Positions 1 through 64,000 of a stretch of DNA of 64,000 nucleotides are shown here, piece by piece. Location of the stretch: the NCBI RefSeq assembly GCF_001677475.2, contig NZ_CP015229.1; one strand, 5' to 3'. Numbering within the stretch: the stretch's first letter is position 1; every line of letters begins with the position of its first letter. Under the pieces are notes generated by a model, which worked only from the letters and a program-made list of their open reading frames with translations, did not search any database and was not told the DNA's origin. The DNA comes from Escherichia coli. Its GTDB lineage: Bacteria > Pseudomonadota > Gammaproteobacteria > Enterobacterales > Enterobacteriaceae. The translations under genes were made by a program, and so were the position numbers.

Positions 1-138
1 CCGTCATTTACTGCCATGCTAATGCAGAATTTCTCCGATAATTTATTGTTTATCATGATCGCCAGCGTATCGTTTATCTATTTGCTGATGCTGCTTCGCA
101 ACGCCGGTCATACGCCGAAACCCGTTGCTCACGTGTAA
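1..138 (+). CDS. ycaD: C-terminal end of an MFS-type transporter, 5' part outside the window
   Basis: Open frame from the window edge to TAA at 136-138; hydrophobic C-terminus; position upstream of ycaM matches K-12 order. Symbol is by synteny only. Confidence 0.45.
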
Positions 139-347
139 ATGAATTAACGCAGAGTGTGAACTTACTGTTTCACACTCTGCTTTTCTGTTTCTTCTCTCTG
201 ACTTGCTTTTTTCAAAATTTTATTCGTTTCAAAATAAAATGTGCAGCAGGTTATAATTTTGCATTTCGCTATTTCCGCACTTCTTATTTGCCGCGCATAA
301 TCCTTCGTTTTACAGATGCCCCTTTAATTTTGGCGAAGGATTTGTCT

Positions 348-1778
348 ATGGCTGGGAATGTTCAGGAAAAACAGCTGCGATGGTACAACATTGCGCTGAT
401 GTCTTTTATCACTGTCTGGGGTTTTGGCAACGTTGTTAATAACTACGCCAACCAGGGGCTGGTGGTTGTTTTTTCATGGGTGTTTATCTTTGCGCTCTAT
501 TTCACACCTTATGCGCTAATTGTTGGCCAGTTAGGCTCGACCTTCAAAGATGGGAAGGGCGGGGTCAGTACCTGGATTAAACACACGATGGGACCCGGAC
601 TGGCTTACCTCGCCGCGTGGACCTACTGGGTAGTGCATATTCCCTATCTGGCACAAAAACCCCAGGCAATACTGATTGCGCTCGGTTGGGCGATGAAAGG
701 CGACGGTTCGCTAATCAAAGAATATTCAGTCGTAGCGTTACAGGGGTTAACGCTGGTGCTGTTTATCTTCTTTATGTGGGTTGCTTCACGCGGTATGAAA
801 TCGCTGAAAATCGTCGGTTCTGTGGCAGGGATTGCGATGTTTGTTATGTCGCTCCTGTATGTGGCGATGGCGGTAACCGCGCCTGCGATTACTGAAGTGC
901 ATATTGCGACCACAAACATTACCTGGGAAACGTTCATTCCTCATATCGACTTTACCTACATTACCACTATTTCAATGCTGGTTTTCGCGGTTGGCGGAGC
1001 AGAGAAGATTTCTCCTTACGTTAATCAAACGCGCAACCCAGGAAAAGAATTTCCAAAAGGGATGTTATGCCTGGCGGTGATGGTTGCGGTTTGTGCCATT
1101 CTGGGCTCACTGGCGATGGGGATGATGTTTGACTCGCGTAATATCCCGGATGACTTAATGACTAACGGTCAGTATTACGCCTTTCAGAAGCTGGGCGAGT
1201 ATTACAACATGGGTAATACTTTAATGGTGATTTATGCCATTGCGAATACCCTGGGACAAGTAGCTGCGCTGGTATTCTCGATTGATGCACCGCTTAAAGT
1301 GTTATTAGGCGATGCCGACAGCAAATATATTCCAGCAAGTTTATGTCGTACCAACGCTTCTGGTACGCCCGTTAATGGCTATTTTCTGACCCTGGTGCTG
1401 GTGGCGATCCTGATAATGCTACCGACTCTCGGCATTGGTGATATGAACAATCTCTATAAATGGCTGTTGAATCTTAACTCGGTAGTGATGCCGCTGCGTT
1501 ATTTGTGGGTATTTGTTGCGTTTATTGCTGTCGTTCGCCTGGCGCAGAAATATAAACCAGAGTATGTCTTTATTCGTAATAAGCCGATGGCAATGACCGT
1601 CGGGATATGGTGTTTTGCCTTTACCGCTTTTGCATGCCTGACAGGAATTTTCCCTAAAATGGAAGCCTTCATTGCAGAGTGGACATTCCAATTGGCACTG
1701 AACATTACTACGCCATTTGTCCTCGTTGGACTGGGGCTGATATTCCCGCTGCTTGCACGTAAAACGAATACAAAATAG
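348..1778 (+). CDS. ycaM: APC-family amino acid transporter YcaM (476 aa)
   Basis: ORF-track 156..1778; ATG at 348 preceded by AAGGA (336-340); multi-pass membrane protein starting MAGNVQEKQLRWYN. Confidence 0.9.
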   Translation: MAGNVQEKQLRWYNIALMSFITVWGFGNVVNNYANQGLVVVFSWVFIFALYFTPYALIVGQLGSTFKDGKGGVSTWIKHTMGPGLAYLAAWTYWVVHIPYLAQKPQAILIALGWAMKGDGSLIKEYSVVALQGLTLVLFIFFMWVASRGMKSLKIVGSVAGIAMFVMSLLYVAMAVTAPAITEVHIATTNITWETFIPHIDFTYITTISMLVFAVGGAEKISPYVNQTRNPGKEFPKGMLCLAVMVAVCAILGSLAMGMMFDSRNIPDDLMTNGQYYAFQKLGEYYNMGNTLMVIYAIANTLGQVAALVFSIDAPLKVLLGDADSKYIPASLCRTNASGTPVNGYFLTLVLVAILIMLPTLGIGDMNNLYKWLLNLNSVVMPLRYLWVFVAFIAVVRLAQKYKPEYVFIRNKPMAMTVGIWCFAFTAFACLTGIFPKMEAFIAEWTFQLALNITTPFVLVGLGLIFPLLARKTNTK

Positions 1779-1786
1779 TCATCATG

Positions 1787-1802
1787 CCCCGGTTCGCCGG
1801 GG
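1787..1802 (+). terminator. GC hairpin just after the ycaM stop (CCCCGG-TTCG-CCGGGG)
   Basis: Perfect 6-bp inverted repeat with a 4-nt loop read directly from the sequence; no strong T-run follows, so it may be only a stabilising hairpin. Confidence 0.35.
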
Positions 1803-2875
1803 CTGTGATATCAAATAGACTAAAATTAGATCAGGCCTGATAAGGCAAAAGTTAAGTTTTTCTTAAGAGATGAAAGAAAATCAACGCTACCGTGATAATA
1901 CGAATTTTAGTTATCGGAGACCATTATTTTTAGATATGGTGATAGTTTTAATTATTGGTTATTTTGCAAGTTATTATTTTGGGCTCTGGAGTAAACTCTT
2001 GCGCATAGTAATAACATGATTTTTACGGCTAAATTTTCAACAAAGATTGGTAATGTAAACTCGTATTTTTTGATTTGCATCAATGAATTCGCACGTTGCT
2101 AATTATGGTTAAATTTGCTGAGAATGATTGCGGTTATTGTTTGGATATGCAGATGGTATATTGATTCACTGGCGTAATATTCTGTAAAAATTATATTTTA
2201 TAGTGTTTTAATCTGGCAAAAATCATCTCCCGACAGAATCTTCTCATGCCTGGTGTAGTTCACAGTCTTTTGTTTTAAAAATAAAATAGTGCTCTAATGT
2301 TGCATCTATTGTTTTATCGAGCGTGTGTTCCTGAAAATATTTATCTGTTAGGTTGATGGACAAATTACAGCCTGGGCAGTGAAATTTTCACGATCACTTT
2401 CTGACTAAATCTTACTTTAAGGTTACTGATTAATATATTTGGGCTAAGAGAGTCGTATTACACATGTCTCAAAAAAGATAAATAAACAGAAAGGATTACT
2501 CACAATAGATACTAATAACACTTTTGGATAGTTATAGAGTAGAAGCCACGACTCAGCAGGATGTAGTAGCTGTGTTGTTATAAGTTAATTTTTTCATGGC
2601 TAAATTATTTCGTTGAAAAATTAACGAAAGGCGGTAGCGTGGGTGAAAGATACAAAATGAGTGTTACATATAACAATATTACCTTGGTTAAAATAGAATG
2701 AATGATAATCACCTGTGGAAATTAAGAAAAAAGTAATCTTCTCATCATGATATATTTTTTATATGGAATAGTGAAATTAATAAAATCATAAAGAGGAGAG
2801 CAACATCGTCTAATATACAGAACGTTATACGATATGATATGAAGCTATTAATAACATTTTAGTCAGAATACCAGT
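1803..2875 (+). promoter_or_regulatory. About 1.1 kb AT-rich ORF-free leader upstream of the five-gene module; presumed promoter and silencing region
   Basis: No ORF of 60 aa or more on either strand; very AT-rich with A/T tracts; directly upstream of a co-directional gene array. Promoter positions not resolved. Confidence 0.3.
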
Positions 2876-5224
2876 ATGTATAGCATTACCGAAAAATTAA
2901 ACTCAAGATTTAACACTGCGGTTATATTAGCTGTTACTGTCTATATTGTCTTGTCATTTATTACCGCAATTGATTTCCATAAAAAAATAGCAGAAAACTC
3001 TGCACAGATTAACCTTATACTCATCAATAACAATTTGAATAATTTTTTTTCTAAAGTTGAAAAAGAGGCTGATGCATTAAAAGATGCAATCTATCTGTTA
3101 CATGATGAAGATGAAATAAAGCGAGCAGTCCTTCATCGCATGAAAAAAATAGACGCGGTTAATTTAGTAGGGATAATGCTCAATAATGGAAAATATCTTA
3201 GCTTTATTCGAACTGAGAATGGGGAGGTAAAATTTCTGGGGCAATCAGAACCCGGTAAACCTTTTATTGGTGACGATGGTGATATCAGCGATAACTACTT
3301 TAATCCGGAATCACGCCCATGGAATAAATTACCGAGGGGGACTTATTCAAAATGGTCACCATGGTATAATTGTTATGGTATTGCCGGAAAAAAATGTTTT
3401 TCGTTTTCACTACGACCATCCGAAGAAGAAAAAAATTCATTTGCTTTGAAGTTAATACATCTGGATGTTGATGAAAAATATTTCAGTAATTTTTTAAATA
3501 AACTGGGTGGTGATTCTGATATTTTATTCATGGAACAAAACAAAAGGATTATGGTGGGTAATGAAAAATCAATGTTACATCTTATTGTCCGTGATTTATC
3601 GGGAAGTTATAACATAAGCAATAATAGTGGCAACTATACAGACAATGTTATCTCACTCCCCTGGCTTCCTGATGTCAGATTCCATTATTTCCACTATCAA
3701 AAATCAGAAGATACAAACATCAATAAATATTTTACACTGATGTTTTTATGTGGCTTGGTTTGTTTCTGTTTATTATGGTATATCGTTGAAAAAATAACAA
3801 GAAAAATCAAAGGTGAATCCAGCAAACTGATAGAACATCTGAAAAAATTAGCTAATTCAGTATATCGCAACGACACAATTGATATTGTGCAAAATGACAG
3901 TGGTGAGATTGTTGAACTCAAAAAGATCATTAATAATATCAGCGATAAATACAAGGAGCGTATGGACCGATTACTTAATCTTGTGTCCTATGAACAAGGA
4001 AGTTGCTTTTATATTAATAAGGCTATTATTGAAACTAATAATAAAACCTATTTGGCAATTGGTATGCTTTGCATCTATGGATTAGAGTTTGTTGAAGCGG
4101 TATATGGAAATCAGAAATTTCATGAGATTTTTAATGATATAAAATCTAAGATATCACAAAAATATTCAAAATATTGTGATATCGTAAAAATCTCAACTGA
4201 AACATACTTGTTGCTATGTCACACTGATTGCGAAGAGTTCATCGAAAAATTATCGGTTTTAAACTTTCCTGAACATATATTTTGCATAAGAAATATATAT
4301 ATCCACAAGATTGCCATTTGCGAAAATTTTTCAGGGGAAAATGTATCGATTTATGAAAGGAAACTGAAACTGGCATTAACAGCTATGCGGGAAAATAAAG
4401 AATCTGAATTTATTTTTTATGATGACATCAAAGTCCATGAACTTGATCAAAAGGTCTGGGTGGCAGGAAATATAAAAAAAGCGATTGCGAGTAATGAGCT
4501 TTATTTAGTATATCAACCGATTGTTGATATGGATAATAATAGGGTTGTAGGCGCAGAGGCGTTATGTCGCTGGTTGTCCTGCGAAAATGGGGTAATACCG
4601 CCATCAATTTTTGTACCTGTTGCTGAAGAAATAGGATTAATTAAAGAACTGGGTGATTTTGTTCTCGAAACAGCTATTAGCGAATTTGGGGTGTTTAGTT
4701 GTGAATATGAGGTTGCTAACGATTTTCTCCTGCATATCAATGTTTCTCCCTGGCAATTAAATGAATTTGACTTCCACACTCGTGTTCTTACTTTAATTAA
4801 TGCATTTGGTGTAAATGTTGAACAAATCTGCCTGGAGATCACCGAATCAGCAGTAAAAGATATAAATGATAGCTTTTACAATAATATAAATATTTTAAAA
4901 GAAAATGGTATCAAGATTTCCCTTGATGATTTCGGAAGTGGATTAGCTGACCTGAAAAAACTTTATAAAGTAAGACCTGATAGCATTAAAATTGATTCAG
5001 AGTTTACCTCTGGTATTTTCGATGAAACTAACAAGGTTGTATATTTTATATCCAATCTTGCTCGTGAAGAAAATATGCCGGTAATAGCTGAAGGTGTTGA
5101 AACTGAAAGTCAGGCTAGAGAGTTGCAAAAATTAGGATTTTCTCATGTTCAGGGATACTTATACCAGAAACCGTTACCGTTTTCAGAATGGCATATAGAC
5201 AACAAACCGAAAAAAAGAAAATAA
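2876..5224 (+). CDS. Membrane-anchored c-di-GMP phosphodiesterase: TM, periplasmic domain, TM, degenerate GGDEF-like linker, EAL domain (782 aa)
   Basis: EAL-domain signatures present: GAEALCRW, LEITES, DDFGSG, IKIDSEF, EGVETESQ, QGY. Two hydrophobic segments flank a ~250 aa region. No GGDEF/GGEEF motif in the linker. Confidence 0.8.
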   Translation: MYSITEKLNSRFNTAVILAVTVYIVLSFITAIDFHKKIAENSAQINLILINNNLNNFFSKVEKEADALKDAIYLLHDEDEIKRAVLHRMKKIDAVNLVGIMLNNGKYLSFIRTENGEVKFLGQSEPGKPFIGDDGDISDNYFNPESRPWNKLPRGTYSKWSPWYNCYGIAGKKCFSFSLRPSEEEKNSFALKLIHLDVDEKYFSNFLNKLGGDSDILFMEQNKRIMVGNEKSMLHLIVRDLSGSYNISNNSGNYTDNVISLPWLPDVRFHYFHYQKSEDTNINKYFTLMFLCGLVCFCLLWYIVEKITRKIKGESSKLIEHLKKLANSVYRNDTIDIVQNDSGEIVELKKIINNISDKYKERMDRLLNLVSYEQGSCFYINKAIIETNNKTYLAIGMLCIYGLEFVEAVYGNQKFHEIFNDIKSKISQKYSKYCDIVKISTETYLLLCHTDCEEFIEKLSVLNFPEHIFCIRNIYIHKIAICENFSGENVSIYERKLKLALTAMRENKESEFIFYDDIKVHELDQKVWVAGNIKKAIASNELYLVYQPIVDMDNNRVVGAEALCRWLSCENGVIPPSIFVPVAEEIGLIKELGDFVLETAISEFGVFSCEYEVANDFLLHINVSPWQLNEFDFHTRVLTLINAFGVNVEQICLEITESAVKDINDSFYNNINILKENGIKISLDDFGSGLADLKKLYKVRPDSIKIDSEFTSGIFDETNKVVYFISNLAREENMPVIAEGVETESQARELQKLGFSHVQGYLYQKPLPFSEWHIDNKPKKRK

Positions 5225-5228
5225 AGCA

Positions 5229-6569
5229 ATGTTCAAATATAAAAAAAAGGCGGCAGTGATCTGTTTTTTGTATTTTTTGTGCGTCGCTGTAGTAACTTGT
5301 TATTTGTACACCATTCATGTTAAAGGCCGTATAAATTCGGTGAAGGTATCTATTGTAGATAGTGGGCTTGCAATAGCTAATGTTTCTGAGTATCGCCGCT
5401 CAGTATCTAATAATATATTTTATGAACTTGAGGTTTCGCCAGAAGAGTTGTTAAAAAAAATACGCAATAGCTTTGCTGGCTATGAAAACCCTGGATATTT
5501 GTATGATCTCGGTCCTTATATGATTAGCGATGGTAAATGTATCAAAGTCACAACGAAAGGAGATAATTTTTGTGACGACATAGTTTCCTCTATTAGGGTA
5601 ATTAATGAATTTGAAAGAGGCATTATTAGCTTAAAAAATAAGTGCTATGTTTATTATGCTCATCCCATTGCAAAACGTACAAGTTTGATATCAGTGGTAG
5701 ATCCTGAACGTTATTTATCTTTGATAAGAAATCAATCAGGGGAACGAGAAGATATCTATGTATCATTTTATGATATTAATGATAATGAAAAGAAAATCGC
5801 AGGTGATGATTTTTTGATAAATGATGCAGTATTTGAGATGTCAGCTATCACTCTGTCGTATTCTTATCTTCCAGAAATGATGTTTATTGTTGCCTATAAA
5901 AAAAGTAAATATCTATATATATGTGCGTTTTTCGTTTTTGCATCGGCAATATCTGCAGTCATAATGTATGTTTATTATGTTAAATTATTGCGTGATATTA
6001 TAAATAAGGGTAGATTGGAAAAAGAATCTATATTGTCGAATCATCAATATGATTTACGTGGAGAAAATCTATTCTTTAATACGGAAGAGATTAATGCAAT
6101 TCGAGAGATATATGACTTTGGCACTTGTGATGCATTAACCAGGGCTTCTGGTCGCCGGAGTTTTGATAAAGAAATCAAGATACTGAGAAAAAATTTTGGC
6201 TACCTGTGTCTATTTGATGTGGATAAATTTAAAACCATTAATGATAAGTTTGGTCATTTATTTGGTGATGAAGTACTCATCAAACTTGTTAATATCATTA
6301 AAGAAGAGTTACCCCGTCGTGAAGGGGAAATATACCGGTTTGGCGGTGATGAGTTTGCTATTATTTATTATGAGAAAGATAAAAATAAGCTATCAAGAAT
6401 TTTGCACAGAGTTGTTCATTTCGCCATTGGTGGGTTAAATTGTAGTTGCAGTATAGGTGTTGCCAGCACAGATGAGTGCATGAATAACATTGAACGGTTG
6501 AAATTGCTGGCAGATGAACGGTTATATAAAAGTAAGCAAAATGGCCGAGCACAGATAACGTGGTGTTGA
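5229..6569 (+). CDS. Membrane diguanylate cyclase: TM, periplasmic domain, TM, GGDEF domain (446 aa)
   Basis: Intact GGDEF motifs: DALT, FDVDKFKTINDKFGH, GDEVL, RFGGDEF. Position -9 to -6 before GGDEF reads RREG rather than RxxD, so the inhibitory I-site looks degenerate. Four bp after the preceding gene. Confidence 0.85.
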   Translation: MFKYKKKAAVICFLYFLCVAVVTCYLYTIHVKGRINSVKVSIVDSGLAIANVSEYRRSVSNNIFYELEVSPEELLKKIRNSFAGYENPGYLYDLGPYMISDGKCIKVTTKGDNFCDDIVSSIRVINEFERGIISLKNKCYVYYAHPIAKRTSLISVVDPERYLSLIRNQSGEREDIYVSFYDINDNEKKIAGDDFLINDAVFEMSAITLSYSYLPEMMFIVAYKKSKYLYICAFFVFASAISAVIMYVYYVKLLRDIINKGRLEKESILSNHQYDLRGENLFFNTEEINAIREIYDFGTCDALTRASGRRSFDKEIKILRKNFGYLCLFDVDKFKTINDKFGHLFGDEVLIKLVNIIKEELPRREGEIYRFGGDEFAIIYYEKDKNKLSRILHRVVHFAIGGLNCSCSIGVASTDECMNNIERLKLLADERLYKSKQNGRAQITWC

Positions 6570-6653
6570 TATTTTAATTTGCATGGCATTGGTCATCGAT
6601 GTTTACAAAAATCACACAGTTCAAGTTATATTATTAATGAATCGTTAAGTGCA

Positions 6654-8768
6654 ATGCTCATAAAAAATAAAGTAATATTAAACAAAATCCTTTTGGTTGT
6701 TGCTATACTGCTATGTTTTGTTTTTTTATCAATTGTTGAACAGCCCCTTGGATTTTATCAACAAACATTATTTTCAATTATTATTTGTATCGCTGCTATC
6801 TTCCTTAATTTTCTCAAAGGAAGGATAATTACTCTGATTCTAATGGGTGTTGGAATACTCATATCATCCCGATATCTATGGTGGCGTTACTCTTCTTCAG
6901 TAATCCTGGATGAATTTCCAGACTGTTTATTTTCAGTCACGCTATTAGTTGCTGAGACGTATGCATGGTTTGTTTTATTACTTGGTTACTTTCAGGTTTG
7001 CTTCCCGCTGAACCGAGAAAGTATACCCTTACCAGAGAATAAAGAAGAATGGCCCGTTGTTGATATATTAATCCCCACATATAACGAACCCTTTACAGTC
7101 GTTAAGAATACAGTTTATGGTGCGTTGGCCTTAGACTGGCCAACGGATAAATTAAATATCTGGCTCCTTGATGATGGCGCCAGGGACGAGTTCAGGAAAT
7201 TCGCGAACGAGTTAGGTATTTACTATGTCGCAAGAGAAACACATGAACATGCTAAGGCCGGAAATATAAATAATGCGCTTAAAATAGCTAATGGCGAATT
7301 TGTTGCTATTTTCGATTGCGATCATATACCCTCGGTTTCTTTTTTAAAGAAAACGATGGGCTGGTTTATCGCCGATAAAAAATTATCGATGTTGCAAACA
7401 CCACATCATTTTTTTTCCCCCGACCCTTTTGAGCGAAATTTGGGGCAGTTTCGGCAAAAGCCAAATGAAGGACACCTTTTTTATGGGTTAATCCAGAATG
7501 GTACGGATACATGGAATGCTTCATTTTTTTGTGGTTCATGTGCAATCATCCGTAGATCTGCTCTGGATGAGGTTGGAGGCATTGCAGTCGAAACAGTAAC
7601 AGAAGATGCGCATACGTCGTTACGCTTGCATCGTGCAGGTTATAGCTCTGCGTATCTTCGCTATCCTCTGGCTGCCGGGCTAGCCACCGAAACATTGTCT
7701 GCTCATATTGGACAACGGATTCGGTGGGCTCGAGGCATGATTCAAATCTTGCGTATTGACAATCCATTATTGGGCAAGGGGCTGACATTATCACAGCGCC
7801 TTTGCTATCTCAGCAGCATGATGCATTTTTTATCAGGTGTGCCACGCCTGATTTTCTTGTTCGCACCGTTATGTCCTATTTTCTTTTCGGTCAATCTGAT
7901 CGATGCATCAGTTGCAGATATTATGTCTTATGTTTTACCTTATCTATTTGTTATTATTTTAACTAATTCAAGAGTACAAGGTAAATACAGACATTCATTC
8001 TGGAATGAGATTTATGAAATGGTTCTGGCCTGGTATATTACGCTACCAACGCTTGTAGCTTTACTTGCGCCAGCAAAAGGTCGTTTTAACGTTACGGCCA
8101 AAGGGGGACTGATAAAAAATAAGTTTGTTGACTGGCGAATTTCCTATCCCTATCTTATTTTTGCTATTTTAAATGTAATCGGGCTGATAATAGGTGTTAT
8201 TAATGTTTATAGTTTGCAAGGGCATATTGCCATCTTGAATTTGTTTTGTTTAATCTGGTTGTTTTATAACGCAATTATTATTGGCGCAACTTTGGCTGTT
8301 TCTATTGAACAAAAGCAGGTGCGTTTTTCTCCCCGTATTGATGTTTCTTTCAAGGGCGTTATACAACTGGATGATGGACGGCGCTATCCTTGTTCTGTTC
8401 TTGATTTTTCCGAAGGAGGATTAGGTGTAATCCTTGATAATATCTCCGACGTAAAAGATATGCTTAAAGCACAGCAATTGTCTCTTTATCTGGATGATAG
8501 CAACGGGAAATGTGATATTCCGGTAGAAATAGTTCATGCTTACAATAATAAAATTGGTCTGAAGATTATGCCAATGAGTTATGAACAAAGTGTTAATTAT
8601 GTAAGAGCAACGTTTTCTCGTGATTCATTATGGCAAGAGTGGAATAATAAAATTAGACGGGACAATATTCTAAAGAGTTTTTTTGAAATATGTTTCATCT
8701 CTCTGAAAGGTTATTGCAATATGGTTTTTTATATTCTGCGGACACTGAAAAGCAGTTCCAAAAGTTAG
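6654..8768 (+). CDS. BcsA-family processive beta-glycosyltransferase with C-terminal PilZ domain (cellulose-synthase-like catalytic subunit)
   Basis: N-terminal TM helices; GT2 motifs DILIPTYNEP, LLDDGARDEF, FDCDH, TEDAHTS, FFCGSCAIIRR, QRIRWARG; PilZ motifs RFSPR and DFSEGGLG. ORF-track frame opens at a TTG at 6579; ATG at 6654 chosen as start, uncertain. Confidence 0.82.
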   Translation: MLIKNKVILNKILLVVAILLCFVFLSIVEQPLGFYQQTLFSIIICIAAIFLNFLKGRIITLILMGVGILISSRYLWWRYSSSVILDEFPDCLFSVTLLVAETYAWFVLLLGYFQVCFPLNRESIPLPENKEEWPVVDILIPTYNEPFTVVKNTVYGALALDWPTDKLNIWLLDDGARDEFRKFANELGIYYVARETHEHAKAGNINNALKIANGEFVAIFDCDHIPSVSFLKKTMGWFIADKKLSMLQTPHHFFSPDPFERNLGQFRQKPNEGHLFYGLIQNGTDTWNASFFCGSCAIIRRSALDEVGGIAVETVTEDAHTSLRLHRAGYSSAYLRYPLAAGLATETLSAHIGQRIRWARGMIQILRIDNPLLGKGLTLSQRLCYLSSMMHFLSGVPRLIFLFAPLCPIFFSVNLIDASVADIMSYVLPYLFVIILTNSRVQGKYRHSFWNEIYEMVLAWYITLPTLVALLAPAKGRFNVTAKGGLIKNKFVDWRISYPYLIFAILNVIGLIIGVINVYSLQGHIAILNLFCLIWLFYNAIIIGATLAVSIEQKQVRFSPRIDVSFKGVIQLDDGRRYPCSVLDFSEGGLGVILDNISDVKDMLKAQQLSLYLDDSNGKCDIPVEIVHAYNNKIGLKIMPMSYEQSVNYVRATFSRDSLWQEWNNKIRRDNILKSFFEICFISLKGYCNMVFYILRTLKSSSKS

Positions 8769-8833
8769 TTCTAATTTCTGACTGCTAATTAAATATATTG
8801 TTTGTGTTTATTATGGTTGTTGAATTTTTTAAA

Positions 8834-11134
8834 ATGGAAAGAAAATTTTTGAGATTAAGTGCTGCGATAATTGGCTTGGGGTTATTATGTTTTTACCAGG
8901 CAAATACAGCATCGGCTACAGATACAGTAACCAGTAAGTCTTCCTCTGGAGAAGTATTACCATCTATCCAGAAGACAAATATCTCTGCTTATGAGAAAGA
9001 GTCGTCTCGCCATTTTAAACTCCCATTTACACAAATCGCACCAGCTCCAGGAAACATAGTCCTGAATGGCGTTAACCCACAGGGGCAAATTGAGTTTGGT
9101 ATGCGTAGCGATGAAATAGTATCAGAAGCAAAACTAAAACTTGAATACACTACATCACCGTCGCTGATCCCTGTCCAGTCACAGCTTAAGGTCTATCTTA
9201 ATGACGAGTTGATGGGGGTATTGCCGATTACCAAAGAACAACTGGGGAAGAAAACGCTGGCGGAAATAACTCTTAACCCATTGTATTTTTCTGATTTTAA
9301 TCGCTTGCGCCTCGAATTAATTAGTCACTACCAGAGCGCCTGTGAAAACCCGACCAGCAGCAATTTGTGGCTTGATATTGGACGTACCAGTGAACTTGAA
9401 CTGGTATTTCAGAGACTTAATCTGAAAAATGATCTTTCATATTTTCCTGTACCGTTTTTTGACCCGCGAGATAACCGCACTAATACATTGCCGATGGTTT
9501 TTGCAGGTACTCCTGAGACTGGTTTGCAGCAGGCATCAGCTATTGTCGCTTCGTGGTTTGGTGCGCAATCTGGCTGGCGTGGTCACCGATTTCCGGTTTT
9601 CTATAACCAGTTACCGGAAAGTAATGCAGTGGTCTTTGCCACTAACAATAGACGCCCGGACTTTCTGCGCGAGCATCCGTTGGTGAATGCGCCTGTTATT
9701 AAAATGATCAGTCATCCACAAAATCCTTTTATCAAATTGCTGGTACTTTTGGGCCGCGATGACAAAGATTTATTACAGGCGGCAAAAGGCCTTGCACAGG
9801 GAAATATACTTTTTCGCGGCGATAGTGTGATCGTAAATGAAGTGACGCCGTTACTGCCGCGTAAACCTTATGATGCGCCAAACTGGGTACGCACTGACCG
9901 TCCTGTAACTTTCGCAGAGCTTAAAAATTATGAAGGGCAGTTACAGGCAAGTGGCCTGGAGTCTGCGGCAATTAATGTTTCATTTAATTTGCCACCTGAT
10001 CTTTTTCTATTGCGTAATCGTGGGGTTGATATGAAGATTAACTATCGCTATACCACGCCAACGATAGGTGGTTCACGCATGGATGTCAGCCTTAATAACC
10101 AGTACCTTGAATCTTTCCGGCTAAGTCCGCAATCTGCTACCGATAGATTGTTGTTACGTTTACCGTTATTGCAAGAATTGTTGGATGGTAATAATGGAAT
10201 TACCATTCCTGCGCTGACGTTGGGGGCGCTTAATCAATTGCGATTTAATTTTGAGTACATTAATACAATGCCGCGTTCTGATGCTGATAGCTGTATTATT
10301 TCCAGGCCTCTAAAAAATCATGCGGTTATTGCAGATGATTCCACTATCGATTTTTCAAAGTACCATCACTTTATCGCAATGCCAGATTTACGCGCTTTTG
10401 CCAGCTCAGGCTTTCCATTTAGCCGCATGGCCGATCTATCAGAAACGGTTGTGGTTATGCCTGAAAATCCTGGTACAACGCAAGTTGAAACATTATTAAA
10501 TACCCTTGGACTGATTGGTGCTCAAACTGGATTTCCGGCAATTAATCTGACAATTACTGATGATATAGGTTCTGTCCAGGGTAAGGATTCAGATATTCTG
10601 CTTATAGGAACACTTCCGCAAGAATTTGCAGATAAACAGCAAATTAATCTGCTCATTGAGGCAACAACGAGTTGGGTAAAAAGCCCAATGCGGAACACTG
10701 ATTACGCAAAAATTATGGCAGATAAAAACGATCAAAAACCTGAAATACAAACAACTATAAATTCCCCATTGCCAATGGCGGCGATAGTTGGTTTTCAGTC
10801 CCCATATCATGCCCAACGTAGCGTAATTGCTTTAATGTCCGAGGGATCACGCGGCGATACGCTACTCAACAATGCGTTAATTAATAGTACAAAACGCGGC
10901 AATATTTTTGGTTCAGTCGCGGTTATTCGCGAATCTGGCGTCAATAGTTTACAGGTTGGAGATACTTATTACGTTGGGCATCTCCCCTGGATTGAACGAG
11001 TGCAATATGTGTTAGCCAGACACCCCATTCTACTGGCAGTCCTGGCAACTCTCAGTGTGGTGCTATTGGCGTGGGTAGTATGGCGTCTGTTACGTAACAT
11101 TAGTCGCCGTCGTCTGAACCCTCATCAACAGTAA
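8834..11134 (+). CDS. BcsB-like periplasmic subunit with signal peptide and C-terminal membrane anchor
   Basis: ORF-track 8798..11134 opens at a TTG; ATG at 8834 gives a classical signal peptide (MERKFLRLSAAIIGLGLLCFYQANTASA). About 770 aa with a C-terminal hydrophobic helix followed by RRRLNP, the typical BcsB size and topology. Confidence 0.8.
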   Translation: MERKFLRLSAAIIGLGLLCFYQANTASATDTVTSKSSSGEVLPSIQKTNISAYEKESSRHFKLPFTQIAPAPGNIVLNGVNPQGQIEFGMRSDEIVSEAKLKLEYTTSPSLIPVQSQLKVYLNDELMGVLPITKEQLGKKTLAEITLNPLYFSDFNRLRLELISHYQSACENPTSSNLWLDIGRTSELELVFQRLNLKNDLSYFPVPFFDPRDNRTNTLPMVFAGTPETGLQQASAIVASWFGAQSGWRGHRFPVFYNQLPESNAVVFATNNRRPDFLREHPLVNAPVIKMISHPQNPFIKLLVLLGRDDKDLLQAAKGLAQGNILFRGDSVIVNEVTPLLPRKPYDAPNWVRTDRPVTFAELKNYEGQLQASGLESAAINVSFNLPPDLFLLRNRGVDMKINYRYTTPTIGGSRMDVSLNNQYLESFRLSPQSATDRLLLRLPLLQELLDGNNGITIPALTLGALNQLRFNFEYINTMPRSDADSCIISRPLKNHAVIADDSTIDFSKYHHFIAMPDLRAFASSGFPFSRMADLSETVVVMPENPGTTQVETLLNTLGLIGAQTGFPAINLTITDDIGSVQGKDSDILLIGTLPQEFADKQQINLLIEATTSWVKSPMRNTDYAKIMADKNDQKPEIQTTINSPLPMAAIVGFQSPYHAQRSVIALMSEGSRGDTLLNNALINSTKRGNIFGSVAVIRESGVNSLQVGDTYYVGHLPWIERVQYVLARHPILLAVLATLSVVLLAWVVWRLLRNISRRRLNPHQQ

Positions 11135-11246
11135 TTCATCATCATTTCTATTTTGCGGCTCCATTCTGTCCTGACTTTATACAGGCAGGGAGCTGCGCCC
11201 GTTCTGTTTTTAATAAAAAGTGAGTTAACACCTGATTGAGGCAGGC

Positions 11247-14200
11247 ATGTACAAATTCACCCTAAATTTACTCACAATATCCCTTGGTTTGGCGGTAATG
11301 TCGATGGCGAAAGCCACACCAACTGTACACAAGCTGTTAATGGCGCAGATTCGGTTAGGCGAAGACATTCATCGTGAAGATCTGGTCGAACAGTCGCTTT
11401 ATCGTCTTGAATTGGCGGAACCTGATAATCCAGATGTCGTTGCGGCGCGTTTTCGCTATCTGCTGCGTAAGGGGGATATTGAAGGTGCGCAAAAACAACT
11501 TGCCAGACTTTCCCTGTTCGCTCCTGATTCAAAAATATATAAAGCATCGCGCACGGCCATGCGACTTTCTTCGCCTGAGGGGCGTCAGGCACTGCAAATG
11601 GCACGCTTACAAGCTATCTCCGGGCGACATAAAGAGGCTATCGACAGTTACGACAAGCTATTTAACGGGGCACCGCCAGATATCGAAATGGCGCTGGAAT
11701 ACTGGGGGGCAATGACGCAAATTTCCTCCCGTCGCAACGAAGCGATTCGTCAGTTGAAAATACTTAATATTGATAATCCTGACTCTGGTGCCATATTTGG
11801 GGCGCTGGGGCAGGCGTATTCCCAGAATGGCGATCGCGCTAATGCGGTGGCGAATCTGGAAAAAGCCCTCGCACTGGATCCGCACAGCAGCAACAACGAC
11901 AAATGGAACAGTCTGCTGAAGGTGAATCGCTACTGGCTGGCGATCCAGCAGGGCGATGCTGCGCTGAAAGCCAATAATCCTGACCGCGCAGAGCGTCTGT
12001 TCCAGCAGGCGCGCAATGTCGATAACGCCGACAGCTATGCGGTGCTGGGGCTGGGCGATGTGGCGATGGCGCGCAAAGATTACCCCGCCGCCGAACGTTA
12101 TTATCAGCAGACGCTGCGTATGGACAGCGGCAACACCAACGCCGTGCGCGGGCTGGCGAATCTTTATCGCCAGCAGTCGCCGGAAAAAGCCGAAGCGTTT
12201 ATTGCCTCGCTCTCTGCCAGCCAGCGGCGCAGCGTTGATGACATCGAACGCAGCCTGCAAAACACGCGTTTATCACAGCAGGCAGAGGCACTGGAAAATC
12301 AGGGTAAATGGGCGCAGGCGGCAGCACTTCAGCGCCAGCGACTGGCGCTCGATCCCGGCAGTGTGTGGATTACTTACCGGCTTTCGCAGGATCTCTGGCA
12401 GGCCGGACAACGCAGCCAGGCCGATACGTTAATGCGCCATCTGGCGCAGCAGAAGCCGAACGACCCGGAGCAGGTTTACGCTTACGGGCTGTATCTCTCT
12501 GGTCATGACCAGGACAGAGCGGCGCTGGCGCATATCAACAGCCTGCCGCGCGCGCAATGGAACAGCAATATTCAGGAGCTGGTTAATCGACTGCAAAGCG
12601 ATCAGGTGCTGGAAACCGCTAATCGCCTGCGAGAAAGCGGCAAAGAAGCTGAAGCGGAAGCGATGCTGCGCCAACAACCACCTTCCACGCGTATTGATCT
12701 CACGCTGGCTGACTGGGCGCAACAACGACGTGATTATACCGCCGCCCGCGCTGCATATCAGAATGTCCTGATGCGGGAGCCAACTAACGCCGATGCCATT
12801 CTTGGTCTGACGGAAGTGGATATTGCTGCCGGTGACAAAGCGGCAGCACGTAGCCAGCTGGCGAAACTGCCTGCCACCGATAACGCGTCGCTGAACACTC
12901 AGCGGCGCGTGGCGCTGGCACAGGCGCAGCTTGGCGATACCGCAGCGGCGCAGCAGACGTTTAATAAGTTGATCCCGCAGGCAAAATCTCAGCCGCCGTC
13001 GATGGAAAGCGCGATGGTGCTGCGCGACGGTGCGAAGTTTGAAGCGCAGGCGGGCGATCCAAAGCAGGCGCTGGAAACCTACAAAGACGCCATGGTCGCA
13101 TCCGGTGTGACTACGACGCGTCCGCAGGATAACGACACCTTTACCCGACTGACCCGTAACGATGAGAAAGATGACTGGCTGAAGCGCGGTGTGCGCAGCG
13201 ACGCGGCAGATCTCTATCGTCAGCAGGATCTTAACGTCACCCTTGAGCACGACTACTGGGGATCGAGTGGCACCGGTGGTTACTCCGACCTGAAAGCGCA
13301 CACTACCATGTTGCAGGTGGATGCTCCGTATTCTGACGGGAGGATGTTCTTTCGCAGTGATTTCGTCAATATGAACGTCGGCAGTTTCTCCACTAATGCC
13401 GATGGCAAATGGGATGACAACTGGGGCACCTGTACATTACAGGACTGTAGTGGCAACCGCAGCCAGTCGGACTCCGGTGCCAGCGTGGCGGTCGGCTGGC
13501 GAAATGACGTCTGGAGCTGGGATATCGGTACCACGCCGATGGGCTTCAACGTGGTGGATGTGGTCGGCGGCATCAGTTACAGCGATGATATCGGGCCGCT
13601 GGGTTACACCGTTAACGCCCACCGTCGGCCCATCTCCAGTTCTTTGCTGGCCTTTGGTGGGCAAAAAGACTCTCCGGGCAATACCGGGAAAAAATGGGGT
13701 GGCGTGCGTGCCGACGGCGTGGGGCTAAGCCTGAGCTACGATAAAGGTGAAGCAAACGGCGTCTGGGCATCGCTTAGCGGTGACCAGTTAACCGGTAAAA
13801 ATGTCGAAGATAACTGGCGCGTGCGCTGGATGACGGGCTATTACTATAAGGTCATTAACCAGAACAATCGCCGCGTCACAATCGGCCTGAACAACATGAT
13901 CTGGCATTACGACAAAGATCTGAGTGGCTACTCACTCGGTCAGGGCGGTTACTACAGTCCGCAGGAATACCTGTCGTTTGCCATACCGGTGATGTGGCGG
14001 GAGCGCACGGAAAACTGGTCGTGGGAGCTGGGTGCATCTGGCTCGTGGTCGCATTCGCGCACCAAAACCATGCCGCGTTATCCGCTGATGAACCTGATCC
14101 CGACGGACTGGAAAGAGGATGCCGCCAGCCAGACCAACGACGGCGGCAGCAGTCAGGGCTTTGGCTACACGGCGCGGGCGTTACTTGAGCGTCGCGTCAC

Positions 14201-14354
14201 GTCCAACTGGTTTGTCGGCACGGCGATTGATATCCAGCAGGCGAAAGATTATGCGCCAAGCCATTTCCTGCTCTACGTGCGGTATTCCGCCGCCGGATGG
14301 CAGGGCGACATGGATTTACCGCCGCAGCCGCTGATACCTTACGCCGACTGGTAA
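11247..14354 (+). CDS. BcsC-like export component: signal peptide, TPR repeats, C-terminal outer-membrane beta-barrel (1035 aa)
   Basis: Signal peptide MYKFTLNLLTISLGLAVMSMAKA; TPR-like repeats; Gly/Tyr/Trp-rich C-terminal region ending in aromatic residues; GAGG before the ATG. GC and codon usage change abruptly near 11.8 kb. Confidence 0.8.
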   Translation: MYKFTLNLLTISLGLAVMSMAKATPTVHKLLMAQIRLGEDIHREDLVEQSLYRLELAEPDNPDVVAARFRYLLRKGDIEGAQKQLARLSLFAPDSKIYKASRTAMRLSSPEGRQALQMARLQAISGRHKEAIDSYDKLFNGAPPDIEMALEYWGAMTQISSRRNEAIRQLKILNIDNPDSGAIFGALGQAYSQNGDRANAVANLEKALALDPHSSNNDKWNSLLKVNRYWLAIQQGDAALKANNPDRAERLFQQARNVDNADSYAVLGLGDVAMARKDYPAAERYYQQTLRMDSGNTNAVRGLANLYRQQSPEKAEAFIASLSASQRRSVDDIERSLQNTRLSQQAEALENQGKWAQAAALQRQRLALDPGSVWITYRLSQDLWQAGQRSQADTLMRHLAQQKPNDPEQVYAYGLYLSGHDQDRAALAHINSLPRAQWNSNIQELVNRLQSDQVLETANRLRESGKEAEAEAMLRQQPPSTRIDLTLADWAQQRRDYTAARAAYQNVLMREPTNADAILGLTEVDIAAGDKAAARSQLAKLPATDNASLNTQRRVALAQAQLGDTAAAQQTFNKLIPQAKSQPPSMESAMVLRDGAKFEAQAGDPKQALETYKDAMVASGVTTTRPQDNDTFTRLTRNDEKDDWLKRGVRSDAADLYRQQDLNVTLEHDYWGSSGTGGYSDLKAHTTMLQVDAPYSDGRMFFRSDFVNMNVGSFSTNADGKWDDNWGTCTLQDCSGNRSQSDSGASVAVGWRNDVWSWDIGTTPMGFNVVDVVGGISYSDDIGPLGYTVNAHRRPISSSLLAFGGQKDSPGNTGKKWGGVRADGVGLSLSYDKGEANGVWASLSGDQLTGKNVEDNWRVRWMTGYYYKVINQNNRRVTIGLNNMIWHYDKDLSGYSLGQGGYYSPQEYLSFAIPVMWRERTENWSWELGASGSWSHSRTKTMPRYPLMNLIPTDWKEDAASQTNDGGSSQGFGYTARALLERRVTSNWFVGTAIDIQQAKDYAPSHFLLYVRYSAAGWQGDMDLPPQPLIPYADW

Positions 14355-14395
14355 TGAGGTAGAATCAGAAGGTTAAAACTCGGAAATTAAATCCA

Positions 14396-14438
14396 GTAAA
14401 TCAGCGTCGAGCATGTTCTTAACGCTGATTTACTTTTT
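14396..14438. terminator. Hairpin plus T-run between the convergent BcsC-like gene and pflA
   Basis: GTAAATCAGCGT … ACGCTGATTTAC inverted repeat followed by TTTTT, read directly. Confidence 0.5.
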
Positions 14439-14488
14439 ACTACTAAAGGAAGGGGTGGCAGGTCGGAATTCAGCCTGCACATGATGTT

Positions 14489-15229
14489 TTAGAACATCAC
14501 TTTATGACCATATTGCTCAAGAATCCCTTTCACTCGCTCCATGGTTTCTTTTTTCGGTGGTTTCACACCGTCGAGTTTGTACTCTTCGCCCATCGCCACC
14601 CACTTATGTTTGCCTAACTCATGGTAGGGGAGGAGCTCGATTTTTTCGACGTTACCCATATCGCGAGTAAATTCACCGAGGCGATGAGCTGAATCGTCAT
14701 CGTCAGACCAGCCAGGTACTACGACATAACGTATCCAGACTTTCACATTTTTGTTCGCCAGATATTTAGCAAACTCGAGTGTACGATGGTTGGAAACGCC
14801 TACCAGATTCTGGTGGATTTCGTCGTTCATCTGTTTGAGATCGAGCATTACCAGGTCGGTCACTTCCAGAAGTTCATCAATTACTGGATCGTAACGACGA
14901 ACAAAACCGTTAGTGTCCAGACAGGTATGAATGCCTTCTTTTTTGCAGGCGCGGAACCAGTCGCGAACGAACTCGGCTTGCAGGATTGCTTCACCACCGG
15001 ATGCGGTAACGCCGCCGCCGGAAGCGTTCATAAAGTGGCGATAGGTCACCACTTCCTTCATTAAATCTTCAACGGTAACTTCTTTACCGCCATGCGTATC
15101 CCAGGTGTCGCGGTTATGACAATACAGGCAGCGCATCAGGCAGCCCTGGAAAAAGGTGATAAAGCGAATACCCGGGCCGTCTACGGTTCCACAGGATTCA
15201 AAGGAGTGAATGCGACCAATAACTGACAT
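14489..15229 (-). CDS. pflA: Pyruvate formate-lyase activating enzyme (radical SAM)
   Basis: Protein [20 protein letters not shown] … [10 protein letters not shown] … YGHKVMF; ORF-track frame extends 9 codons upstream, start set at the conserved Met. Confidence 0.95.
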
Positions 15230-15420
15230 TGCGGTGTTTCTCCAGATGTGGCCCATCTGAGGCCGTGTTGGTGCGCAGCTCGAAGGCTACGTCGAGTCTG
15301 TTTTGGCAGTCACCTTAAAGTATAGATAGCTGACAAAAAAGGCTCTCGTGCTAAAAAAGGCCCCACTTTCGTGGAGCCTTTATTGTACGCTTTTTACTGT
15401 ACGATTTCAGTCAAATCTAA

Positions 15421-17703
<2,283 letters not shown>

Positions 17704-17757
17704 GTAACACCTACCTTCTTAAGTGGATTTTTTATTTACTGCGTACTTCGACAACCA

Positions 17758-18615
17758 TTAATGGTGATCGTTTTCACGCAGGTAAATGACCCAGTATGTC
17801 AACCCAACCAACAAACCACCGCCGATAATATTACCGATCGTAACCGGAATCAGGTTATCAGTGATGAAGTTCATCACGGTCAGGTGAGAAAAATTTTCCG
17901 GTGCAGAACCGACAGCGGTCCAGAATTCCGGAGATGCGAAGTCGCGGATTACAATACCCATCGGGATCATAAACATGTTTGCGATACTGTGCTCAAAACC
18001 GCTGGCAACAAACATCGCGACCGGCAGCACCATGATAAACGCTTTGTCCATCAGGCTGCGGCCAGAATAGCTCATCCATACTGCCAGGCATACCATCAGG
18101 TTAGCCAGGATACCGAGGCAGACAGCCTCAATAAAAGTATGGTGTACTTTGTGGTCGGCGGTTTGTAGGACGTTTAGTCCCCATTGACCATTTGCGGTCA
18201 TATACTCGCCGGAAAGCCACATTAAAAGTACAAACAGCAGTGCGCCGACCAGGTTGCCAAAATAGACATTTAGCCAGTTTTTAGCCAACTGACCCCAGGT
18301 GATGCGCCCACTCGCCTTAGCAACAACAATCAACACTGTGGAAGTAAAGAGATCGGCTCCGCAGACAACACAAAGAATCAGCCCCAGAGAGAAGCAAATG
18401 CCGCCAACCAGTTTTGCCATGCCGAAGGGCATTGTGCCTGTGCCAGTGGTTGCTGTGATATAGAAGACGAATGCGATTGAGATGAAAACACCGGCGGTAA
18501 TCGCCAGATAGAAAGTCTTAAGCGGATGTTTCGTTGCTTTATAGACACCTGCCTCTTCGGCCACTTTGGCCATTGCTGCAGGAAGTAAAAGATCAAAAGG
18601 GTTGTCAGCTTTCAC
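17758..18615 (-). CDS. focA: Formate channel FocA (285 aa from a GTG start)
   Basis: ORF-track 17758..18789; conserved protein begins at VKADNPFDLLLP, matching a GTG at 18613-18615 on the minus strand. Confidence 0.88.
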   Translation of the reverse strand: MKADNPFDLLLPAAMAKVAEEAGVYKATKHPLKTFYLAITAGVFISIAFVFYITATTGTGTMPFGMAKLVGGICFSLGLILCVVCGADLFTSTVLIVVAKASGRITWGQLAKNWLNVYFGNLVGALLFVLLMWLSGEYMTANGQWGLNVLQTADHKVHHTFIEAVCLGILANLMVCLAVWMSYSGRSLMDKAFIMVLPVAMFVASGFEHSIANMFMIPMGIVIRDFASPEFWTAVGSAPENFSHLTVMNFITDNLIPVTIGNIIGGGLLVGLTYWVIYLRENDHH

Positions 18616-19020
18616 ACTAACTCTCTCTTTATTAAGTCGGCGACGAGATACTAACAAAGCATTATAGATGAGAAATTGATATAGATCATATCTCGCCTGG
18701 CTTATAGGCCCGTAACTCGCATGGTTTTTATGCAAATACGGAGTAAATATTTGATTATCCAAATAAAAATAAATTTTAAAAATTAACAAATGAGTTGAAT
18801 TTTTTCCGCATCCTCCGCTAAAACAGTTAATTAAAAGGGAGCATCAGACAAATAAAGCAACAATATCGATCGTATTTATTAAATACAAATTACCGATATT
18901 TAACTTTATAATTACAATTATTTTATTAATGCAAATATATGTAAAGCGGGGCATTAAAAAAACGCCCCGTAATATAACTCAGACGAATCATTAAGCCTAC
19001 ATTGCGTAGGCTATTTGATT
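18616..19020 (-). promoter_or_regulatory. focA–pflB upstream control region with an FNR-like site
   Basis: AT-rich 400 bp upstream of focA; TTGAT-ATAG-ATCAT at 18676-18689 resembles the FNR consensus TTGAT-N4-ATCAA. Established that focA-pflB is FNR/ArcA controlled; this site assignment is inference. Confidence 0.4.
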
Positions 19021-20781
19021 TTATTTTGCCCAGAATGCTGCTTTGGCGCGCTGCAGCTTTTCGTAGGCTTTTAACAGCGACTGATGCGCCGCAAACGCGT
19101 GCAGATCGCTATCTACCGGTTGCAGGCCATAAAACGCCGCTTCGCCACTCATTGCCGCACTGGCTGCTTCTACCGCGTCTGCGCCGTACATACGAACGAA
19201 GGCATTCAGATATTGCAGCGGCTGGCGATCTTCTTCCTGCGCCAGCAATAACAATGTTTGCAGGCAGCGATAATAGTTGGCGCGTTCCGGACTGAACACC
19301 GATGAGTTAAATTCCATCGTCCATTCAGTCCAGACCAGAGCTTGTTCCAGATCGCCGCCAGCCAGTGCCAGCATTGCTTTTAATTCACCGATACGCAGGG
19401 TATACCAACCGTTATCTGACCCGGTCGCCAGACCTAACAGCTCACGCACGCGGGTAAAGTCATCAAAACCTTCTTCATCCAGTTGCTCGATGAGGTTCAG
19501 GTAATCTTCTTTTTCCCACTCGCTGCCTGGTAGCGAAAGAATCGTTTCACGTAAATGGCTGCCCATACCGTTATTTGCCAGCCATAAATCTTCAGCCGGA
19601 TAAATATCGGACATGCCAGGCACGATAATGCGGCAAGCGTAGACACCCAGATGCTCGTAATCGGCAATATAAACTTCTTTATCTTCCTTTTTGAAGATAG
19701 CCATCAGCGTGGCGAACTCTTCTTCAGTGGTGCCAGAGAAATTCCAGTCCACAAACGGATAATCGGCATCTTGTTTGAAAAGATCCCAGGAGATCAAACC
19801 GCTGGAATCGATAAAGTGCGTTTCGAGGTTAGTATGTTCGGCGACTTCTTCATCATCGAAGGTCGGCGGAGTAAACACATCCAGATCTTTCAGGCCACGA
19901 CCCTGCAGCAGCTCGGTCACGGTACGTTCCAGTGCAACGCCAAAATCAGGATGCGCGCCGAAGGAGGCAAAACAAGTGCCATTGGTCGGGTTGAACAGTA
20001 CGACGCAGATCACTGGATACTGACCGCCAAGCGAGCCGTCATAAGCAAAGATTGGGAAACCTTCCGCTTCCAGTGTTTCGATCGCTTCAACTACAGCCGG
20101 ATAACGTGCAAGCACCTCTGCCGGGATCTCCGGCAAGCTGATGCTTTCAGCAATAATGCGGTTTTTCACGTAGCGTTCGAAAACTTCGGACAACCCCTGA
20201 ACGCGCGCCTCGTTGCGGGTATTGCCAGCGGACATACCATTGGAAACGTACAGGTTACCGATAATATTCATCGGAATATAGACGGTCTGATTGTCAGACT
20301 GGCGCGTAAACGGCAGGCCACATATACCGCGATCGTCATTACCGGATTGCAGATCAATCAGCATACTGCCGGTCAATTCATTTTCCGGGTCGTAAAATGC
20401 GCGCAGACGGTCATCAAGCAGGCCTTCCGGCACATCGTCGTTTTCGGTTAGTGGAAACCATTTTTCGTTGGGATAATGGACGAACGGACCGTTGGCGATA
20501 GTTTCGCCCAGCCAGAAATCAGCAAAAAAGTAGTTGGTTGAGAGACGCTCGAAATATTCACCCAGAGCAGAAGCCAGCGCCGCTTTTTTGGTTGCGCCTT
20601 TACCGTTGGTAAAACACAGCGCGCACTCTTTGTCGCGAATATGTACAGACCAGACGTTAGGCACCGGATTCAGCCAGGAAGCTTCTTCAATCTGAAAACC
20701 GAGGTCGGAGAGTTTTTGCTGGAAGCGAGCGATGGAATCTTCCAGGGCGGCATCTTTGCCGGGGATAAATGTTTGTGTCAT
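19021..20781 (-). CDS. ycaO: YcaO-domain protein (586 aa)
   Basis: Protein begins MTQTFIPGKDAALEDSIARFQQKL; ORF-track frame extends 11 codons upstream. Confidence 0.9.
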   Translation of the reverse strand: MTQTFIPGKDAALEDSIARFQQKLSDLGFQIEEASWLNPVPNVWSVHIRDKECALCFTNGKGATKKAALASALGEYFERLSTNYFFADFWLGETIANGPFVHYPNEKWFPLTENDDVPEGLLDDRLRAFYDPENELTGSMLIDLQSGNDDRGICGLPFTRQSDNQTVYIPMNIIGNLYVSNGMSAGNTRNEARVQGLSEVFERYVKNRIIAESISLPEIPAEVLARYPAVVEAIETLEAEGFPIFAYDGSLGGQYPVICVVLFNPTNGTCFASFGAHPDFGVALERTVTELLQGRGLKDLDVFTPPTFDDEEVAEHTNLETHFIDSSGLISWDLFKQDADYPFVDWNFSGTTEEEFATLMAIFKKEDKEVYIADYEHLGVYACRIIVPGMSDIYPAEDLWLANNGMGSHLRETILSLPGSEWEKEDYLNLIEQLDEEGFDDFTRVRELLGLATGSDNGWYTLRIGELKAMLALAGGDLEQALVWTEWTMEFNSSVFSPERANYYRCLQTLLLLAQEEDRQPLQYLNAFVRMYGADAVEAASAAMSGEAAFYGLQPVDSDLHAFAAHQSLLKAYEKLQRAKAAFWAK

Positions 20782-20910
20782 GAAAATCACTTTAGTCGTA
20801 CGGAAAGCGCGCAATAATACGGGTTTTATCTCAAAGGCGCTATCACCGCCGCCACGCCGGTGAACTGTTGACTATGCTTTTAGCGGATAAATTACGATAA
20901 GAGCATAAAA

Positions 20911-21603
20911 ATGAAGGCGTTCGATCTCCACCGTATGGCATTTGATAAAGTGCCTTTTGATTTCCTTGGCGAAGTGGCACTACGTAGTCTGTATACCTTT
21001 GTACTGGTTTTTTTGTTCCTCAAAATGACCGGAAGACGCGGTGTGCGGCAGATGTCGCTGTTTGAAGTGTTAATCATTCTGACGCTGGGGTCAGCGGCGG
21101 GAGATGTGGCGTTTTATGATGATGTGCCGATGGTCCCGGTACTTATCGTCTTTATCACTCTGGCGTTGTTATACCGCCTGGTAATGTGGTTGATGGCACA
21201 CAGTGAAAAACTGGAAGATCTTCTGGAAGGTAAGCCGGTTGTCATTATTGAAGATGGCGAGCTGGCCTGGTCGAAACTCAATAACTCCAACATGACGGAA
21301 TTTGAGTTCTTTATGGAGCTACGATTGCGCGGTGTAGAGCAGTTGGGGCAAGTACGTCTGGCGATTCTCGAAACCAACGGGCAAATCAGTGTCTATTTCT
21401 TTGAAGATGACAAGGTGAAACCGGGCTTACTTATTTTACCCAGTGACTGTACTCAGCGTTACAAAGTGGTACCCGAGTCGGCGGACTATGCCTGCATTCG
21501 TTGCAGTGAAATCATTCATATGAACGCGGGGGAAAAACAATTATGTCCGCGCTGTGCAAATCCAGAATGGACGAAGGCAAGTCGGGCAAAACGGGTGACG
21601 TGA
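20911..21603 (+). CDS. ycaP: Inner-membrane DUF421 protein (230 aa)
   Basis: ORF 20911..21603; hydrophobic N-terminal half; position between ycaO and serC. Confidence 0.85.
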   Translation: MKAFDLHRMAFDKVPFDFLGEVALRSLYTFVLVFLFLKMTGRRGVRQMSLFEVLIILTLGSAAGDVAFYDDVPMVPVLIVFITLALLYRLVMWLMAHSEKLEDLLEGKPVVIIEDGELAWSKLNNSNMTEFEFFMELRLRGVEQLGQVRLAILETNGQISVYFFEDDKVKPGLLILPSDCTQRYKVVPESADYACIRCSEIIHMNAGEKQLCPRCANPEWTKASRAKRVT

Positions 21604-21801
21604 CAGTAAAAACATCGGCTTTTTGCTAATAATCCGAGAGATTCTTTTGTGTGATGCAAGCCACATTTTTGCCCTCAACGGTTTTACTCATTGCGATGTG
21701 TGTCACTGAATGATAAAACCGATAGCCACAGGAATAATGTATTACCTGTGGTCGCAATCGATTGACCGCGGGTTAATAGCAACGCAACGTGGTGAGGGGA
21801 A

Positions 21802-22890
21802 ATGGCTCAAATCTTCAATTTTAGTTCTGGTCCGGCAATGCTACCGGCAGAGGTGCTTAAACAGGCTCAACAGGAACTGCGCGACTGGAACGGTCTTGGT
21901 ACGTCGGTGATGGAAGTGAGTCACCGTGGCAAAGAGTTCATTCAGGTTGCAGAGGAAGCCGAGAAGGATTTTCGCGATCTTCTTAATGTCCCCTCCAACT
22001 ACAAGGTATTGTTCTGCCATGGCGGCGGTCGCGGTCAGTTTGCTGCTGTTCCGCTGAATATTCTCGGTGATAAAACCACTGCAGATTATGTTGATGCCGG
22101 TTACTGGGCGGCAAGTGCCATTAAAGAAGCGAAAAAATACTGCACGCCTAATGTCTTCGACGCCAAAGTGACTGTTGATGGTCTGCGCGCGGTTAAGCCA
22201 ATGCGTGAATGGCAACTCTCTGATAATGCTGCTTATATGCATTACTGCCCGAATGAAACCATCGACGGTATCGCTATCGACGAAACGCCAGACTTCGGCA
22301 AAGATGTGGTGGTCGCCGCCGACTTCTCTTCAACCATTCTTTCCCGTCCGATTGACGTCAGCCGTTATGGTGTAATTTACGCTGGCGCGCAGAAAAATAT
22401 CGGCCCGGCTGGCCTGACAATCGTCATCGTTCGTGAAGATTTGCTGGGCAAAGCGAATATCGCGTGTCCGTCGATTCTGGATTATTCCATTCTCAACGAT
22501 AACGACTCCATGTTTAACACGCCGCCGACATTTGCCTGGTATCTGTCTGGTCTGGTCTTTAAATGGCTGAAAGCGAACGGCGGTGTAGCTGCAATGGATA
22601 AAAGCAATCAGCAAAAAGCAGAACTGCTGTATGGGGTGATTGATAACAGCAATTTCTACCGCAATGACGTGGCGAAAGCTAACCGTTCGCGGATGAACGT
22701 GCCGTTCCAGTTGGCGGACAGTGCGCTTGACAAATTGTTCCTTGAAGAGTCTTTTGCTGCGGGGCTGCATGCCCTGAAAGGGCATCGTGTGGTCGGCGGT
22801 ATGCGTGCGTCAATTTATAACGCAATGCCTCTGGAAGGCGTTAAAGCGCTGACAGACTTCATGATTGAGTTCGAACGCCGTCACGGCTAA
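21802..22890 (+). CDS. serC: Phosphoserine aminotransferase (362 aa)
   Basis: [15 protein letters not shown] … class V aminotransferase; GAGG before the ATG. Confidence 0.95.
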
Positions 22891-22909
22891 TGCCGAAATT
22901 TTGCTTAAT

Positions 22910-22936
22910 CCCCACAGCCAGCCTGTGGGGTTTTTA
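22910..22936 (+). terminator. serC–aroA intergenic hairpin plus T-run
   Basis: CCCCACAG-CCAGC-CTGTGGGG followed by TTTTT. Confidence 0.5.
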
Positions 22937-22960
22937 TTTCTGTAGTAGAGAGTTGAGTTC

Positions 22961-24244
22961 ATGGAATCCCTGACGTTACAACCCATCGCTCGTGTCGATG
23001 GCACCATTAATCTGCCCGGTTCCAAGAGCGTTTCTAACCGCGCTTTATTGCTGGCGGCATTAGCACACGGCAAAACAGTATTAACCAATCTGCTGGATAG
23101 CGATGACGTGCGCCATATGCTGAATGCATTAACAGCGTTAGGGGTAAGCTATACGCTTTCAGCCGATCGTACGCGTTGCGAAATCATCGGTAACGGCGCT
23201 CCATTACACGCAAAAAGTGCCCTGGAGTTGTTCCTCGGTAACGCCGGAACGGCAATGCGTCCGCTGGCGGCAGCTCTTTGTCTGGGTAGCAATGATATTG
23301 TGCTGACCGGTGAACCGCGTATGAAAGAACGCCCCATTGGTCATCTGGTGGATGCTCTGCGCCTGGGCGGGGCGAAGATCACTTACCTGGAACAAGAAAA
23401 TTATCCACCATTGCGTTTACAGGGCGGCTTTACTGGCGGCAACGTTGACGTTGATGGCTCCGTTTCCAGCCAGTTCCTCACCGCACTGTTAATGACTGCG
23501 CCTCTTGCACCGGAAGATACGGTGATTCGTATTAAAGGCGATCTGGTTTCTAAACCTTATATCGACATCACACTCAATCTGATGAAGACGTTTGGTGTTG
23601 AAATTGAAAATCAGCACTATCAACAATTTGTCGTAAAAGGCGGGCAGTCTTATCAGTCTCCGGGTACTTATTTGGTCGAAGGCGATGCATCTTCGGCTTC
23701 TTACTTCCTGGCAGCAGCAGCAATCAAAGGCGGCACTGTAAAAGTGACCGGCATTGGACGCAACAGTATGCAGGGTGATATTCGCTTTGCTGATGTGCTG
23801 GAAAAAATGGGCGCGACCATTTGCTGGGGCGATGATTATATTTCCTGCACGCGGGGTGAACTGAACGCTATTGATATGGATATGAACCATATTCCTGATG
23901 CGGCGATGACCATTGCCACGGCGGCGTTATTTGCAAAAGGCACCACCACGCTGCGCAATATCTATAACTGGCGTGTTAAAGAGACCGATCGCCTGTTTGC
24001 GATGGCAACAGAACTGCGTAAAGTTGGTGCGGAAGTAGAAGAGGGGCACGATTACATTCGTATCACTCCACCGGAAAAACTGAACTTTGCCGAGATCGCG
24101 ACATACAATGATCACCGGATGGCGATGTGTTTCTCGCTGGTGGCATTGTCAGATACACCAGTGACGATTCTTGATCCCAAATGTACGGCCAAAACATTTC
24201 CGGATTATTTCGAGCAGCTGGCGCGGATTAGCCAGGTAGCCTGA
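22961..24244 (+). CDS. aroA: EPSP synthase (427 aa)
   Basis: [23 protein letters not shown] … [13 protein letters not shown] motif. Confidence 0.95.
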
Positions 24245-24284
24245 ATGAACAACGGGCAATAAATAGCCAAATCTTTCTTTATCA

Positions 24285-24314
24285 AAACGTCGGCACATTG
24301 TCGGCGTTTTTTTT
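24285..24314 (+). terminator. Hairpin with G·U pairs plus T8 after aroA
   Basis: ACGTCGGC-ACATT-GTCGGCGT followed by TTTTTTTT. Confidence 0.4.
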
Positions 24315-24412
24315 CGGACATTGTGAACCATTTTTATTGATGGTAGCGTTAGCTGTCAATGTAAGTTGTTGATATATAATATTTATATATGATTAATCAA
24401 CGGATGATTCAC

Positions 24413-25177
24413 ATGAAGAATACTAAATTACTGCTGGCGATTGCGACCTCTGCAGCATTGTTGACGGGGTGTCAGAATACGCATGGTATTAATACCGATC
24501 TGGCCATCAGCTCCGGTTTAAATGCCTATAAAGCTGTAACGTTAAGCGATGCCGATGCAAAAGCGATTGCCAATCAGGGCTGTGCCGAAATGGACAGCGG
24601 CAATCAAGTCGCAAGTAAATCCAGCAAGTACGGTAAACGTCTGGCAAAAATCGCCAAAGCATTGGGTAACAATATTAATGGCACGCCGGTCAACTATAAG
24701 GTTTATATGACCAGCGACGTCAACGCATGGGCGATGGCGAACGGCTGTGTTCGTGTCTACAGTGGCCTGATGGACATGATGAACGACAACGAAATTGAAG
24801 GCGTTCTGGGCCATGAACTGGGTCACGTCGCGTTGGGTCACTCGTTGGCTGAAATGAAAGCTTCTTATGCGATCGTTGCCGCACGTGATGCTATTTCCGC
24901 CACCAGCGGTGTTGCTTCCCAGCTTTCCCGTTCACAATTAGGTGATATCGCAGAAGGCGCTATCAATGCTAAATACTCCCGCGATAAAGAGTCTGAAGCA
25001 GATGATTTCTCCTTTGATCTGCTGAAGAAACGTGGCATCAGCACCCAGGGACTGGTCGGTAGCTTTGAAAAACTGGCTAGCCTGGATGGCGGTCGTACCC
25101 AGTCCATGTTTGACTCTCACCCACCATCAACAGAGCGTGCGCAACACATCCGTGATCGTATCGCCTCTGGTAAGTAA
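24413..25177 (+). CDS. ycaL: M48-family metallopeptidase lipoprotein
   Basis: MKNTKLLLAIATSAALLTGCQ lipobox; HELGH zinc motif; ORF-track frame extends 8 codons upstream. Confidence 0.85.
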   Translation: MKNTKLLLAIATSAALLTGCQNTHGINTDLAISSGLNAYKAVTLSDADAKAIANQGCAEMDSGNQVASKSSKYGKRLAKIAKALGNNINGTPVNYKVYMTSDVNAWAMANGCVRVYSGLMDMMNDNEIEGVLGHELGHVALGHSLAEMKASYAIVAARDAISATSGVASQLSRSQLGDIAEGAINAKYSRDKESEADDFSFDLLKKRGISTQGLVGSFEKLASLDGGRTQSMFDSHPPSTERAQHIRDRIASGK

Positions 25178-25349
25178 ATCATTGTCATCTTTCGGGCTGG
25201 TCTTCTGCCAGCCCGCTATAATTGCGCAATAAATCCCCATCTGAATACAGACAAAACTGGTTTTTGCACACAACGTTAACGATTTGTGGCGTCGGCGCGT
25301 ATAATGCGCGCGGTTATGTTAACGGTACGCCTGTTTTAAGGAGATAAAG

Positions 25350-26033
25350 ATGACGGCAATTGCCCCGGTTATTACCATTGATGGCCCAAGCGGTGCAGGG
25401 AAAGGCACCTTGTGTAAGGCTATGGCGGAAGCATTGCAATGGCATCTGCTGGATTCGGGTGCAATTTATCGCGTACTGGCACTAGCGGCATTACATCACC
25501 ATGTTGATGTTGCATCGGAAGATGCGCTGGTGCCGCTGGCATCCCATCTGGATGTACGTTTTGTGTCAACCAATGGCAATCTGGAAGTGATCCTCGAAGG
25601 GGAAGATGTCAGCGGCGAAATTCGTACTCAGGAAGTGGCGAATGCAGCTTCACAAGTCGCGGCATTCCCACGCGTTCGTGAGGCATTATTGCGTCGCCAA
25701 CGCGCGTTTCGCGAATTACCAGGCCTGATTGCCGATGGCCGCGACATGGGTACGGTGGTATTCCCTGATGCGCCAGTGAAAATTTTCCTTGACGCCTCCT
25801 CGGAAGAACGTGCGCATCGCCGCATGCTACAGTTGCAGGAGAAGGGCTTTAGTGTTAACTTTGAGCGCCTTTTGGCCGAGATCAAAGAACGCGACGACCG
25901 CGATCGTAACCGAGCGGTAGCGCCACTGGTTCCGGCAGCCGATGCTTTAGTGTTGGATTCCACCACCTTAAGCATTGAGCAAGTGATTGAAAAAGCGCTA
26001 CAATACGCGCGCCAGAAATTGGCTCTCGCATAA
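25350..26033 (+). CDS. cmk: Cytidylate kinase (227 aa)
   Basis: [21 protein letters not shown]-loop; AGGAG before the ATG. Confidence 0.95.
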
Positions 26034-26143
26034 GCGACCGAATTTGCAGTACCCCCGTTGCAATGGAATGACAGCGGGTATGTTAAACAACCCCATCCGG
26101 CATGGAGCCAGGTGGACGTTAAATATAAACCTGAAGATTAAAC

Positions 26144-27817
26144 ATGACTGAATCTTTTGCTCAACTCTTTGAAGAGTCCTTAAAAGAAATCGAAACCCGC
26201 CCGGGTTCTATCGTTCGTGGCGTTGTTGTTGCTATCGACAAAGACGTAGTACTGGTTGACGCTGGTCTGAAATCTGAGTCCGCCATCCCGGCTGAGCAGT
26301 TCAAAAACGCCCAGGGCGAGCTGGAAATCCAGGTAGGTGACGAAGTTGACGTTGCTCTGGACGCAGTAGAAGACGGCTTCGGTGAAACTCTGCTGTCCCG
26401 TGAGAAAGCTAAACGTCACGAAGCCTGGATCACGCTGGAAAAAGCTTACGAAGATGCTGAAACTGTTACCGGTGTTATCAACGGCAAAGTTAAGGGCGGC
26501 TTCACTGTTGAGCTGAACGGTATTCGTGCGTTCCTGCCAGGTTCTCTGGTAGACGTTCGTCCGGTGCGTGACACTCTGCACCTGGAAGGCAAAGAGCTTG
26601 AATTCAAAGTAATCAAGCTGGATCAGAAGCGCAACAACGTTGTTGTTTCTCGTCGTGCCGTTATCGAATCCGAAAACAGCGCAGAGCGCGATCAGCTGCT
26701 GGAAAACCTGCAGGAAGGCATGGAAGTTAAAGGTATCGTTAAGAACCTCACTGACTACGGTGCATTCGTTGATCTGGGCGGCGTTGACGGCCTGCTGCAC
26801 ATCACTGACATGGCCTGGAAACGCGTTAAGCATCCGAGCGAAATCGTCAATGTGGGCGACGAAATCACTGTTAAAGTGCTGAAGTTCGACCGCGAACGTA
26901 CCCGTGTATCTCTGGGCCTGAAACAGCTGGGCGAAGATCCGTGGGTAGCTATTGCTAAACGTTATCCGGAAGGTACCAAACTGACTGGTCGCGTGACCAA
27001 CCTGACTGACTACGGCTGCTTCGTTGAAATCGAAGAAGGCGTTGAAGGCCTGGTACACGTTTCCGAAATGGATTGGACCAACAAAAACATCCACCCGTCC
27101 AAAGTTGTTAACGTTGGCGATGTAGTGGAAGTTATGGTTCTGGATATCGACGAAGAACGTCGTCGTATCTCCCTGGGTCTGAAACAGTGCAAAGCTAACC
27201 CGTGGCAGCAGTTCGCGGAAACCCACAACAAGGGCGACCGTGTTGAAGGTAAAATCAAGTCTATCACTGACTTCGGTATCTTCATCGGCCTGGACGGCGG
27301 CATCGACGGCTTGGTTCACCTGTCTGACATCTCCTGGAACGTTGCAGGCGAAGAAGCAGTTCGTGAATACAAAAAAGGCGACGAAATCGCTGCAGTTGTT
27401 CTGCAGGTTGACGCAGAACGTGAACGTATCTCCCTGGGCGTTAAACAGCTCGCAGAAGATCCGTTCAACAACTGGGTTGCTCTGAACAAGAAAGGCGCTA
27501 TCGTAACCGGTAAAGTAACTGCAGTTGACGCTAAAGGCGCAACCGTAGAACTGGCTGACGGCGTTGAAGGTTACCTGCGTGCTTCTGAAGCATCCCGTGA
27601 CCGCGTTGAAGACGCTACCCTGGTTCTGAGCGTTGGCGACGAAGTTGAAGCTAAATTCACCGGCGTTGATCGTAAAAACCGCGCAATCAGCCTGTCTGTT
27701 CGTGCGAAAGACGAAGCTGACGAGAAAGATGCAATCGCAACTGTTAACAAACAGGAAGATGCAAACTTCTCCAACAACGCAATGGCTGAAGCTTTCAAAG
27801 CAGCTAAAGGCGAGTAA
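26144..27817 (+). CDS. rpsA: 30S ribosomal protein S1 (557 aa)
   Basis: Six S1 repeats, [21 protein letters not shown] … [12 protein letters not shown]. Confidence 0.97.
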
Positions 27818-27900
27818 TTCTCTGACTCTTCGGGATTTTTATTCCGAAGTTTGTTGAGTTTACTTGACAGATTGCAGGTTTCGTCCTGTAATCAAGCACT

Positions 27901-27922
27901 AAGGGCGGCTACGGCCGCCCTT
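27901..27922 (+). terminator. Perfect hairpin between rpsA and ihfB
   Basis: AAGGGCGGC-TACG-GCCGCCCTT, read directly; no clear T-run, so terminator function is uncertain. Confidence 0.4.
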
Positions 27923-27976
27923 AATCAATGCAGCAACAGCAGCCGCTTAATTTGCCTTTAAGGAACCGGAGGAATC

Positions 27977-28261
27977 ATGACCAAGTCAGAATTGATAGAA
28001 AGACTTGCCACCCAGCAATCGCACATTCCCGCCAAGACGGTTGAAGATGCAGTAAAAGAGATGCTGGAGCATATGGCCTCGACTCTTGCGCAGGGCGAGC
28101 GTATTGAAATCCGCGGTTTCGGCAGTTTCTCTTTGCACTACCGCGCACCACGTACCGGACGTAATCCGAAGACTGGCGATAAAGTAGAACTGGAAGGAAA
28201 ATACGTTCCTCACTTTAAACCTGGTAAAGAACTGCGCGATCGCGCCAATATTTACGGTTAA
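27977..28261 (+). CDS. ihfB: Integration host factor beta subunit (94 aa)
   Basis: [51 protein letters not shown]; GGAGG before the ATG. Confidence 0.95.
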
Positions 28262-28286
28262 GTTTTTACTCAAACTTGAACGAGAG

Positions 28287-28311
28287 AAAAGCACCTGTCG
28301 GGTGCTTTTTT
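28287..28311 (+). terminator. ihfB rho-independent terminator
   Basis: GCACC-TGTCG-GGTGC followed by TTTTTT. Confidence 0.55.
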
Positions 28312-28467
28312 CATTTCTCTAATCTGGAACTGGAAGCTGCTTCGCAGAGTTTTGAGCAGTTTTCACCCTTTCGTTAAATTCTTCTGAACGTGCCTCGGGG
28401 AACGCAAAATTCCCACCAGACAACCGCTCAACAAAGTTGCACACTTTCCATAAACAGGGAGGGGTGC

Positions 28468-30732
28468 ATGAAAATAACGACAGTCGGCATATGCATAATT
28501 TGCGGAATTTTTCCGTTGCTGATTTTGCCCCAATTGCCTGGGACATTAACCCTTGCGTTTCTGACTCTCTTCGCCTGCGTACTGGCATTTATCCCTGTTA
28601 AAACCGTCCGTTATATCGCGCTGACGTTGCTGTTTTTCGTTTGGGGCATATTATCAGCAAAGCAAATTTTGTGGGCAGGAGAAACCTTAACTGGCGCGAC
28701 GCAGGATGCAATTGTTGAGATCACTGCTACTGACGGCATGACCACTCATTACGGTCAAATTACTTATCTACAAGGTCGACGTATATTCCCTGCGCCAGGC
28801 CTTGTGCTGTATGGCGAATATCTTCCGCAAGCGGTTTGTGCCGGACAACTGTGGTCAATGAAACTCAAAGTTCGTGCCGTTCATGGTCAACTTAATGATG
28901 GCGGCTTTGATAGCCAGCGTTATGCCATTGCCCAGCATCAGCCGCTCACCGGCCGCTTTCTGCAGGCAAGTGTTATTGAACCGAATTGTAGCCTGCGTGC
29001 ACAGTATCTGGCGTCACTACAAACAACGCTGCAACCCTATCCGTGGAATGCGGTTATTCTTGGTTTAGGTATGGGGGAACGGTTATCCGTCCCCAAAGAA
29101 ATCAAAAATATCATGCGCGATACTGGAACGGCGCATTTAATGGCGATATCGGGATTGCACATCGCTTTTGCGGCGTTGCTGGCTGCCGGACTGATTCGCA
29201 GTGGACAAATTTTTCTGCCTGGGCGCTGGATCCACTGGCAAATGCCATTAATTGGCGGAATCTGCTGTGCTGCTTTTTATGCCTGGCTGACTGGGATGCA
29301 ACCTCCTGCATTGCGTACCGTGGTGGCGCTTGCTACGTGGGGAATGCTTAAGTTAAGTGGGCGACAGTGGAGTGGCTGGGATGTATGGATATGTTGTCTG
29401 GCGGCAATTTTGCTGATGGATCCTGTTGCCATTCTCTCGCAAAGTTTATGGCTCTCTGCCGCTGCGGTCGCGGCACTGATTTTTTGGTCTCAGTGGTTTC
29501 CCGGTCCTGAGTGGCAACTGCCGCCGGTATTGCGTGCAGTTGTTTCCCTCATCCATCTGCAACTGGGAATCACACTCCTGCTTATGCCCGTGCAAATCGT
29601 CATATTTCATGGCATTAGTCTGACCTCGTTTATTGCAAATCTATTTGCAATTCCCCTGGTGACATTTATCACGGTTCCGTTGATCCTCGCCGCTATGGTT
29701 GTGCATTTAAGCGGGCCGTTAATCCTGGAAGAGGGATTATGGTTTCTTGCCGACCGGTCTTTGGCTTTACTTTTCTGGGGGTTAAAGAGTTTGCCGGAAG
29801 GGTGGATCAACATTGCTGAACGTTGGCAATGGCTAACATTTTCCCCATGGTTCTTACTGGTGGTATGGCGATTAAACGCCTGGCGAACGTTGCCAGCAAT
29901 GTGTGTGGCTGTAGGCTTGCTGATGTGCTGGCCGCTGTGGCAAAAACCTCGACCTGACGAGTGGCAAGTGTACATGCTTGATGTCGGGCAAGGGCTGGCA
30001 ATGGTGATAGCCAGAAACGGCAAAGCGATTCTCTATGACACGGGACTGGCCTGGCCCGAAGGGGATAGTGGGCAACAACTGATTATCCCCTGGCTCCACT
30101 GGCATAATCTTGAACCGGAAGGCGTTATTCTGAGTCATGAACATCTGGATCACCGGGGAGGGCTGGACTCAATATTGCATACATGGCCGATGTTATGGAT
30201 CAGAAGTCCGTTAAACTGGGAACATCATCAGCCCTGTGTGCGTGGCGAAGCGTGGCAATGGCAAGGATTGCGTTTCAGCGCGCACTGGCCTTTACAAGGT
30301 AGCAACGATAAAGGAAATAACCATTCCTGTGTGGTTAAGATTGATGACGGGACGAATAGCATTCTTCTAACCGGTGATATTGAAGCCCCCGCTGAACAAA
30401 AGATGCTAAGCCGTTACTGGCAGCAAGTGCAAGCAACATTACTTCAGGTACCTCACCATGGCAGTAATACCTCATCATCGTTGCCATTAATTCAGCGAGT
30501 GAATGGAAAAGTGGCACTCGCATCGGCATCGCGCTATAACGCATGGCGATTGCCCTCTAACAAAGTTAAGCATCGCTATCAACAACAGGGTTATAAGTGG
30601 CTTGATACTCCTCATCAGGGGCAAATAACGGTCAATTTTTCAGCGCAAGGCTGGCGGATTAGCAGCCTCAGGGAGCAAATTTTACCTCGTTGGTATCATC
30701 AGTGGTTTGGCGTGCCAGTGGATAACGGGTAG
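28468..30732 (+). CDS. ycaI: ComEC/Rec2-family inner-membrane protein with C-terminal metallo-beta-lactamase-like domain (754 aa)
   Basis: Starts MKITTVGICIICGIFPLL; polytopic membrane region then HEHLDHRGG motif; ORF-track frame extends 26 codons upstream. Confidence 0.85.
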   Translation: MKITTVGICIICGIFPLLILPQLPGTLTLAFLTLFACVLAFIPVKTVRYIALTLLFFVWGILSAKQILWAGETLTGATQDAIVEITATDGMTTHYGQITYLQGRRIFPAPGLVLYGEYLPQAVCAGQLWSMKLKVRAVHGQLNDGGFDSQRYAIAQHQPLTGRFLQASVIEPNCSLRAQYLASLQTTLQPYPWNAVILGLGMGERLSVPKEIKNIMRDTGTAHLMAISGLHIAFAALLAAGLIRSGQIFLPGRWIHWQMPLIGGICCAAFYAWLTGMQPPALRTVVALATWGMLKLSGRQWSGWDVWICCLAAILLMDPVAILSQSLWLSAAAVAALIFWSQWFPGPEWQLPPVLRAVVSLIHLQLGITLLLMPVQIVIFHGISLTSFIANLFAIPLVTFITVPLILAAMVVHLSGPLILEEGLWFLADRSLALLFWGLKSLPEGWINIAERWQWLTFSPWFLLVVWRLNAWRTLPAMCVAVGLLMCWPLWQKPRPDEWQVYMLDVGQGLAMVIARNGKAILYDTGLAWPEGDSGQQLIIPWLHWHNLEPEGVILSHEHLDHRGGLDSILHTWPMLWIRSPLNWEHHQPCVRGEAWQWQGLRFSAHWPLQGSNDKGNNHSCVVKIDDGTNSILLTGDIEAPAEQKMLSRYWQQVQATLLQVPHHGSNTSSSLPLIQRVNGKVALASASRYNAWRLPSNKVKHRYQQQGYKWLDTPHQGQITVNFSAQGWRISSLREQILPRWYHQWFGVPVDNG

Positions 30733-30768
30733 AATATGCGGCTATTTCAACAAATGCTGGTTTTTTGA

Positions 30769-32517
30769 ATGCATAACGACAAAGATCTCTCTACGTGGCA
30801 GACATTCCGCCGACTGTGGCCAACCATTGCGCCTTTCAAAGCGGGTCTGATCGTGGCGGGCGTAGCGTTAATCCTCAACGCAGCCAGCGATACCTTCATG
30901 TTATCGCTCCTTAAGCCACTTCTTGATGATGGCTTTGGTAAAACAGATCGCTCCGTGCTGGTGTGGATGCCGCTGGTGGTGATCGGGCTAATGATTTTAC
31001 GTGGTATCACCAGCTATGTCTCCAGCTACTGTATCTCCTGGGTATCAGGAAAGGTGGTAATGACCATGCGTCGCCGCCTGTTTGGTCACATGATGGGAAT
31101 GCCAGTTTCATTCTTTGACAAACAGTCAACGGGTACGCTGTTGTCACGTATCACCTACGATTCCGAACAGGTTGCTTCTTCTTCTTCCGGCGCACTGATT
31201 ACTGTTGTGCGTGAAGGTGCGTCGATCATCGGCCTGTTCATCATGATGTTCTATTACAGTTGGCAACTGTCGATTATTTTGATTGTGCTGGCACCGATTG
31301 TTTCGATTGCGATTCGCGTTGTATCGAAGCGTTTTCGCAATATCAGTAAAAACATGCAGAACACCATGGGGCAGGTGACCACCAGCGCCGAACAAATGCT
31401 GAAAGGCCATAAAGAAGTATTGATTTTCGGTGGTCAGGAAGTGGAAACGAAACGCTTCGATAAAGTCAGCAACCGAATGCGTCTTCAGGGGATGAAAATG
31501 GTTTCAGCCTCTTCCATCTCTGATCCGATCATTCAGCTGATCGCCTCTTTGGCGCTGGCGTTTGTTCTGTATGCGGCGAGCTTCCCAAGTGTTATGGATA
31601 ACCTGACTGCCGGTACGATTACCGTTGTTTTCTCTTCAATGATTGCACTGATGCGTCCACTGAAATCGCTGACCAACGTTAACGCCCAGTTCCAGCGCGG
31701 TATGGCGGCTTGTCAGACGCTGTTTACCATTCTGGACAGTGAGCAGGAGAAAGACGAAGGTAAGCGCGTGATCGAGCGTGCGACTGGCGACGTGGAATTC
31801 CGCAATGTCACCTTTACTTATCCGGGACGTGACGTGCCCGCATTGCGTAACATCAACCTGAAAATTCCGGCAGGGAAGACGGTTGCTCTGGTTGGACGCT
31901 CTGGTTCAGGTAAATCAACCATCGCCAGCCTAATCACACGTTTTTACGATATTGATGAAGGCGAAATCCTGATGGATGGTCACGATCTGCGCGAGTATAC
32001 CCTGGCGTCGTTACGTAACCAGGTTGCTCTGGTGTCGCAGAATGTCCATCTGTTTAACGATACGGTTGCCAACAACATTGCTTACGCACGGACTGAACAG
32101 TACAGCCGTGAGCAAATTGAAGAAGCGGCGCGTATGGCCTACGCCATGGACTTCATCAATAAGATGGATAACGGTCTCGATACAGTGATTGGTGAAAACG
32201 GCGTGCTGCTCTCTGGCGGTCAGCGTCAGCGTATTGCCATCGCTCGAGCCTTGTTGCGTGATAGCCCGATTCTGATTCTGGACGAAGCTACCTCGGCGCT
32301 GGATACCGAATCTGAACGTGCGATTCAGGCGGCACTGGATGAGTTGCAGAAAAACCGTACCTCTCTGGTGATTGCCCACCGCTTGTCTACCATTGAAAAG
32401 GCAGACGAAATCGTGGTCGTCGAGGATGGTGTCATTGTGGAACGCGGTACGCATAACGATTTGCTTGAGCACCGTGGCGTTTACGCGCAACTTCACAAAA
32501 TGCAGTTTGGCCAATGA
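30769..32517 (+). CDS. msbA: Lipid A ABC exporter (flippase) MsbA (582 aa)
   Basis: Six TM helices plus ABC domain ([29 protein letters not shown]). Confidence 0.95.
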
Positions 32518-33500
32518 TCGAAAAAATCTGGTCTGGTGAATCCCCTTTGTGGCGGCTATTGCTGCCACTCTCCTGGTTGTATGGTCTGGTGAGTGGCGCG
32601 ATCCGTCTTTGCTATAAACTAAAACTGAAGCGCGCCTGGCGTGCCCCCGTACCGGTTGTCGTGGTTGGTAATCTCACCGCAGGCGGCAACGGAAAAACCC
32701 CGGTCGTTGTCTGGCTGGTGGAACAGTTGCAACAGCGCGGTATTCGCGTGGGGGTCGTATCGCGGGGATATGGTGGTAAGGCTGAATCTTATCCGCTGTT
32801 ATTGTCGGCAGATACCACCACAGCACAGGCGGGTGATGAACCCGTGTTGATTTATCAACGCACTGGCGCGCCCGTTGCGGTTTCTCCCGTGCGTTCTGAT
32901 GCGGTAAAAGCCATTCTGGCACAACACCCTGATGTGCAGATCATCGTAACCGACGACGGTTTACAGCATTACCGTCTGGTGCGTGATGTGGAAATTGTCG
33001 TTATTGATGGTGTGCGTCGCTTTGGCAATGGTTGGTGGTTGCCGGCGGGGCCAATGCGTGAGCGAGCGGGGCGCTTAAAGTCGGTTGATGCGGTAATCGT
33101 CAACGGCGGTGTCCCCCGCAGCGGTGAAATCCCCATGCATCTGCTGCCGGGTCAGGCGGTGAATTTACGTACCGGTACGCGTTGTGACGTTGCTCAGCTT
33201 GAACATGTAGTGGCGATGGCGGGGATTGGACATCCGCCGCGCTTTTTTGCCACGCTGAAGATGTGCGGCGTACAACCGGAAAAATGTGTACCGCTGGCCG
33301 ATCATCAGTCTTTGAACCATGCGGATGTCAGCGCGTTGGTAAACGCCGGGCAAACGCTGGTAATGACTGAAAAAGATGCGGTGAAATGCCGGGCCTTTGC
33401 CGAAGGAAATTGGTGGTATTTGCCTGTTGACGCACAGCTTTCAGGTGATGAACCAGCGAAACTGCTTGCGCAACTAACCTCGCTGGCTTCTGGCAACTAG
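32514..33500 (+). CDS. lpxK: Tetraacyldisaccharide 4'-kinase (328 aa)
   Basis: [16 protein letters not shown]-loop; 4-bp overlap with the msbA stop. Confidence 0.95.
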
Positions 33501-33536
33501 TTACGCCGCGGCAGCGTTCGATTGATGGAGTCATGA

Positions 33537-47221: not shown

Positions 47222-47770
47222 ATGGACAAATTCGACGCTAATCGCCGCAAACTGCTGGCGCTTGGTGGCGTTGCACTCGGTGCCGCCATCCTGCCGACCC
47301 CTGCGTTTGCAACACTCTCTACCCCACGCCCGCGCATTTTGACACTCAATAATCTTCATACCGGAGAGTCAATCAAAGCGGAGTTTTTCGATGGCAGAGG
47401 CTATATTCAGGAAGAATTGGCAAAACTTAACCATTTTTTCCGCGATTATCGCGCGAACAAAATAAAGTCCATCGACCCAGGATTGTTCGATCAGTTGTAT
47501 CGCCTGCAAGGGTTATTAGGTACCCGCAAACCGGTGCAACTCATTTCCGGTTATCGTTCCATTGATACCAACAATGAACTACGCGCCCGCAGCCGTGGAG
47601 TAGCGAAGAAAAGCTATCACACGAAAGGGCAGGCGATGGATTTCCATATTGAAGGTATCGCGTTAAGCAATATTCGCAAAGCCGCGTTATCTATGCGCGC
47701 AGGTGGTGTAGGATATTACCCACGTAGTAACTTTGTGCATATTGATACCGGGCCAGCACGGCACTGGTAG
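47222..47770 (+). CDS. mepK: Tat-exported peptidoglycan endopeptidase MepK/YcbK
   Basis: MDKFDANRRKLLALGGVALGAAILPTPAFA twin-arginine signal; ORF-track frame extends 3 codons upstream. Confidence 0.85.
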   Translation: MDKFDANRRKLLALGGVALGAAILPTPAFATLSTPRPRILTLNNLHTGESIKAEFFDGRGYIQEELAKLNHFFRDYRANKIKSIDPGLFDQLYRLQGLLGTRKPVQLISGYRSIDTNNELRARSRGVAKKSYHTKGQAMDFHIEGIALSNIRKAALSMRAGGVGYYPRSNFVHIDTGPARHW

Positions 47771-47796
47771 CAATCGCTTAACGAAACAGGGGCAGT

Positions 47797-48444
47797 ATGA
47801 ACTATCGTATTATTCCGGTCACCGCATTCTCCCAGAACTGTTCATTGATCTGGTGTGAACAAACCCGTCTGGCCGCACTGGTCGATCCTGGCGGCGATGC
47901 GGAAAAAATCAAACAGGAAGTTGACGCCAGCGGCCTGACACTGATGCAGATCCTGCTGACGCATGGTCATCTGGACCACGTTGGTGCAGCGACGGAACTG
48001 GCGCAACATTACGGCGTGCCGGTTTTTGGCCCGGAAAAAGAAGATGAGTTCTGGCTGCAAGGCTTGCCTGCGCAAAGTCGTATGTTTGGGCTGGAAGAGT
48101 GCCAGCCGCTGACGCCAGATCGTTGGCTGAACGAAGGCGATACCATCAGCATAGGGAATGTGACTTTACAGGTGTTACATTGCCCTGGGCATACGCCGGG
48201 TCATGTCGTGTTTTTTGATGAGCGGGCAAAGCTGCTGATTTCTGGCGATGTTATTTTCAAAGGCGGAGTAGGGCGCAGTGACTTCCCGCGTGGCGATCAT
48301 AATCAACTGATTTCTTCAATCAAAGATAAATTGCTGCCACTGGGGGATGACGTGACATTTATTCCGGGTCACGGACCATTATCCACACTTGGTTATGAAC
48401 GCCTGCATAATCCCTTCCTGCAAGACGAAATGCCCGTCTGGTAA
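47797..48444 (+). CDS. gloC: Metallo-beta-lactamase-fold hydrolase (glyoxalase II-like) (215 aa)
   Basis: THGHLDHVG metal-binding motif. Confidence 0.85.
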
Positions 48445-48454
48445 GGCACACATA

Positions 48455-48487
48455 AAAAAGCCCGCTTTTCAGCGGGCTTCATTGTTT
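48455..48487. terminator. Bidirectional terminator between gloC and aspC
   Basis: AAGCCCGC-TTTTCA-GCGGGCTT flanked by A-run and T-run. Confidence 0.5.
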
Positions 48488-48494
48488 TTAACGC

Positions 48495-49685
48495 TTACAG
48501 CACTGCCACAATCGCTTCGCACAGCGGAGCCATGTTATCTGGTGTCATCCCGGCCACGTTTACGCGACCAGAAGCAACAGCATACACGCCAAACTCTTCG
48601 CGCAGACGCAGCACTTGTTCTTTTGTCAGGCCACTGAAGGAGAACATGCCGTTCTGTTTGATGATAAAGCTGAAGTCGCGGTTTGCGCCTTTTTCCTGCA
48701 GCGTATTGACGAACAACTGACGCATACGCTGAATACGCTGGCGCATATCAGTCAGCTCTTGTTCCCAAATCGCACGTAACGCATCGTTGCTCAGGATGGT
48801 GGCAACAACAGAAGCGCCGTGTGCTGGTGGGTTAGAGTAGTTAGCGCGAATCGCCGCTTTCATTTGGCTGAATGCGCGATCAACGGTTTCACTGTCGGCA
48901 GCAACCAGAGTACAAGCGCCAACACGCTCGTTGTACAGGCCAAAGTTTTTAGAGTAGGAACTGGCAACAATCAGCTCTTTATGCATAGCCGCGAAAGCGC
49001 GCAGTCCTTCAGCATCTTCTTCCAGACCACGGGCAAAACCCTGGTAAGCGAAGTCAAACAGCGGTAACCAGCCTTTCTCAACGGAGAGTTGTGCCAGTGT
49101 CTGCCATTGTTCCAGCGTAGGGTCGATACCGGTTGGGTTATGGCAGCAGCCATGGAACAGCACTACGTCGCCAGCCTGAGCTTCGTTCAGGCTGTTAATC
49201 AGTGCATCGAAGTCAAGGGTGTGGTTTTCCGCATCATAATAAGCGTATTCACGAACTTCCAGACCTGCAGAGTTAAAGACGCTCTTATGGTTCGGCCAGC
49301 TTGGGTTGCTCACCCACACACGCTTAACGCTGGTATTTTTTGCCAGGAAATCGGCAGCCACGCGTAGTGCGCCAGTGCCACCCGGAGTCTGTGCCGTGCG
49401 AGCACGTTTGTCATTGATCAGGGCGCTACCTTTACCAAACAGCAGTTCCTGAGTGCAGCGACCAAATTCAGGGATGCCGTCAATGCCGAGGTAATTTTTG
49501 GTGGTTTCATTTTCGAGCAGATACTGTTCAGCCTTTTTCACGCTGGTCAGTACCGGGGTTTTGCCCGTCTCATCTTTATAGACACCAATCCCGAGGTTAA
49601 TTTTGCCGGGACGTTCATCGGCACGAAACAGATCGGCCAGGCCCAGAATCGGGTCGGCAGGAGCGGCGGTAATGTTCTCAAACAT
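48495..49685 (-). CDS. aspC: Aspartate aminotransferase (396 aa)
   Basis: [36 protein letters not shown]; PLP-lysine motif SYSKNFGLY. Confidence 0.95.
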
Positions 49686-49814
49686 GACGAGGTTCCATTA
49701 TGGTTACAGAAGGGAAGTCCGCTATCAGGGTAACGGGAGATTTACAAAATTCCAACTATTACTGATGAAAACGCAGGCTGTTTTTGCAAGACGTGAGATT
49801 GCTCTGGAAGGCAT

Positions 49815-49844
49815 AAAAAAAACAGGACCAACGTCCTGTTTTTT
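49815..49844. terminator. Symmetric hairpin with flanking A/T runs downstream of ompF
   Basis: AAAAAAAA-CAGGAC-CAAC-GTCCTG-TTTTTT. Confidence 0.55.
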
Positions 49845-49869
49845 CGGCATTTAACAAAGAGGTGTGCTA

Positions 49870-50958
49870 TTAGAACTGGTAAACGATACCCACAGCAACG
49901 GTGTCGTCAGAACCTACGCCCAGTTTGTTGTCAGAATCGATCTGGTTGATGATGTAGTCAACATAGGTGGACATGTTTTTGTTGAAGTAGTAGGTTGCGC
50001 CCACTTCAAAGTAGTTCACCAGATCAACATCACCGATACCTTCTACGTCTTTCGCTTTAGATTTGGTGTAAGCGATGGACGGACGCAGACCGAAATCGAA
50101 CTGGTATTGCGCAACTAACAGAACGTCTTGCGTTTTGTTGGCGAAGCCGCTGATGTTTGTAAATTTATTAGTGATCGGCGTAGCGTTACGGGTTTCACCG
50201 TAGTTCGCTGCCAGGTAGATGTTGTTCGCGTCATACTTCAGACCAGTAGCCCACTGTTCAGCTTTTTTACCGTTGCCAAGAAGTTGAGCTTCTTGCAGGT
50301 TGGTACGGTCAGCTGCGCCATAAGCACCAACGATACCAAAGCCTTCGTATTCGTAGCTGATAGAACCGCCAACACCGTCGCCGTTAGAACGGCGTGCAGA
50401 GTCACGCTCGTTTTTACCCAGGTACTGAACAGCGAAGTTCAGGCCATCAACCAGACCAAAGAAGTTGGAGTTACGATAGGTAGCAACGCCGCCAACACGA
50501 CCAACGAAGAAGTCATCGCTGTATGCAGTATCACCACCAAATTCTGGCAGCATATCGGTGTAACCCAGTGCATCATAAACCACACCGTAGTTACGGCCGT
50601 AATCGAAAGAACCAACGTCAGCGTATTTAAGACCCGCGAATGCCAGACGCGTTTTGTTACCAGTTTGAGCGTCAGCGCCTTCAGAGTTGTTACCCTGGAA
50701 GTTATATTCCCACTGACCATAACCGGTCAGATCGGAATTGATTTGAGTTTCCCCTTTAAAACCAAGACGGGCATAGGTCATGTCGCCATTGCCACCGTAA
50801 CTGTTTTCACCGTTACCCTTGGAGAAATAATGCAGACCGACAGCTTTACCGTACAGATCTACTTTGTTGCCATCTTTGTTATAGATTTCTGCAGCGTTTG
50901 CAGTACCTGCTACTAACAGAGCAGGGACGGTCACTGCCAGAATATTGCGCTTCATCAT
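49870..50958 (-). CDS. ompF: Outer membrane porin OmpF (362 aa)
   Basis: [38 protein letters not shown] … VGIVYQF. Confidence 0.95.
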
Positions 50959-51146
50959 TATTTATTACCCTCATGGTTTTTTTATGACACCTGCCACTGC
51001 CGCCAATAAGTTCTGTCAATAAAAATTTACGGAACTATTGATGAGAGTTTGGTGTCTTTATGTGTCTGCAGGCATCTTTCCATTCAAACTAACGTTTCGC
51101 TACCGTGAAAGTGCTACAAAGATAAAGATTTGGTTTCAGAAAGAAA

Positions 51147-51170
51147 AAATATGTAACCAAAAGTAAAAAT
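51147..51170 (-). promoter_or_regulatory. OmpR binding site (F1-type box) upstream of ompF
   Basis: Minus-strand sequence TTTTTACTTTTGGTTACATATT matches the ompF F1 OmpR box as I recall it; lies about 190 bp upstream of the ompF ATG. Confidence 0.5.
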
Positions 51171-51512
51171 TAAGGAACTTTGTGAACACCGTCATATTTC
51201 CATAGAGATGTGATGATATTTACAGCAATTTTTATCTATTTATATGATTTCCTTATATTTAAATTAACTAAACGGAAATTTTGTTTCTGATGGAAACTTT
51301 ATCGACCTGGCACAAAATCCTCTTTCAGACATCCAGAATGCCAAAAAATAGTATGAAAATTGTGCTATCAGCTAAGAAAAAACTAATCCGCAATAAGAAT
51401 GCGGGTTATTTTTTGTGCGTAAATGTTGCAATGTAATATTCCGTAACAGGATAATCGTTATGGCGGGGTTGCAAATAGATTGCTTGACTTAACAAACAGA
51501 TAACTTGACAGA

Positions 51513-51546
51513 AAGGATAAAAAAGAGCCAGCGGGCGCTGGCTCTT
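51513..51546 (-). terminator. asnS terminator
   Basis: AAGAGCCAGCG-GG-CGCTGGCTCTT, with a T-run on the minus strand. Confidence 0.5.
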
Positions 51547-51558
51547 GAAGACGCTAAA

Positions 51559-52959
51559 TTAGAAGCTGGCGTTACGCGGAGTACGTGGGAACGGAATCAC
51601 ATCACGCACGTTTTGCACACCAGTTACGTAAGCAATCAGGCGTTCAAAACCAAGACCGAAACCTGAATGCGGAACAGTACCGTAGCGACGCAGATCGCGA
51701 TACCACCAGTAATCTTCTTTATTCAGGCCCATTTCCAGCATACGCTCGTCCAGCACGTCCAGACGTTCTTCACGCTGGGAGCCACCAATGATCTCACCGA
51801 TGCCCGGAGCCAGAACGTCCATAGCCGCAACGGTTTTACCGTCTTCGTTAAGGCGCATATAGAACGCTTTAATATCTTTCGGATAGTTTTTAACCACTAC
51901 CGGTGCTTTAAAGTGTTCTTCCGCCAGATAACGCTCATGCTCAGAAGAGAGATCGACTCCCCAGTAAACCGGGTTTTCAAACTTCCTGCCGCAGTTTTCG
52001 AGAATTGTCACTGCGTCGGTATAATCCACCTGCGCGAAATCGGCCTCAATGAAGCGTTCCAGACGTGAAACGGCATCTTTATCTACGCGTTCAGCGAAGA
52101 ATTTCATGTCGTCAGCGCGTTCTTCGAGAACCGCTTTGAAGACATATTTCAGCATGGCTTCAGCCAGACCTGCGATATCGTTCAGGTTAGCAAACGCCAC
52201 TTCCGGCTCCAGCATCCAGAATTCCGCCAGGTGACGGCTGGTGTTGGAGTTTTCAGCACGGAAAGTCGGGCCGAAGGTATAAATTTTGGATAATGCGCAA
52301 GCGTAGGTTTCGCCGTTCAACTGGCCAGATACGGTCAGGAAAGACTCTTTACCAAAGAAGTCTTTGTCGAAATCCACTTTGCCCTGATCGTTACGCGGCA
52401 GGTTTTCCAGATCCAGCGTAGAAACGCGGAACATTTCGCCAGCCCCTTCGGTATCAGACGCAGTAATCAGTGGCGTTGAAACCCAGAAGAATCCCTGCTC
52501 GTTAAAGAAGCGATGCAGCGCCTGCGCCAGCGTATGGCGAACGCGCGCGACGGCACCAATCAGGTTTGTGCGCGGACGCAGGTGAGCGACTTCGCGCAGA
52601 TACTCTATGCTGTGGCGTTTTGCCGCCATCGGGTAAGTGTCTGGATCTTCAACCCAACCAGCAACTTCAACCTTGCTGGCCTGAATTTCAAATTGTTGCC
52701 CCTGGCCCGGCGACGCCACGACTTTACCCGTCACAATGACCGAGCAGCCGGTGGTCAGACGCAGGACGTCTTCATTGTAATTGGGCAGAGAATTATTGAT
52801 GACAGCCTGTACAGGATCAAAGCAGGAACCGTCATAAACGGCGAGGAAGGAGATGCCAGCTTTTGAATCTCGGCGGGTACGTACCCATCCGCGTACGGTG
52901 ACTTCGCTGTCAACGGCTACGCGGCCCTGGAGTACGTCGGCTACAGGCACAACGCTCAT
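51559..52959 (-). CDS. asnS: Asparaginyl-tRNA synthetase (466 aa)
   Basis: Starts [26 protein letters not shown]; class II aaRS; ORF-track frame extends 15 codons upstream. Confidence 0.95.
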
Positions 52960-53091
52960 AATATTCTCTCTGTTAATAGTCGGAAAAAATAAACACTTGT
53001 CCACCCGTAAATGGGGGGATACCTATGTTACCTGGCATCTGCAATCAGACAAGCAGAATTCGCAAATGCAGCGAAAGATTTCGGAATTAAA

Positions 53092-53120
53092 GGTAAAAAA
53101 AGGGAGCCGATTAGCTCCCT
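53092..53120 (-). terminator. pncB terminator
   Basis: GGGAGC-CGATTA-GCTCCC with T-run on the minus strand. Confidence 0.45.
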
Positions 53121-53127
53121 GATGATA

Positions 53128-54330
53128 TTAACTGGCTTTTTTAATATGCGGAAGGTCGAACGCTTTGCGCAGCGCCCGAACAAACGCTTTATCGTGGCAG
53201 ATAGTTTTGCCAGGGCTGTCAGAAAGTTTCGCCACCGGTTTACCGTTACACTCTACCAACTTAATCACAATATTCAGGGGTTTTACCTGGGGGATATCGC
53301 AGGTCAGGCGAGTCCCAATACCAAAACTTAATTGCACGCGGGAAGAGAAGTGGCGGTATAGCTCAACCGCTTTGCGTAAATCCAGATTGTCAGAGAAAAC
53401 CAGCGTTTTACTCTGTGGATCAATTCCCAGCTTTTTATAATGTGCAATGGCTTTTTCACCCCATTCAACCGGGTCGCCAGAGTCATGACGCAGGCCCTGG
53501 TACCGACTAGCGAACTCGACACCGAAATCACGCAGGAAAGCATCCATAGTGATGCAGTCGGTTAATGCAATGCCAAGTTGGTCGGGATATTCTTCCAGCC
53601 AGGCAGCAAGTGCAGCTCGCTGGCTGTTGGCTAGATCCGGGCTGATTTGCTGATGTGCCTGGAACCATTCGTGTGCCTGTGTTCCCATCGGCGTGAGGGA
53701 AAGCCGACGCGCCAGATCGTAGTTGCTGGTGCCCACGAACCAGGATTCCTGTTGCAGACGCTTAACGATGGTTTCTTGTACTTCGCGAGAAAAACGGCGA
53801 CGGGTGCCAAAATCCATCAGATGGAAGCGCGACATATCAAGGCCGGCGGTTAACGCCGAGAAGTCGACTAATTTGCTTTCCAGCGTGTCGAGGGCTTGCG
53901 CAACGTCGGCCTGCGGTGAGCGATAGCGATGTACCATTTCACTGATAACCGCCAGCAAAGGAACTTCCCAGAGGATGACTTCACGCCACGGGCCGCTTAA
54001 ACGAATATCCAGCTTGCCATTATCGTTGGACACGGTGACTTGTTCCGGGTTAAAGCGGAACTCGCGTAGCCAGTTAAGATAGTCGGCTTTAAAGAAAGGC
54101 AGGACAGAGAGCCACTGATATTCATCATCCTGCAGGCGCAGGTACTGCATCGCCTGAACCTGTTCACGAATAGCATCGGCATAAATACCCAGCAGATCGT
54201 CACCTCGGCAACGAAACTCCGCCGCGACATGCACATCGTAATAGTGATGAAACACGGCTTGCTGCATATGCAACTTATAAGCATCTGTATCCAGCAACGA
54301 GTGCAGAACAGGAGAAGCGAATTGTGTCAT
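53128..54330 (-). CDS. pncB: Nicotinate phosphoribosyltransferase (400 aa)
   Basis: Starts [26 protein letters not shown]; ORF-track frame extends 16 codons upstream. Confidence 0.9.
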
Positions 54331-54595
54331 AGGTGCGCAGTAGCGTCCTCGTACAGGAGCGTTTAGTACAATAAACATCTTCAGGAACTGCTGGAGTATA
54401 CCTTGTTTCGCAATTTATTGAACCCCGATCACACCATATGCCACCTTTCTGGTCGATGGCATTACGCGGTGTATGTTATAAAAATGTAGCAATAAAGGCG
54501 TTTGTACCTGAAAAGATGAAGATTCTGCATAGCGCGATTTACGCAACAGGAATAGACTGAACACCAGACTCTATAAAAGATGCTAAAGGTTATTT

Positions 54596-57208
54596 ATGAC
54601 TCAACAGCCACAAGCCAAATACCGTCACGATTATCGTGCGCCGGATTACCAGATTACTGATATTGACTTGACCTTTGACCTCGACGCGCAAAAGACGGTC
54701 GTTACCGCGGTCAGCCAGGCTGTCCGTCATGGTGCATCAGATGCTCCGCTTCGTCTCAACGGCGAAGACCTCAAACTGGTTTCTGTTCATATTAATGATG
54801 AGCCGTGGACCGCCTGGAAAGAAGAAGAGGGCGCACTGGTCATCAGTAATTTGCCGGAGCATTTTACGCTTAAGATCGTTAATGAAATTAGCCCGGCGGC
54901 GAATACTGCGCTGGAAGGGCTTTATCAGTCAGGCGATGCGCTTTGCACCCAGTGTGAAGCCGAAGGTTTCCGCCACATTACGTATTATCTCGACCGCCCG
55001 GACGTGCTGGCGCGTTTTACCACCAAAATTATTGCCGATAAAACCAAATATCCCTTCCTGCTTTCCAACGGTAACCGCGTTGCGCAAGGCGAACTGGAAA
55101 ACGGACGTCACTGGGTACAGTGGCAGGACCCGTTCCCGAAACCGTGCTACCTGTTTGCGCTGGTGGCAGGCGACTTCGACGTGCTGCGCGACACCTTTAC
55201 CACGCGTTCTGGTCGCGAAGTAGCACTGGAGCTGTTCGTCGATCGCGGCAACCTTGATCGCGCGCCGTGGGCGATGACCTCGCTGAAAAACTCAATGAAA
55301 TGGGATGAAGAGCGCTTCGGCCTGGAGTATGACCTCGACATCTATATGATCGTCGCGGTGGACTTCTTTAATATGGGCGCAATGGAGAATAAAGGTCTGA
55401 ATATCTTTAACTCCAAATATGTGCTGGCCCGTACCGACACCGCCACCGATAAAGATTACCTCGATATTGAGCGTGTTATTGGTCACGAATATTTCCACAA
55501 CTGGACCGGTAACCGTGTGACCTGCCGCGACTGGTTCCAGCTCAGCCTGAAAGAAGGTTTAACCGTCTTCCGCGATCAGGAGTTCAGCTCTGACCTTGGT
55601 TCCCGTGCAGTTAACCGCATCAATAATGTGCGCACCATGCGCGGATTGCAGTTTGCGGAAGACGCCAGCCCGATGGCGCATCCAATCCGCCCGGATATGG
55701 TCATTGAGATGAACAACTTCTACACCCTGACCGTTTACGAGAAGGGCGCGGAAGTGATTCGCATGATCCACACCCTGCTTGGCGAAGAAAACTTCCAGAA
55801 AGGGATGCAGCTCTATTTCGAGCGCCATGATGGCAGCGCGGCAACCTGCGACGACTTTGTTCAGGCGATGGAAGATGCGTCGAATGTCGATCTCTCTCAT
55901 TTCCGCCGTTGGTACAGCCAGTCCGGTACGCCGGTTGTGACCGTCAAAGACGACTATAATCCGGAAACAGAGCAGTACACCCTGACCATCAGCCAGCGCA
56001 CGCCAGCTACGCCGGATCAGGCAGAAAAACAACCGCTGCATATTCCGTTTGCCATCGAACTGTATGATAACGAAGGCAAAGTGATCCCGTTGCAGAAAGG
56101 CGGCCATCCGGTGAATTCCGTGCTGAACGTCACCCAGGCGGAACAGACCTTTGTCTTTGATAATGTCTACTTCCAGCCGGTGCCTGCGCTGCTGTGCGAA
56201 TTCTCTGCGCCAGTGAAACTGGAATATAAGTGGAGCGATCAGCAACTGACCTTCCTGATGCGTCATGCGCGTAATGATTTCTCCCGTTGGGATGCGGCGC
56301 AAAGCCTGCTGGCAACCTACATCAAGCTGAACGTCGCGCGTCATCAGCAAGGTCAGCCGCTGTCTCTGCCAGTGCATGTGGCCGACGCTTTCCGCGCGGT
56401 ACTGCTTGATGAGAAGATTGATCCGGCTCTGGCGGCAGAAATCCTGACGCTGCCTTCCGTCAATGAAATGGCTGAACTGTTCGATATCATCGACCCGATT
56501 GCTATTGCCGAAGTACGCGAAGCACTCACTCGTACTCTGGCGACTGAACTGGCGGATGAGCTGCTGGCTATTTACAACGCGAATTACCAGAGCGAGTACC
56601 GCGTTGAGCATGAAGATATTGCAAAACGCACTCTGCGTAATGCCTGCCTGCGTTTCCTCGCTTTTGGTGAAACGCATCTGGCTGATGTGCTGGTGAGCAA
56701 GCAGTTCCACGAAGCAAACAATATGACTGATGCGCTGGCGGCGCTTTCTGCGGCGGTTGCTGCACAGCTGCCTTGCCGTGACGCGCTGATGCAGGAGTAC
56801 GACGACAAGTGGCATCAGGATGGTCTGGTGATGGATAAATGGTTTATCCTGCAAGCCACCAGCCCGGCGGCGAATGTGCTGGAGACGGTGCGTGGCCTGT
56901 TGCAGCATCGCTCATTTACCATGAGCAACCCGAACCGTATTCGTTCGTTGATTGGTGCGTTTGCGGGCAGCAACCCGGCAGCGTTCCATGCCGAAGATGG
57001 CAGCGGTTACCAGTTCCTGGTGGAAATGCTTACCGACCTCAACAGCCGTAACCCGCAGGTGGCTTCACGCCTGATTGAGCCGCTGATTCGCCTGAAACGT
57101 TACGATGCCAAACGTCAGGAGAAAATGCGCGCGGCGCTGGAGCAGTTGAAAGGGCTGGAAAATCTCTCTGGCGATCTGTACGAGAAGATCACCAAAGCAC
57201 TGGCTTAA
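54596..57208 (+). CDS. pepN: Aminopeptidase N (870 aa)
   Basis: GAMEN and HEYFHNWTGNRVT zinc-binding motifs. Confidence 0.97.
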   Translation: MTQQPQAKYRHDYRAPDYQITDIDLTFDLDAQKTVVTAVSQAVRHGASDAPLRLNGEDLKLVSVHINDEPWTAWKEEEGALVISNLPEHFTLKIVNEISPAANTALEGLYQSGDALCTQCEAEGFRHITYYLDRPDVLARFTTKIIADKTKYPFLLSNGNRVAQGELENGRHWVQWQDPFPKPCYLFALVAGDFDVLRDTFTTRSGREVALELFVDRGNLDRAPWAMTSLKNSMKWDEERFGLEYDLDIYMIVAVDFFNMGAMENKGLNIFNSKYVLARTDTATDKDYLDIERVIGHEYFHNWTGNRVTCRDWFQLSLKEGLTVFRDQEFSSDLGSRAVNRINNVRTMRGLQFAEDASPMAHPIRPDMVIEMNNFYTLTVYEKGAEVIRMIHTLLGEENFQKGMQLYFERHDGSAATCDDFVQAMEDASNVDLSHFRRWYSQSGTPVVTVKDDYNPETEQYTLTISQRTPATPDQAEKQPLHIPFAIELYDNEGKVIPLQKGGHPVNSVLNVTQAEQTFVFDNVYFQPVPALLCEFSAPVKLEYKWSDQQLTFLMRHARNDFSRWDAAQSLLATYIKLNVARHQQGQPLSLPVHVADAFRAVLLDEKIDPALAAEILTLPSVNEMAELFDIIDPIAIAEVREALTRTLATELADELLAIYNANYQSEYRVEHEDIAKRTLRNACLRFLAFGETHLADVLVSKQFHEANNMTDALAALSAAVAAQLPCRDALMQEYDDKWHQDGLVMDKWFILQATSPAANVLETVRGLLQHRSFTMSNPNRIRSLIGAFAGSNPAAFHAEDGSGYQFLVEMLTDLNSRNPQVASRLIEPLIRLKRYDAKRQEKMRAALEQLKGLENLSGDLYEKITKALA

Positions 57209-57215
57209 AAAATAA

Positions 57216-57245
57216 CCGAATGGCGGCAATAGCGCCGCCATTCGG
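57216..57245. terminator. Hairpin between convergent pepN and ssuB
   Basis: CCGAATGGCGGC-AATAGC-GCCGCCATTCGG, a 12-bp perfect stem. Confidence 0.5.
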
Positions 57246-57249
57246 GAAT

Positions 57250-58017
57250 TTACCCCTGTTTTCTCAGGCGAGTTTCAGATTCACCACGCTGCATCACCCG
57301 TTGCAACACTTCCGCTTCCAGCTCCGCTAATCGCACCGACCCTAACCGGCGCGGACGGGGGATATCCACCGTCAAATCCAGACCAATTTTTCCCTCTTCA
57401 ATTAACAACACCCGGTCAGCCATTGCCACCGCTTCGCTGACATCATGCGTCACCAACAGTACGGTAAAGCCGTGCTCCTGCCAAAGTGACACAATCAAAT
57501 CCTGCATCTCGAGTCGCGTTAAGGCGTCCAGCGCCCCGAGCGGTTCATCAAGCAACAATAAACCCGGTCGATGAATCAACGCTCTTGCCAGCGCCACTCG
57601 CTGTTTCTGCCCGCCTGAAAGTGCGGCAGGCCATTCCCCTGCGCGATTCTCCAGTCCTACTGCAGCCAACGCCCGACGCGCGGCATCGCGCCACTGGCCT
57701 TTAAGGCCTAACCCAACGTTATCAATCACCGATTTCCACGGCAGCAGACGCGCATCCTGAAACATCATTCGCGTGTCTTCCTGAATTTCAGCCAGCGGTG
57801 TGGTGCCCGCTAACACATCGCCAGCGGTTGGCGTTTCCAGACCTGCCAGCAGGCGCAGCAGGGTACTTTTGCCACCACCGCTGCGGCCCACCACCGCCAC
57901 AAACTGACCAGCCGGAATATGTAAATCCAGTTGGTTCAGGACGATATTTTCCGCGTAATGTTTGCTTACTGCATTGAGCAACAATGGTGTGCCCTGGTTC
58001 AGACGAGCAGTATTCAT
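57250..58017 (-). CDS. ssuB: Aliphatic sulfonate ABC transporter ATPase (255 aa)
   Basis: Walker [10 protein letters not shown], signature LSGGQKQR; 4-bp overlap with ssuC. Confidence 0.93.
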
Positions 58018-58805
58018 ACAGTGGCCTCCTTCAAATGATAAGCCGGGTTCCAGCGCAACCAGAGGCGCTCTAACAGCTGTGCGCTGACGTCAGCCAGTTT
58101 GCCGAGCAGGGCGTAAAGAATAATGGCGACCACCACCACGTCCGTTTGCAAAAACTCCCGCGCATTCATCGCCAGATAACCAATGCCTGAATTGGCAGAA
58201 ATGGTTTCGGCAACAATCAGCGTCAGCCACATCAGGCCCAACGCAAAACGCACGCCGACCATAATTGAGGGCAGGGCGCCAGGCAGGATCACATGGATAA
58301 ACAGCGGTATGCCGGATAATCCATAGCTACGCGCCATCTCCACCAGCCCGCGATCGATATTACGGATGCCATGCCAGGTGTTGATATAAATGGGGAATAG
58401 CGTACCGAGTGCGACCAGAAAGATTTTTGCGGATTCATCAATGCCAAACCACAAAATCACCAGCGGGATCAGCGCCAGATGCGGCACGTTGCGCAACATC
58501 TGAATTGAGGTATCCAGCAGCCGTTCTCCCCAGCGCGACAGCCCGCTAATCAGTCCCAGAATCAAGCCCAGCGATCCGCCAATTGAAAAGCCAATGAGCG
58601 CCCGCCAGGAGCTGATCGCCAGATGCTGCCACAATTCGCCGCTGGCGGAGAGCGTCCAGAACGCCATCACTACCCCTTCCGGTGAGGGCAAAATACGCGT
58701 CGACAGCCAGCCAACTGAGGAGGCCAGTTGCCACACCGCCACGATGCCCACCGGTAAAAACCAGGGGGCAACGCGCAATAACCACTTTTTCACTGGCGTT
58801 GCCAT
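58014..58805 (-). CDS. ssuC: Aliphatic sulfonate ABC transporter permease
   Basis: Starts [20 protein letters not shown]; polytopic membrane protein. Confidence 0.92.
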
Positions 58806-58816
58806 CATTTTGTTCC

Positions 58817-59962
58817 TTAGCTTTGCGCGACTTTACGGGGGATAAAATCATTTGCCACCGCTTCGCCTTGCGGATTCAGCGGCTGCGGCTGGGGAATTTC
58901 CGGGATGGCGACATCCAGATGCGGGAACAGCAATTCGCCAACCCGATACGCTTCTTCCAGATGCGGGTAGCCCGAAAGCACAAAACTGTCGATGCCAAGT
59001 GCAGCGTATTCGTTGATTCGCGCGGCGACCGTCGGACCATCGCCCACCAGCGCCGTCCCGGCACCGCCGCGGACTAAGCCAACGCCCGCCCATAAATTGG
59101 GGCTGATCTCCAGATTGTCGCGCTTGCCGTTATGTAACGCCGCCATCCGCTGTTGTCCTACGGAATCCGTCCGGGCGAATGCGGCCTGTGCTTTGGCGAT
59201 AGTCTCATCATCAAGATGCGAGATTAACCGCTCGGCGGCCTGCCACGCTTCGTCGCTGGTTTCACGAACAATCACATGCAGACGAATACCGAAACGAATT
59301 TTGCGTCCATGCGCGGCAGCTTTCGCCCGCACTTGTTCGATTTTCTCTTTAACCAGTTCCGGCGGTTCGCCCCAGGTAAGGTAGAGATCTACTTGTTCTG
59401 CCGCCAGCTCCTGCGCGACATCTGACGATCCGCCAAAGTAAAGTGGCGGATACGGCTGTTGAATCGCCGGGAAGAGCAGTTTTGCTCCGCGCACATGAAT
59501 ATGTTTACCGTTGAAATCGACGGTTTCTCCCTGCAATAAACGTCGCCAGACCTGGGTAAATTCTGCCGAGGCTTCGTAGCGCTCGCTATGGTCGAGGAAC
59601 ACGCCGTCGCCTGCCAGCTCTTGTGGATCGCTGCCTGTGACCAGGTTAAACAACGCACGTCCATTTGAGAGACGGTCAAGCGTGGCGGCCTGGCGGGCGG
59701 CAACGGTAGGTGAGGTTACGCTGGGACGCAGGGCGACAAGAAACTTCAGCCGCTGCGTCACCGGGATCATCGACGCCGCCACCAGCCACGCATCTTCACA
59801 CGATCGCCCTGTTGGGATCAGCACACCGGTATAGCCCAGACGATCCGCCGCTTGCGCAATTTGTTGCAGATAACCGTGATCAACCGGACGTGAACCTTCT
59901 TCCGTTCCCAGATAGTGCCCGTCACCGTGGGTCGGTAAAAACCAGAACATATTCAGGCTCAT
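58817..59962 (-). CDS. ssuD: FMNH2-dependent alkanesulfonate monooxygenase (381 aa)
   Basis: [20 protein letters not shown] luciferase-like fold; 4-bp overlap with ssuA. Confidence 0.95.

Positions 59963-64000: not shown

Follow-up and report, generated by a model that had tools for sequence, protein, structure and literature searches.

A probable type 3 cellulose gene cluster at the ycaM–pflA site of Escherichia coli, with a bcsC apparently exchanging with the core gene

What is the bcsABC-like gene block that stands in for ycaN–ycaK at the ycaM–pflA junction of this E. coli chromosome, and how is it related to the core cellulose locus? We addressed these questions in a window of 64,000 nucleotides, the whole stretch of DNA analysed here. 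The block probably belongs to the accessory "type 3" cellulose gene clusters, as an alternative allele at ycaM–pflA with the mechanism and the bcsC exchange described below.

The allele between ycaM and pflA

Homology to K-12 ends at position 1777, at the end of ycaM, and restarts at 14489, the pflA stop. The intervening 12.7 kb (1779–14488) is not in K-12, where the site holds ycaN–ycaK; the ycaM and pflA stop codons are the exact limits of the swap. Consistent with the replacement proposed in the original prediction, tblastn over the whole window found neither ycaN nor ycaK. The left core flank, ycaM (348–1778, plus strand), encodes an APC-family permease; its identity is 95.8% with K-12 and ~99% with E. 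coli N3. On the right, pflA (14489–15256, minus strand) opens a flank 97.5% identical to K-12 over 14489–19149. At the left block edge, just 3' of the ycaM stop, a G+C-rich hairpin (GCCCCGG-TTCG-CCGGGGC, 1786–1803, plus strand) can be read from the sequence. Between the convergent bcsC and pflA lies a terminator-like hairpin followed by a T-run (14395–14439, plus strand; fold energy −19.8 kcal/mol, z = −5.0), and none of 200 shuffles was equally stable.

Five ORFs occupy the plus strand (2876–5224, 5229–6569, 6579/6654–8768, 8798/8834–11134 and 11247–14354), and their gaps of 4, 84, 65 and 112 nt, counted from annotated starts, agree with the co-directional arrangement originally described. 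As a correction to that description, the first 1.1 kb of the block (1779–2875) is a non-coding, AT-rich leader (31.7% GC, longest ORF 49 aa). This leader presumably contains the promoter and regulatory region of the module and would probably be targeted by H-NS-type silencing. Its promoter-like sites do not exceed their frequency in shuffles, and neither leader nor block contains a match to an Rfam family. Between module lineages the leader is just 73–75% identical, compared with ~85% for the coding part.

The composition of the block is a GC gradient and not that of a uniform island. Genes 1–4 have 32.7%, 33.4%, 38.1% and 43.3% GC with raised usage of ATA, AGA and TTA, and bcsC has 47.8% in its first 552 nt and 58.6% in the remainder, against 47–51% in the flanks. 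Thus the low GC content originally described holds for the 5' genes only; most of bcsC exceeds the flanks. As predicted, the block contains neither a tRNA nor an ORF for an integrase or transposase, and bcsZ, bcsQ, bcsR and bcsEFG are absent; flanking direct or inverted repeats were not found either.

Of 5426 complete E. coli genomes, nine have the module at this site, as does E69. E. marmotae contigs carry it at the same position, between ycaD and bcsC. Across carriers the module is often broken; it is also AT-rich, so silencing is possible. NCBI already annotates the same five-gene locus routinely in E. coli strains including N3 and E7-1N7, and a 2025 preprint from the Römling lab (Hosseinpourlamardi et al., bioRxiv, 10.1101/2025.05.09.653004) described its class, so the novelty originally claimed for the locus does not stand. 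The preprint defines accessory chromosomal type 3 bcsABC clusters restricted to Escherichia, in which BcsA3 is 41% identical to BcsA1, lacks the N-terminal 150 aa and has YliE/PdeI-like and YliF/DgcI-like genes adjacent; its experiments were confined to one type 4 plasmid cluster. The block matches this class in being chromosomal, in having bcsABC only, with a short BcsA whose full-length identity to BcsA1 is ~41% and from which the N-terminal 150 aa and the C-terminal extension are missing, in its adjacent YliE-like (CHASE9–EAL) and YliF-like (GAPES2–GGDEF) genes, in its occurrence in Escherichia only, E. marmotae included, and in its predicted unmodified cellulose. No difference in kind was found; the window holds an allele, 97.8% identical to E69 and ~95% to N3.

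A search of 5.8 billion proteins with BcsA returned three 90% clusters above 56% identity, from E. coli (89%), E. marmotae (89%) and plasmid BcsA2 (73%); the remaining relatives were enterobacterial core BcsA1 at 52–56%. This result, together with the lack of plasmid copies above 80% identity, fits a chromosomal BcsA3 class. Plasmid "type 2" clusters (BcsA2; p13QT4, S56 plasmid A) likewise combine a short BcsA, 73% identical to that of the window, with BcsB and BcsC and often have EAL/GGDEF genes nearby. They differ in residing on IncF/IncHI1B/p0111-type plasmids and in having a group II intron and IS200 between bcsB and bcsC.

The flanks of carriers are ~99% identical though the modules differ by 15%. 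Given these flanks and the absence of mobility genes, tRNA and border repeats, homologous recombination in the conserved flanks most likely carries the module from one Escherichia lineage to another.

Regulators, synthase and predicted product

The first gene (2876–5224, plus strand) encodes a PdeI/YliE-like membrane sensor of 782 aa (Pfam CHASE9 7e-42, EAL 8.5e-65), consisting of a periplasmic CHASE9 domain, a TM/HAMP region, a degenerate GGDEF domain and an EAL domain that keeps all catalytic motifs (EAL, N, EITE, DDFGSG, KID, EGVE and QG). The second (5229–6569, plus strand) encodes a DgcI/YliF-like diguanylate cyclase of 446 aa (Pfam GAPES2 5.5e-41, GGDEF 1.8e-24), in which a periplasmic GAPES2 domain precedes a GGDEF domain whose GGDEF motif is intact; no RxxD I-site was found in this protein. 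The second gene starts 4 nt past the first, and the K-12 pair pdeI–dgcI (yliE–yliF) is arranged alike, with the same gene order and domain architectures, similar lengths (782/782 and 446/442 aa for module/K-12) and full-length identities of 40% and 42%, respectively. However, the K-12 pair adjoins no polysaccharide synthase, and the module copies are more AT-rich (33% GC versus 42–44%). K-12 PdeI is the closest studied paralogue of the module protein, and its overexpression was reported to increase c-di-GMP (PMC11651652). For this reason the c-di-GMP "source and sink" of the original prediction is best regarded as an assumption.

The third gene, bcsA (6654–8768, plus strand), encodes a processive GT2 cellulose synthase of the BcsA3 class with a C-terminal PilZ domain (Pfam GT2 and PilZ). 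Its ORF is open from a TTG at 6579 (729 aa), and the product is 704 aa long from the ATG used by the NCBI annotation pipeline in strain N3. Two regions of core BcsA1 are missing from the protein, the N-terminal domain (~148 aa) and the C-terminal extension; it shares 362 identities with BcsA1, corresponding to 52% of the aligned part or 41.5% of 872 aa. The motifs DDG, DCD, TED, QRIRW, FFCGS, RFSPR and DFSEGG are all present, and catalytic and c-di-GMP-binding motifs are intact across the module proteins. The fourth gene, bcsB (8834–11134, ORF from 8798, plus strand), encodes the periplasmic BcsA partner with its C-terminal membrane anchor (778 aa from 8798 or 766 aa from 8834). Its product matched NCBIfam NF008325 over positions 1–765 of 766 (score 1189, cut-off 922). 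Profile searches thus reproduced the predicted EAL, GGDEF, GT2 and PilZ domains and added CHASE9 and GAPES2, with BcsA, BcsB and BcsC above NCBIfam cut-offs.

Like the core class IIa locus of E. coli and Salmonella (bcsRQABZC–bcsEFG), which makes phosphoethanolamine-modified cellulose, the module encodes a c-di-GMP-gated BcsA–BcsB pair and a BcsC porin. It differs in its chromosomal site, in lacking bcsR, Q, Z, E, F and G, in a BcsA without the BcsG-recruiting N-terminal domain and in an adjacent GGDEF/EAL pair of its own, whereas the core system uses distant regulators such as DgcC and DgcQ. BcsA and BcsB are 52% and 65% identical to the core proteins, which upholds the view that the module is no copy of the canonical locus; that view breaks down for bcsC, of which 2556 of 3108 nt are 95% identical to core.

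The most likely product, judging from these comparisons, would be unmodified cellulose under c-di-GMP control. In the proposed mechanism, the CHASE9–EAL and GAPES2–GGDEF membrane sensors would set the c-di-GMP level, probably locally, in response to periplasmic inputs. The short BcsA3 would be freed from auto-inhibition when c-di-GMP binds its PilZ domain, and together with membrane-anchored BcsB3 it would convert UDP-glucose into β-1,4-glucan and push this through the inner membrane; BcsC would then convey the chain through the periplasm and the outer membrane. In E. coli, BcsA terminal domains recruit BcsG, and the hydrolytic activity of BcsZ is required for secretion (PMC11379886). Because BcsA3 lacks the BcsG-recruiting N- and C-terminal extensions and the block has no bcsG, the product is predicted to be unmodified, in contrast to core cellulose. 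Since bcsZ is also missing, the hydrolase would probably be supplied by the core locus; the module may depend on core BcsZ, and its description as "self-contained" is therefore doubtful. The polymer, the activity of both c-di-GMP enzymes and the expression of the operon are all points that we infer.

A mixed-linkage or otherwise modified glucan is very improbable as the product. BcsA3 is admittedly just 52% identical to characterised enterobacterial BcsA, its equivalog score barely exceeds the cut-off (NF008558, 1012 versus 992), and the preprint points out that proteins annotated as cellulose synthases may in some cases make mixed-linkage glucan (10.1101/2025.05.09.653004). Yet its closest relatives are all cellulose synthases, it passed two curated BcsA models (the second being TIGR03030, 844 versus 699), its BcsB and BcsC partners are bona fide, and the block has no gene for a modifying enzyme.

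Selection and decay

It could also be argued that the module is silenced, decaying foreign DNA without present function, its intact state in the window being incidental. The 5' genes (32–38% GC) and the 1.1-kb AT-rich leader are typical of H-NS-silenced DNA, and the module is rare (9/5426 genomes). In SCU-172, bcsB is split by IS1, with three further E. coli carriers showing an equal-span two-piece match; GF43 has a larger insertion in the module, and in E. marmotae contigs the pdeI-like gene is frameshifted. However, the window, N3, E7-1N7 and E69 each have the five genes intact, and every catalytic motif is retained. Moreover, dN/dS is 0.06–0.15 for all five genes (0.09 for the PdeI-like gene against the E7 allele, 0.10–0.13 for the DgcI-like gene) across a dS of 0.5–0.75 between lineages, indicating long-term purifying selection. 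We thus consider decay unlikely and favour a functional cluster.

The hybrid bcsC

The last gene, bcsC (11247–14354, 1035 aa), scores 1892 against the NCBIfam BcsC cut-off of 858 and falls into two parts. The 5' part (11247–11798, plus strand; codons 1–184), encoding the signal peptide and TPR#1–4, is module-native: it shares 65–75% nucleotide identity with core bcsC, 99% with the N3 and E69 module alleles and 86–88% with the E7 and E. marmotae alleles. The 3' part (11799–14354, plus strand, 2556 nt), encoding the remaining TPRs and the outer-membrane β-barrel, is 95.3% identical to E. coli core bcsC in nucleotides and 97% in amino acids (residues 185–1035), and similar core bcsC genes occur in thousands of E. 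coli genomes. Compared with core bcsC, the in-frame joint between the parts leaves a gap of 366 nt (122 codons). In E. coli BcsC, TPR#1–4 span residues 21–179, and TPR#1 docks on BcsB (PMC11379886). At the sequence level, bcsC is thus shown here to be a hybrid in which solely the BcsB-docking TPR#1–4 region is module-specific, the other five-sixths being apparently core-derived. The bcsC of type 2 plasmids is also core-like (97.7% to an E. coli core allele, with a bcsZ remnant upstream), but there it is the whole core gene (1157 aa) without the native-TPR#1–4 hybrid.

Did the two genes fuse once and diverge independently since, or do they still exchange? The junction and its gap are identical in all alleles examined, suggesting that the fusion event itself occurred once, and the module copy is identical to no core allele (best match 95.8% among 5426 genomes). 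However, the window and E69 modules drop from 99.2% identity (EAL gene to bcsB) to 94.8% exactly at the core-like part. With 98.2% identity, the 3' part of bcsC in the E69 module is closer to E69's own core bcsC than to the window copy, which argues for recurrent exchange with the core gene. Consistently, at the 133 sites differing between the window and E69 modules, the E69 core gene sides with the E69 module at 114 and with the window at 17. The tree and informative sites resolve the window copy into a mosaic, E69-like at 11799–12398 and 13999–14354 and E. coli-core-like at about 12400–13998. The E7 module allele groups with E. albertii core bcsC in the tree (93.4%), where core alleles from different lineages of Escherichia are intermingled with the module copies. 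In E. marmotae, every short-read contig ends 27–220 nt beyond the junction, the pattern that a repeat of core bcsC would produce. An assembly artefact is excluded by the same in-frame structure in nine closed genomes and E69, whose two copies are 98.2% and not 100% identical. The window holds no core bcs locus of its own, and the exchange partner for its source genome is deduced from E69 and E. coli core alleles.

Taken together, a single old fusion without continuing exchange, or an artefact, is distinctly unlikely, and the alleles compared indicate ectopic gene conversion or recombination between module and core bcsC, apparently recurrent in different lineages, whether from core to module or the reverse. 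According to the preprint, BcsC and BcsA trees agree; it leaves the ycaM–pflA site unnamed and a core-derived, exchanging bcsC unreported, the terms "pflA", "ycaM", "chimer" and "recombin" being absent from its main text (10.1101/2025.05.09.653004). A hybrid bcsC that exchanges with the core gene is therefore the sole apparently new point beyond that description of the type 3 clusters.

Site and composition of the module

The module occupies positions 1779–14488 of the window, between ycaM (348–1778) on its left flank and pflA (14489–15256, minus strand). Homology to K-12 stops at 1777 and restarts at 14489, and in the alignment the corresponding K-12 interval consists of ycaN and ycaK. The original prediction held that both genes are absent here; indeed, tblastn searches of the entire window with YcaN and YcaK returned no match, leaving no overlooked remnants. 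Likewise, the five co-directional genes proposed between ycaM and pflA are present as five open reading frames (ORFs) on the plus strand, convergent with pflA: a pdeI-like EAL/CHASE9 gene (gene 1, 2876–5224), a dgcI-like GAPES2-GGDEF gene (gene 2, 5229–6569), bcsA (gene 3, 6654–8768; open from a TTG at 6579), bcsB (gene 4, 8834–11134; open from 8798) and bcsC (gene 5, 11247–14354). The ycaM–pflA junction is a generally variable, unstable spot, and in both E. coli and E. marmotae the cluster takes the place of ycaN–ycaK there as an alternative allele. A search of 5426 complete E. coli genomes matched the ycaN–ycaK interval itself (4661–6340 of the K-12 record) in 5044 of them, with coverage of at least 80% in only 3323. 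The top ycaN–ycaK matches bear IS1 or IS903 insertions. Beyond pflA, a 750-aa ORF (15430–17682, plus strand) lies antisense to pflB (15421–17703, minus strand) and is almost certainly a shadow ORF of this highly expressed, codon-biased gene.

GC content is 31.7% in the non-coding leader (1779–2875), 32.7% in the EAL gene, 33.4% in the GGDEF gene, 38.1% in bcsA, 43.3% in bcsB, 47.8% in the first 552 nt of bcsC and 58.6% in its remaining 2556 nt, with flanks at 47–51%; codons ATA, AGA and TTA are over-represented in genes 1–4. The composition of the block is a gradient, not that of a uniform island. The earlier description of a block unlike its flanks was confirmed with two corrections: no gene lies in the first 1.1 kb, which is non-coding, and the final 2.5 kb differs from the rest both compositionally and phylogenetically. 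Within the 1.1-kb leader, upstream of gene 1, the longest ORF is at most 49 aa. Identity between module lineages is 73–75% in the leader versus ~85% in the genes, so the leader diverges faster. A search of the leader for structured RNAs or riboswitches found no Rfam family at threshold, and promoter-like sites were no commoner there than in shuffled sequence, so that no promoter was assigned.

As had been noted, the block holds no tRNA and no ORF or annotation for an integrase or transposase; no Rfam family was matched in it either, and its borders show no direct or inverted repeats. Insertion as a mobile island, whether through site-specific recombination or through transposition, was rejected on these grounds. 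Because mobility genes are lacking and the flanks are conserved, we infer that the most economical account of its spread is allelic replacement through homologous recombination.

Gene content and membership of the type 3 class

Searches with Pfam and curated models matched every domain originally assigned to the five proteins (EAL, GGDEF, GT2 plus PilZ, BcsB and BcsC). The gene 1 product carries CHASE9 and EAL domains (Pfam). Like K-12 PdeI (YliE) it is 782 aa long, and the two proteins share 40% identity from end to end. Its EAL active-site set is complete (EAL, NVSP, EITE, DDFGSG, KID, EGVE and QGY), and the protein thus combines the CHASE9 periplasmic domain and full EAL motif set of the PdeI/YliE type. 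The gene 2 product, with GAPES2 and GGDEF domains, is 42% identical to K-12 DgcI (YliF); a GAPES2 periplasmic domain together with an intact GGDEF motif (RFGGDEF) places it in the DgcI/YliF type. Genes 1 and 2 lie 4 nt apart, in the same pair arrangement as K-12 pdeI–dgcI. The EAL protein had been described as a c-di-GMP sink. That role is uncertain, as overexpressed K-12 PdeI raised c-di-GMP ~11-fold (PMC11651652). The same study mutated a glycine, G412, which the gene 1 protein retains.

In the module's BcsA (BcsA3), the signature motifs DDG, DCD, TED, QRIRW, FFCGS and HAKAGN all align with those of BcsA1, the BcsA of the core E. coli bcs locus. Pfam GT2 families match, as does PilZ (1.2e-10, residues 555–646), with both c-di-GMP-binding motifs present: RFSPR (RxxxR) and DFSEGG (DxSxxG). 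The curated equivalog models scored 1012 for NF008558, a narrow margin over the cut-off of 992, and 844 for TIGR03030 (cut-off 699). BcsA3 shares 362 identities with the 872 aa of BcsA1 (41.5%), or 52% over the aligned part; the alignment spans BcsA1 residues 150–836, so that residues 1–149 and the C-terminal tail have no counterpart. BcsB (BcsB3) scored 1189 against NF008325 (cut-off 922; positions 1–765 of 766 matched) and is 65% identical to core BcsB. Its hydrophobic C-terminus, the membrane anchor, aligns with that of BcsB1.

A recent preprint (Hosseinpourlamardi et al., 2025; bioRxiv 10.1101/2025.05.09.653004) defines three accessory types, BcsA2 (mostly on plasmids), BcsA3 (chromosomal, with bcsABC only) and BcsA4 (Klebsiella-like). 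All three are without the first 150 residues of BcsA1, BcsA2 and BcsA3 are confined to Escherichia, and YliE-like and YliF-like genes commonly adjoin the chromosomal clusters directly (10.1101/2025.05.09.653004). The window module is an allele of the type 3 class, as assigned by its features rather than by comparison with the preprint's reference proteins WP_000576412.1 and WP_309491259.1. Its BcsA is ~41% identical to BcsA1 without the N-terminal ~150 residues and the C-terminal extension; its bcsABC genes are chromosomal with YliE-like and YliF-like neighbours; and it is distinct from plasmid BcsA2 and found only in Escherichia. For bcsABC-only clusters, the authors suggest unmodified cellulose, and their experimental test concerned a type 4 cluster only (10.1101/2025.05.09.653004); type 3 function is a prediction from sequence. 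The claim of novelty therefore fell, the class being already described in the preprint and its genes already annotated elsewhere by the NCBI pipeline, which labels them in carriers as EAL/CHASE9 protein, GGDEF protein, bcsA, bcsB and bcsC.

The module differs from class IIa systems, which make phosphoethanolamine-cellulose. These carry bcsG, bcsE and bcsF, whereas no such ORF occurs in 1779–14488, and their BcsA has an N-terminal domain that recruits BcsG (PMC11379886), whereas the module BcsA lacks BcsA1 residues 1–149. The bcsR, bcsQ and bcsZ genes of the class IIa/core operon are all missing from the block as well, so the predicted absence of bcsZ, bcsQ, bcsR and bcsEFG was confirmed.

Among 5.8 billion proteins searched, only three clusters exceeded 56% identity to the window BcsA, one each of E. 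coli (89%), E. marmotae (89%) and plasmid (73%) origin; the remaining relatives were core enterobacterial BcsA at 52–56%. The 73% plasmid protein is BcsA2, and no plasmid copy exceeded 80%. Strain E69 was the one module carrier among the matches listed in a scan of GTDB species representatives. These searches gave no donor outside Escherichia: only Escherichia clusters exceed 56% at the protein level, plasmids reach at most 73% and E69 is the sole representative listed. Megablast located the whole block in 9 of the 5426 complete E. coli genomes, each time at the ycaM–pflA junction. Enterobacterial bcs genes also appeared in records labelled Microbacterium barkeri (a 532-bp contig), Chryseobacterium sp. 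18061 and Vagococcus sp. WN89Y, which are probably contaminated or mislabelled assemblies.

In plasmid type 2 clusters (S56 plasmid A, 7705–18627; p13QT4, 9001–19922), bcsA2 comes first, then bcsB2, which is shorter at 716 aa, then a group II intron (ltrA) and finally a full-length core-like bcsC. The stretch between bcsB2 and bcsC on S56 plasmid A also has annotations for tnpA of IS200/IS605 and for a bcsZ remnant of 126 nt, and the upstream EAL/GGDEF genes of this plasmid are fragmented. This layout of intron, bcsZ remnant and core-like gene suggests that bcsC was acquired from the core operon of a chromosome. The plasmid bcsC, complete and 97.7% identical to an E. coli allele, represents a solution related to that of the module.

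A hybrid bcsC and its exchange with the core gene

The module BcsC is 1035 aa long versus 1157 aa in the core system (NF008520 score 1892, cut-off 858). It lacks 122 residues, about three TPRs (core residues ~181–302), of the complete 19-TPR set. Residues 1–184 are colinear with core residues 1–184 at roughly 60% identity, and residues 185–1035 align with core 307–1157 at 97%. A five-way nucleotide alignment showed that the first ~550 nt are only 65–75% identical to core bcsC, that 366 nt of core bcsC have no counterpart in the module gene, and that the last 2556 nt are 88–99% identical. By megablast, window 11799–14354 is ~95% identical to core bcsC in thousands of E. coli genomes. The crossover joins two TPR units at matching points (…NPDS-GA(I/L)…GALGQAY), and the repeat register is thereby kept. 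The module-carrying E. coli strains N3 and E7-1N7 share this junction with the window. An assembly artefact was rejected: nine closed genomes and E69 all have this structure, and the copies resemble one another without being identical. The hybrid gene is absent from the text of the preprint.

E69 (CP089930.1), found in the scan of GTDB representatives, carries both the module and an intact core bcsABZC in one genome. Its module is 99.2% identical to that of the window across genes 1–4 and 99.3% in the 5′ part of bcsC, but only 94.8% in the 3′ part. In a comparison made within the E69 genome, the window's own core bcsC lying outside the window, the 3′ part of the E69 module copy was 98.2% identical to E69's own core bcsC. 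At the 133 sites that differ between the two module copies, the E69 core allele sides with the E69 module at 114 and with the window at 17, while an E. coli core allele (strain Santai) sides with the window at 98 and with E69 at 30. In 200-nt windows, the window copy is E69-like at 11799–12398 and 13999–14354 and E. coli-core-like between. Module bcsC copies do not form a clade in a neighbour-joining tree; N3 groups with E. coli core alleles, E69 with the E69 core and E7-1N7 with the E. albertii core (93.4%). Between the window and N3, dS is 0.02 in the bcsC 5′ part (11247–11798) versus 0.11–0.20 in the other four genes, and this low value places recombination breakpoints also within the module-native part. 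Four E. marmotae/metagenome contigs all end 27–220 nt past the junction, as short-read assemblers behave at a near-identical repeat. Taken together, the identities, site counts, tree and contig ends show that the fusion arose once and that the gene has since exchanged sequence with core bcsC repeatedly, through ectopic gene conversion or through recombination with incoming core alleles, the exchange being read without direction. A search of the literature library on bcsC gene conversion found nothing relevant.

Maintenance, proposed mechanism and significance

The flanks are ~99% identical among the window, N3 and E7-1N7, with module identity to the window at 93–96% in N3 and 81–88% in E7-1N7. 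Three deep module lineages emerge, namely window/E69/N3, E7-1N7 with the record L011, and E. marmotae, which are ~15% apart in coding DNA and 25–27% apart in the leader. Between lineages, dS is 0.5–0.75 and dN/dS 0.06–0.15 for every gene; low dN/dS at such high dS indicates that the module has long been maintained by selection. Purifying selection in all three lineages thus argues that this second cellulose system is used and is not junk. Individual copies are disrupted. In strain SCU-172, an IS1A inserted ~680 nt into the module bcsB splits the gene (7806–10904 of its record), three further carriers gave the same two-piece match (H6 and H7 with the same span), and strain GF43 has a larger insertion of ~1.3 kb. 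In E. marmotae contigs, the pdeI-like gene has a 1-nt frameshift and is called as 709 aa or as 462 plus 231 aa. In E. marmotae/metagenome contigs the module directly follows ycaD, the counterpart of window 430–1812 (nearly all of ycaM) being missing; contig L007 holds the region of the ycaM loss and the frameshifted gene at about 4745–5166. For window 15000–39000, the best match among the 5426 complete E. coli genomes was only 98.3%, and the module carrier closest to the window, E69, stands in GTDB as a species representative of its own. A divergent E. coli-like lineage is the probable source of the window.

In the mechanism we propose, the adjacent sensor enzymes would set the c-di-GMP level that gates BcsA3 through PilZ, and BcsA3–BcsB3 would synthesise and translocate a beta-1,4-glucan. 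In the core system, the N- and C-terminal domains of BcsA recruit the phosphoethanolamine transferase BcsG (PMC11379886). Because the block has no bcsG and BcsA3 lacks the BcsG-recruiting extensions, the glucan is predicted to be free of phosphoethanolamine. Secretion requires the hydrolytic activity of BcsZ, and BcsC contacts BcsB through its first, most N-terminal repeat: TPR#1 fits into a groove on the last BcsB subunit, and TPR#1–4 make up E. coli BcsC residues 21–179 (PMC11379886). Here the hybrid BcsC would export the chain with about three TPRs fewer and no bcsZ in the block. Its module-native part appears to coincide with the BcsB-docking end, TPR#1–4, and the putatively interchangeable remainder is common to the core system. 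Quite possibly, though we advance this tentatively, the hybrid bcsC is a natural domain swap that marks the determinant of specificity in cellulose export. Only TPR#1–4 would have to match the divergent BcsB3, and the remaining solenoid and barrel would be interchangeable and homogenised with the core by recurrent ectopic gene conversion across Escherichia lineages. The two systems would then share an evolving export module and keep separate docking, c-di-GMP inputs and polymer chemistry (plain versus phosphoethanolamine-modified cellulose).

The original finding is real and was read correctly at the domain level, but the class to which this allele belongs had already been described. The cluster in itself contributes little: the preprint and the automatic annotation exist, and the window supplies one more allele. 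What is new is the hybrid bcsC with continuing core exchange, the precise position in the chromosome and the evidence that purifying selection has acted over a long time. The exchange explains why draft assemblies break within bcsC and calls for caution in using BcsC trees to trace cluster origin. Finally, the hybrid gene yields a testable hypothesis on which part of BcsC confers partner specificity.

What the first reader, a model, noticed from the sequence alone, without database searches (positions are those of the whole stretch)
1779..2875. 1.1 kb AT-rich ORF-free leader and absence of any mobility gene
The module is preceded by an unusually long, very AT-rich intergenic region with no ORF of 60 aa or more, and its first genes are far more AT-rich than the flanks. 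That composition is typical of horizontally acquired DNA bound by nucleoid-associated silencers such as H-NS, so the module may be silent under laboratory conditions. No integrase, transposase, tRNA or obvious direct repeat marks the boundaries, which points to homologous recombination via the flanking core genes rather than site-specific integration.
Basis: inference. Interest (0 to 1): 0.5.

Follow-up and report, generated by a model that had tools for sequence, protein, structure and literature searches.

The report
RfaH-type leader of accessory cellulose operon
The 1.1-kb gene-free stretch is the control region of a rare, horizontally acquired second cellulose-synthase operon in E. coli, and it carries a perfect, conserved loading site (ops) for the anti-termination factor RfaH, so the operon probably has a built-in way past H-NS silencing.

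Summary
Window 1779-2875 is a 1097-bp, 31.7% GC stretch with no ORF of 60 aa or more, between ycaM and a five-gene module (yliE-like EAL, yliF-like GGDEF, bcsA, bcsB, bcsC). No integrase, transposase, tRNA or boundary repeat is present.

The leader is not a passive spacer. The same ~1.1-kb leader accompanies the module in three Escherichia lineages, including E. fergusonii, where the module sits at a different chromosomal site. Against that copy only 42% of aligned positions match, but four collinear islands survive:
- an unexplained block (1889-1981, E. fergusonii island 1937-1953);
- a perfect FNR box (2070-2083) with a variable spacer;
- a sigma-70 promoter, TTCACA-N17-TAAAAT (2259-2287);
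- a hairpin abutting an invariant 20-mer that contains the canonical 12-nt ops element GGCGGTAGCGTG (2630-2641) on the non-template strand.

A plasmid EAL gene only 33% identical also has a perfect ops upstream. The first gene has no Shine-Dalgarno sequence.

Best reading: an RfaH-dependent, probably H-NS-bound operon leader, possibly oxygen-regulated. Divergence tracts reaching into ycaM and pflA support acquisition by homologous recombination. The module is already described; I found no report of the ops link. It is a new member of a known kind.

The parts
1200..1778 (+). 3' part of ycaM with raised divergence from ordinary E. coli alleles; the left recombination tract
   Evidence: Identity to the empty-site E. 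coli AR_0077 is 99-100% up to ~1200, then 94, 82, 91 and 81% in successive 150-bp bins.
1786..1803 (+). GC-rich hairpin GCCCCGG-TTCG-CCGGGGC just after the ycaM stop. It has no T-run. It is present only in module-bearing E. coli.
   Evidence: Sequence. Conserved in lineages A and B. Absent from the empty site and from E. fergusonii.
1889..1981 (.). Conserved block A, function unknown
   Evidence: Runs of 26 and 42 nt are identical between lineages A and B against a 72% background. A collinear island survives in E. fergusonii, 1937-1953. The overlapping 49-aa ORF is frame-shifted in lineage B.
2070..2083 (.). Perfect FNR consensus box TTGAT-N4-ATCAA
   Evidence: It is the only perfect match in the 64 kb; 0.13 are expected. 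The half-sites are invariant in all 6 sequences while the spacer varies: TTGC, CTGC, ATAC, TTAT.
2259..2287 (+). Candidate sigma-70 promoter P2: -35 TTCACA (2259-2264), 17-nt spacer, -10 TAAAAT (2282-2287). The inferred TSS is near 2294.
   Evidence: It matches 10 of 12 consensus positions. It is the only promoter-like site at the orthologous position in all three lineages. Both hexamers and the spacing are kept in E. fergusonii although the spacer sequence differs.
2608..2629 (+). Hairpin TTTCGTT(GA)-loop-(TT)AACGAAA, ending immediately before ops
   Evidence: The stem is invariant and the loop varies in sequence and length across lineages. It is predicted in all lineages. A hairpin with a different stem (UUCCA/UGGAA) abuts ops in plasmid pTB402.
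2630..2641 (+). ops element GGCGGTAGCGTG, the RfaH recruitment and pause site, on the non-template strand of the operon
   Evidence: It matches the canonical ops12 at 12 of 12 positions (PMC5995543). It is the only perfect ops in the window. It lies inside a 20-nt block, 2624-2643, that is identical in all lineages; the best HSP in shuffles scores 15. It is present in L001, L002, L004, L005, L008 and plasmid L006.
2791..2799 (+). Shine-Dalgarno-like AAAGAGGAG with no start codon after it; unexplained
   Evidence: Conserved in lineages A and B but not in E. fergusonii.
2876..5224 (+). First gene of the operon: CHASE9-EAL phosphodiesterase (YliE/PdeI-like), with no Shine-Dalgarno sequence
   Evidence: Annotation and Pfam. 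The anti-SD duplex energy is +0.2 kcal/mol, against -9.2 for pflB.
5229..6569 (+). GAPES2-GGDEF diguanylate cyclase (YliF/DgcI-like)
6579..11134 (+). Accessory cellulose synthase bcsA and bcsB. The mechanical ORF starts are probably too far upstream.
11247..14354 (+). Chimeric bcsC: 11247-11798 is module-specific, and 11799-14354 is 95% identical to the core-genome bcsC
14396..14438 (+). Terminator-like hairpin GTAAATCAGCGT...ACGCTGATTTAC followed by TTTTT, after bcsC
   Evidence: Sequence.
14489..14890 (-). 3' part of pflA with raised divergence; the right recombination tract
   Evidence: Identity to ordinary E. coli is 87-90% here and 98-100% beyond 14890.

Best explanation
Window 1779-2875 is the cis-regulatory region and long 5' untranslated leader of a horizontally acquired accessory cellulose/c-di-GMP operon (yliE-like EAL, yliF-like GGDEF, bcsA, bcsB, bcsC).

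Proposed mechanism:
1. Transcription starts at a conserved sigma-70 promoter (TSS near 2294), and perhaps at a second, FNR-linked promoter near 2116.
2. About 340 nt downstream, RNA polymerase reaches the ops element at 2630-2641. There it pauses, possibly helped by the RNA hairpin that ends just upstream, and exposes the non-template strand to RfaH.
3. RfaH-modified polymerase excludes NusG, resists Rho-dependent termination and H-NS/StpA-promoted pausing across the 11.5-kb AT-rich operon, and recruits ribosomes to the first gene, which has no Shine-Dalgarno sequence.

Shown here: the sequence elements, their strand and order, and their conservation.

Inferred: that they are used, that H-NS binds, and that FNR provides oxygen control.

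The module, with its leader, was installed between ycaM and pflA by homologous recombination of flanking core DNA, not by a site-specific element.
For: (1) The leader belongs to the module. An ~1.1-kb leader (1097, 1098 and 1085 bp) precedes the EAL gene in lineage A (window, N3, E69, L005), in lineage B (MS 21-1) and in E. fergusonii. In E. fergusonii the module lies between rutR and yedF, not between ycaM and pflA.

(2) Phylogenetic footprints. Aligned identity to E. fergusonii is only 42%. The four best ungapped matches are nevertheless collinear within ~20 nt of one diagonal. The 20-nt match scores far above every shuffle, 20 against a maximum of 15.

(3) The 20-mer contains GGCGGTAGCGTG. 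This equals the canonical ops12 (PMC5995543). It lies on the operon's sense (non-template) strand, outside any conserved ORF, 235 nt before the ATG.

(4) Independent recurrence. A perfect ops lies 106 nt upstream of a plasmid-borne YliE-like EAL gene that is only 33% identical in protein. The core K-12-type pdeI leader has none.

(5) The context matches every known RfaH target: a long, AT-rich, horizontally acquired operon for an extracellular polymer. In CFT073 all 8 leader-located non-template ops sites bound RfaH, and all 8 operons were H-NS/StpA-bound (PMC9765446).

(6) The first gene lacks a Shine-Dalgarno sequence in all lineages. This is a stated property of RfaH targets (PMC5995543).

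(7) A promoter upstream of ops keeps both hexamers and the spacing in all lineages.

(8) The FNR box has invariant half-sites and a variable spacer, and it is the only perfect box in 64 kb.

(9) Recombination tracts reach into ycaM and pflA.
Against: - There are no transcript, ChIP or mutant data for any strain that carries the module. The TSS, RfaH loading, H-NS occupancy and FNR binding are all inferred.
- The full 39-bp JUMPstart element seen at waaQ is not present.
- ops lies ~340 nt from the inferred TSS, so a long untranslated RNA is exposed to Rho before RfaH can load. hly gives a precedent.
- The hairpin stem never varies within the chromosomal lineages, so there is no covariation support. 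Its folding z-scores are weak in two of the four contexts.
- The FNR box is ~217 bp upstream of the conserved promoter's TSS, too far for standard activation. A 4-nt deletion in lineage B changes its spacing to the nearest -10-like hexamer.
- Only three independent lineages exist, so statistical power is limited.
Confidence: 0.72

Rival explanations
1. The leader is a passive spacer of xenogeneic AT-rich DNA. H-NS coats and silences the module, and the conserved islands have no function of their own.
For: GC is 31.7% over 1.1 kb and continues for ~6 kb. The count of promoter-like sites is no higher than in shuffles. Most of the leader is essentially randomised between E. coli and E. fergusonii.
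Against: In randomised DNA, a 20-nt identical block holding a 12/12 ops, a perfect FNR palindrome with a variable spacer, and a promoter with both hexamers kept would not all survive collinearly. ops recurs upstream of a homologue only 33% identical. The composition-based chance of this 12-mer on one strand of 1.1 kb is about 3e-6 (own calculation from the composition).
Confidence: 0.1
2. The leader encodes an unannotated product, either a small hydrophobic protein (49 aa at 1870-2019 on the + strand, or 35 aa at 2605-2712 on the - strand) or a small RNA. That product would explain the conserved blocks.
For: Both small ORFs overlap conserved blocks and encode hydrophobic peptides. Block A (1889-1981) has no other explanation. 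At waaQ in K-12, a small RNA (rirA) is annotated within the leader.
Against: The 49-aa frame is broken by a 1-nt deletion in lineage B and absent in E. fergusonii. The 35-aa minus-strand ORF has no counterpart of 20 aa or more in that frame in E. fergusonii. The plus-strand frame across ops is shifted in N3. Conservation is at the nucleotide level, wobble positions included. No Rfam family matches at E of 10 or less at orthologous positions. No intrinsic terminator lies inside the leader.
Confidence: 0.1
3. The leader is a decayed remnant of a gene or of a mobile element that once delivered the module.
For: Length is conserved at ~1.1 kb without coding capacity. Related EAL/GGDEF/bcs genes on plasmids are surrounded by IS1, IS110 and IS481 copies.
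Against: The leader has no nucleotide similarity to anything else in 5426 E. coli genomes or 72,556 plasmids. There are no terminal or direct repeats. Each frame has 23-32 stops. The empty sites show no scars.
Confidence: 0.05

Closest known systems
ops-bearing leaders of RfaH-dependent operons in E. coli (waaQ/rfaQ, rfb/wzx, kps, hlyCABD, wza)
   Same: The 12-nt ops is identical to the canonical sequence and sits on the non-template strand in an untranslated leader. The operon is long, AT-rich and horizontally acquired, and encodes an extracellular or envelope product. The first gene lacks a Shine-Dalgarno sequence. A hairpin-capable segment ends 0-2 nt before ops, as at waaQ (CAGG...CCTG). 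The ops-to-ATG distance of 235 nt lies between the 40-67 nt of wzx/kps/rfa and the ~600 nt of hly.
   Different: The cargo is a cellulose synthase with its own c-di-GMP cyclase and phosphodiesterase, which is not among the reported regulon members. There is no full JUMPstart homology. The distance from the inferred promoter to ops is ~340 nt. A perfect FNR box lies upstream. RfaH dependence has not been tested.
Accessory (BcsA2/BcsA3) cellulose clusters of Escherichia (bioRxiv 10.1101/2025.05.09.653004)
   Same: The gene set is the same: yliE-like EAL, yliF-like GGDEF, then bcsABC on the chromosome, restricted to Escherichia. The window's BcsA is 73-74% identical to the plasmid-borne class, so it is probably the chromosomal BcsA3 class.
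   Different: The preprint does not discuss the upstream region, promoters, RfaH, FNR or H-NS. I did not check the class assignment against its reference proteins.
Core-genome pdeI-dgcI (yliE-yliF) of E. coli K-12
   Same: A homologous gene pair in the same order, and its first gene also lacks a Shine-Dalgarno sequence.
   Different: The upstream region is only 177 bp, has no ops (best matches carry 2 mismatches and lie inside genes) and is not followed by bcs genes.
FNR-regulated promoters (consensus TTGAT-N4-ATCAA; own knowledge)
   Same: A perfect 10/10 palindrome with conserved half-sites.
   Different: No mapped TSS exists. The box is ~217 bp from the conserved promoter's TSS. Its spacing to the nearest -10-like hexamer fits class II (-39.5 to -41.5) in lineage A and E. 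fergusonii, but not in lineage B.

Membership tests
RfaH-dependent operon (ops leader) | 12-nt ops consensus GGCGGTAGnnTG | tested here: met
   GGCGGTAGCGTG at 2630-2641 matches 12/12 and is the only perfect match in the window. It is identical to ops12 in PMC5995543. It is present in all lineages.
RfaH-dependent operon (ops leader) | ops on the non-template strand, in an untranslated 5' leader and not inside a translated gene | tested here: met
   It is on the + strand, the same as the operon, 235 nt upstream of the ATG. No ORF across it is conserved.
RfaH-dependent operon (ops leader) | A promoter upstream, so that ops is transcribed | tested here: inconclusive
   TTCACA-N16/17-TAAAAT is conserved in all 6 sequences, ~340 nt upstream. 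No TSS data exist.
RfaH-dependent operon (ops leader) | A long, AT-rich, horizontally acquired operon for an envelope or extracellular component | tested here: met
   The operon is 11.5 kb, with GC of 32-43% over its first 8 kb against 49% for the window. It is in 9 of 5426 E. coli genomes and carries cellulose synthase genes.
RfaH-dependent operon (ops leader) | First gene lacks a Shine-Dalgarno sequence | tested here: met
   The anti-SD duplex energy is +0.2 to +0.4 kcal/mol in all four families, against -9.2 for pflB.
RfaH-dependent operon (ops leader) | RfaH occupancy downstream of ops and rfaH-dependent distal expression | not testable with these tools
   This needs ChIP-seq or a delta-rfaH mutant in a module-bearing strain.
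JUMPstart element (39 bp) | A conserved 5' half (GGTAGCTGT...) about 12 nt upstream of ops | tested here: not met
   waaQ reads CAGGTAGCTGTTGAGCCTGGGGCGGTAGCGTG. Here only GTAGCTGT occurs, ~55 nt upstream, and it is not conserved in N3, lineage B or E. fergusonii.
FNR-dependent promoter | TTGAT-N4-ATCAA site | tested here: met
   2070-2083 is a perfect match; 0.13 are expected per 64 kb. The half-sites are invariant in 6 sequences.
FNR-dependent promoter | Site centred at about -41.5 or -61.5 from a mapped TSS, with oxygen-dependent expression | not testable with these tools
   Only -10-like hexamers can be proposed. The spacing differs in lineage B.
H-NS-silenced xenogeneic DNA | An AT-rich tract relative to the host | tested here: met
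H-NS-silenced xenogeneic DNA | H-NS occupancy, or derepression in an hns mutant | not testable with these tools
   Matches to the high-affinity motif TCGATAAATT with 2 mismatches or fewer: 7 against 3.7 +/- 1.9 in shuffles. This is only suggestive.
Integrative mobile element or IS remnant | Integrase or transposase, tRNA target, flanking direct or inverted repeats | tested here: not met
Known structured RNA (Rfam, including c-di-GMP riboswitches) | Covariance-model match | tested here: not met
   Nothing near gathering score, and nothing shared between the window and E. fergusonii leaders.

The most novel reading that the evidence does not exclude
ops plus the abutting hairpin may act as a portable expression signal that lets very AT-rich c-di-GMP/cellulose modules, chromosomal and plasmid-borne, be read through H-NS filaments in any Escherichia host. 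In this operon it would be combined with FNR control, so that a second cellulose pathway with its own private c-di-GMP circuit is made specifically under anaerobic (gut) conditions. That would add biofilm-matrix and second-messenger genes to the RfaH regulon and link RfaH to oxygen sensing.
Probability: 0.3. Interest if true: 0.65.

Novelty: new member of a known kind. Interest (0 to 1): 0.5.

Why it matters
RfaH is known to control only a handful of operons: 2 in K-12 and 8 in UPEC CFT073 (PMC9765446). All encode envelope, capsule, toxin, pilus or T6SS-related functions. A cellulose synthase operon with its own diguanylate cyclase and phosphodiesterase would be a new functional class in that regulon.

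It would also explain how an 11.5-kb operon at 32-43% GC over its first 8 kb can be expressed in a 50% GC host. It gives the groups now describing these accessory bcs clusters a concrete, testable regulatory model: rfaH, hns/stpA, fnr and oxygen.

For genome scanning, the practical lesson is that a long AT-rich 'empty' leader upstream of a foreign operon should be searched for ops before it is called silent.

Tried and rejected
- Rfam at permissive thresholds on the window leader and the E. fergusonii leader gave only sub-threshold, non-orthologous hits.
- tRNA search found nothing.
- Repeat search found only short AT-rich chance matches and no boundary repeats.
- Small-ORF conservation: the 49-aa (+), 35-aa (-) and ops-spanning (+) frames are not kept across lineages.
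- RNAalifold on the hairpin/ops region: the stem is invariant, so there is no covariation.
- Scanning 100,044 species genomes for the 20-mer gave one hit (E69, lineage A), so no extra diversity.
- Searches for the leader in E. coli genomes and plasmids found only the 9 module-bearing chromosomes.
- Plasmid bcsA clusters have upstream regions disrupted by IS1 and carry no ops.
- The pTB402-type leader occurs in 7 plasmids, all 99% identical or more.
- From memory I compared the conserved blocks with sigma-54, CRP, Fur, IHF, CsgD, NarL, PmrA and SlyA consensus sequences and with several sRNA seeds. None fitted in all lineages, so none is claimed.
- The strong minus-strand promoter-like site at 2219-2190 is not conserved and was dismissed.

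Full report
**What is there**

The window begins in an ordinary E. coli chromosome. The ycaM permease gene ends at 1778. A five-gene + strand module runs from 2876 to 14354: a CHASE9-EAL protein, a GAPES2-GGDEF protein, bcsA, bcsB and bcsC. It is followed by pflA and pflB on the minus strand.

The 1097 bp between them (1779-2875) has 31.7% GC and no ORF of 60 aa or more; the longest is 49 aa. Each frame has 23-32 stop codons. Low GC continues through the first three genes, and nothing else in the 64 kb is comparably AT-rich. Shuffles of the leader lack an ORF of 60 aa or more 55% of the time, so being ORF-free is simply what non-coding DNA of this composition looks like. What is unusual is the length of the non-coding stretch.

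No tRNA, integrase, transposase or boundary repeat is present.

**What the module is**

It is one of the accessory cellulose clusters of Escherichia recently described by the Romling laboratory (bioRxiv 10.1101/2025.05.09.653004). In these clusters yliE-like EAL and yliF-like GGDEF genes sit next to bcsABC, and the family is restricted to the genus.

- It occurs between ycaM and pflA in 9 of 5426 complete E. coli genomes.
- The EAL protein family has only four 90% clusters, all from Escherichia.
- I distinguish three lineages. A is the window, N3, E69 and a Logan contig. B is MS 21-1 and six others, with a leader 72% identical. C is E. fergusonii, with an EAL protein 68% identical.
- That preprint does not discuss the upstream region, promoters, RfaH, FNR or H-NS.

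**How it got there**

The window's flanks are 99-100% identical to ordinary E. coli. Identity falls to 82-94% over the last ~600 bp of ycaM and to 87-90% over the last ~400 bp of pflA. Strains without the module have ycaM next to pflA, separated only by a pseudogene fragment, and the junctions fall at the two stop codons with no scar.

The leader matches nothing else in E. coli genomes or plasmids, so it is not an IS or phage remnant.

**The leader belongs to the module**

In E. fergusonii the module (without bcsC) lies at a different locus, between rutR and yedF. It is again preceded by 1085 bp of 31.5% GC non-coding DNA.

Aligned identity between the E. coli and E. fergusonii leaders is only 42%, close to random for this composition. 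The four best ungapped matches are nevertheless collinear within about 20 nt of one diagonal. All three sequence-defined motifs are present in all six sequences, with similar spacing.

**The conserved islands**

1. Block A, 1889-1981. It is 100% identical between A and B over runs of 26 and 42 nt, and about 60% is kept in C. It has no conserved ORF and no Rfam match, and remains unexplained.
2. TTGAT-N4-ATCAA at 2070-2083. This is a perfect FNR consensus and the only one in the 64 kb, where 0.13 are expected. The half-sites are invariant while the four spacer bases vary: TTGC, CTGC, ATAC, TTAT.
3. TTCACA-N16/17-TAAAAT at 2259-2287. It is the only promoter-like site found at the orthologous place in all three lineages. 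The hexamers and spacing are kept in E. fergusonii although the spacer sequence differs.
4. A hairpin (TTTCGTT...AACGAAA, 2608-2629) followed directly by a 20-nt block, 2624-2643, that is identical in every sequence. The best score in 100 shuffles was 15, against 20 observed.

**The key identification**

The invariant block contains GGCGGTAGCGTG (2630-2641). [quoted passage not shown] 2018 (PMC5995543). It lies on the + strand, which is the non-template strand for the operon. It sits in untranslated sequence 235 nt before the start codon, and it is the only perfect ops in the window.

From the leader's composition, the chance of this 12-mer on one strand of 1.1 kb is about 3e-6 (my calculation).

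It is present in all lineages. A perfect ops also lies 106 nt upstream of a plasmid-borne YliE-like EAL gene (pTB402) whose protein is only 33% identical. The core K-12-type pdeI has a 177-bp upstream region without ops.

**Why this matters mechanistically**

According to PMC5995543, all RfaH-controlled operons carry ops in their leaders. RfaH binds the ops hairpin in the non-template strand of the paused complex. It then suppresses pausing and Rho-dependent termination, and recruits 30S subunits to leaders that lack Shine-Dalgarno elements.

According to Hustmyer et al. 2022 (PMC9765446), all eight leader-located non-template ops sites in UPEC CFT073 bound RfaH. All eight operons were covered by H-NS/StpA filaments, and four were cryptic until hns and stpA were deleted. 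The regulon encodes envelope and extracellular functions. The ops-to-start distance ranged from 40-67 nt to ~600 nt.

The present operon fits each sequence-level criterion:
- it is long (11.5 kb), AT-rich and horizontally acquired, and its product is extracellular;
- ops is in the leader on the correct strand, with a conserved promoter upstream;
- the first gene has no Shine-Dalgarno complementarity in any lineage (+0.2 kcal/mol, against -9.2 for pflB).

An RNA hairpin whose 3' end abuts ops G1 is predicted in all four contexts, with a different stem sequence in pTB402. waaQ in K-12 has a comparable CAGG...CCTG segment just before ops. This geometry is suggestive only. There is no covariation within the chromosomal lineages, and two of the four folds are no better than shuffles. 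The full 39-bp JUMPstart is not present.

**Best explanation and limits**

The leader is the regulatory region and long 5' UTR of an RfaH-dependent, probably H-NS-bound operon. I put this at 0.72.

The FNR box suggests oxygen control, but its mode of action is unclear. It lies ~217 bp upstream of the conserved promoter's TSS. It could drive its own class II promoter (-10 TATGGT at 2104-2109) in lineages A and C. A 4-nt deletion in lineage B instead creates TTGATA-18-GATAAT, overlapping the box.

Nothing here has been tested experimentally. The TSS, RfaH loading, H-NS occupancy and FNR binding are all inferences.

**Rivals**

- A passive silenced spacer is contradicted by the collinear footprints and the recurrence of ops.
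- A small protein or sRNA is not supported. The frames are broken between lineages, Rfam finds nothing, and no internal terminator is predicted. Block A remains unexplained and a novel RNA cannot be excluded.
- A decayed gene or mobile-element remnant has no support.

**Novelty**

The module is known, and ops/RfaH biology is known. I found no paper connecting them. Searches for RfaH with cellulose and bcsA, or with c-di-GMP and EAL, returned only incidental co-mentions, although the library covers only open-access papers and bioRxiv. This would therefore be a new member of the RfaH regulon, with a new kind of cargo. It is of moderate interest and is directly testable.

Noticed in passing
window 11247-14354: The module's bcsC is a chimera. 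11799-14354 (58.6% GC) is 95.3-95.8% identical to the core-genome bcsC, which matches in 5422 of 5426 complete E. coli genomes. The first 552 nt are module-specific. The product is 1035 aa. This suggests recombination or gene conversion between the accessory and core bcs loci.
   Followed up: partly
L004 10001-18080 (E. fergusonii GCA_020168615.1): The E. fergusonii version of the module has no bcsC. It lies between rutR and yedF-yedE-yedD-amyA, genes that by my recollection are about 1 Mb apart in K-12, so the module sits at or near a rearrangement junction.
   Followed up: no
window 1200-1778 and 14489-14890: Divergence from ordinary E. coli alleles rises inside ycaM and pflA next to the module, while DNA further out is 99-100% identical. 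These are the recombination tracts that came with the module.
   Followed up: yes
window 1889-1981: This non-coding block is perfectly conserved between lineages A and B and partly kept in E. fergusonii. Its function is unknown. A sub-threshold Rfam CRISPR-DR62 hit (31 bits against a 45-bit threshold) falls inside it and is probably chance.
   Followed up: partly
window 2791-2799: A strong Shine-Dalgarno-like AAAGAGGAG is conserved in lineages A and B with no start codon within reach. It is absent in E. fergusonii.
   Followed up: no
window 1786-1803: A 7-bp GC hairpin with a TTCG loop follows the ycaM stop directly and has no T-run. It is found only in module-bearing E. coli, not at empty sites.
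   Followed up: no
L006 6937-6975 (plasmid pTB402): TTCGTTGAAAACACG lies about 20 nt downstream of the plasmid ops. It resembles the hairpin sequence found immediately upstream of ops in the chromosomal leaders, so the two may share ancestry with a rearrangement.
   Followed up: no
L007 7040-7190 (Salmonella Saintpaul plasmid): About 21 tandem copies of the heptamer CGACCAG lie just upstream of a YliE-like EAL gene, inside a small annotated minus-strand ORF. This may be a slipped-strand switch.
   Followed up: no
L006 7042-9387: The plasmid EAL protein carries a run of SIN/INS tripeptide repeats in its N-terminal sensor region.
   Followed up: no
L010 and L011 (plasmid bcs clusters): The plasmid bcsA-bcsB-bcsC clusters (BcsA 73-74% identical to the window's) are cut up by IS1 copies. 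In L010 a group II intron (ltrA) is annotated between bcsB and bcsC. The EAL gene and its leader are missing from both.
   Followed up: partly
window 2190-2219, minus strand: This is the best sigma-70 consensus match in the leader (TTGCCA-18-TATAAT, 11 of 12). It points away from the operon and is not conserved in other lineages. It is probably one of the spurious promoters typical of AT-rich DNA.
   Followed up: yes

Follow-up and report, generated by a model that had tools for sequence, protein, structure and literature searches.

Organisation of the locus

The window analysed here is the whole 64,000-nt stretch of Escherichia coli DNA (GCF_001677475.2 NZ_CP015229.1), to which all coordinates refer. 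It contains a low-GC island of 12.7 kb (GC 0.32-0.33) that stands in place of ycaN-ycaK at a site between ycaM and pflA, with homology to K-12 stopping at position 1777. Outside the island, identity to K-12 is 96-98%, and pflB is 99% identical to that of E. coli strains N3 and MS 21-1. The island encodes, in this order and all on the + strand, a sensor phosphodiesterase (PDE), a sensor diguanylate cyclase (DGC), BcsA with its PilZ domain, BcsB, and BcsC. All five ORFs are intact, and the same-strand intergenic gaps are 4, 84, 65, and 112 nt, respectively. The deposited E. coli proteins ANO88098.1 and ANO88099.1 are identical to the PDE and DGC pair. With this and the high identities outside the island, an origin from an Escherichia other than E. 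coli, raised by the 94-95% identity between the island and its closest E. coli counterpart, was rejected.

The left end of the island (1778..2875) is AT-rich and non-coding, with a GC of 0.32, and presumably holds the promoter and regulatory region of the operon. This 1.1-kb leader contains no ORF of at least 50 aa and no credible small ORF, and an Rfam scan of window positions 1-15300 found no RNA, riboswitch or otherwise, upstream of the operon. A scan for promoters and terminators returned site counts equal to the shuffled expectation, with no convincing terminator between the five genes, so transcription units cannot be inferred from the scan.

The sensor phosphodiesterase

The first gene (2876..5224, + strand) encodes a PdeI (YliE)-like sensor phosphodiesterase of 782 aa, recognised by its Pfam CHASE9 and EAL domains and its homology to PdeI. 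Its architecture, in part predicted, consists of TM1, a CHASE9/dCache-like periplasmic domain, TM2, a helical linker, a degenerate GGDEF domain, and the EAL domain. In a Kyte-Doolittle scan, aa 14-32 and aa 286-304 stand out as hydrophobic segments, which enclose a loop of ~253 aa (aa 33-285; 2972..3730, + strand). Between the two segments, CHASE9 (PF17153) matches aa 35-150 over its full model (1-116) with an E of 7.1e-42, and the loop carries a Cys pair, C166/C174, that is invariant in the family. An AF2 model of the loop (pLDDT 87, pTM 0.83) resembles dCache domains in its long helix at the N-terminus and its two modules rich in beta structure, and its Foldseek matches in the PDB are mostly double-Cache domains, among them those of TlpC, Mlp24/37, CtaA, and KinD (E 4e-7 to 1e-4, TM 0.5-0.76). 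On this model the periplasmic domain is predicted to adopt a double-Cache fold, although it has no Pfam dCache match, only 8-16% sequence identity to these domains, and an invariant Cys pair of its own.

Between TM2 and the EAL domain lies a cytoplasmic linker (aa 305-530; 3788..4465, + strand), in which a two-helix, possibly HAMP-like segment precedes the predicted degenerate GGDEF domain. The initial annotation had given it roughly 200 aa, somewhat short of the ~226 aa measured, and had rightly described it as lacking a GGDEF signature: STETY stands at aa 440-444 where GGDEF would be, and a Pfam scan of the linker gave no GGDEF match at E <= 10 and no HAMP match. When the linker family was aligned to a GGDEF alignment by hhalign the result was weak (probability 2.6%, E 0.018), with a register that puts STETY on GGDEF, and no ordinary GGDEF proteins occurred among the matches to PDE aa 1-530 in 1.84e9 proteins. 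As a GGDEF fold could not be established by sequence alone, a structure model was used. The core of the AF2 model has a pLDDT of 75-88, and its two helices, model residues 2-22 and 39-65, which correspond to aa 306-326 and aa 343-369 of the protein, have a pLDDT of 48-75. Among the 50 Foldseek PDB matches listed, all are GGDEF domains except GTP cyclohydrolase III and soluble guanylate cyclase; the best has an E of 6e-7, target-normalised TM scores reach 0.68, and LapD S-helix-GGDEF-EAL, PleD, and DosP are included. The degenerate GGDEF fold suspected at the outset is thus borne out at the level of the model, and the linker is predicted to hold a catalytically dead GGDEF-fold domain.

The EAL domain (4466..5221, + strand) matches PF00563 at aa 532-766 with an E of 8.5e-65 over model positions 3-236 of 236, and its best relative in the PDB is the EAL domain of DosP (E 5.5e-40). 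The full set of catalytic and metal-binding residues is present: EAL at 561-563 (E561), R565, N622, E654/E657, DDFG at 684-687 (D684/D685), K705/D707, E739/E742, and Q759. All are invariant in a 9-sequence family alignment and align with the DosP EAL domain, and from these residues the protein looks like an active c-di-GMP phosphodiesterase.

A word-indexed homologue search with the PDE gave 11 matches, mainly generic EAL proteins. An exhaustive search of 1.84e9 representatives with aa 1-530 gave 22, mostly frameshifted fragments, and the PDE family is therefore very narrow. The family alignments are accordingly shallow, with 7-8 sequences from the aa 1-530 search.

The sensor diguanylate cyclase

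The second gene (5229..6569, + strand) begins 4 nt past the PDE stop codon and encodes a DgcI (YliF)-like sensor diguanylate cyclase of 446 aa. Its predicted topology is TM1, a GAPES2 periplasmic domain, TM2, a linker, and a GGDEF domain. The same type of scan gives hydrophobic segments at aa 8-26 and 230-248, with a loop at aa 27-229 (5307..5915, + strand) that bears an invariant EYR motif and an invariant Cys pair, C104/C115. Two hydrophobic segments in each protein agree with the two-TM topology first proposed, and the invariant Cys pairs of both loops fit an oxidising periplasmic location. The loop sizes first estimated, about 250 aa and 190 aa, hold for the PDE and fall short for the DGC (~203 aa). 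GAPES2 (PF17156) matches aa 26-232 over its full model (1-204) with an E of 5.5e-41. Profile searches of the two periplasmic segments thus assign both to Pfam families, and the earlier view that the sensor domains belong to no nameable family does not stand. The hhalign comparison of the GAPES2 and CHASE9 loops detected no relationship (probability 0.6%), and the GAPES2 profile found no solved-structure match below E 0.27 among PDB sequences.

The GGDEF domain (6126..6566, + strand) matches PF00990 (E 1.8e-24) and TIGR00254 (90.9 bits, cut-off 37.4). Its A-site is intact, with RFGGDEF at aa 370-376, and D330, K335, N338, D347, R370, GGDEF 372-376, K436, and R440 are all invariant in the family. 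The RxxD allosteric I-site, common in GGDEF cyclases but not defining, is missing, and RREG occupies its position at aa 363-366. The initial annotation was correct that the site is lost, though not in treating this as a special feature of the protein: relatives have LSKG, VDKG, or GFNF at this position, and RxxD is missing from every member examined. The protein looks, from its motifs, like an active diguanylate cyclase that lacks the RxxD product-inhibition site. Catalytic residue invariance, which for both enzymes was judged across seven to nine family members of 30-94% identity, upholds the intact motifs originally read in the cyclase and the phosphodiesterase. Both are predicted to be inner-membrane proteins in which a periplasmic sensor loop is joined to a cytoplasmic output domain.

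Ka/Ks is 0.09-0.15 for the PDE (0.08-0.10 in its linker) and 0.13-0.14 for the DGC. It lies between 0.05 and 0.24 in every subdomain of both, sensor loops and dead GGDEF domain alike, and by this measure every subdomain is under purifying selection. Among alleles at Ks 0.2-0.9, Ka/Ks is 0.05-0.25.

The cellulose synthase genes

The gene following the pair, bcsA (6654..8768, + strand), encodes an accessory cellulose synthase catalytic subunit of 704 aa with a C-terminal PilZ domain. The N-terminal extension that native BcsA carries is missing from it; it is 52% identical to K-12 BcsA, and scores 1015 bits against NCBIfam NF008558 (cut-off 992) and 844 against TIGR03030 (cut-off 699). The PilZ domain is recognised by Pfam (E 1.2e-10), and the translation contains RFSPR and DFSEGG, which fit the PilZ motifs RxxxR and DxSxxG. 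The product of bcsB (8834..11134, + strand) scores 1189 bits against NF008325 (cut-off 922) and is 66% identical to K-12 BcsB. The last gene, bcsC (11247..14354, + strand), is a mosaic with an island-type start and a native-type remainder: the first ~190 codons are of island type, the rest has 92-100% protein identity to aa 323-1157 of native E. coli BcsC, and GC climbs along the gene from 0.45 to about 0.58.

Relationship to PdeI and DgcI

The window pair has the same gene order and domain architecture (CHASE9...EAL; GAPES2-GGDEF) as K-12 PdeI (YliE, b0833) and DgcI (YliF, b0834), and the lengths are nearly the same (782 vs 782 aa for the PDE; 446 vs 442 aa for the DGC). Identity over the full length is 40% to PdeI (775 aa) and 42% to DgcI (445 aa). 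Both pairs have intact A-site and EAL motifs and no I-site, the motif status of PdeI and DgcI being tabulated in PMC3484386 (Table 1). The intergenic gap is 4 nt in the window and 7 nt in K-12. The window pair lies between ycaM and pflA and is followed by bcsABC, whereas the K-12 pair lies between gsiD and rimO, the latter following on the opposite strand, and GC is 0.33 as against 0.42-0.44. Given these differences in locus, neighbours, and GC, the window pair is a paralogue of PdeI/DgcI rather than an orthologue.

Distribution and decay of the module

Of 5,426 complete E. coli genomes, 9 carry the island, whose best E. coli match is 94-95% identical. The module is damaged in six of these nine. 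An IS interrupts bcsB in both of the genomes that were checked, GF43 and MSB1_4I, and probably also in another two with matches split likewise; the PDE gene is split by a frameshift in AF14, and OZ546911 is annotated likewise. Such decay is what would be expected if the module were a cryptic, silenced, or decaying island whose pair no longer plays a physiological part in the strain, as would be its low GC and AT-rich upstream region, both typical of targets of xenogeneic silencing. The core DgcI protein, moreover, is undetectable in K-12 under laboratory conditions, and is toxic when overproduced (PMC5635695); the PdeI/DgcI-type family may therefore be largely silent. We nevertheless consider this explanation quite unlikely for the window, where all five genes are uninterrupted, in view of the low Ka/Ks between alleles and of a sequence cluster at 90% identity that has the PDE of E. 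fergusonii as its seed and contains 380 sequences, nearly all from that species.

The order PDE-DGC-bcsA-bcsB is also found in E. fergusonii, on plasmid pPSS-08-2_2, and on the L006/L007 contigs of E. coli. The pair falls into five deep lineages that are 30-45% identical to one another, and synteny with bcsA-bcsB is kept in three of the five; the K-12 core and L005 lineages have no adjoining bcs genes. This conserved linkage, together with the PilZ match, sustains the connection first drawn between the pair and a PilZ-bearing synthase.

PDE and DGC genes always adjoin, with a gap of 4-7 nt or an overlap, and their trees are congruent. Both observations would also suit an arrangement in which one partner is the working enzyme and the other is mainly a sensor or trigger by which it is controlled within a PDE-DGC heterocomplex, and the conserved dead GGDEF domain of the PDE could dock on the GGDEF domain of the DGC. 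That both catalytic sets are invariant in every lineage would be unexpected were one activity dispensable, and we regard this arrangement as very unlikely.

Across the syntenic loci the sensor pair has diverged to 37-38% identity while BcsA remains at 71-74%. It is conceivable, though we would put it forward only tentatively, that the two proteins form an ancient switch, inherited together and responsive to periplasmic ligands, which arose as the controller dedicated to a mobile bcsA-bcsB module nearly confined to Escherichia, with the core pdeI-dgcI as its orphaned remnant. Were this so, the divergence of the pair relative to the synthase would reflect diversification of the sensed cue, and the cryptic pdeI-dgcI of the K-12 core would be a leftover of such a module.

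Proposed function

We propose that the pair probably forms the signalling front end of an accessory cellulose operon, PDE-DGC-bcsA-bcsB-bcsC, which was acquired horizontally, is nearly confined to Escherichia, and has PdeI/DgcI paralogues as its sensor proteins. The five genes would be co-transcribed, with the PDE and DGC translationally coupled across their 4-nt gap. One or two extracytoplasmic small-molecule cues would tip the balance between synthesis of c-di-GMP by the DGC and its hydrolysis by the PDE, and c-di-GMP would then switch on cellulose synthesis by binding to the PilZ domain in the BcsA encoded alongside. In the most speculative step, the pair would locally supply and deplete c-di-GMP beside the synthase, in the manner of DgcC and PdeK at the native BcsA-BcsB.

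DgcC and PdeK are likewise membrane enzymes, one a DGC and the other a PDE, both dedicated to a BcsA that is gated by PilZ, with the PDE gene beside bcs. PdeK is a TM-HAMP-GGDEF(degenerate)-EAL protein whose periplasmic loop differs from that of the window PDE, and DgcC has a MASE2 domain. DgcC is encoded away from bcs and is CsgD-dependent, whereas here both enzymes are encoded in the putative operon. DgcC (YaiC/AdrA), PdeK (YhjK/HmsP), and BcsB form a local c-di-GMP module of the native E. coli cellulose synthase in which direct interaction has been shown, and modelling of that system indicates that BcsA could not be activated by the global c-di-GMP pool, which is too low (PMC7397504). By analogy with this precedent, and from gene adjacency, locally confined signalling by the window pair is plausible.

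Alternatively, the pair might serve the global c-di-GMP pool or other targets and lie beside bcsABC through joint mobilisation, with no physical coupling. The pairs that occur without bcs genes (K-12 core and L005) point this way, as do plasmid copies in which IS1 lies between DGC and bcsA, the altered adherence of a yliF deletion in CFT073 (PMC3484386), and the gap in divergence between pair and BcsA, which suggests independent histories. We think this unlikely given that the order pair-bcsA-bcsB is kept in most of the deep lineages, that the gaps of 4 and 84 nt in the window are tight, and that the modelled global pool would not suffice for native BcsA.

Under the operon model, the locus offers a compact natural system in which one exopolysaccharide synthase is controlled by a c-di-GMP source and sink dedicated to it, and it hints at the role of the long-uncharacterised PdeI/DgcI (YliE/YliF) family. 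The periplasmic ligands, if found, would account for the timing with which some Escherichia strains use a second pathway, one that makes unmodified cellulose.

The PDE-DGC-bcs arrangement is already known bioinformatically and is ordinary in kind. A 2025 preprint reports, in its accessible text, that YliE/YliF homologues adjoin the horizontally transferred bcs2/bcs3 clusters of E. coli (bioRxiv 10.1101/2025.05.09.653004). As a preprint has described this association and annotation of the genes is routine, what the locus can still offer is experimental value rather than discovery. The bcs2/bcs3 clusters as described there resemble the window in being bcsABC-only, in a BcsA that keeps its PilZ domain and lacks the N-terminal extension, in a chromosomal or plasmid-borne location restricted to Escherichia, and in having the YliE/YliF homologues immediately beside them (bioRxiv 10.1101/2025.05.09.653004). 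The same text, so far as accessible, does not name the ycaM/pflA site and does not mention the greater divergence of the sensor pair than of BcsA, or IS and frameshift decay in carriers. It has BcsC clustering concordantly with BcsA and describes no mosaic bcsC, whereas the bcsC of the window is a mosaic.

Genomic context of the signalling pair

The genes encoding the EAL phosphodiesterase (PDE; window 2876-5224, 782 aa) and the GGDEF cyclase (DGC; 5229-6569, 446 aa) are followed on the same strand by bcsA (6654-8768 with the RefSeq-equivalent start; its ORF opens at 6579), bcsB (8834-11134), and bcsC (11247-14354). These five ORFs are flanked on one side by a ycaM-like permease gene (156-1778) and on the other by pflA/pflB, which lie on the opposite strand. 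In a local BLAST comparison with K-12, the window was collinear at 96-98% identity except at 1778-14488, which precisely replaces K-12 ycaN-ycaK between ycaM and pflA. GC content climbs across this segment from 0.33 in the two signalling genes through 0.38 in bcsA and 0.43 in bcsB to 0.58 in most of bcsC, the mean for the whole window being 0.49. The break in collinearity and the GC gradient therefore place the pair at the front of a genomic island of 12.7 kb. RefSeq labels the two proteins 'CHASE9 sensor domain-containing protein' and 'GGDEF domain-containing protein', and the exact sequences have the E. coli accessions ANO88098.1 and ANO88099.1. The adjoining synthase was initially annotated as PilZ-bearing, and profile searches agree: BcsA scores above both NCBIfam BcsA cut-offs and contains a PilZ domain. 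Elsewhere, a small indel lies at ~48459-48469, where the window lacks ~160 bp found between gloC and aspC in K-12.

A May 2025 preprint from the Römling laboratory reports that accessory bcsABC clusters (bcsA2, bcsA3) are restricted to Escherichia, that they are found on plasmids or at alternative chromosomal sites, and that they are directly adjoined by GGDEF/EAL genes homologous to YliF/YliE over their entire length (bioRxiv 10.1101/2025.05.09.653004). The arrangement of pair and bcs genes was therefore already known at the bioinformatic level. The pair is real, ordinary in kind and already described, and the structural inferences of the initial annotation were good. The preprint text consulted does not mention that the island replaces ycaN-ycaK, nor does it give structural support for the predicted double-Cache and dead-GGDEF folds of this allele or figures for purifying selection; also absent from it are the contrast in divergence between sensor pair and synthase, the mosaic bcsC, and the frequent IS and frameshift decay among island carriers.

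Topology and sensor domains

A hydropathy scan found exactly two hydrophobic segments in each protein, at aa 14-32 and 286-304 of the PDE and aa 8-26 and 230-248 of the DGC, enclosing loops of ~253 and ~203 aa, respectively. Since the output domains, GGDEF and EAL, have to lie in the cytoplasm, both loops are extracytoplasmic, in agreement with the two-TM topology first proposed. Each loop also contains a cysteine pair that is invariant family-wide (C166/C174 in the PDE, C104/C115 in the DGC) and predicted to form a disulfide, which fits this location. Cleavage of the first hydrophobic segment of the PDE as a signal peptide is possible, as drawn for YliE in the Römling preprint (bioRxiv 10.1101/2025.05.09.653004), and would leave the topology unchanged.

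The loops had been thought to belong to no nameable family, but Pfam identifies that of the PDE as CHASE9 (PF17153, E 7e-42) and that of the DGC as GAPES2 (PF17156, E 5.5e-41). Both families were defined on E. coli PdeI (YliE) and DgcI (YliF). The full PDE loop was modelled with AlphaFold2 from an 8-sequence alignment (pLDDT 87, pTM 0.83), and the model matched mainly double-Cache ligand-binding domains in the PDB (E 4e-7 to 1e-4, TM 0.5-0.76), among them TlpC, Mlp24/37, CtaA, and KinD. The predicted double-Cache fold agrees with the 'CHASE9-xCache' label in the preprint. For the GAPES2 loop, no sequence link emerged with either the CHASE9 loop or a protein of solved structure.

Catalytic domains and the PDE linker

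As initially annotated, the catalytic motifs are intact: in the DGC, RFGGDEF occupies aa 370-376 and no A-site residue is missing, and the PDE has the complete EAL catalytic set. All of these residues are invariant in relatives down to ~30% identity. The two fully conserved active sites speak against a heterocomplex with one partner serving chiefly as a sensor, a reading that we consider very unlikely. RREG does occupy the RxxD position of the DGC (aa 363-366), as first noted, but it is not peculiar to this protein; the position is wholly unconserved in the family (RREG, LSKG, VDKG, GFNF), so the predicted lack of product inhibition is a family trait. Spurbeck et al. read the motifs of YliE and YliF in the same way (PMC3484386).

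In the PDE, TM2 and the EAL domain are separated by ~226 aa, put at roughly 200 aa in the initial annotation; as anticipated, this linker has no GGDEF match in Pfam, nor a HAMP match. Alignment to GGDEF with hhalign was not significant (probability 2.6%); it placed STETY (aa 440-444) on the GGDEF motif, and in this weak register none of the metal-binding and GTP-binding positions appears to be kept. An exhaustive search of 1.84 billion representatives with PDE aa 1-530 yielded no more than 22 matches, with no ordinary GGDEF proteins among them. An AlphaFold2 model of aa 305-531 (mean pLDDT 70, core 75-88) opens with two helices at its N terminus and continues as a beta-alpha domain. Among the PDB matches listed for this model by Foldseek, 48 of 50 are GGDEF-domain structures, including SadC (6e-7), SiaD, PleD, WspR, DosP, and the S-helix-GGDEF-EAL structure of LapD. 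With a Ka/Ks of 0.08-0.10, the linker is under as much constraint as the catalytic domains. The structural matches therefore support, at the level of prediction, the degenerate GGDEF fold proposed at the outset. By analogy with PdeK, LapD, and DosP, this domain is probably a regulatory or dimerisation module.

Relatives of the pair and linkage to the synthase

The PDE aligns over its full length with K-12 PdeI (40% identity, 782 vs 782 aa), as does the DGC with DgcI (42% identity, 446 vs 442 aa). Gene order is the same in K-12 and the intergenic gap nearly so. The window pair are nonetheless paralogues rather than orthologues of PdeI and DgcI, since the locus differs (ycaM/pflA vs gsiD/rimO). 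DgcI is undetectable in K-12 and toxic on overproduction (PMC5635695). The K-12 pdeI-dgcI genes (6980-10664 of the core-locus sequence, L001) have a GC content of 0.42-0.44, against 0.53 in the neighbouring gsiD and rimO.

The pair was found in five deep lineages of 30-45% mutual identity, and the PDE and DGC are inherited as a unit, as their congruent trees show. Three of the five carry bcsA-bcsB directly downstream: the window type, with a 68%-identical E. fergusonii relative whose module has no bcsC and occupies a different chromosomal site; an IncHI1B plasmid type with IS1 between DGC and bcsA; and the type found on contigs L006/L007. The K-12 core pair and the pair on contig L005 are without bcs genes. 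In midpoint-rooted NJ trees K-12 pdeI-dgcI falls among the bcs-linked lineages, and this core pair may once have belonged to a bcs-linked module, of which it would be the orphaned remainder. Between the modules of the window, E. fergusonii, the plasmid, and L006, BcsA retains 71-74% identity, whereas the window PDE/DGC pair shares only 37-38% with its plasmid and L006 counterparts. This contrast reflects either much faster evolution of the signalling proteins than of the synthase or the combination of different pair alleles with a single synthase.

Named relatives are almost all Escherichia (E. coli, E. fergusonii, E. ruysiae, cryptic-clade isolates, and E. marmotae). Salmonella has a few L005-type copies, with Salmonella enterica in the same 90% cluster. 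The L005 pair (GCA_004793115.1, SRWC01000005.1, 45-8218) is a fourth lineage, consisting of a PDE and a GAPES2-GGDEF protein at ~39-40% identity; it adjoins genes for a UvrD-like helicase, a TraI_2 relaxase, and an integrase, which suggests carriage on an integrative mobile element.

In the best-supported reading, one periplasmic cue, or two, would set the balance between the I-site-less DGC and the EAL PDE, and the resulting c-di-GMP would gate the PilZ domain of the co-encoded BcsA. The short gaps (4, 84, 65, and 112 nt) and the lack of convincing terminators suggest co-transcription; counts in a promoter and terminator scan were not above chance. Action as a local source and sink beside the synthase, for which the evidence is synteny, would be a reasonable analogy to DgcC/PdeK/BcsB, a precedent for local c-di-GMP (PMC7397504). 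The bcs-free K-12 and L005 pairs would fit the alternative that the pair signals globally, its adjacency to bcs being mere co-mobilisation; the three bcs-linked lineages speak against this alternative, which seems unlikely.

Selection, distribution, and decay

Compared with a 94%-identical allele (strain N3) and an 85%-identical allele (strain MS 21-1), every gene and every subdomain has a Ka/Ks of 0.05-0.25, at Ks of 0.1-0.3 and 0.5-0.9, respectively. The window copy of the island is fully intact. The island is present in 9 of 5,426 complete E. coli genomes, and only three of the nine carry intact copies. In the two genomes checked, GF43 and MSB1_4I, bcsB is interrupted by an IS (IS3 or IS1); the same is probable in two further genomes, whose matches split the same way. 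In AF14 a frameshift splits the PDE gene into CHASE9 and EAL halves, and OZ546911 is annotated likewise. Such damage would fit a silenced or decaying island; purifying selection and the intact window copy speak against this reading, which is quite unlikely. At the ycaM/pflA site, island alleles have a Ks of 0.2 (N3) and 0.7 (MS 21-1), compared with ~0.03 for the flanking pflB; pflA is intermediate against MS 21-1 (Ks 0.43). These values point to an old island that homologous recombination in the flanking DNA has carried from one lineage to another.

The bcsC gene (11247-14354) is mosaic. Island-type sequence makes up its first ~190 codons (55-75% aa identity to native BcsC, GC 0.45-0.53), and the remainder (GC ~0.58) has 92-100% protein identity to aa 323-1157 of native E. 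coli BcsC, with DNA up to 99-100% identical to native bcsC and a 122-aa deletion in the TPR region. This pattern suggests that the E. coli island gained the 3' part of bcsC by recombination with the native gene.

Follow-up and report, generated by a model that had tools for sequence, protein, structure and literature searches.

An accessory cellulose-synthase island of Escherichia carries a hybrid bcsC with a 3' part repeatedly overwritten by core bcsC alleles

How does a single open reading frame come to change its base composition abruptly, and is the seam a product of evolution or of assembly? The gene in question, bcsC2 (11247-14354, plus strand, 1035 aa), lies in a stretch of 64,000 nucleotides of Escherichia coli DNA (NZ_CP015229.1), here called the window. 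A first-pass annotation made from the letters alone had described a sharp switch near 11.8 kb, and maximum chi-square gave GC3 and total GC the same change point, codon 184 (window 11798), a result reached by 0 of 1000 permutations. Nucleotides 1-552 of the gene have a GC of 47.8% and a GC3 of 0.451, so that the first part is indeed poorer in GC than the remainder but the ~44% originally given was slightly low; for nucleotides 553-3105, GC3 is 0.675 and the mean GC of 58.6% agrees with the 55-64% reported from ~11.8 kb on. The rare codons noticed in the 5' end are also found there by counting, the set CTA/TTA/ATA/AGA/AGG/CGA/GGA/GGG making up 9.8% of codons in nucleotides 1-552 vs. 3.5% in nucleotides 553-3105. 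The GC gradient described across the operon is real, the upstream genes having 28-49% GC, and the gradient of core bcsC over the corresponding span is mild, from 54% to 58%.

The gene is part of an accessory cluster (yliE-like, yliF-like, bcsA, bcsB, and bcsC) located between ycaM and pflA in nine complete E. coli genomes, in strain E69, and in E. marmotae; in these rare Escherichia lineages, ycaN-ycaK are replaced by an accessory cellulose-synthase island. On the left flank, the APC permease gene ycaM (348..1778, plus strand; annotated from the syntenic N3 locus) shows ~88% identity to typical E. coli ycaM over its last ~180 nt, window positions 1600-1777 being matched at 87.6-88.2% in typical E. 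coli genomes and positions beyond 1777 having no match. On the right, typical genomes match only from 14489 on, with ~90% identity at the 3' end of pflA (14489..15256, minus strand). The left end of the island is a noncoding AT-rich leader (1779..2875, plus strand, 28-33% GC), which the E7 and E. marmotae-type alleles conserve at 68-75%; a search of this leader against Rfam matched no family. It is followed on the plus strand by a CHASE9-EAL c-di-GMP phosphodiesterase gene (YliE/PdeI-like, 2876..5224; Pfam on the homologous locus, NCBIfam EAL-family matches, and 10.1101/2025.05.09.653004) and a GAPES2-GGDEF diguanylate cyclase gene (YliF/DgcI-like, 5229..6569; Pfam, NCBIfam, and the same preprint), with dN/dS between the window and E7 alleles of 0.088 and 0.131, respectively. 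The accessory bcsA (6654..8768, plus strand, with an ATG start codon at 6654) encodes a cellulose synthase scoring 1012 bits against NF008558 (cut-off 992) over profile positions 149-836; the protein is without the ~148-aa N-terminal domain of core BcsA and is 51.6% identical in amino acids to core BcsA and 71.9% to the plasmid-type BcsA2 of plasmid S56. The accessory bcsB (8834..11134, plus strand; NF008325, 1189 bits with a cut-off of 922) encodes a protein with 65.8% amino acid identity to core BcsB, and its branch lies outside every sampled Enterobacteriaceae core BcsB. Both genes are directly upstream of bcsC2 on the same strand, and there is no bcsZ. Across all island genes, including the 5' part of bcsC2, dN/dS is 0.06-0.15, which indicates purifying selection. 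Judged by sequence, bcsC2 is the predicted outer-membrane exporter (BcsC) gene of this island.

The two parts of bcsC2 differ in ancestry. In a megablast search of 5,426 complete E. coli genomes, nucleotides 553-3108 of the gene matched core bcsC at ~95% in 5,422 genomes, and nucleotides 1-552 had matches only in the nine island-carrying ones. The 5' part (11247..11798, plus strand; codons 1-184 with the signal peptide and the first TPRs) has ~70% nucleotide identity to any core bcsC, and the 3' part (11799..14354, plus strand; the remaining TPRs and the BCSC_C beta-barrel) is 93-97% identical to E. coli core bcsC. Synonymous divergence from core bcsC is 1.38-1.84 in the former and 0.07-0.28 in the latter. 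A neighbor-joining tree of the 5' part unites the alleles of the window, of E7, and of the E. marmotae type on a single long branch that falls outside the Escherichia-Citrobacter-Salmonella clade; in the tree of the 3' part, the window groups with the core gene of E. coli CT29 and E7 with that of E. albertii. These comparisons show that codons 1-184 have a deeply divergent history in common with the bcsA and bcsB of the island and that codons 185-1035 are core-type bcsC. We looked for an unfused island-type bcsC and found none, and island bcsA and bcsB contain no core-like patches, meaning no conversion there. The incongruent phylogenies bear out the proposal of a recombinant gene with a foreign-type 5' end and an enterobacterial bcsC 3' part; the word "alien" fits the 5' end in that it is divergent from core, but only as part of a divergent accessory cluster. 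Could the same pattern arise with no recombination at all, in a diverged duplicate with a fast 5' end under relaxed constraint and AT-biased drift and a conserved 3' part? Across genera, core BcsC is itself least conserved in its N-terminal TPR region, and the core gene has a mild GC gradient of its own. However, the synonymous divergence of the two parts is 8-27-fold apart, a contrast that constraint on the protein could not create; in the trees, the 3' part is found at species-level tips and the 5' part branches deep within the family; and purifying selection acts on the 5' part itself (dN/dS = 0.15). We consider this explanation barely conceivable.

The junction between the parts coincides with a deletion. 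BcsC2 is 122 aa shorter than the 1157-aa core BcsC, somewhat more than the ~100 aa first estimated, and the gap falls after codon 176 and corresponds to core residues 177-298, or about 3.5 TPRs. At the nucleotide level, the 366-nt gap abuts 11775, where the junction zone begins (11775..11809, plus strand; codon alignment and six-allele alignment): the last island-type codons, NPDSGAIF (11775-11798), are followed by the shared motif GGGGCGCTGGG. The changes in composition and in identity and the 122-aa gap all fall within 24 nt, as expected of the in-frame fusion with loss of TPRs that had been suggested. The junction sits at a TPR boundary, with an NP motif and then helix A, and Pfam TPR_1/2/8 matches cover residues 185-213; in an AF2 model, the helices around it (160-176, 181-194, and 197-210) have pLDDT of 80-91, and the TPR helices are predicted to run on unbroken across the junction. 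The same junction and gap are common to four divergent allele classes. Because both are identical in all four known classes, a single ancestral event made them; the junction is old and shared and not specific to the window genome.

An assembler might instead have joined a divergent bcsC 5' end to a core bcsC 3' part, the second origin offered by the first-pass annotation. The 3' part repeats core bcsC at ~95% identity, and short-read contigs stop exactly at the junction or 31 nt beyond it, as a repeated core sequence would lead one to expect. Nevertheless, the same junction, the gap, and an intact 1035-aa frame occur in nine complete E. coli chromosomes and in E69, contigs of E. marmotae read through the junction, the four allele classes carrying it are 83-99% identical to the window, and the gene runs on into the pflA flank in every carrier. 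We give misassembly practically no weight, and as the source of the junction it is refuted by the recurrence of the junction in independent complete genomes. It had further been argued that a homolog with the same internal shift and uniform identity would make the gradient ancestral. Whole-length homologs with the shift exist, but their identity varies along the gene (for E69 bcsC2, 99% before the junction and 95% after it), so the shift remains the mark of a recombination junction.

To see what happened after the fusion, the 3' parts have to be compared allele by allele. Strains E69, N3, and E7-1N7 each have a core bcsC besides the island copy. The window and E69 alleles of bcsC2 differ by a dS of 0.008 over their 5' parts and of 0.228 over their 3' parts, and the two islands are ~99% identical over 1800-12550, dropping to 86-95% over 12600-14100. 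The 3' part of E69 bcsC2 is 98.2% identical to the core gene of E69 itself and at most 94.8% to any other sequence of the panel, its identity to other bcsC2 alleles being 93.5-94.8%. N3 bcsC2 and the N3 core agree at 96.9%, their differences being clustered and leaving uninterrupted matches of 338, 321, and 272 nt; the identity of N3 bcsC2 to the CT29 core is likewise 96.9%. The 3' part of the E. marmotae-type allele has 7 differences in 2,234 nt (99.7% identity) from an E. marmotae core bcsC and is ~91% identical to E. coli cores; for its 5' part the figure is 69.9%. The E7 group has a 3' part closest to the core of E. albertii (93.4%), with 88% identity to E. coli cores and 88.6% to its own core, and with E. 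coli-like patches; the converted part of this group is not closer to the resident core than to orthologs. As the E7-group 3' part does not match the resident core, homogenization is episodic, and some tracts may have been brought in by the island itself or derive from incoming DNA. Together, the alleles show that the 3' sequence has been replaced repeatedly and independently and that it resembles the core either of the current background (E. marmotae, E69, N3) or of a previous host (E7, E. albertii-like). The 3' part is no frozen relic but has been repeatedly overwritten by core bcsC alleles.

The window copy is itself a mosaic. Its first sub-segment (11799..12551, plus strand) resembles the E69 core allele, with identities of 97.2% to the E69 core, 98.3% to E69 bcsC2, and 93.2% to the CT29 core. 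It is followed by an internal conversion tract of ~1.5 kb (12578..14033, plus strand), delimited by informative-site run analysis and belonging to the typical E. coli core allele class: its identity is 96.7-96.8% with the cores of CT29, N3, and E7 and with the bcsC of plasmid pS56, and 91.9% with E69 bcsC2. Maximum chi-square places the breakpoint between nucleotides 1305 and 1332 of the gene, with 0 of 2000 permutations reaching the observed value. The 3' end (14144..14354, plus strand) is common to the E69 and N3 bcsC2 alleles (100% over gene nucleotides 2898-3105), and the homology of bcsC2 to the core locus ends at the stop codon. These patterns show that the tract at 12578-14033 comes from a different E. 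coli core allele class, with older E69-like sequence on both sides. Its best full-length match among 5,426 genomes is only 97.5%, the window excluding the core bcsC of its own genome. If the assembly is based on short reads, a consensus drawn from two copies with ~95% identity could in principle have produced the internal mosaic of the window copy as an artefact. A single ancient fusion with nothing since, the 3' differences being ordinary vertical divergence of island alleles, would account for the one junction common to all alleles, but we regard it as very improbable: it conflicts with the dS contrast between the window and E69, with 3' parts that join different core lineages (E. marmotae at 99.7%, E69 at 98.2%, and E. 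albertii at 93.4%) when the 5' parts make one clade, and with the statistically supported breakpoint inside the window copy.

The explanation that best fits the data, with a probability of roughly 85%, is one ancestral in-register TPR-to-TPR fusion followed by recurrent gene conversion bounded by the end of homology. The founding event would have been an out-of-register recombination between two TPR units sharing NP..(A/S)..GALG.AY, which would have removed about 3.5 TPRs with the repeat register preserved. Later exchanges were probably RecA-type gene conversions from the resident core copy, or possibly from bcsC genes on plasmids. On the 5' side they would be stopped at a fixed point by the lack of usable homology farther upstream (30% divergence and the 366-nt indel), and their 3' limit would be the end of homology at the stop codon. 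The presumed direction of exchange, with the core gene as the donor and the island copy as the recipient, follows only from the >5,400 island-free genomes carrying core-type sequence and is putative for each individual exchange; the transfers would be nonreciprocal. An origin of the 3' tracts in ectopic recombination with incoming DNA, such as foreign core fragments or plasmid bcsC, in place of the resident core seems unlikely. In its favor, the E7-group 3' part is E. albertii-like in genomes with a core of E. coli type, several stretches of bcsC2 match pS56 bcsC as well as or better than chromosomal cores, full-length core-type bcsC is present on 129 Escherichia plasmids, and the island flanks look imported, with 88-90% identity at the ycaM and pflA ends. 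On the other hand, the E69 and E. marmotae-type alleles match their own or conspecific core at 98.2-99.7%, for which intragenomic exchange is the simplest account. The intragenomic and incoming-DNA routes are not exclusive, and their product is the same.

The fusion and later conversions left a protein with the recognizable layout of BcsC. Residues 680-1014 match positions 1-334 of the 336 in the BCSC_C model (PF05420; E = 1.4e-119), residues 587-1035 can be aligned with PDB 6TZK, and residues 57-616 contain several Pfam TPR matches; in the AF2 model, 35 helices occupy residues 27-660, with pLDDT mostly 78-92. The NCBIfam equivalog NF008520 scores 1892 bits vs. a cut-off of 858, in two stretches because profile positions ~177-299 are missing, residues 178-1035 aligning to profile positions 300-1157. 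At 1035 aa, BcsC2 falls short of the full E. coli-type complement of 19 TPRs and 1157 aa. In E. coli BcsC, TPR#1 (Q30, Q34, L37, Q49, R53, L56, and I57) docks in a groove of BcsB with contacts at V108, L162-D166, L207, V209, and K210 (PMC11379886). By sequence comparison of these contact residues, the island pair is changed at facing positions, with Q30L and I57A/V in BcsC and F163Y, I164F, and V209L in BcsB. The island-type N terminus may keep TPR#1, the BcsB-docking element, and with TPR#1 of island type, the hybrid would couple the island BcsA-BcsB to what is essentially the host's own pore and distal solenoid. The idea of docking specificity is weakened by the plasmid-type cluster, in which a BcsB of equal divergence (contacts A-L-Y-M-K-D-I-L-Q) is combined with a BcsC that is core-type throughout. 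That selection, besides the homology limit, keeps the hybrid boundary and that BcsC2 could be a natural adaptor with TPR#1-4 matched to island BcsB is a tentative proposal that we find rather doubtful; the substitutions at facing contacts would agree with it as compensating changes. Were it true, the distal solenoid and barrel would be held identical to the host pore because they must fit the host envelope, a foreign synthase could plug into whichever Escherichia species it enters, about 3.5 TPRs would be dispensable, and the alleles would form a natural domain-swap series separating partner-specific from generic parts of BcsC.

Core E. coli BcsC (YhjL, 1157 aa; PDB 9B8A, 6TZK, and 9B8I) has, like BcsC2, a signal peptide, a TPR solenoid, and a C-terminal BCSC_C beta-barrel, and its residues 307-1157 share ~98% amino acid identity with BcsC2 residues 185-1035. 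In contrast, the first 176 residues of BcsC2 are only 64-67% identical to their core counterpart, and bcsC2 lies at another locus, directly after bcsB without bcsZ. The accessory cluster has already been described in a 2025 preprint (10.1101/2025.05.09.653004): its chromosomal bcsABC clusters (BcsA2/BcsA3) resemble the island in having no bcsZ, a noncore chromosomal site, a BcsA without the ~150-aa N terminus, adjacent YliE-like EAL and YliF-like GGDEF genes, and a distribution confined to Escherichia. The likeness to the BcsA3 class (reference HDP8224287.1) is by description, and among the class references the identity figure of 71.9% is that to the BcsA2 of plasmid S56. In that work, Hosseinpourlamardi et al. 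found BcsC to cluster concordantly with BcsA (bioRxiv 10.1101/2025.05.09.653004), in contrast with the hybrid bcsC here, the 3' part of which follows the core gene of the host; neither "chimer" nor "recombin" occurs in the preprint, and we found no literature report of the bcsC2 chimera or its conversion. The accessory bcs cluster of E. coli S56 plasmid A and ~130 other plasmids similarly combines divergent bcsA and bcsB with a bcsC of core origin. There, however, core bcsC was taken over in full length (1157 aa, 5' part 98.9% core-identical) along with the final 121 nt of bcsZ, with a group II intron and IS200 between bcsB and bcsC on the S56 plasmid, which makes it a separate nonhomologous capture, unlike the intragenic fusion in bcsC2. 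A parallel to the deletion is the core BcsC variant P0225 (1027 aa), with an in-frame loss of ~130 residues between similar TPR units (DRAALA / RRVALA); it shows that repeat-to-repeat deletions arise and persist in bcsC, but lies at another position (core ~551-680), inside the core gene, and without a change of ancestry across the deletion.

Concerted evolution of bacterial paralogs by gene conversion is known from tufA/tufB in Salmonella and from rRNA operons. As in bcsC2, dispersed copies are kept alike, tracts are bounded by homology limits, and the outcome is mosaic. The difference is that in bcsC2 only part of one gene is homogenized, the recipient is on a horizontally mobile accessory island and the donor is a core gene, and the homogenized part changes identity as the island moves between Escherichia species. 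This gives an unusually clean natural case of part of a mobile-island gene kept in step with a core gene, in at least three Escherichia backgrounds and with a fixed boundary, and the alleles let conversion tract lengths and homology limits be read directly. As natural chimeras with what would be the BcsB-docking TPR#1 of one system, the pore of the other, and ~3.5 TPRs fewer, they also give testable predictions on partner specificity and minimum solenoid length. There are practical consequences as well. Because bcsC2 repeats part of the core gene, short-read assemblies break at nucleotide 553 and databases fill with "TPR protein, partial" fragments from broken bcsC2. Whole-protein BcsC trees will misplace bcsC2 with the core gene or as "concordant" with BcsA.

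Downstream of bcsC2, the 134-nt spacer ahead of pflA contains a hairpin (14396..14438, plus strand; read from the sequence) with a 12-bp stem (GTAAATCAGCGT/ACGCTGATTTAC) followed by TTTTT. With its loop of 14 nt, it was missed by a simple terminator scan. The hairpin is conserved in the N3 and E7 alleles and is likely the terminator of the operon.

The island bcsC gene (bcsC2; window 11247–14354, plus strand, 1035 aa) changes composition within a single reading frame: the GC content is 47.8% and GC3 0.45 over gene nt 1–552, and 58.6% and 0.675 over nt 553–3105, with the genes upstream at 28–49% GC. For GC and GC3 alike, the best change point was codon 184 (window 11798), and none of 1,000 permutations attained the observed statistic, in agreement with the internal switch near 11.8 kb reported by the first-pass annotation. 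The shortening of the protein relative to canonical BcsC was seen as well: it is 122 aa shorter than the 1157-aa core protein, and the gap, equivalent to core residues 177–298, lies directly after codon 176. Core-derived conversion patches in the island bcsA and bcsB were ruled out, as identity to the core genes is 35–76% in every 40-codon window and megablast of the two genes gave no core matches; the GC gradient upstream of bcsC is thus not due to such patches.

The two parts of bcsC2 also differ in their relatives. In megablast searches of 5,426 E. coli genomes, gene nt 553–3108 matched core bcsC at about 95% in 5,422 genomes, whereas nt 1–552 matched only island-bearing ones. A codon alignment places the switch at a TPR boundary, between the island-type NPDSGAIF and the core-type GALGQAYSQ..., and dS against core bcsC drops from 1.4–1.8 upstream of the junction to 0.07–0.28 downstream. 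Neighbor-joining trees group the 5′ parts of three allele classes on a single long branch that falls outside the Escherichia–Citrobacter–Salmonella clade but put the 3′ parts at the tips, with the window copy beside an E. coli core gene and the E7 allele beside that of E. albertii. The 5′ part shares 65% of its amino acids with the core protein, matching the 65.8% between island and core BcsB, and island BcsB branches outside every sampled Enterobacteriaceae core BcsB; the 5′ part is accordingly assigned to the island. The long branch and the BcsB-like distance reject the alternative of a 5′ part placed inside Escherichia bcsC as an older layer of conversion. The dS contrast, the incongruent trees and the split in the megablast matches indicate that bcsC2 is a true hybrid, a recombinant of an island-type 5′ end and an enterobacterial bcsC 3′ part, as the first-pass annotation had mainly interpreted it; its observation and that interpretation were right. 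Its other suggestion, an assembly chimera, is ruled out because the identical junction and gap are found in all four allele classes (window/E69/N3, E7 group and E. marmotae type). For the same reason the fusion predates the 14–17% divergence of these alleles, making the junction an old one. At the other end, homology to the core locus stops at the bcsC2 stop codon.

The 3′ part has a more recent history. Scored at the sites separating the bcsC2 of strain E69 from the core gene of E. coli CT29, the window copy is a mosaic, E69-like over gene nt 553–1305, CT29-like over nt 1332–2787 (window 12578–14033) and E69-like again from nt 2898 to the end; none of 2,000 permutations attained the observed breakpoint statistic. 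Over the middle tract, identity is 96.7–96.8% with typical E. coli cores and with the bcsC of plasmid pS56, against 91.9% with E69 bcsC2. No exact donor could be named for it: the best full-length match among the 5,426 E. coli genomes was 97.5%, so the donor itself is not sampled there, and the window does not include the core copy of this isolate. The window and E69 islands are about 99% identical over 1800–12550, falling to 86–95% over 12600–14100, and the two alleles have a dS of 0.008 for the 5′ part but 0.228 for the 3′ part. For E69, the 3′ part of bcsC2 matches the strain's own core gene at 98.2%, and no other panel sequence exceeds 94.8%. In strain N3, bcsC2 and the core gene are 96.9% identical, with identical runs of 338, 321 and 272 nt between clusters of differences. 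The E. marmotae-type allele differs from an E. marmotae core bcsC at only 7 of 2,234 positions, compared with about 91% identity to E. coli cores; in the 5′ part, its identity to the E. marmotae core is 69.9%. The E7-group 3′ part is most similar to that of E. albertii (93.4%; E. coli cores 88%, own core 88.6%) and also holds short E. coli-like patches. Judging from these sequence comparisons, the 3′ part of bcsC2 keeps being replaced by core-type sequence. The core gene is itself variable, its 3′ part differing by up to 7.6% of nucleotides between E. coli strains (loci L003, L008, L009, L081 and L083), with identities of 92.4% between the E69 and N3 cores and 94.6% between CT29 and SCPM. This diversity is far above that of typical core genes and suggests frequent allele import at the core locus.

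In the simplest history, the founding step would have been a single out-of-register recombination between two TPR units, both having NP followed by a helix starting ..GALG.AY. The event would have fused codon 184 of the island gene with codon 307 of the core gene, losing about 3.5 TPRs and keeping the repeat register. Pfam detects an intact TPR at bcsC2 residues 185–213, and in an AlphaFold2 model the helices are continuous across the junction (pLDDT 80–91); the model, built from a 22-sequence alignment, is usable for the TPR part, the barrel having pLDDT below 50. Later homologous exchange with core-type bcsC would have been possible only downstream of the junction, because the upstream side presents 30% divergence, a 366-nt indel and unrelated neighboring DNA. 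Such a barrier would explain why independent replacements in different species all seem to begin at the same nucleotide. The island bcsA and bcsB are untouched by such exchange.

The island is a 12.7-kb insert of five co-oriented genes between ycaM, which ends at 1778, and pflA (14489–15256, minus strand): genes for a CHASE9–EAL phosphodiesterase (2876–5224) and a GAPES2–GGDEF cyclase (5229–6569), then bcsA (6654–8768), bcsB (8834–11134) and bcsC. Matches of typical E. coli genomes to the window stop at 1777 and resume at 14489. The last ~180 nt of ycaM (1600–1777) are only 88%, and the last ~110 nt of pflA (14489–14600) only 90%, identical to typical E. coli, so the insert, together with the gene ends next to it, makes up a distinct imported haplotype. 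This suggests that the island entered from a divergent Escherichia lineage through homologous recombination, the crossovers falling within ycaM and pflA. The pflA–pflB–focA flank marks the window as E. coli, being 99.1–99.4% identical to E. coli strains GF43 and N3, and the whole insert is carried by 9 of 5,426 complete E. coli genomes, at the same site every time. In the E. marmotae-type haplotype (contig L085), ycaM is wholly missing; in the window, its mechanically called ORF (156–1778) begins at GTG 156, 192 nt 5′ of the start annotated in N3 (window 348). Upstream of the EAL gene lies a 1.1-kb noncoding stretch (1779–2875; 28–33% GC) with no ORF of at least 100 aa and no Rfam family, only 68–75% conserved between allele classes and possibly a long regulatory region. 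An Rfam scan of window 1–16000 gave no family matches. A consensus scan for promoters and terminators showed promoter-like sites to be no commoner than in shuffles. With dN/dS values of 0.06–0.15, every island gene, and the bcsC 5′ part too, is under purifying selection, and the operon is thus maintained rather than decaying. In some carriers (GF43 and the SCU-172 group; H17 and H20–H22), IS3-family or IS1 elements break the island, so not every copy is likely functional.

Both conversion between paralogous genes and accessory bcs clusters have precedents. A 2025 preprint from the Römling laboratory (Hosseinpourlamardi et al., 10.1101/2025.05.09.653004) describes accessory chromosomal bcsABC clusters with YliE-/YliF-like neighbors, so the island cluster itself is not new; it reports that BcsC clusters concordantly with BcsA and mentions neither chimerism nor recombination. 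Our full-text literature searches found no report of chimeric bcsC genes or of conversion affecting bcsC. A search of 5.8 billion proteins with the first 184 aa of the hybrid and with island BcsB recovered island alleles at 79–98% and 84–98%, respectively, and the next matches were ordinary core proteins at 68% or less. Among 100,044 species-representative genomes, the hybrid was found only in E. coli E69. Neither search found an unfused parent or a donor of the 5′ part or the island.

By cryo-EM, BcsC docks on the terminal BcsB subunit by TPR#1 alone (PMC11379886). The hybrid retains the island's own TPR#1 with five of seven BcsC contact residues unchanged, and the two changed contacts (Q30L, I57A/V) face BcsB positions that have also changed (F163Y, I164F, V209L). 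This fits, but does not prove, a docking module matched to its partner and followed by a solenoid and pore of host type, and the alleles have some value as a natural domain-swap series. A strict need for matching is argued against by a plasmid-borne accessory cluster that combines a BcsB just as divergent with a BcsC that is core-type throughout, its gene captured along with 121 nt of bcsZ. On S56 plasmid A (L004:9705-20627), a group II intron and IS200 separate bcsA and bcsB from these last 121 nucleotides of bcsZ and the full-length core-type bcsC after them, and the homology of this bcsC to the core gene stops ~10 nt short of the stop codon; plasmid-type bcsC occurs on about 130 Escherichia plasmids. 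The structural study describes recruitment of the pEtN transferase BcsG by the BcsA N-terminal domain (PMC11379886). In island BcsA, the alignment to the core-type model starts only at profile position 149, so the BcsG-recruiting domain is missing and the product is probably unmodified cellulose; the island also contains none of bcsG, bcsE, bcsF, bcsQ, bcsR and bcsZ.

The junction has practical consequences for assembly and annotation. Short-read contigs of island-bearing strains end exactly at gene nt 553–554 or 31 nt beyond the junction (L087–L090, L084), as expected where unique sequence runs into a repeat of the core gene, and this gives rise to database entries such as "tetratricopeptide repeat protein, partial" (P0001–P0003). 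In one Logan contig with an E. marmotae-type island (L005:10330-10805, run SRR29904084), the bcsC 5′ part is joined to the 3′ part of rssA directly after the junction motif GGGGCGCTGGGCC, while sister contigs of the same allele run on into bcsC; the join is a mis-join or else a genuine rearrangement at that short motif. A common 1027-aa variant of core BcsC (P0225; >1000 contigs) is an independent case of repeat-to-repeat deletion in bcsC, with ~130 residues (core ~551–680) deleted in frame between the similar TPR motifs DRAALA and RRVALA.

Follow-up and report, generated by a model that had tools for sequence, protein, structure and literature searches.

One hairpin shared by the 3' end of rpsA transcripts and the 5' end of the ihfB mRNA in Escherichia coli

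The window, a stretch of 64,000 nucleotides of the Escherichia coli chromosome, carries the genes cmk-rpsA-ihfB-ycaI-msbA in this order, and our analysis concerns the spacer of 159 nt that separates rpsA from ihfB (Table 1). This part of the chromosome is nearly uniform within the species. A 601-nt region around the spacer hairpin, which bears the rpsA and ihfB annotation in complete E. coli genomes, was at least 99% identical in 5425 of 5426 such genomes and occupied a median of one place per genome. Neither the spacer nor ihfB shows any base difference from K-12 MG1655. Data obtained in K-12 can therefore be transferred to the present sequence, a window position being the NC_000913.3 coordinate minus 935851. 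Just 3' of the ihfB stop, at window 28268, a T-run consists of five T rather than the six found in K-12, and K-12 coordinates downstream of it are shifted by one base. When this 1-nt indel is allowed for, the 3' end of the ihfB terminator mapped by Term-seq at K-12 964165 corresponds to window 28313; SMRT-Cappable-seq gives the TTS at 964164. The rpsA-ihfB spacer as a whole folds far more stably than shuffled sequence (z = -5.8).

Table 1. Features of the rpsA-ihfB region, in window positions.
Feature	Position	Strand	Basis or remark
rpsA	26144-27817	+	
Variable rpsA-proximal segment	27818-27863	+	part of the Enterobacteriaceae-specific insert, which also bears the promoter
-35 hexamer TTGACA of ihfBp	27864-27869	+	6/6 consensus; invariant in 22/22 promoter-bearing Enterobacteriaceae loci
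Promoter spacer GATTGCAGGTTTCGTCC	17 nt between -35 and -10	+	
-10 hexamer TGTAAT	27887-27892	+	5/6 consensus; preceded by C; G instead of A at position 2; invariant across genera
Transcription start +1 (A) of monocistronic ihfB mRNA	27901	+	Cappable-seq; SMRT-Cappable-seq one base off
Hairpin AAGGGCGGC-TACG-GCCGCCCTT	27901-27922	+	perfect stem
Extended perfect 10-bp stem, GC-rich, UAAGGGCGGC-UACG-GCCGCCCUUA	27900-27923	+	5' end of ihfB mRNA; 3'-terminal in rpsA mRNA
Main rpsA RNA 3' end (C)	27926	+	4 nt past the 9-bp stem, 6 nt past the all-GC core
Rest of the 76-nt ihfB 5' UTR	27924-27976	+	Shine-Dalgarno GGAGG at 27968-27972
ihfB coding sequence	27977-28261	+	
ihfB intrinsic terminator and mapped 3' end	28284-28313	+	terminator scan; Term-seq; SMRT-Cappable-seq

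A sequence-only reading of this DNA had pointed to a near-consensus promoter, with TTGACA at 27864-27869, a 17-nt spacer and TGTAAT at 27887-27892, from which a transcript would begin with a hairpin at 27901-27922. All of these coordinates are exact, and comparison with mapped ihfB starts bears out both the promoter and the predicted transcript. In the Cappable-seq data (Ettwiller 2016, PMC4782308), a TSS stands at U00096.2 962975(+), with a score of 364.9 and a log2 enrichment of 7.64, which is window 27901. The promoter thus works: a mapped 5'-triphosphate start lies 9 nt after TGTAAT, within the stretch of about 10 nt downstream of 27892 in which it was to be sought. It coincides with the first base of the 5' arm of the hairpin, the first A of that arm in the K-12 sequence, on which the context was checked. 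The offset of 777 between U00096.2 and U00096.3 was calibrated on 81 listed starts, with a purine at +1 in 58 of the 81 and a pyrimidine at -1 likewise in 58, and with it textbook promoters fall into place as well, such as TATAAT-tgcgca-A upstream of cmk. Only one stronger start (score 392) occurs in about 20 kb of plus-strand Cappable-seq starts. SMRT-Cappable-seq (Yan 2018, PMC6131387) recovered a monocistronic full-length ihfB RNA extending from 963751 to 964164, its TSS being window 27900.

By itself, the promoter motif is within chance expectation, as a match to 11 of the 12 hexamer bases occurs once on the plus strand of the window and about 0.9 matches are expected with both strands summed. 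The site was not called in our promoter scan of the window because the scan demands an A at position 2 of the -10 hexamer, where the site has a G. We judge ihfBp to be real from its mapped start, its position and its invariance across genera rather than from a motif score. The register of the -10 element is ambiguous. With TGTAAT the mapped start lies 9 nt past the last base; in the alternative register TAATCA (27889-27894) it lies at the canonical 7 nt, but the spacer then becomes 19 nt long. The near-consensus hexamers with their spacing in the range of 16-18 bp, a primary start 5-9 nt from the -10 element, and the conservation are those of a sigma70-family (sigma70/sigma38) promoter. A C just before the -10 element, as found here, suits the preference of sigma38.

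The TTGACA/TGTAAT promoter is the already catalogued ihfB (himD) promoter ihfBp of RegulonDB/EcoCyc. We found no difference from the ihfBp of Aviv et al. (1994) and Weglenska et al. (1996), which shares the locus, the orientation and the strong -35 element; the identification draws on genome-wide TSS data and secondary citations. A preprint on sigma38 promoters counts the RegulonDB ihfBp among this class; of the 169 promoters, it and just one other have a recognisable -35 element, in agreement with the TTGACA seen here. Genomic SELEX detected an RpoS-holoenzyme site within the rpsA-ihfB spacer. According to the literature, ihfB is transcribed from its own promoter and is also co-transcribed with rpsA; its transcription responds to growth phase, to rpoS and to ppGpp, with autoregulation by IHF.

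A second strong capped 5' end in Cappable-seq (score 111.7, log2 enrichment 7.62) lies at window 27948 (K-12 963799), 29 nt 5' of the ihfB ATG. It falls on a T, is enriched like the main start, lacks sigma70-like -10 and -35 elements upstream and is not in the SMRT-Cappable-seq data. A preprint gives the name 'ihfBp2' to the most downstream ihfB promoter; the 27948 start may be equal to it, and the database names may separate two starts, 27901 and perhaps 27948. Another local feature is an inverted repeat, GATTGCAGG / CCTGTAATC (27870-27894), that covers the promoter spacer and the -10 element and becomes a perfect 10-bp palindrome in Citrobacter. Among the substitutions in its 5' arm across loci, two keep the pairing (via G.U) and two break it. 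This repeat would fold as a third hairpin in read-through rpsA RNA, and as DNA it could be an operator.

The hairpin at which ihfB transcription starts has a UNCG-type tetraloop (cUACGg) closed by a stem with seven consecutive G-C pairs. Its folding energy is -18.8 to -20.1 kcal/mol and its pairing probability about 1.0, and no competing fold or stable alternative pairing of the 5' UTR with the hairpin is predicted. Only 0.03% of window positions yield 30-mers that fold at -18 kcal/mol or below. Perfect hairpins of at least 9 bp account for 13 register entries in the window, representing eight distinct sites, against 1.9 entries expected. A repeat of the REP/BIME type was rejected, the hairpin being the single match in 64 kb even when three mismatches are permitted. 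An Rfam scan of positions 27000-29000 with E values up to 10 returned chance-level partial matches only, such as PhrS at 16.8 bits (gathering score 37), and in the searchable literature we found no discussion of a hairpin in the rpsA-ihfB spacer. At the other end of the 5' UTR, AACCGGAGGAAT(C)ATG is invariant or nearly so between genera.

The sequence-only reading had taken the arrangement for a structured leader of ihfB rather than a simple rpsA terminator. This contrast fails, as the hairpin is the dominant rpsA 3'-end site in both Term-seq and SMRT-Cappable-seq. Term-seq (Adams 2021, PMC7815308) maps a 3' end to 963777(+), which is window 27926, with 9925 reads from LB cultures at OD 0.4 and 5221 from M63, and from the rpsA 5' UTR to the ihfB terminator the curated Term-seq set contains no other 3' end. 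The end does not depend on Rho: its Rho score of 1.34 is not significant and it is BCM-insensitive, and as an intrinsic terminator it scores 14.4, the threshold being 3 (Adams 2021). SMRT-Cappable-seq assigned 337 reads to the rpsA TSS 961720, of which 109 end at 963777 and 67 read past it, and 77 reads to the rpsA TSS 961861, with 38 ending there and 15 reading past. Among the rpsA reads that reach the hairpin, about 62-72% therefore stop and 28-38% continue, these values being steady-state read fractions and not termination efficiencies. The SMRT-Cappable-seq data also list rpsA-ihfB read-through operon variants.

The 27926 end is missing from the Term-seq list for LB at OD 2.0. Under that condition the reads at the ihfB terminator go up from 8916 to 11391 while the 27926 end disappears. 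Its presence during growth and its loss at OD 2.0, when the ihfB terminator signal has risen, thus point to growth-phase transcription of rpsA, not to the activity of ihfBp, as its origin. The Term-seq label of this site, 'orphan 3' end in a 5' UTR', could pass wrongly for a regulatory attenuator of ihfB.

Two hallmarks of an intrinsic terminator are found here, a stable GC-rich hairpin and mapped Rho-independent 3' ends a few nucleotides past its stem. Of the 8 nt that follow the 10-bp stem, in the 3' flank UUAAUCAAU, only two are T, short of the U-rich tract of an intrinsic terminator, and our terminator scan of the window made no call at the 27900-27923 hairpin. We infer that the 27926 end forms by intrinsic termination at the imperfect U-tract UUAAUC. 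The terminators rplL-rpoB and rpsO-pnp t1 are examples of leaky or intercistronic terminators in ribosomal-protein operons. Like the leaky terminators and attenuators of such operons, the hairpin is a Rho-independent GC hairpin placed between a strongly expressed translation gene and the gene downstream, and by stopping a share of the transcripts it sets the ratio of two products. Unlike them, it has a poor U-tract, and the promoter lies immediately upstream of the hairpin instead of downstream, so that the transcripts of this promoter begin with the terminator hairpin itself.

Other RNA features were seen near the rpsA 3' end. Directly 3' of the rpsA stop lies a hairpin, CTTCGGGAT-TTTT-ATTCCGAAG (27828-27849), followed by TTTGTTGAGTTT, with a T-rich run to 27861. 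It is the only terminator-like call made by the scan in the spacer, and the curated Term-seq set contains no 3' end at this hairpin. Within the 3' part of rpsA, Cappable-seq starts occur at window 27512 and 27523 (scores 137.7 and 17.5, respectively); together with the 27926 end, these starts would delimit an RNA of about 415 nt over the rpsA 3' end.

In RNA made from ihfBp, the same hairpin occupies the extreme 5' end. The first 30 nt of the ihfB mRNA fold at -19.5 kcal/mol and leave no nucleotide unpaired, compared with a median of -4.0 over 81 mapped starts, among which the ihfB 5' end is the most structured. Nucleotides 1-9 of the mRNA have pairing probabilities of 0.77-1.0, and the hairpin lies within 0-1 nt of the 5' end. 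Both RppH and RNase E require at least two unpaired 5' nucleotides, and a 5'-terminal stem-loop blocks RppH (PMC8833179; PMC5714132). By this rule, a monocistronic ihfB mRNA whose 5' end is fully paired should resist 5'-end-dependent decay. From its mapped position the hairpin thus probably stabilises the ihfB mRNA as a 5'-terminal stem-loop. Hairpin 1 of the ompA 5' UTR and the papA 5' stem-loop (Emory, Bouvet and Belasco 1992; Bricker and Belasco 1999) likewise leave no single-stranded 5' tail. In contrast to these stabilisers, the ihfB hairpin is far more GC-rich than needed and is at the same time the 3'-end hairpin of the upstream gene, and its stabilising role is one that we infer.

Salmonella, in which the promoter and the hairpin are identical to those of E. 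coli, offers relevant measurements. Its ihfB mRNA had a half-life of 4.93 min as compared with 2.19 min for ihfA at 7 h, the clearest time point (PMC8942017). When the ORFs were swapped and the UTRs kept where they were, half-lives of 3.38 min for the ihfA ORF preceded by the ihfB leader and of 2.64 min for the ihfB ORF preceded by that of ihfA were obtained (PMC8942017). These half-lives are consistent with stabilisation of ihfB, although the differences are small and the swap joins the effects of 5' UTR, 3' UTR and promoter. IHF beta is made in excess over alpha, for which a difference in the stability of the mRNAs has been put forward as the reason (PMC8942017).

For a comparative view of the locus we used 80 species loci with IhfB and 14 more obtained by exact-protein look-up; four of the loci (L083, L085-L087) were assigned to Salmonella by an exact match to a 40-nt SL1344 primer arm. 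Synteny of rpsA and ihfB extends throughout Gammaproteobacteria, with spacers of 60-240 nt. Nearly all of these spacers contain one dominant hairpin of -14 to -24 kcal/mol, usually 0-20 nt past the rpsA stop, and the sequences of these hairpins are unrelated between orders. Of the 47 tetraloop hairpins seen across taxa, 26 have a GNRA or UNCG loop, the chance level being about 5%. A real U-tract follows the hairpin only in some lineages, namely Vibrio, Pseudoalteromonas and Aeromonas.

The E. coli hairpin is orthologous to the GGGCGG-type hairpins of Mangrovibacter, Hafnia, Edwardsiella, Yersinia, Rahnella, Budvicia and Acerihabitans. In these genera the hairpin starts 5-20 nt after the rpsA stop (about 5 nt in Hafnia, Edwardsiella and Yersinia), which leaves no space there for a spacer promoter. 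In 22 loci of Enterobacteriaceae, from Escherichia, Salmonella, Citrobacter, Pseudocitrobacter, Kluyvera, Pseudescherichia and others, an extra 45-110 nt separates the rpsA stop from the hairpin. The upstream part of this insert varies in sequence between genera, yet it contains a hairpin, of differing sequence, in every locus. A promoter before the hairpin is restricted to Enterobacteriaceae and always stands at the same distance from it. Across the 22 loci the hexamers and the spacing TTGACA-17-TGTAAT-8 nt-hairpin are invariant, whereas indels are common elsewhere in the spacer; the 8-nt segment between -10 and hairpin is fixed in length but occurs in five sequence variants. Because a post-rpsA hairpin is found throughout Gammaproteobacteria, the comparison indicates that the hairpin is ancestral and older than the promoter, which would have been added upstream in Enterobacteriaceae in a fixed register.

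The hairpin sequence is invariant in 10 genera and in 13 of 14 further loci. The one exception (L092) has a G-C to G.U change that keeps the pairing in RNA but not in DNA. Within a family of hairpins from 13 Enterobacterales taxa, pairing of the seven-pair core (alignment columns 7-13) is kept in all 13. The core includes one compensatory pair, A-U in eight taxa and G-C in five, and six cells in which one side alone has changed to leave a G.U or U.G wobble. Covariation in this 13-taxon family was not significant against shuffles because variation of the hairpin is scarce, its sequence being near-invariant within Enterobacteriaceae. The paired core, the wobble changes, the UNCG loop and the unrelated hairpins at the same position in distant taxa suggest that the hairpin is under selection at the RNA level.

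The explanation that we favour, and consider likely, combines the known promoter ihfBp with one hairpin that serves two RNAs, as a leaky 3' end of rpsA and as a stabilising 5' stem-loop of ihfB. Transcription from ihfBp starts at A27901. To polymerase arriving from the rpsA promoters, the hairpin presents a Rho-independent, leaky 3'-end element, as the mapping data show: some two-thirds of the transcripts stop at 27926, and the remaining third or so run on into ihfB and produce the long-known rpsA-ihfB co-transcript. In transcripts from ihfBp, the same GC hairpin of 22-24 nt forms a 5'-terminal stem-loop, which would shield the mRNA from 5'-end-dependent decay and prolong its life. One may go further and regard the arrangement as a selected dual-purpose RNA module that sets the read-through ratio and provides a protective 5' cap for stationary-phase ihfB, its register being fixed so that +1 is the first paired base; we advance this only tentatively and lean somewhat against it. 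In a bolder extension, part of the ihfBp transcripts would be aborted at +26, yielding a small hairpin RNA with a 5' triphosphate. The promoter has its database entry already, and public datasets contain both the start and the 3' end. A single hairpin put to two uses and the fixed register that places +1 on the first paired base were not found in the searchable literature, nor did we find there a promoter firing into the terminator hairpin of the preceding gene described as a design principle.

Could the hairpin belong to rpsA only, as a terminator or 3'-end hairpin whose place at +1 is a by-product of promoter insertion without effect on the ihfB mRNA? The hairpin predates the promoter and, in most Enterobacterales, directly follows the rpsA stop with no promoter before it, and the 3'-end role is the sole one with experimental demonstration. 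Against such a by-product stands a -10-to-hairpin distance of 8 nt that is strictly invariant in 22 loci where the neighbouring segments gain and lose bases. Moreover, the block that a paired 5' end imposes on entry of RppH and RNase E applies whatever the origin of the hairpin, and in Salmonella stability goes with the UTRs (PMC8942017). We therefore regard an exclusive role in rpsA as unlikely. A separate question is how the 27926 end is made. Given the poor U-tract and the lack of a scan call, it could arise from processing, whereby read-through rpsA-ihfB RNA would be cut downstream and 3' exonucleases would trim it back to the hairpin. The 3' end lies just 3-4 nt beyond the full stem with no canonical U-tract after it, and the equivalent hairpin in most Enterobacterales is followed by only one to three T in the next 8 nt, as such trimming would permit. 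However, the high intrinsic-terminator score assigned by Adams et al. and the lack of Rho dependence speak for termination; when only the all-GC core of 7 bp is counted, the end is 6 nt downstream, in UUAAUC, near the usual geometry; and several sister genera carry a better tract, UUGUUUAA, after the same hairpin. Processing as the source of this end thus appears doubtful, though it merits serious consideration.

Attenuation of ihfB, which the sequence-only reading had also proposed, did not hold up in its regulated form, as the leader offers no competing fold, no Rfam match and no conserved leader ORF. A regulated attenuator or riboswitch leader was rejected in the absence of mutually exclusive folds and of any Rfam family at gathering score, and a leader peptide was rejected because the only short leader ORF (ATG 27928) lacks a Shine-Dalgarno sequence and does not occur in Salmonella. 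The hairpin might still act as a promoter-proximal attenuator that ends a large share of ihfBp transcripts at about +26 and throttles ihfB, possibly depending on conditions. The same element halts about two-thirds of the transcripts coming from upstream, and all of its parts are present in the nascent ihfBp RNA. In addition, ihfBp equals the main rpsA promoter in Cappable-seq signal (365 and 319, respectively) but yields about 10-fold fewer full-length SMRT reads (32 versus 337). This gap may, however, reflect a bias of the long-read library against short molecules of about 0.4 kb, and was set aside as evidence of early termination. Full-length ihfB RNAs are seen from this start, 17 of the 32 SMRT reads reaching the ihfB terminator; the U-tract is weak; and without antiterminator fold, leader peptide or Rfam family there is nothing to regulate the hairpin. 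The 27926 end is also lost at OD 2.0, the reported peak of ihfB expression, although a 26-nt RNA would probably escape Term-seq. Premature termination of this kind seems to us improbable. Far less credible still is that the palindrome acts as DNA, either as a protein-binding site or as a cruciform, for instance in the autoregulation of ihfBp by IHF. Such autoregulation of ihfB has been reported, a one-mismatch match to the IHF consensus, AATCAAGCACTAA (27890-27902), overlaps the -10 element and +1, and the hairpin sequence itself, beyond its pairing, is invariant in Enterobacteriaceae. But one-mismatch IHF matches occur at chance level in the window (68 observed, 65 expected), and G-C to G.U substitutions preserve the pairing of RNA, not that of DNA. 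The loop, furthermore, is an RNA-stabilising UNCG tetraloop, and the mapped 5' and 3' ends of the RNAs coincide with the boundaries of the stem.

If one hairpin indeed serves both RNAs, its 5'-terminal position on the ihfB mRNA would provide a concrete mechanism by which mRNA stability leads to the excess of the beta subunit of IHF, a global nucleoid protein. Synthesis of ihfB would be coupled to ribosome synthesis during growth, through read-through from rpsA, and uncoupled from it in stationary phase, when ihfB would have its own stable transcript. The components, namely a promoter, a partial terminator and a 5' stem-loop, are all of known kinds. Their combination offers a clean natural case of a single hairpin shared by successive mRNAs, as the 3' end of one and the 5' end of the other, which matters for annotation.

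The spacers of other lineages contain elements of their own. A conserved motif, (A/G/T)CGGTAG(T/C)T, occurs 2-8 nt past the post-rpsA hairpin in loci L017, L019-L027, L031-L033 and L042, which represent Yersinia, Rahnella, Hafnia, Edwardsiella, Pectobacterium, Brenneria, Photorhabdus, Proteus, Arsenophonus, Budvicia and Acerihabitans; it is not found in the loci of the E. coli group. The motif could belong to the ihfB promoter of those genera or be a processing site. The Vibrio spacers (L043, L045, L046, L048-L050), 200-235 nt in length, have a canonical terminator right after rpsA, with an A-tract, a GC stem, a GNRA loop and a U-tract, and then a long conserved segment ending in ...TACTATAAT..., a different solution for the same gene pair. 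This segment is probably a separate ihfB promoter of Vibrio. In Enterobacter sp. Ag1 (L004), spacer positions 11-43 hold TTGTAT and TATAAA separated by 17 nt; this different promoter-like pair stands 3 nt before the corresponding GGGCGGC hairpin and is itself inside a hairpin. Its start, if the pair is active, would fall inside the 5' arm of the GGGCGGC hairpin. Finally, the spacer of Pseudomonas neustonica (L060) carries a tandem heptamer, (GCTTGCA)n, in about eight copies upstream of ihfB.
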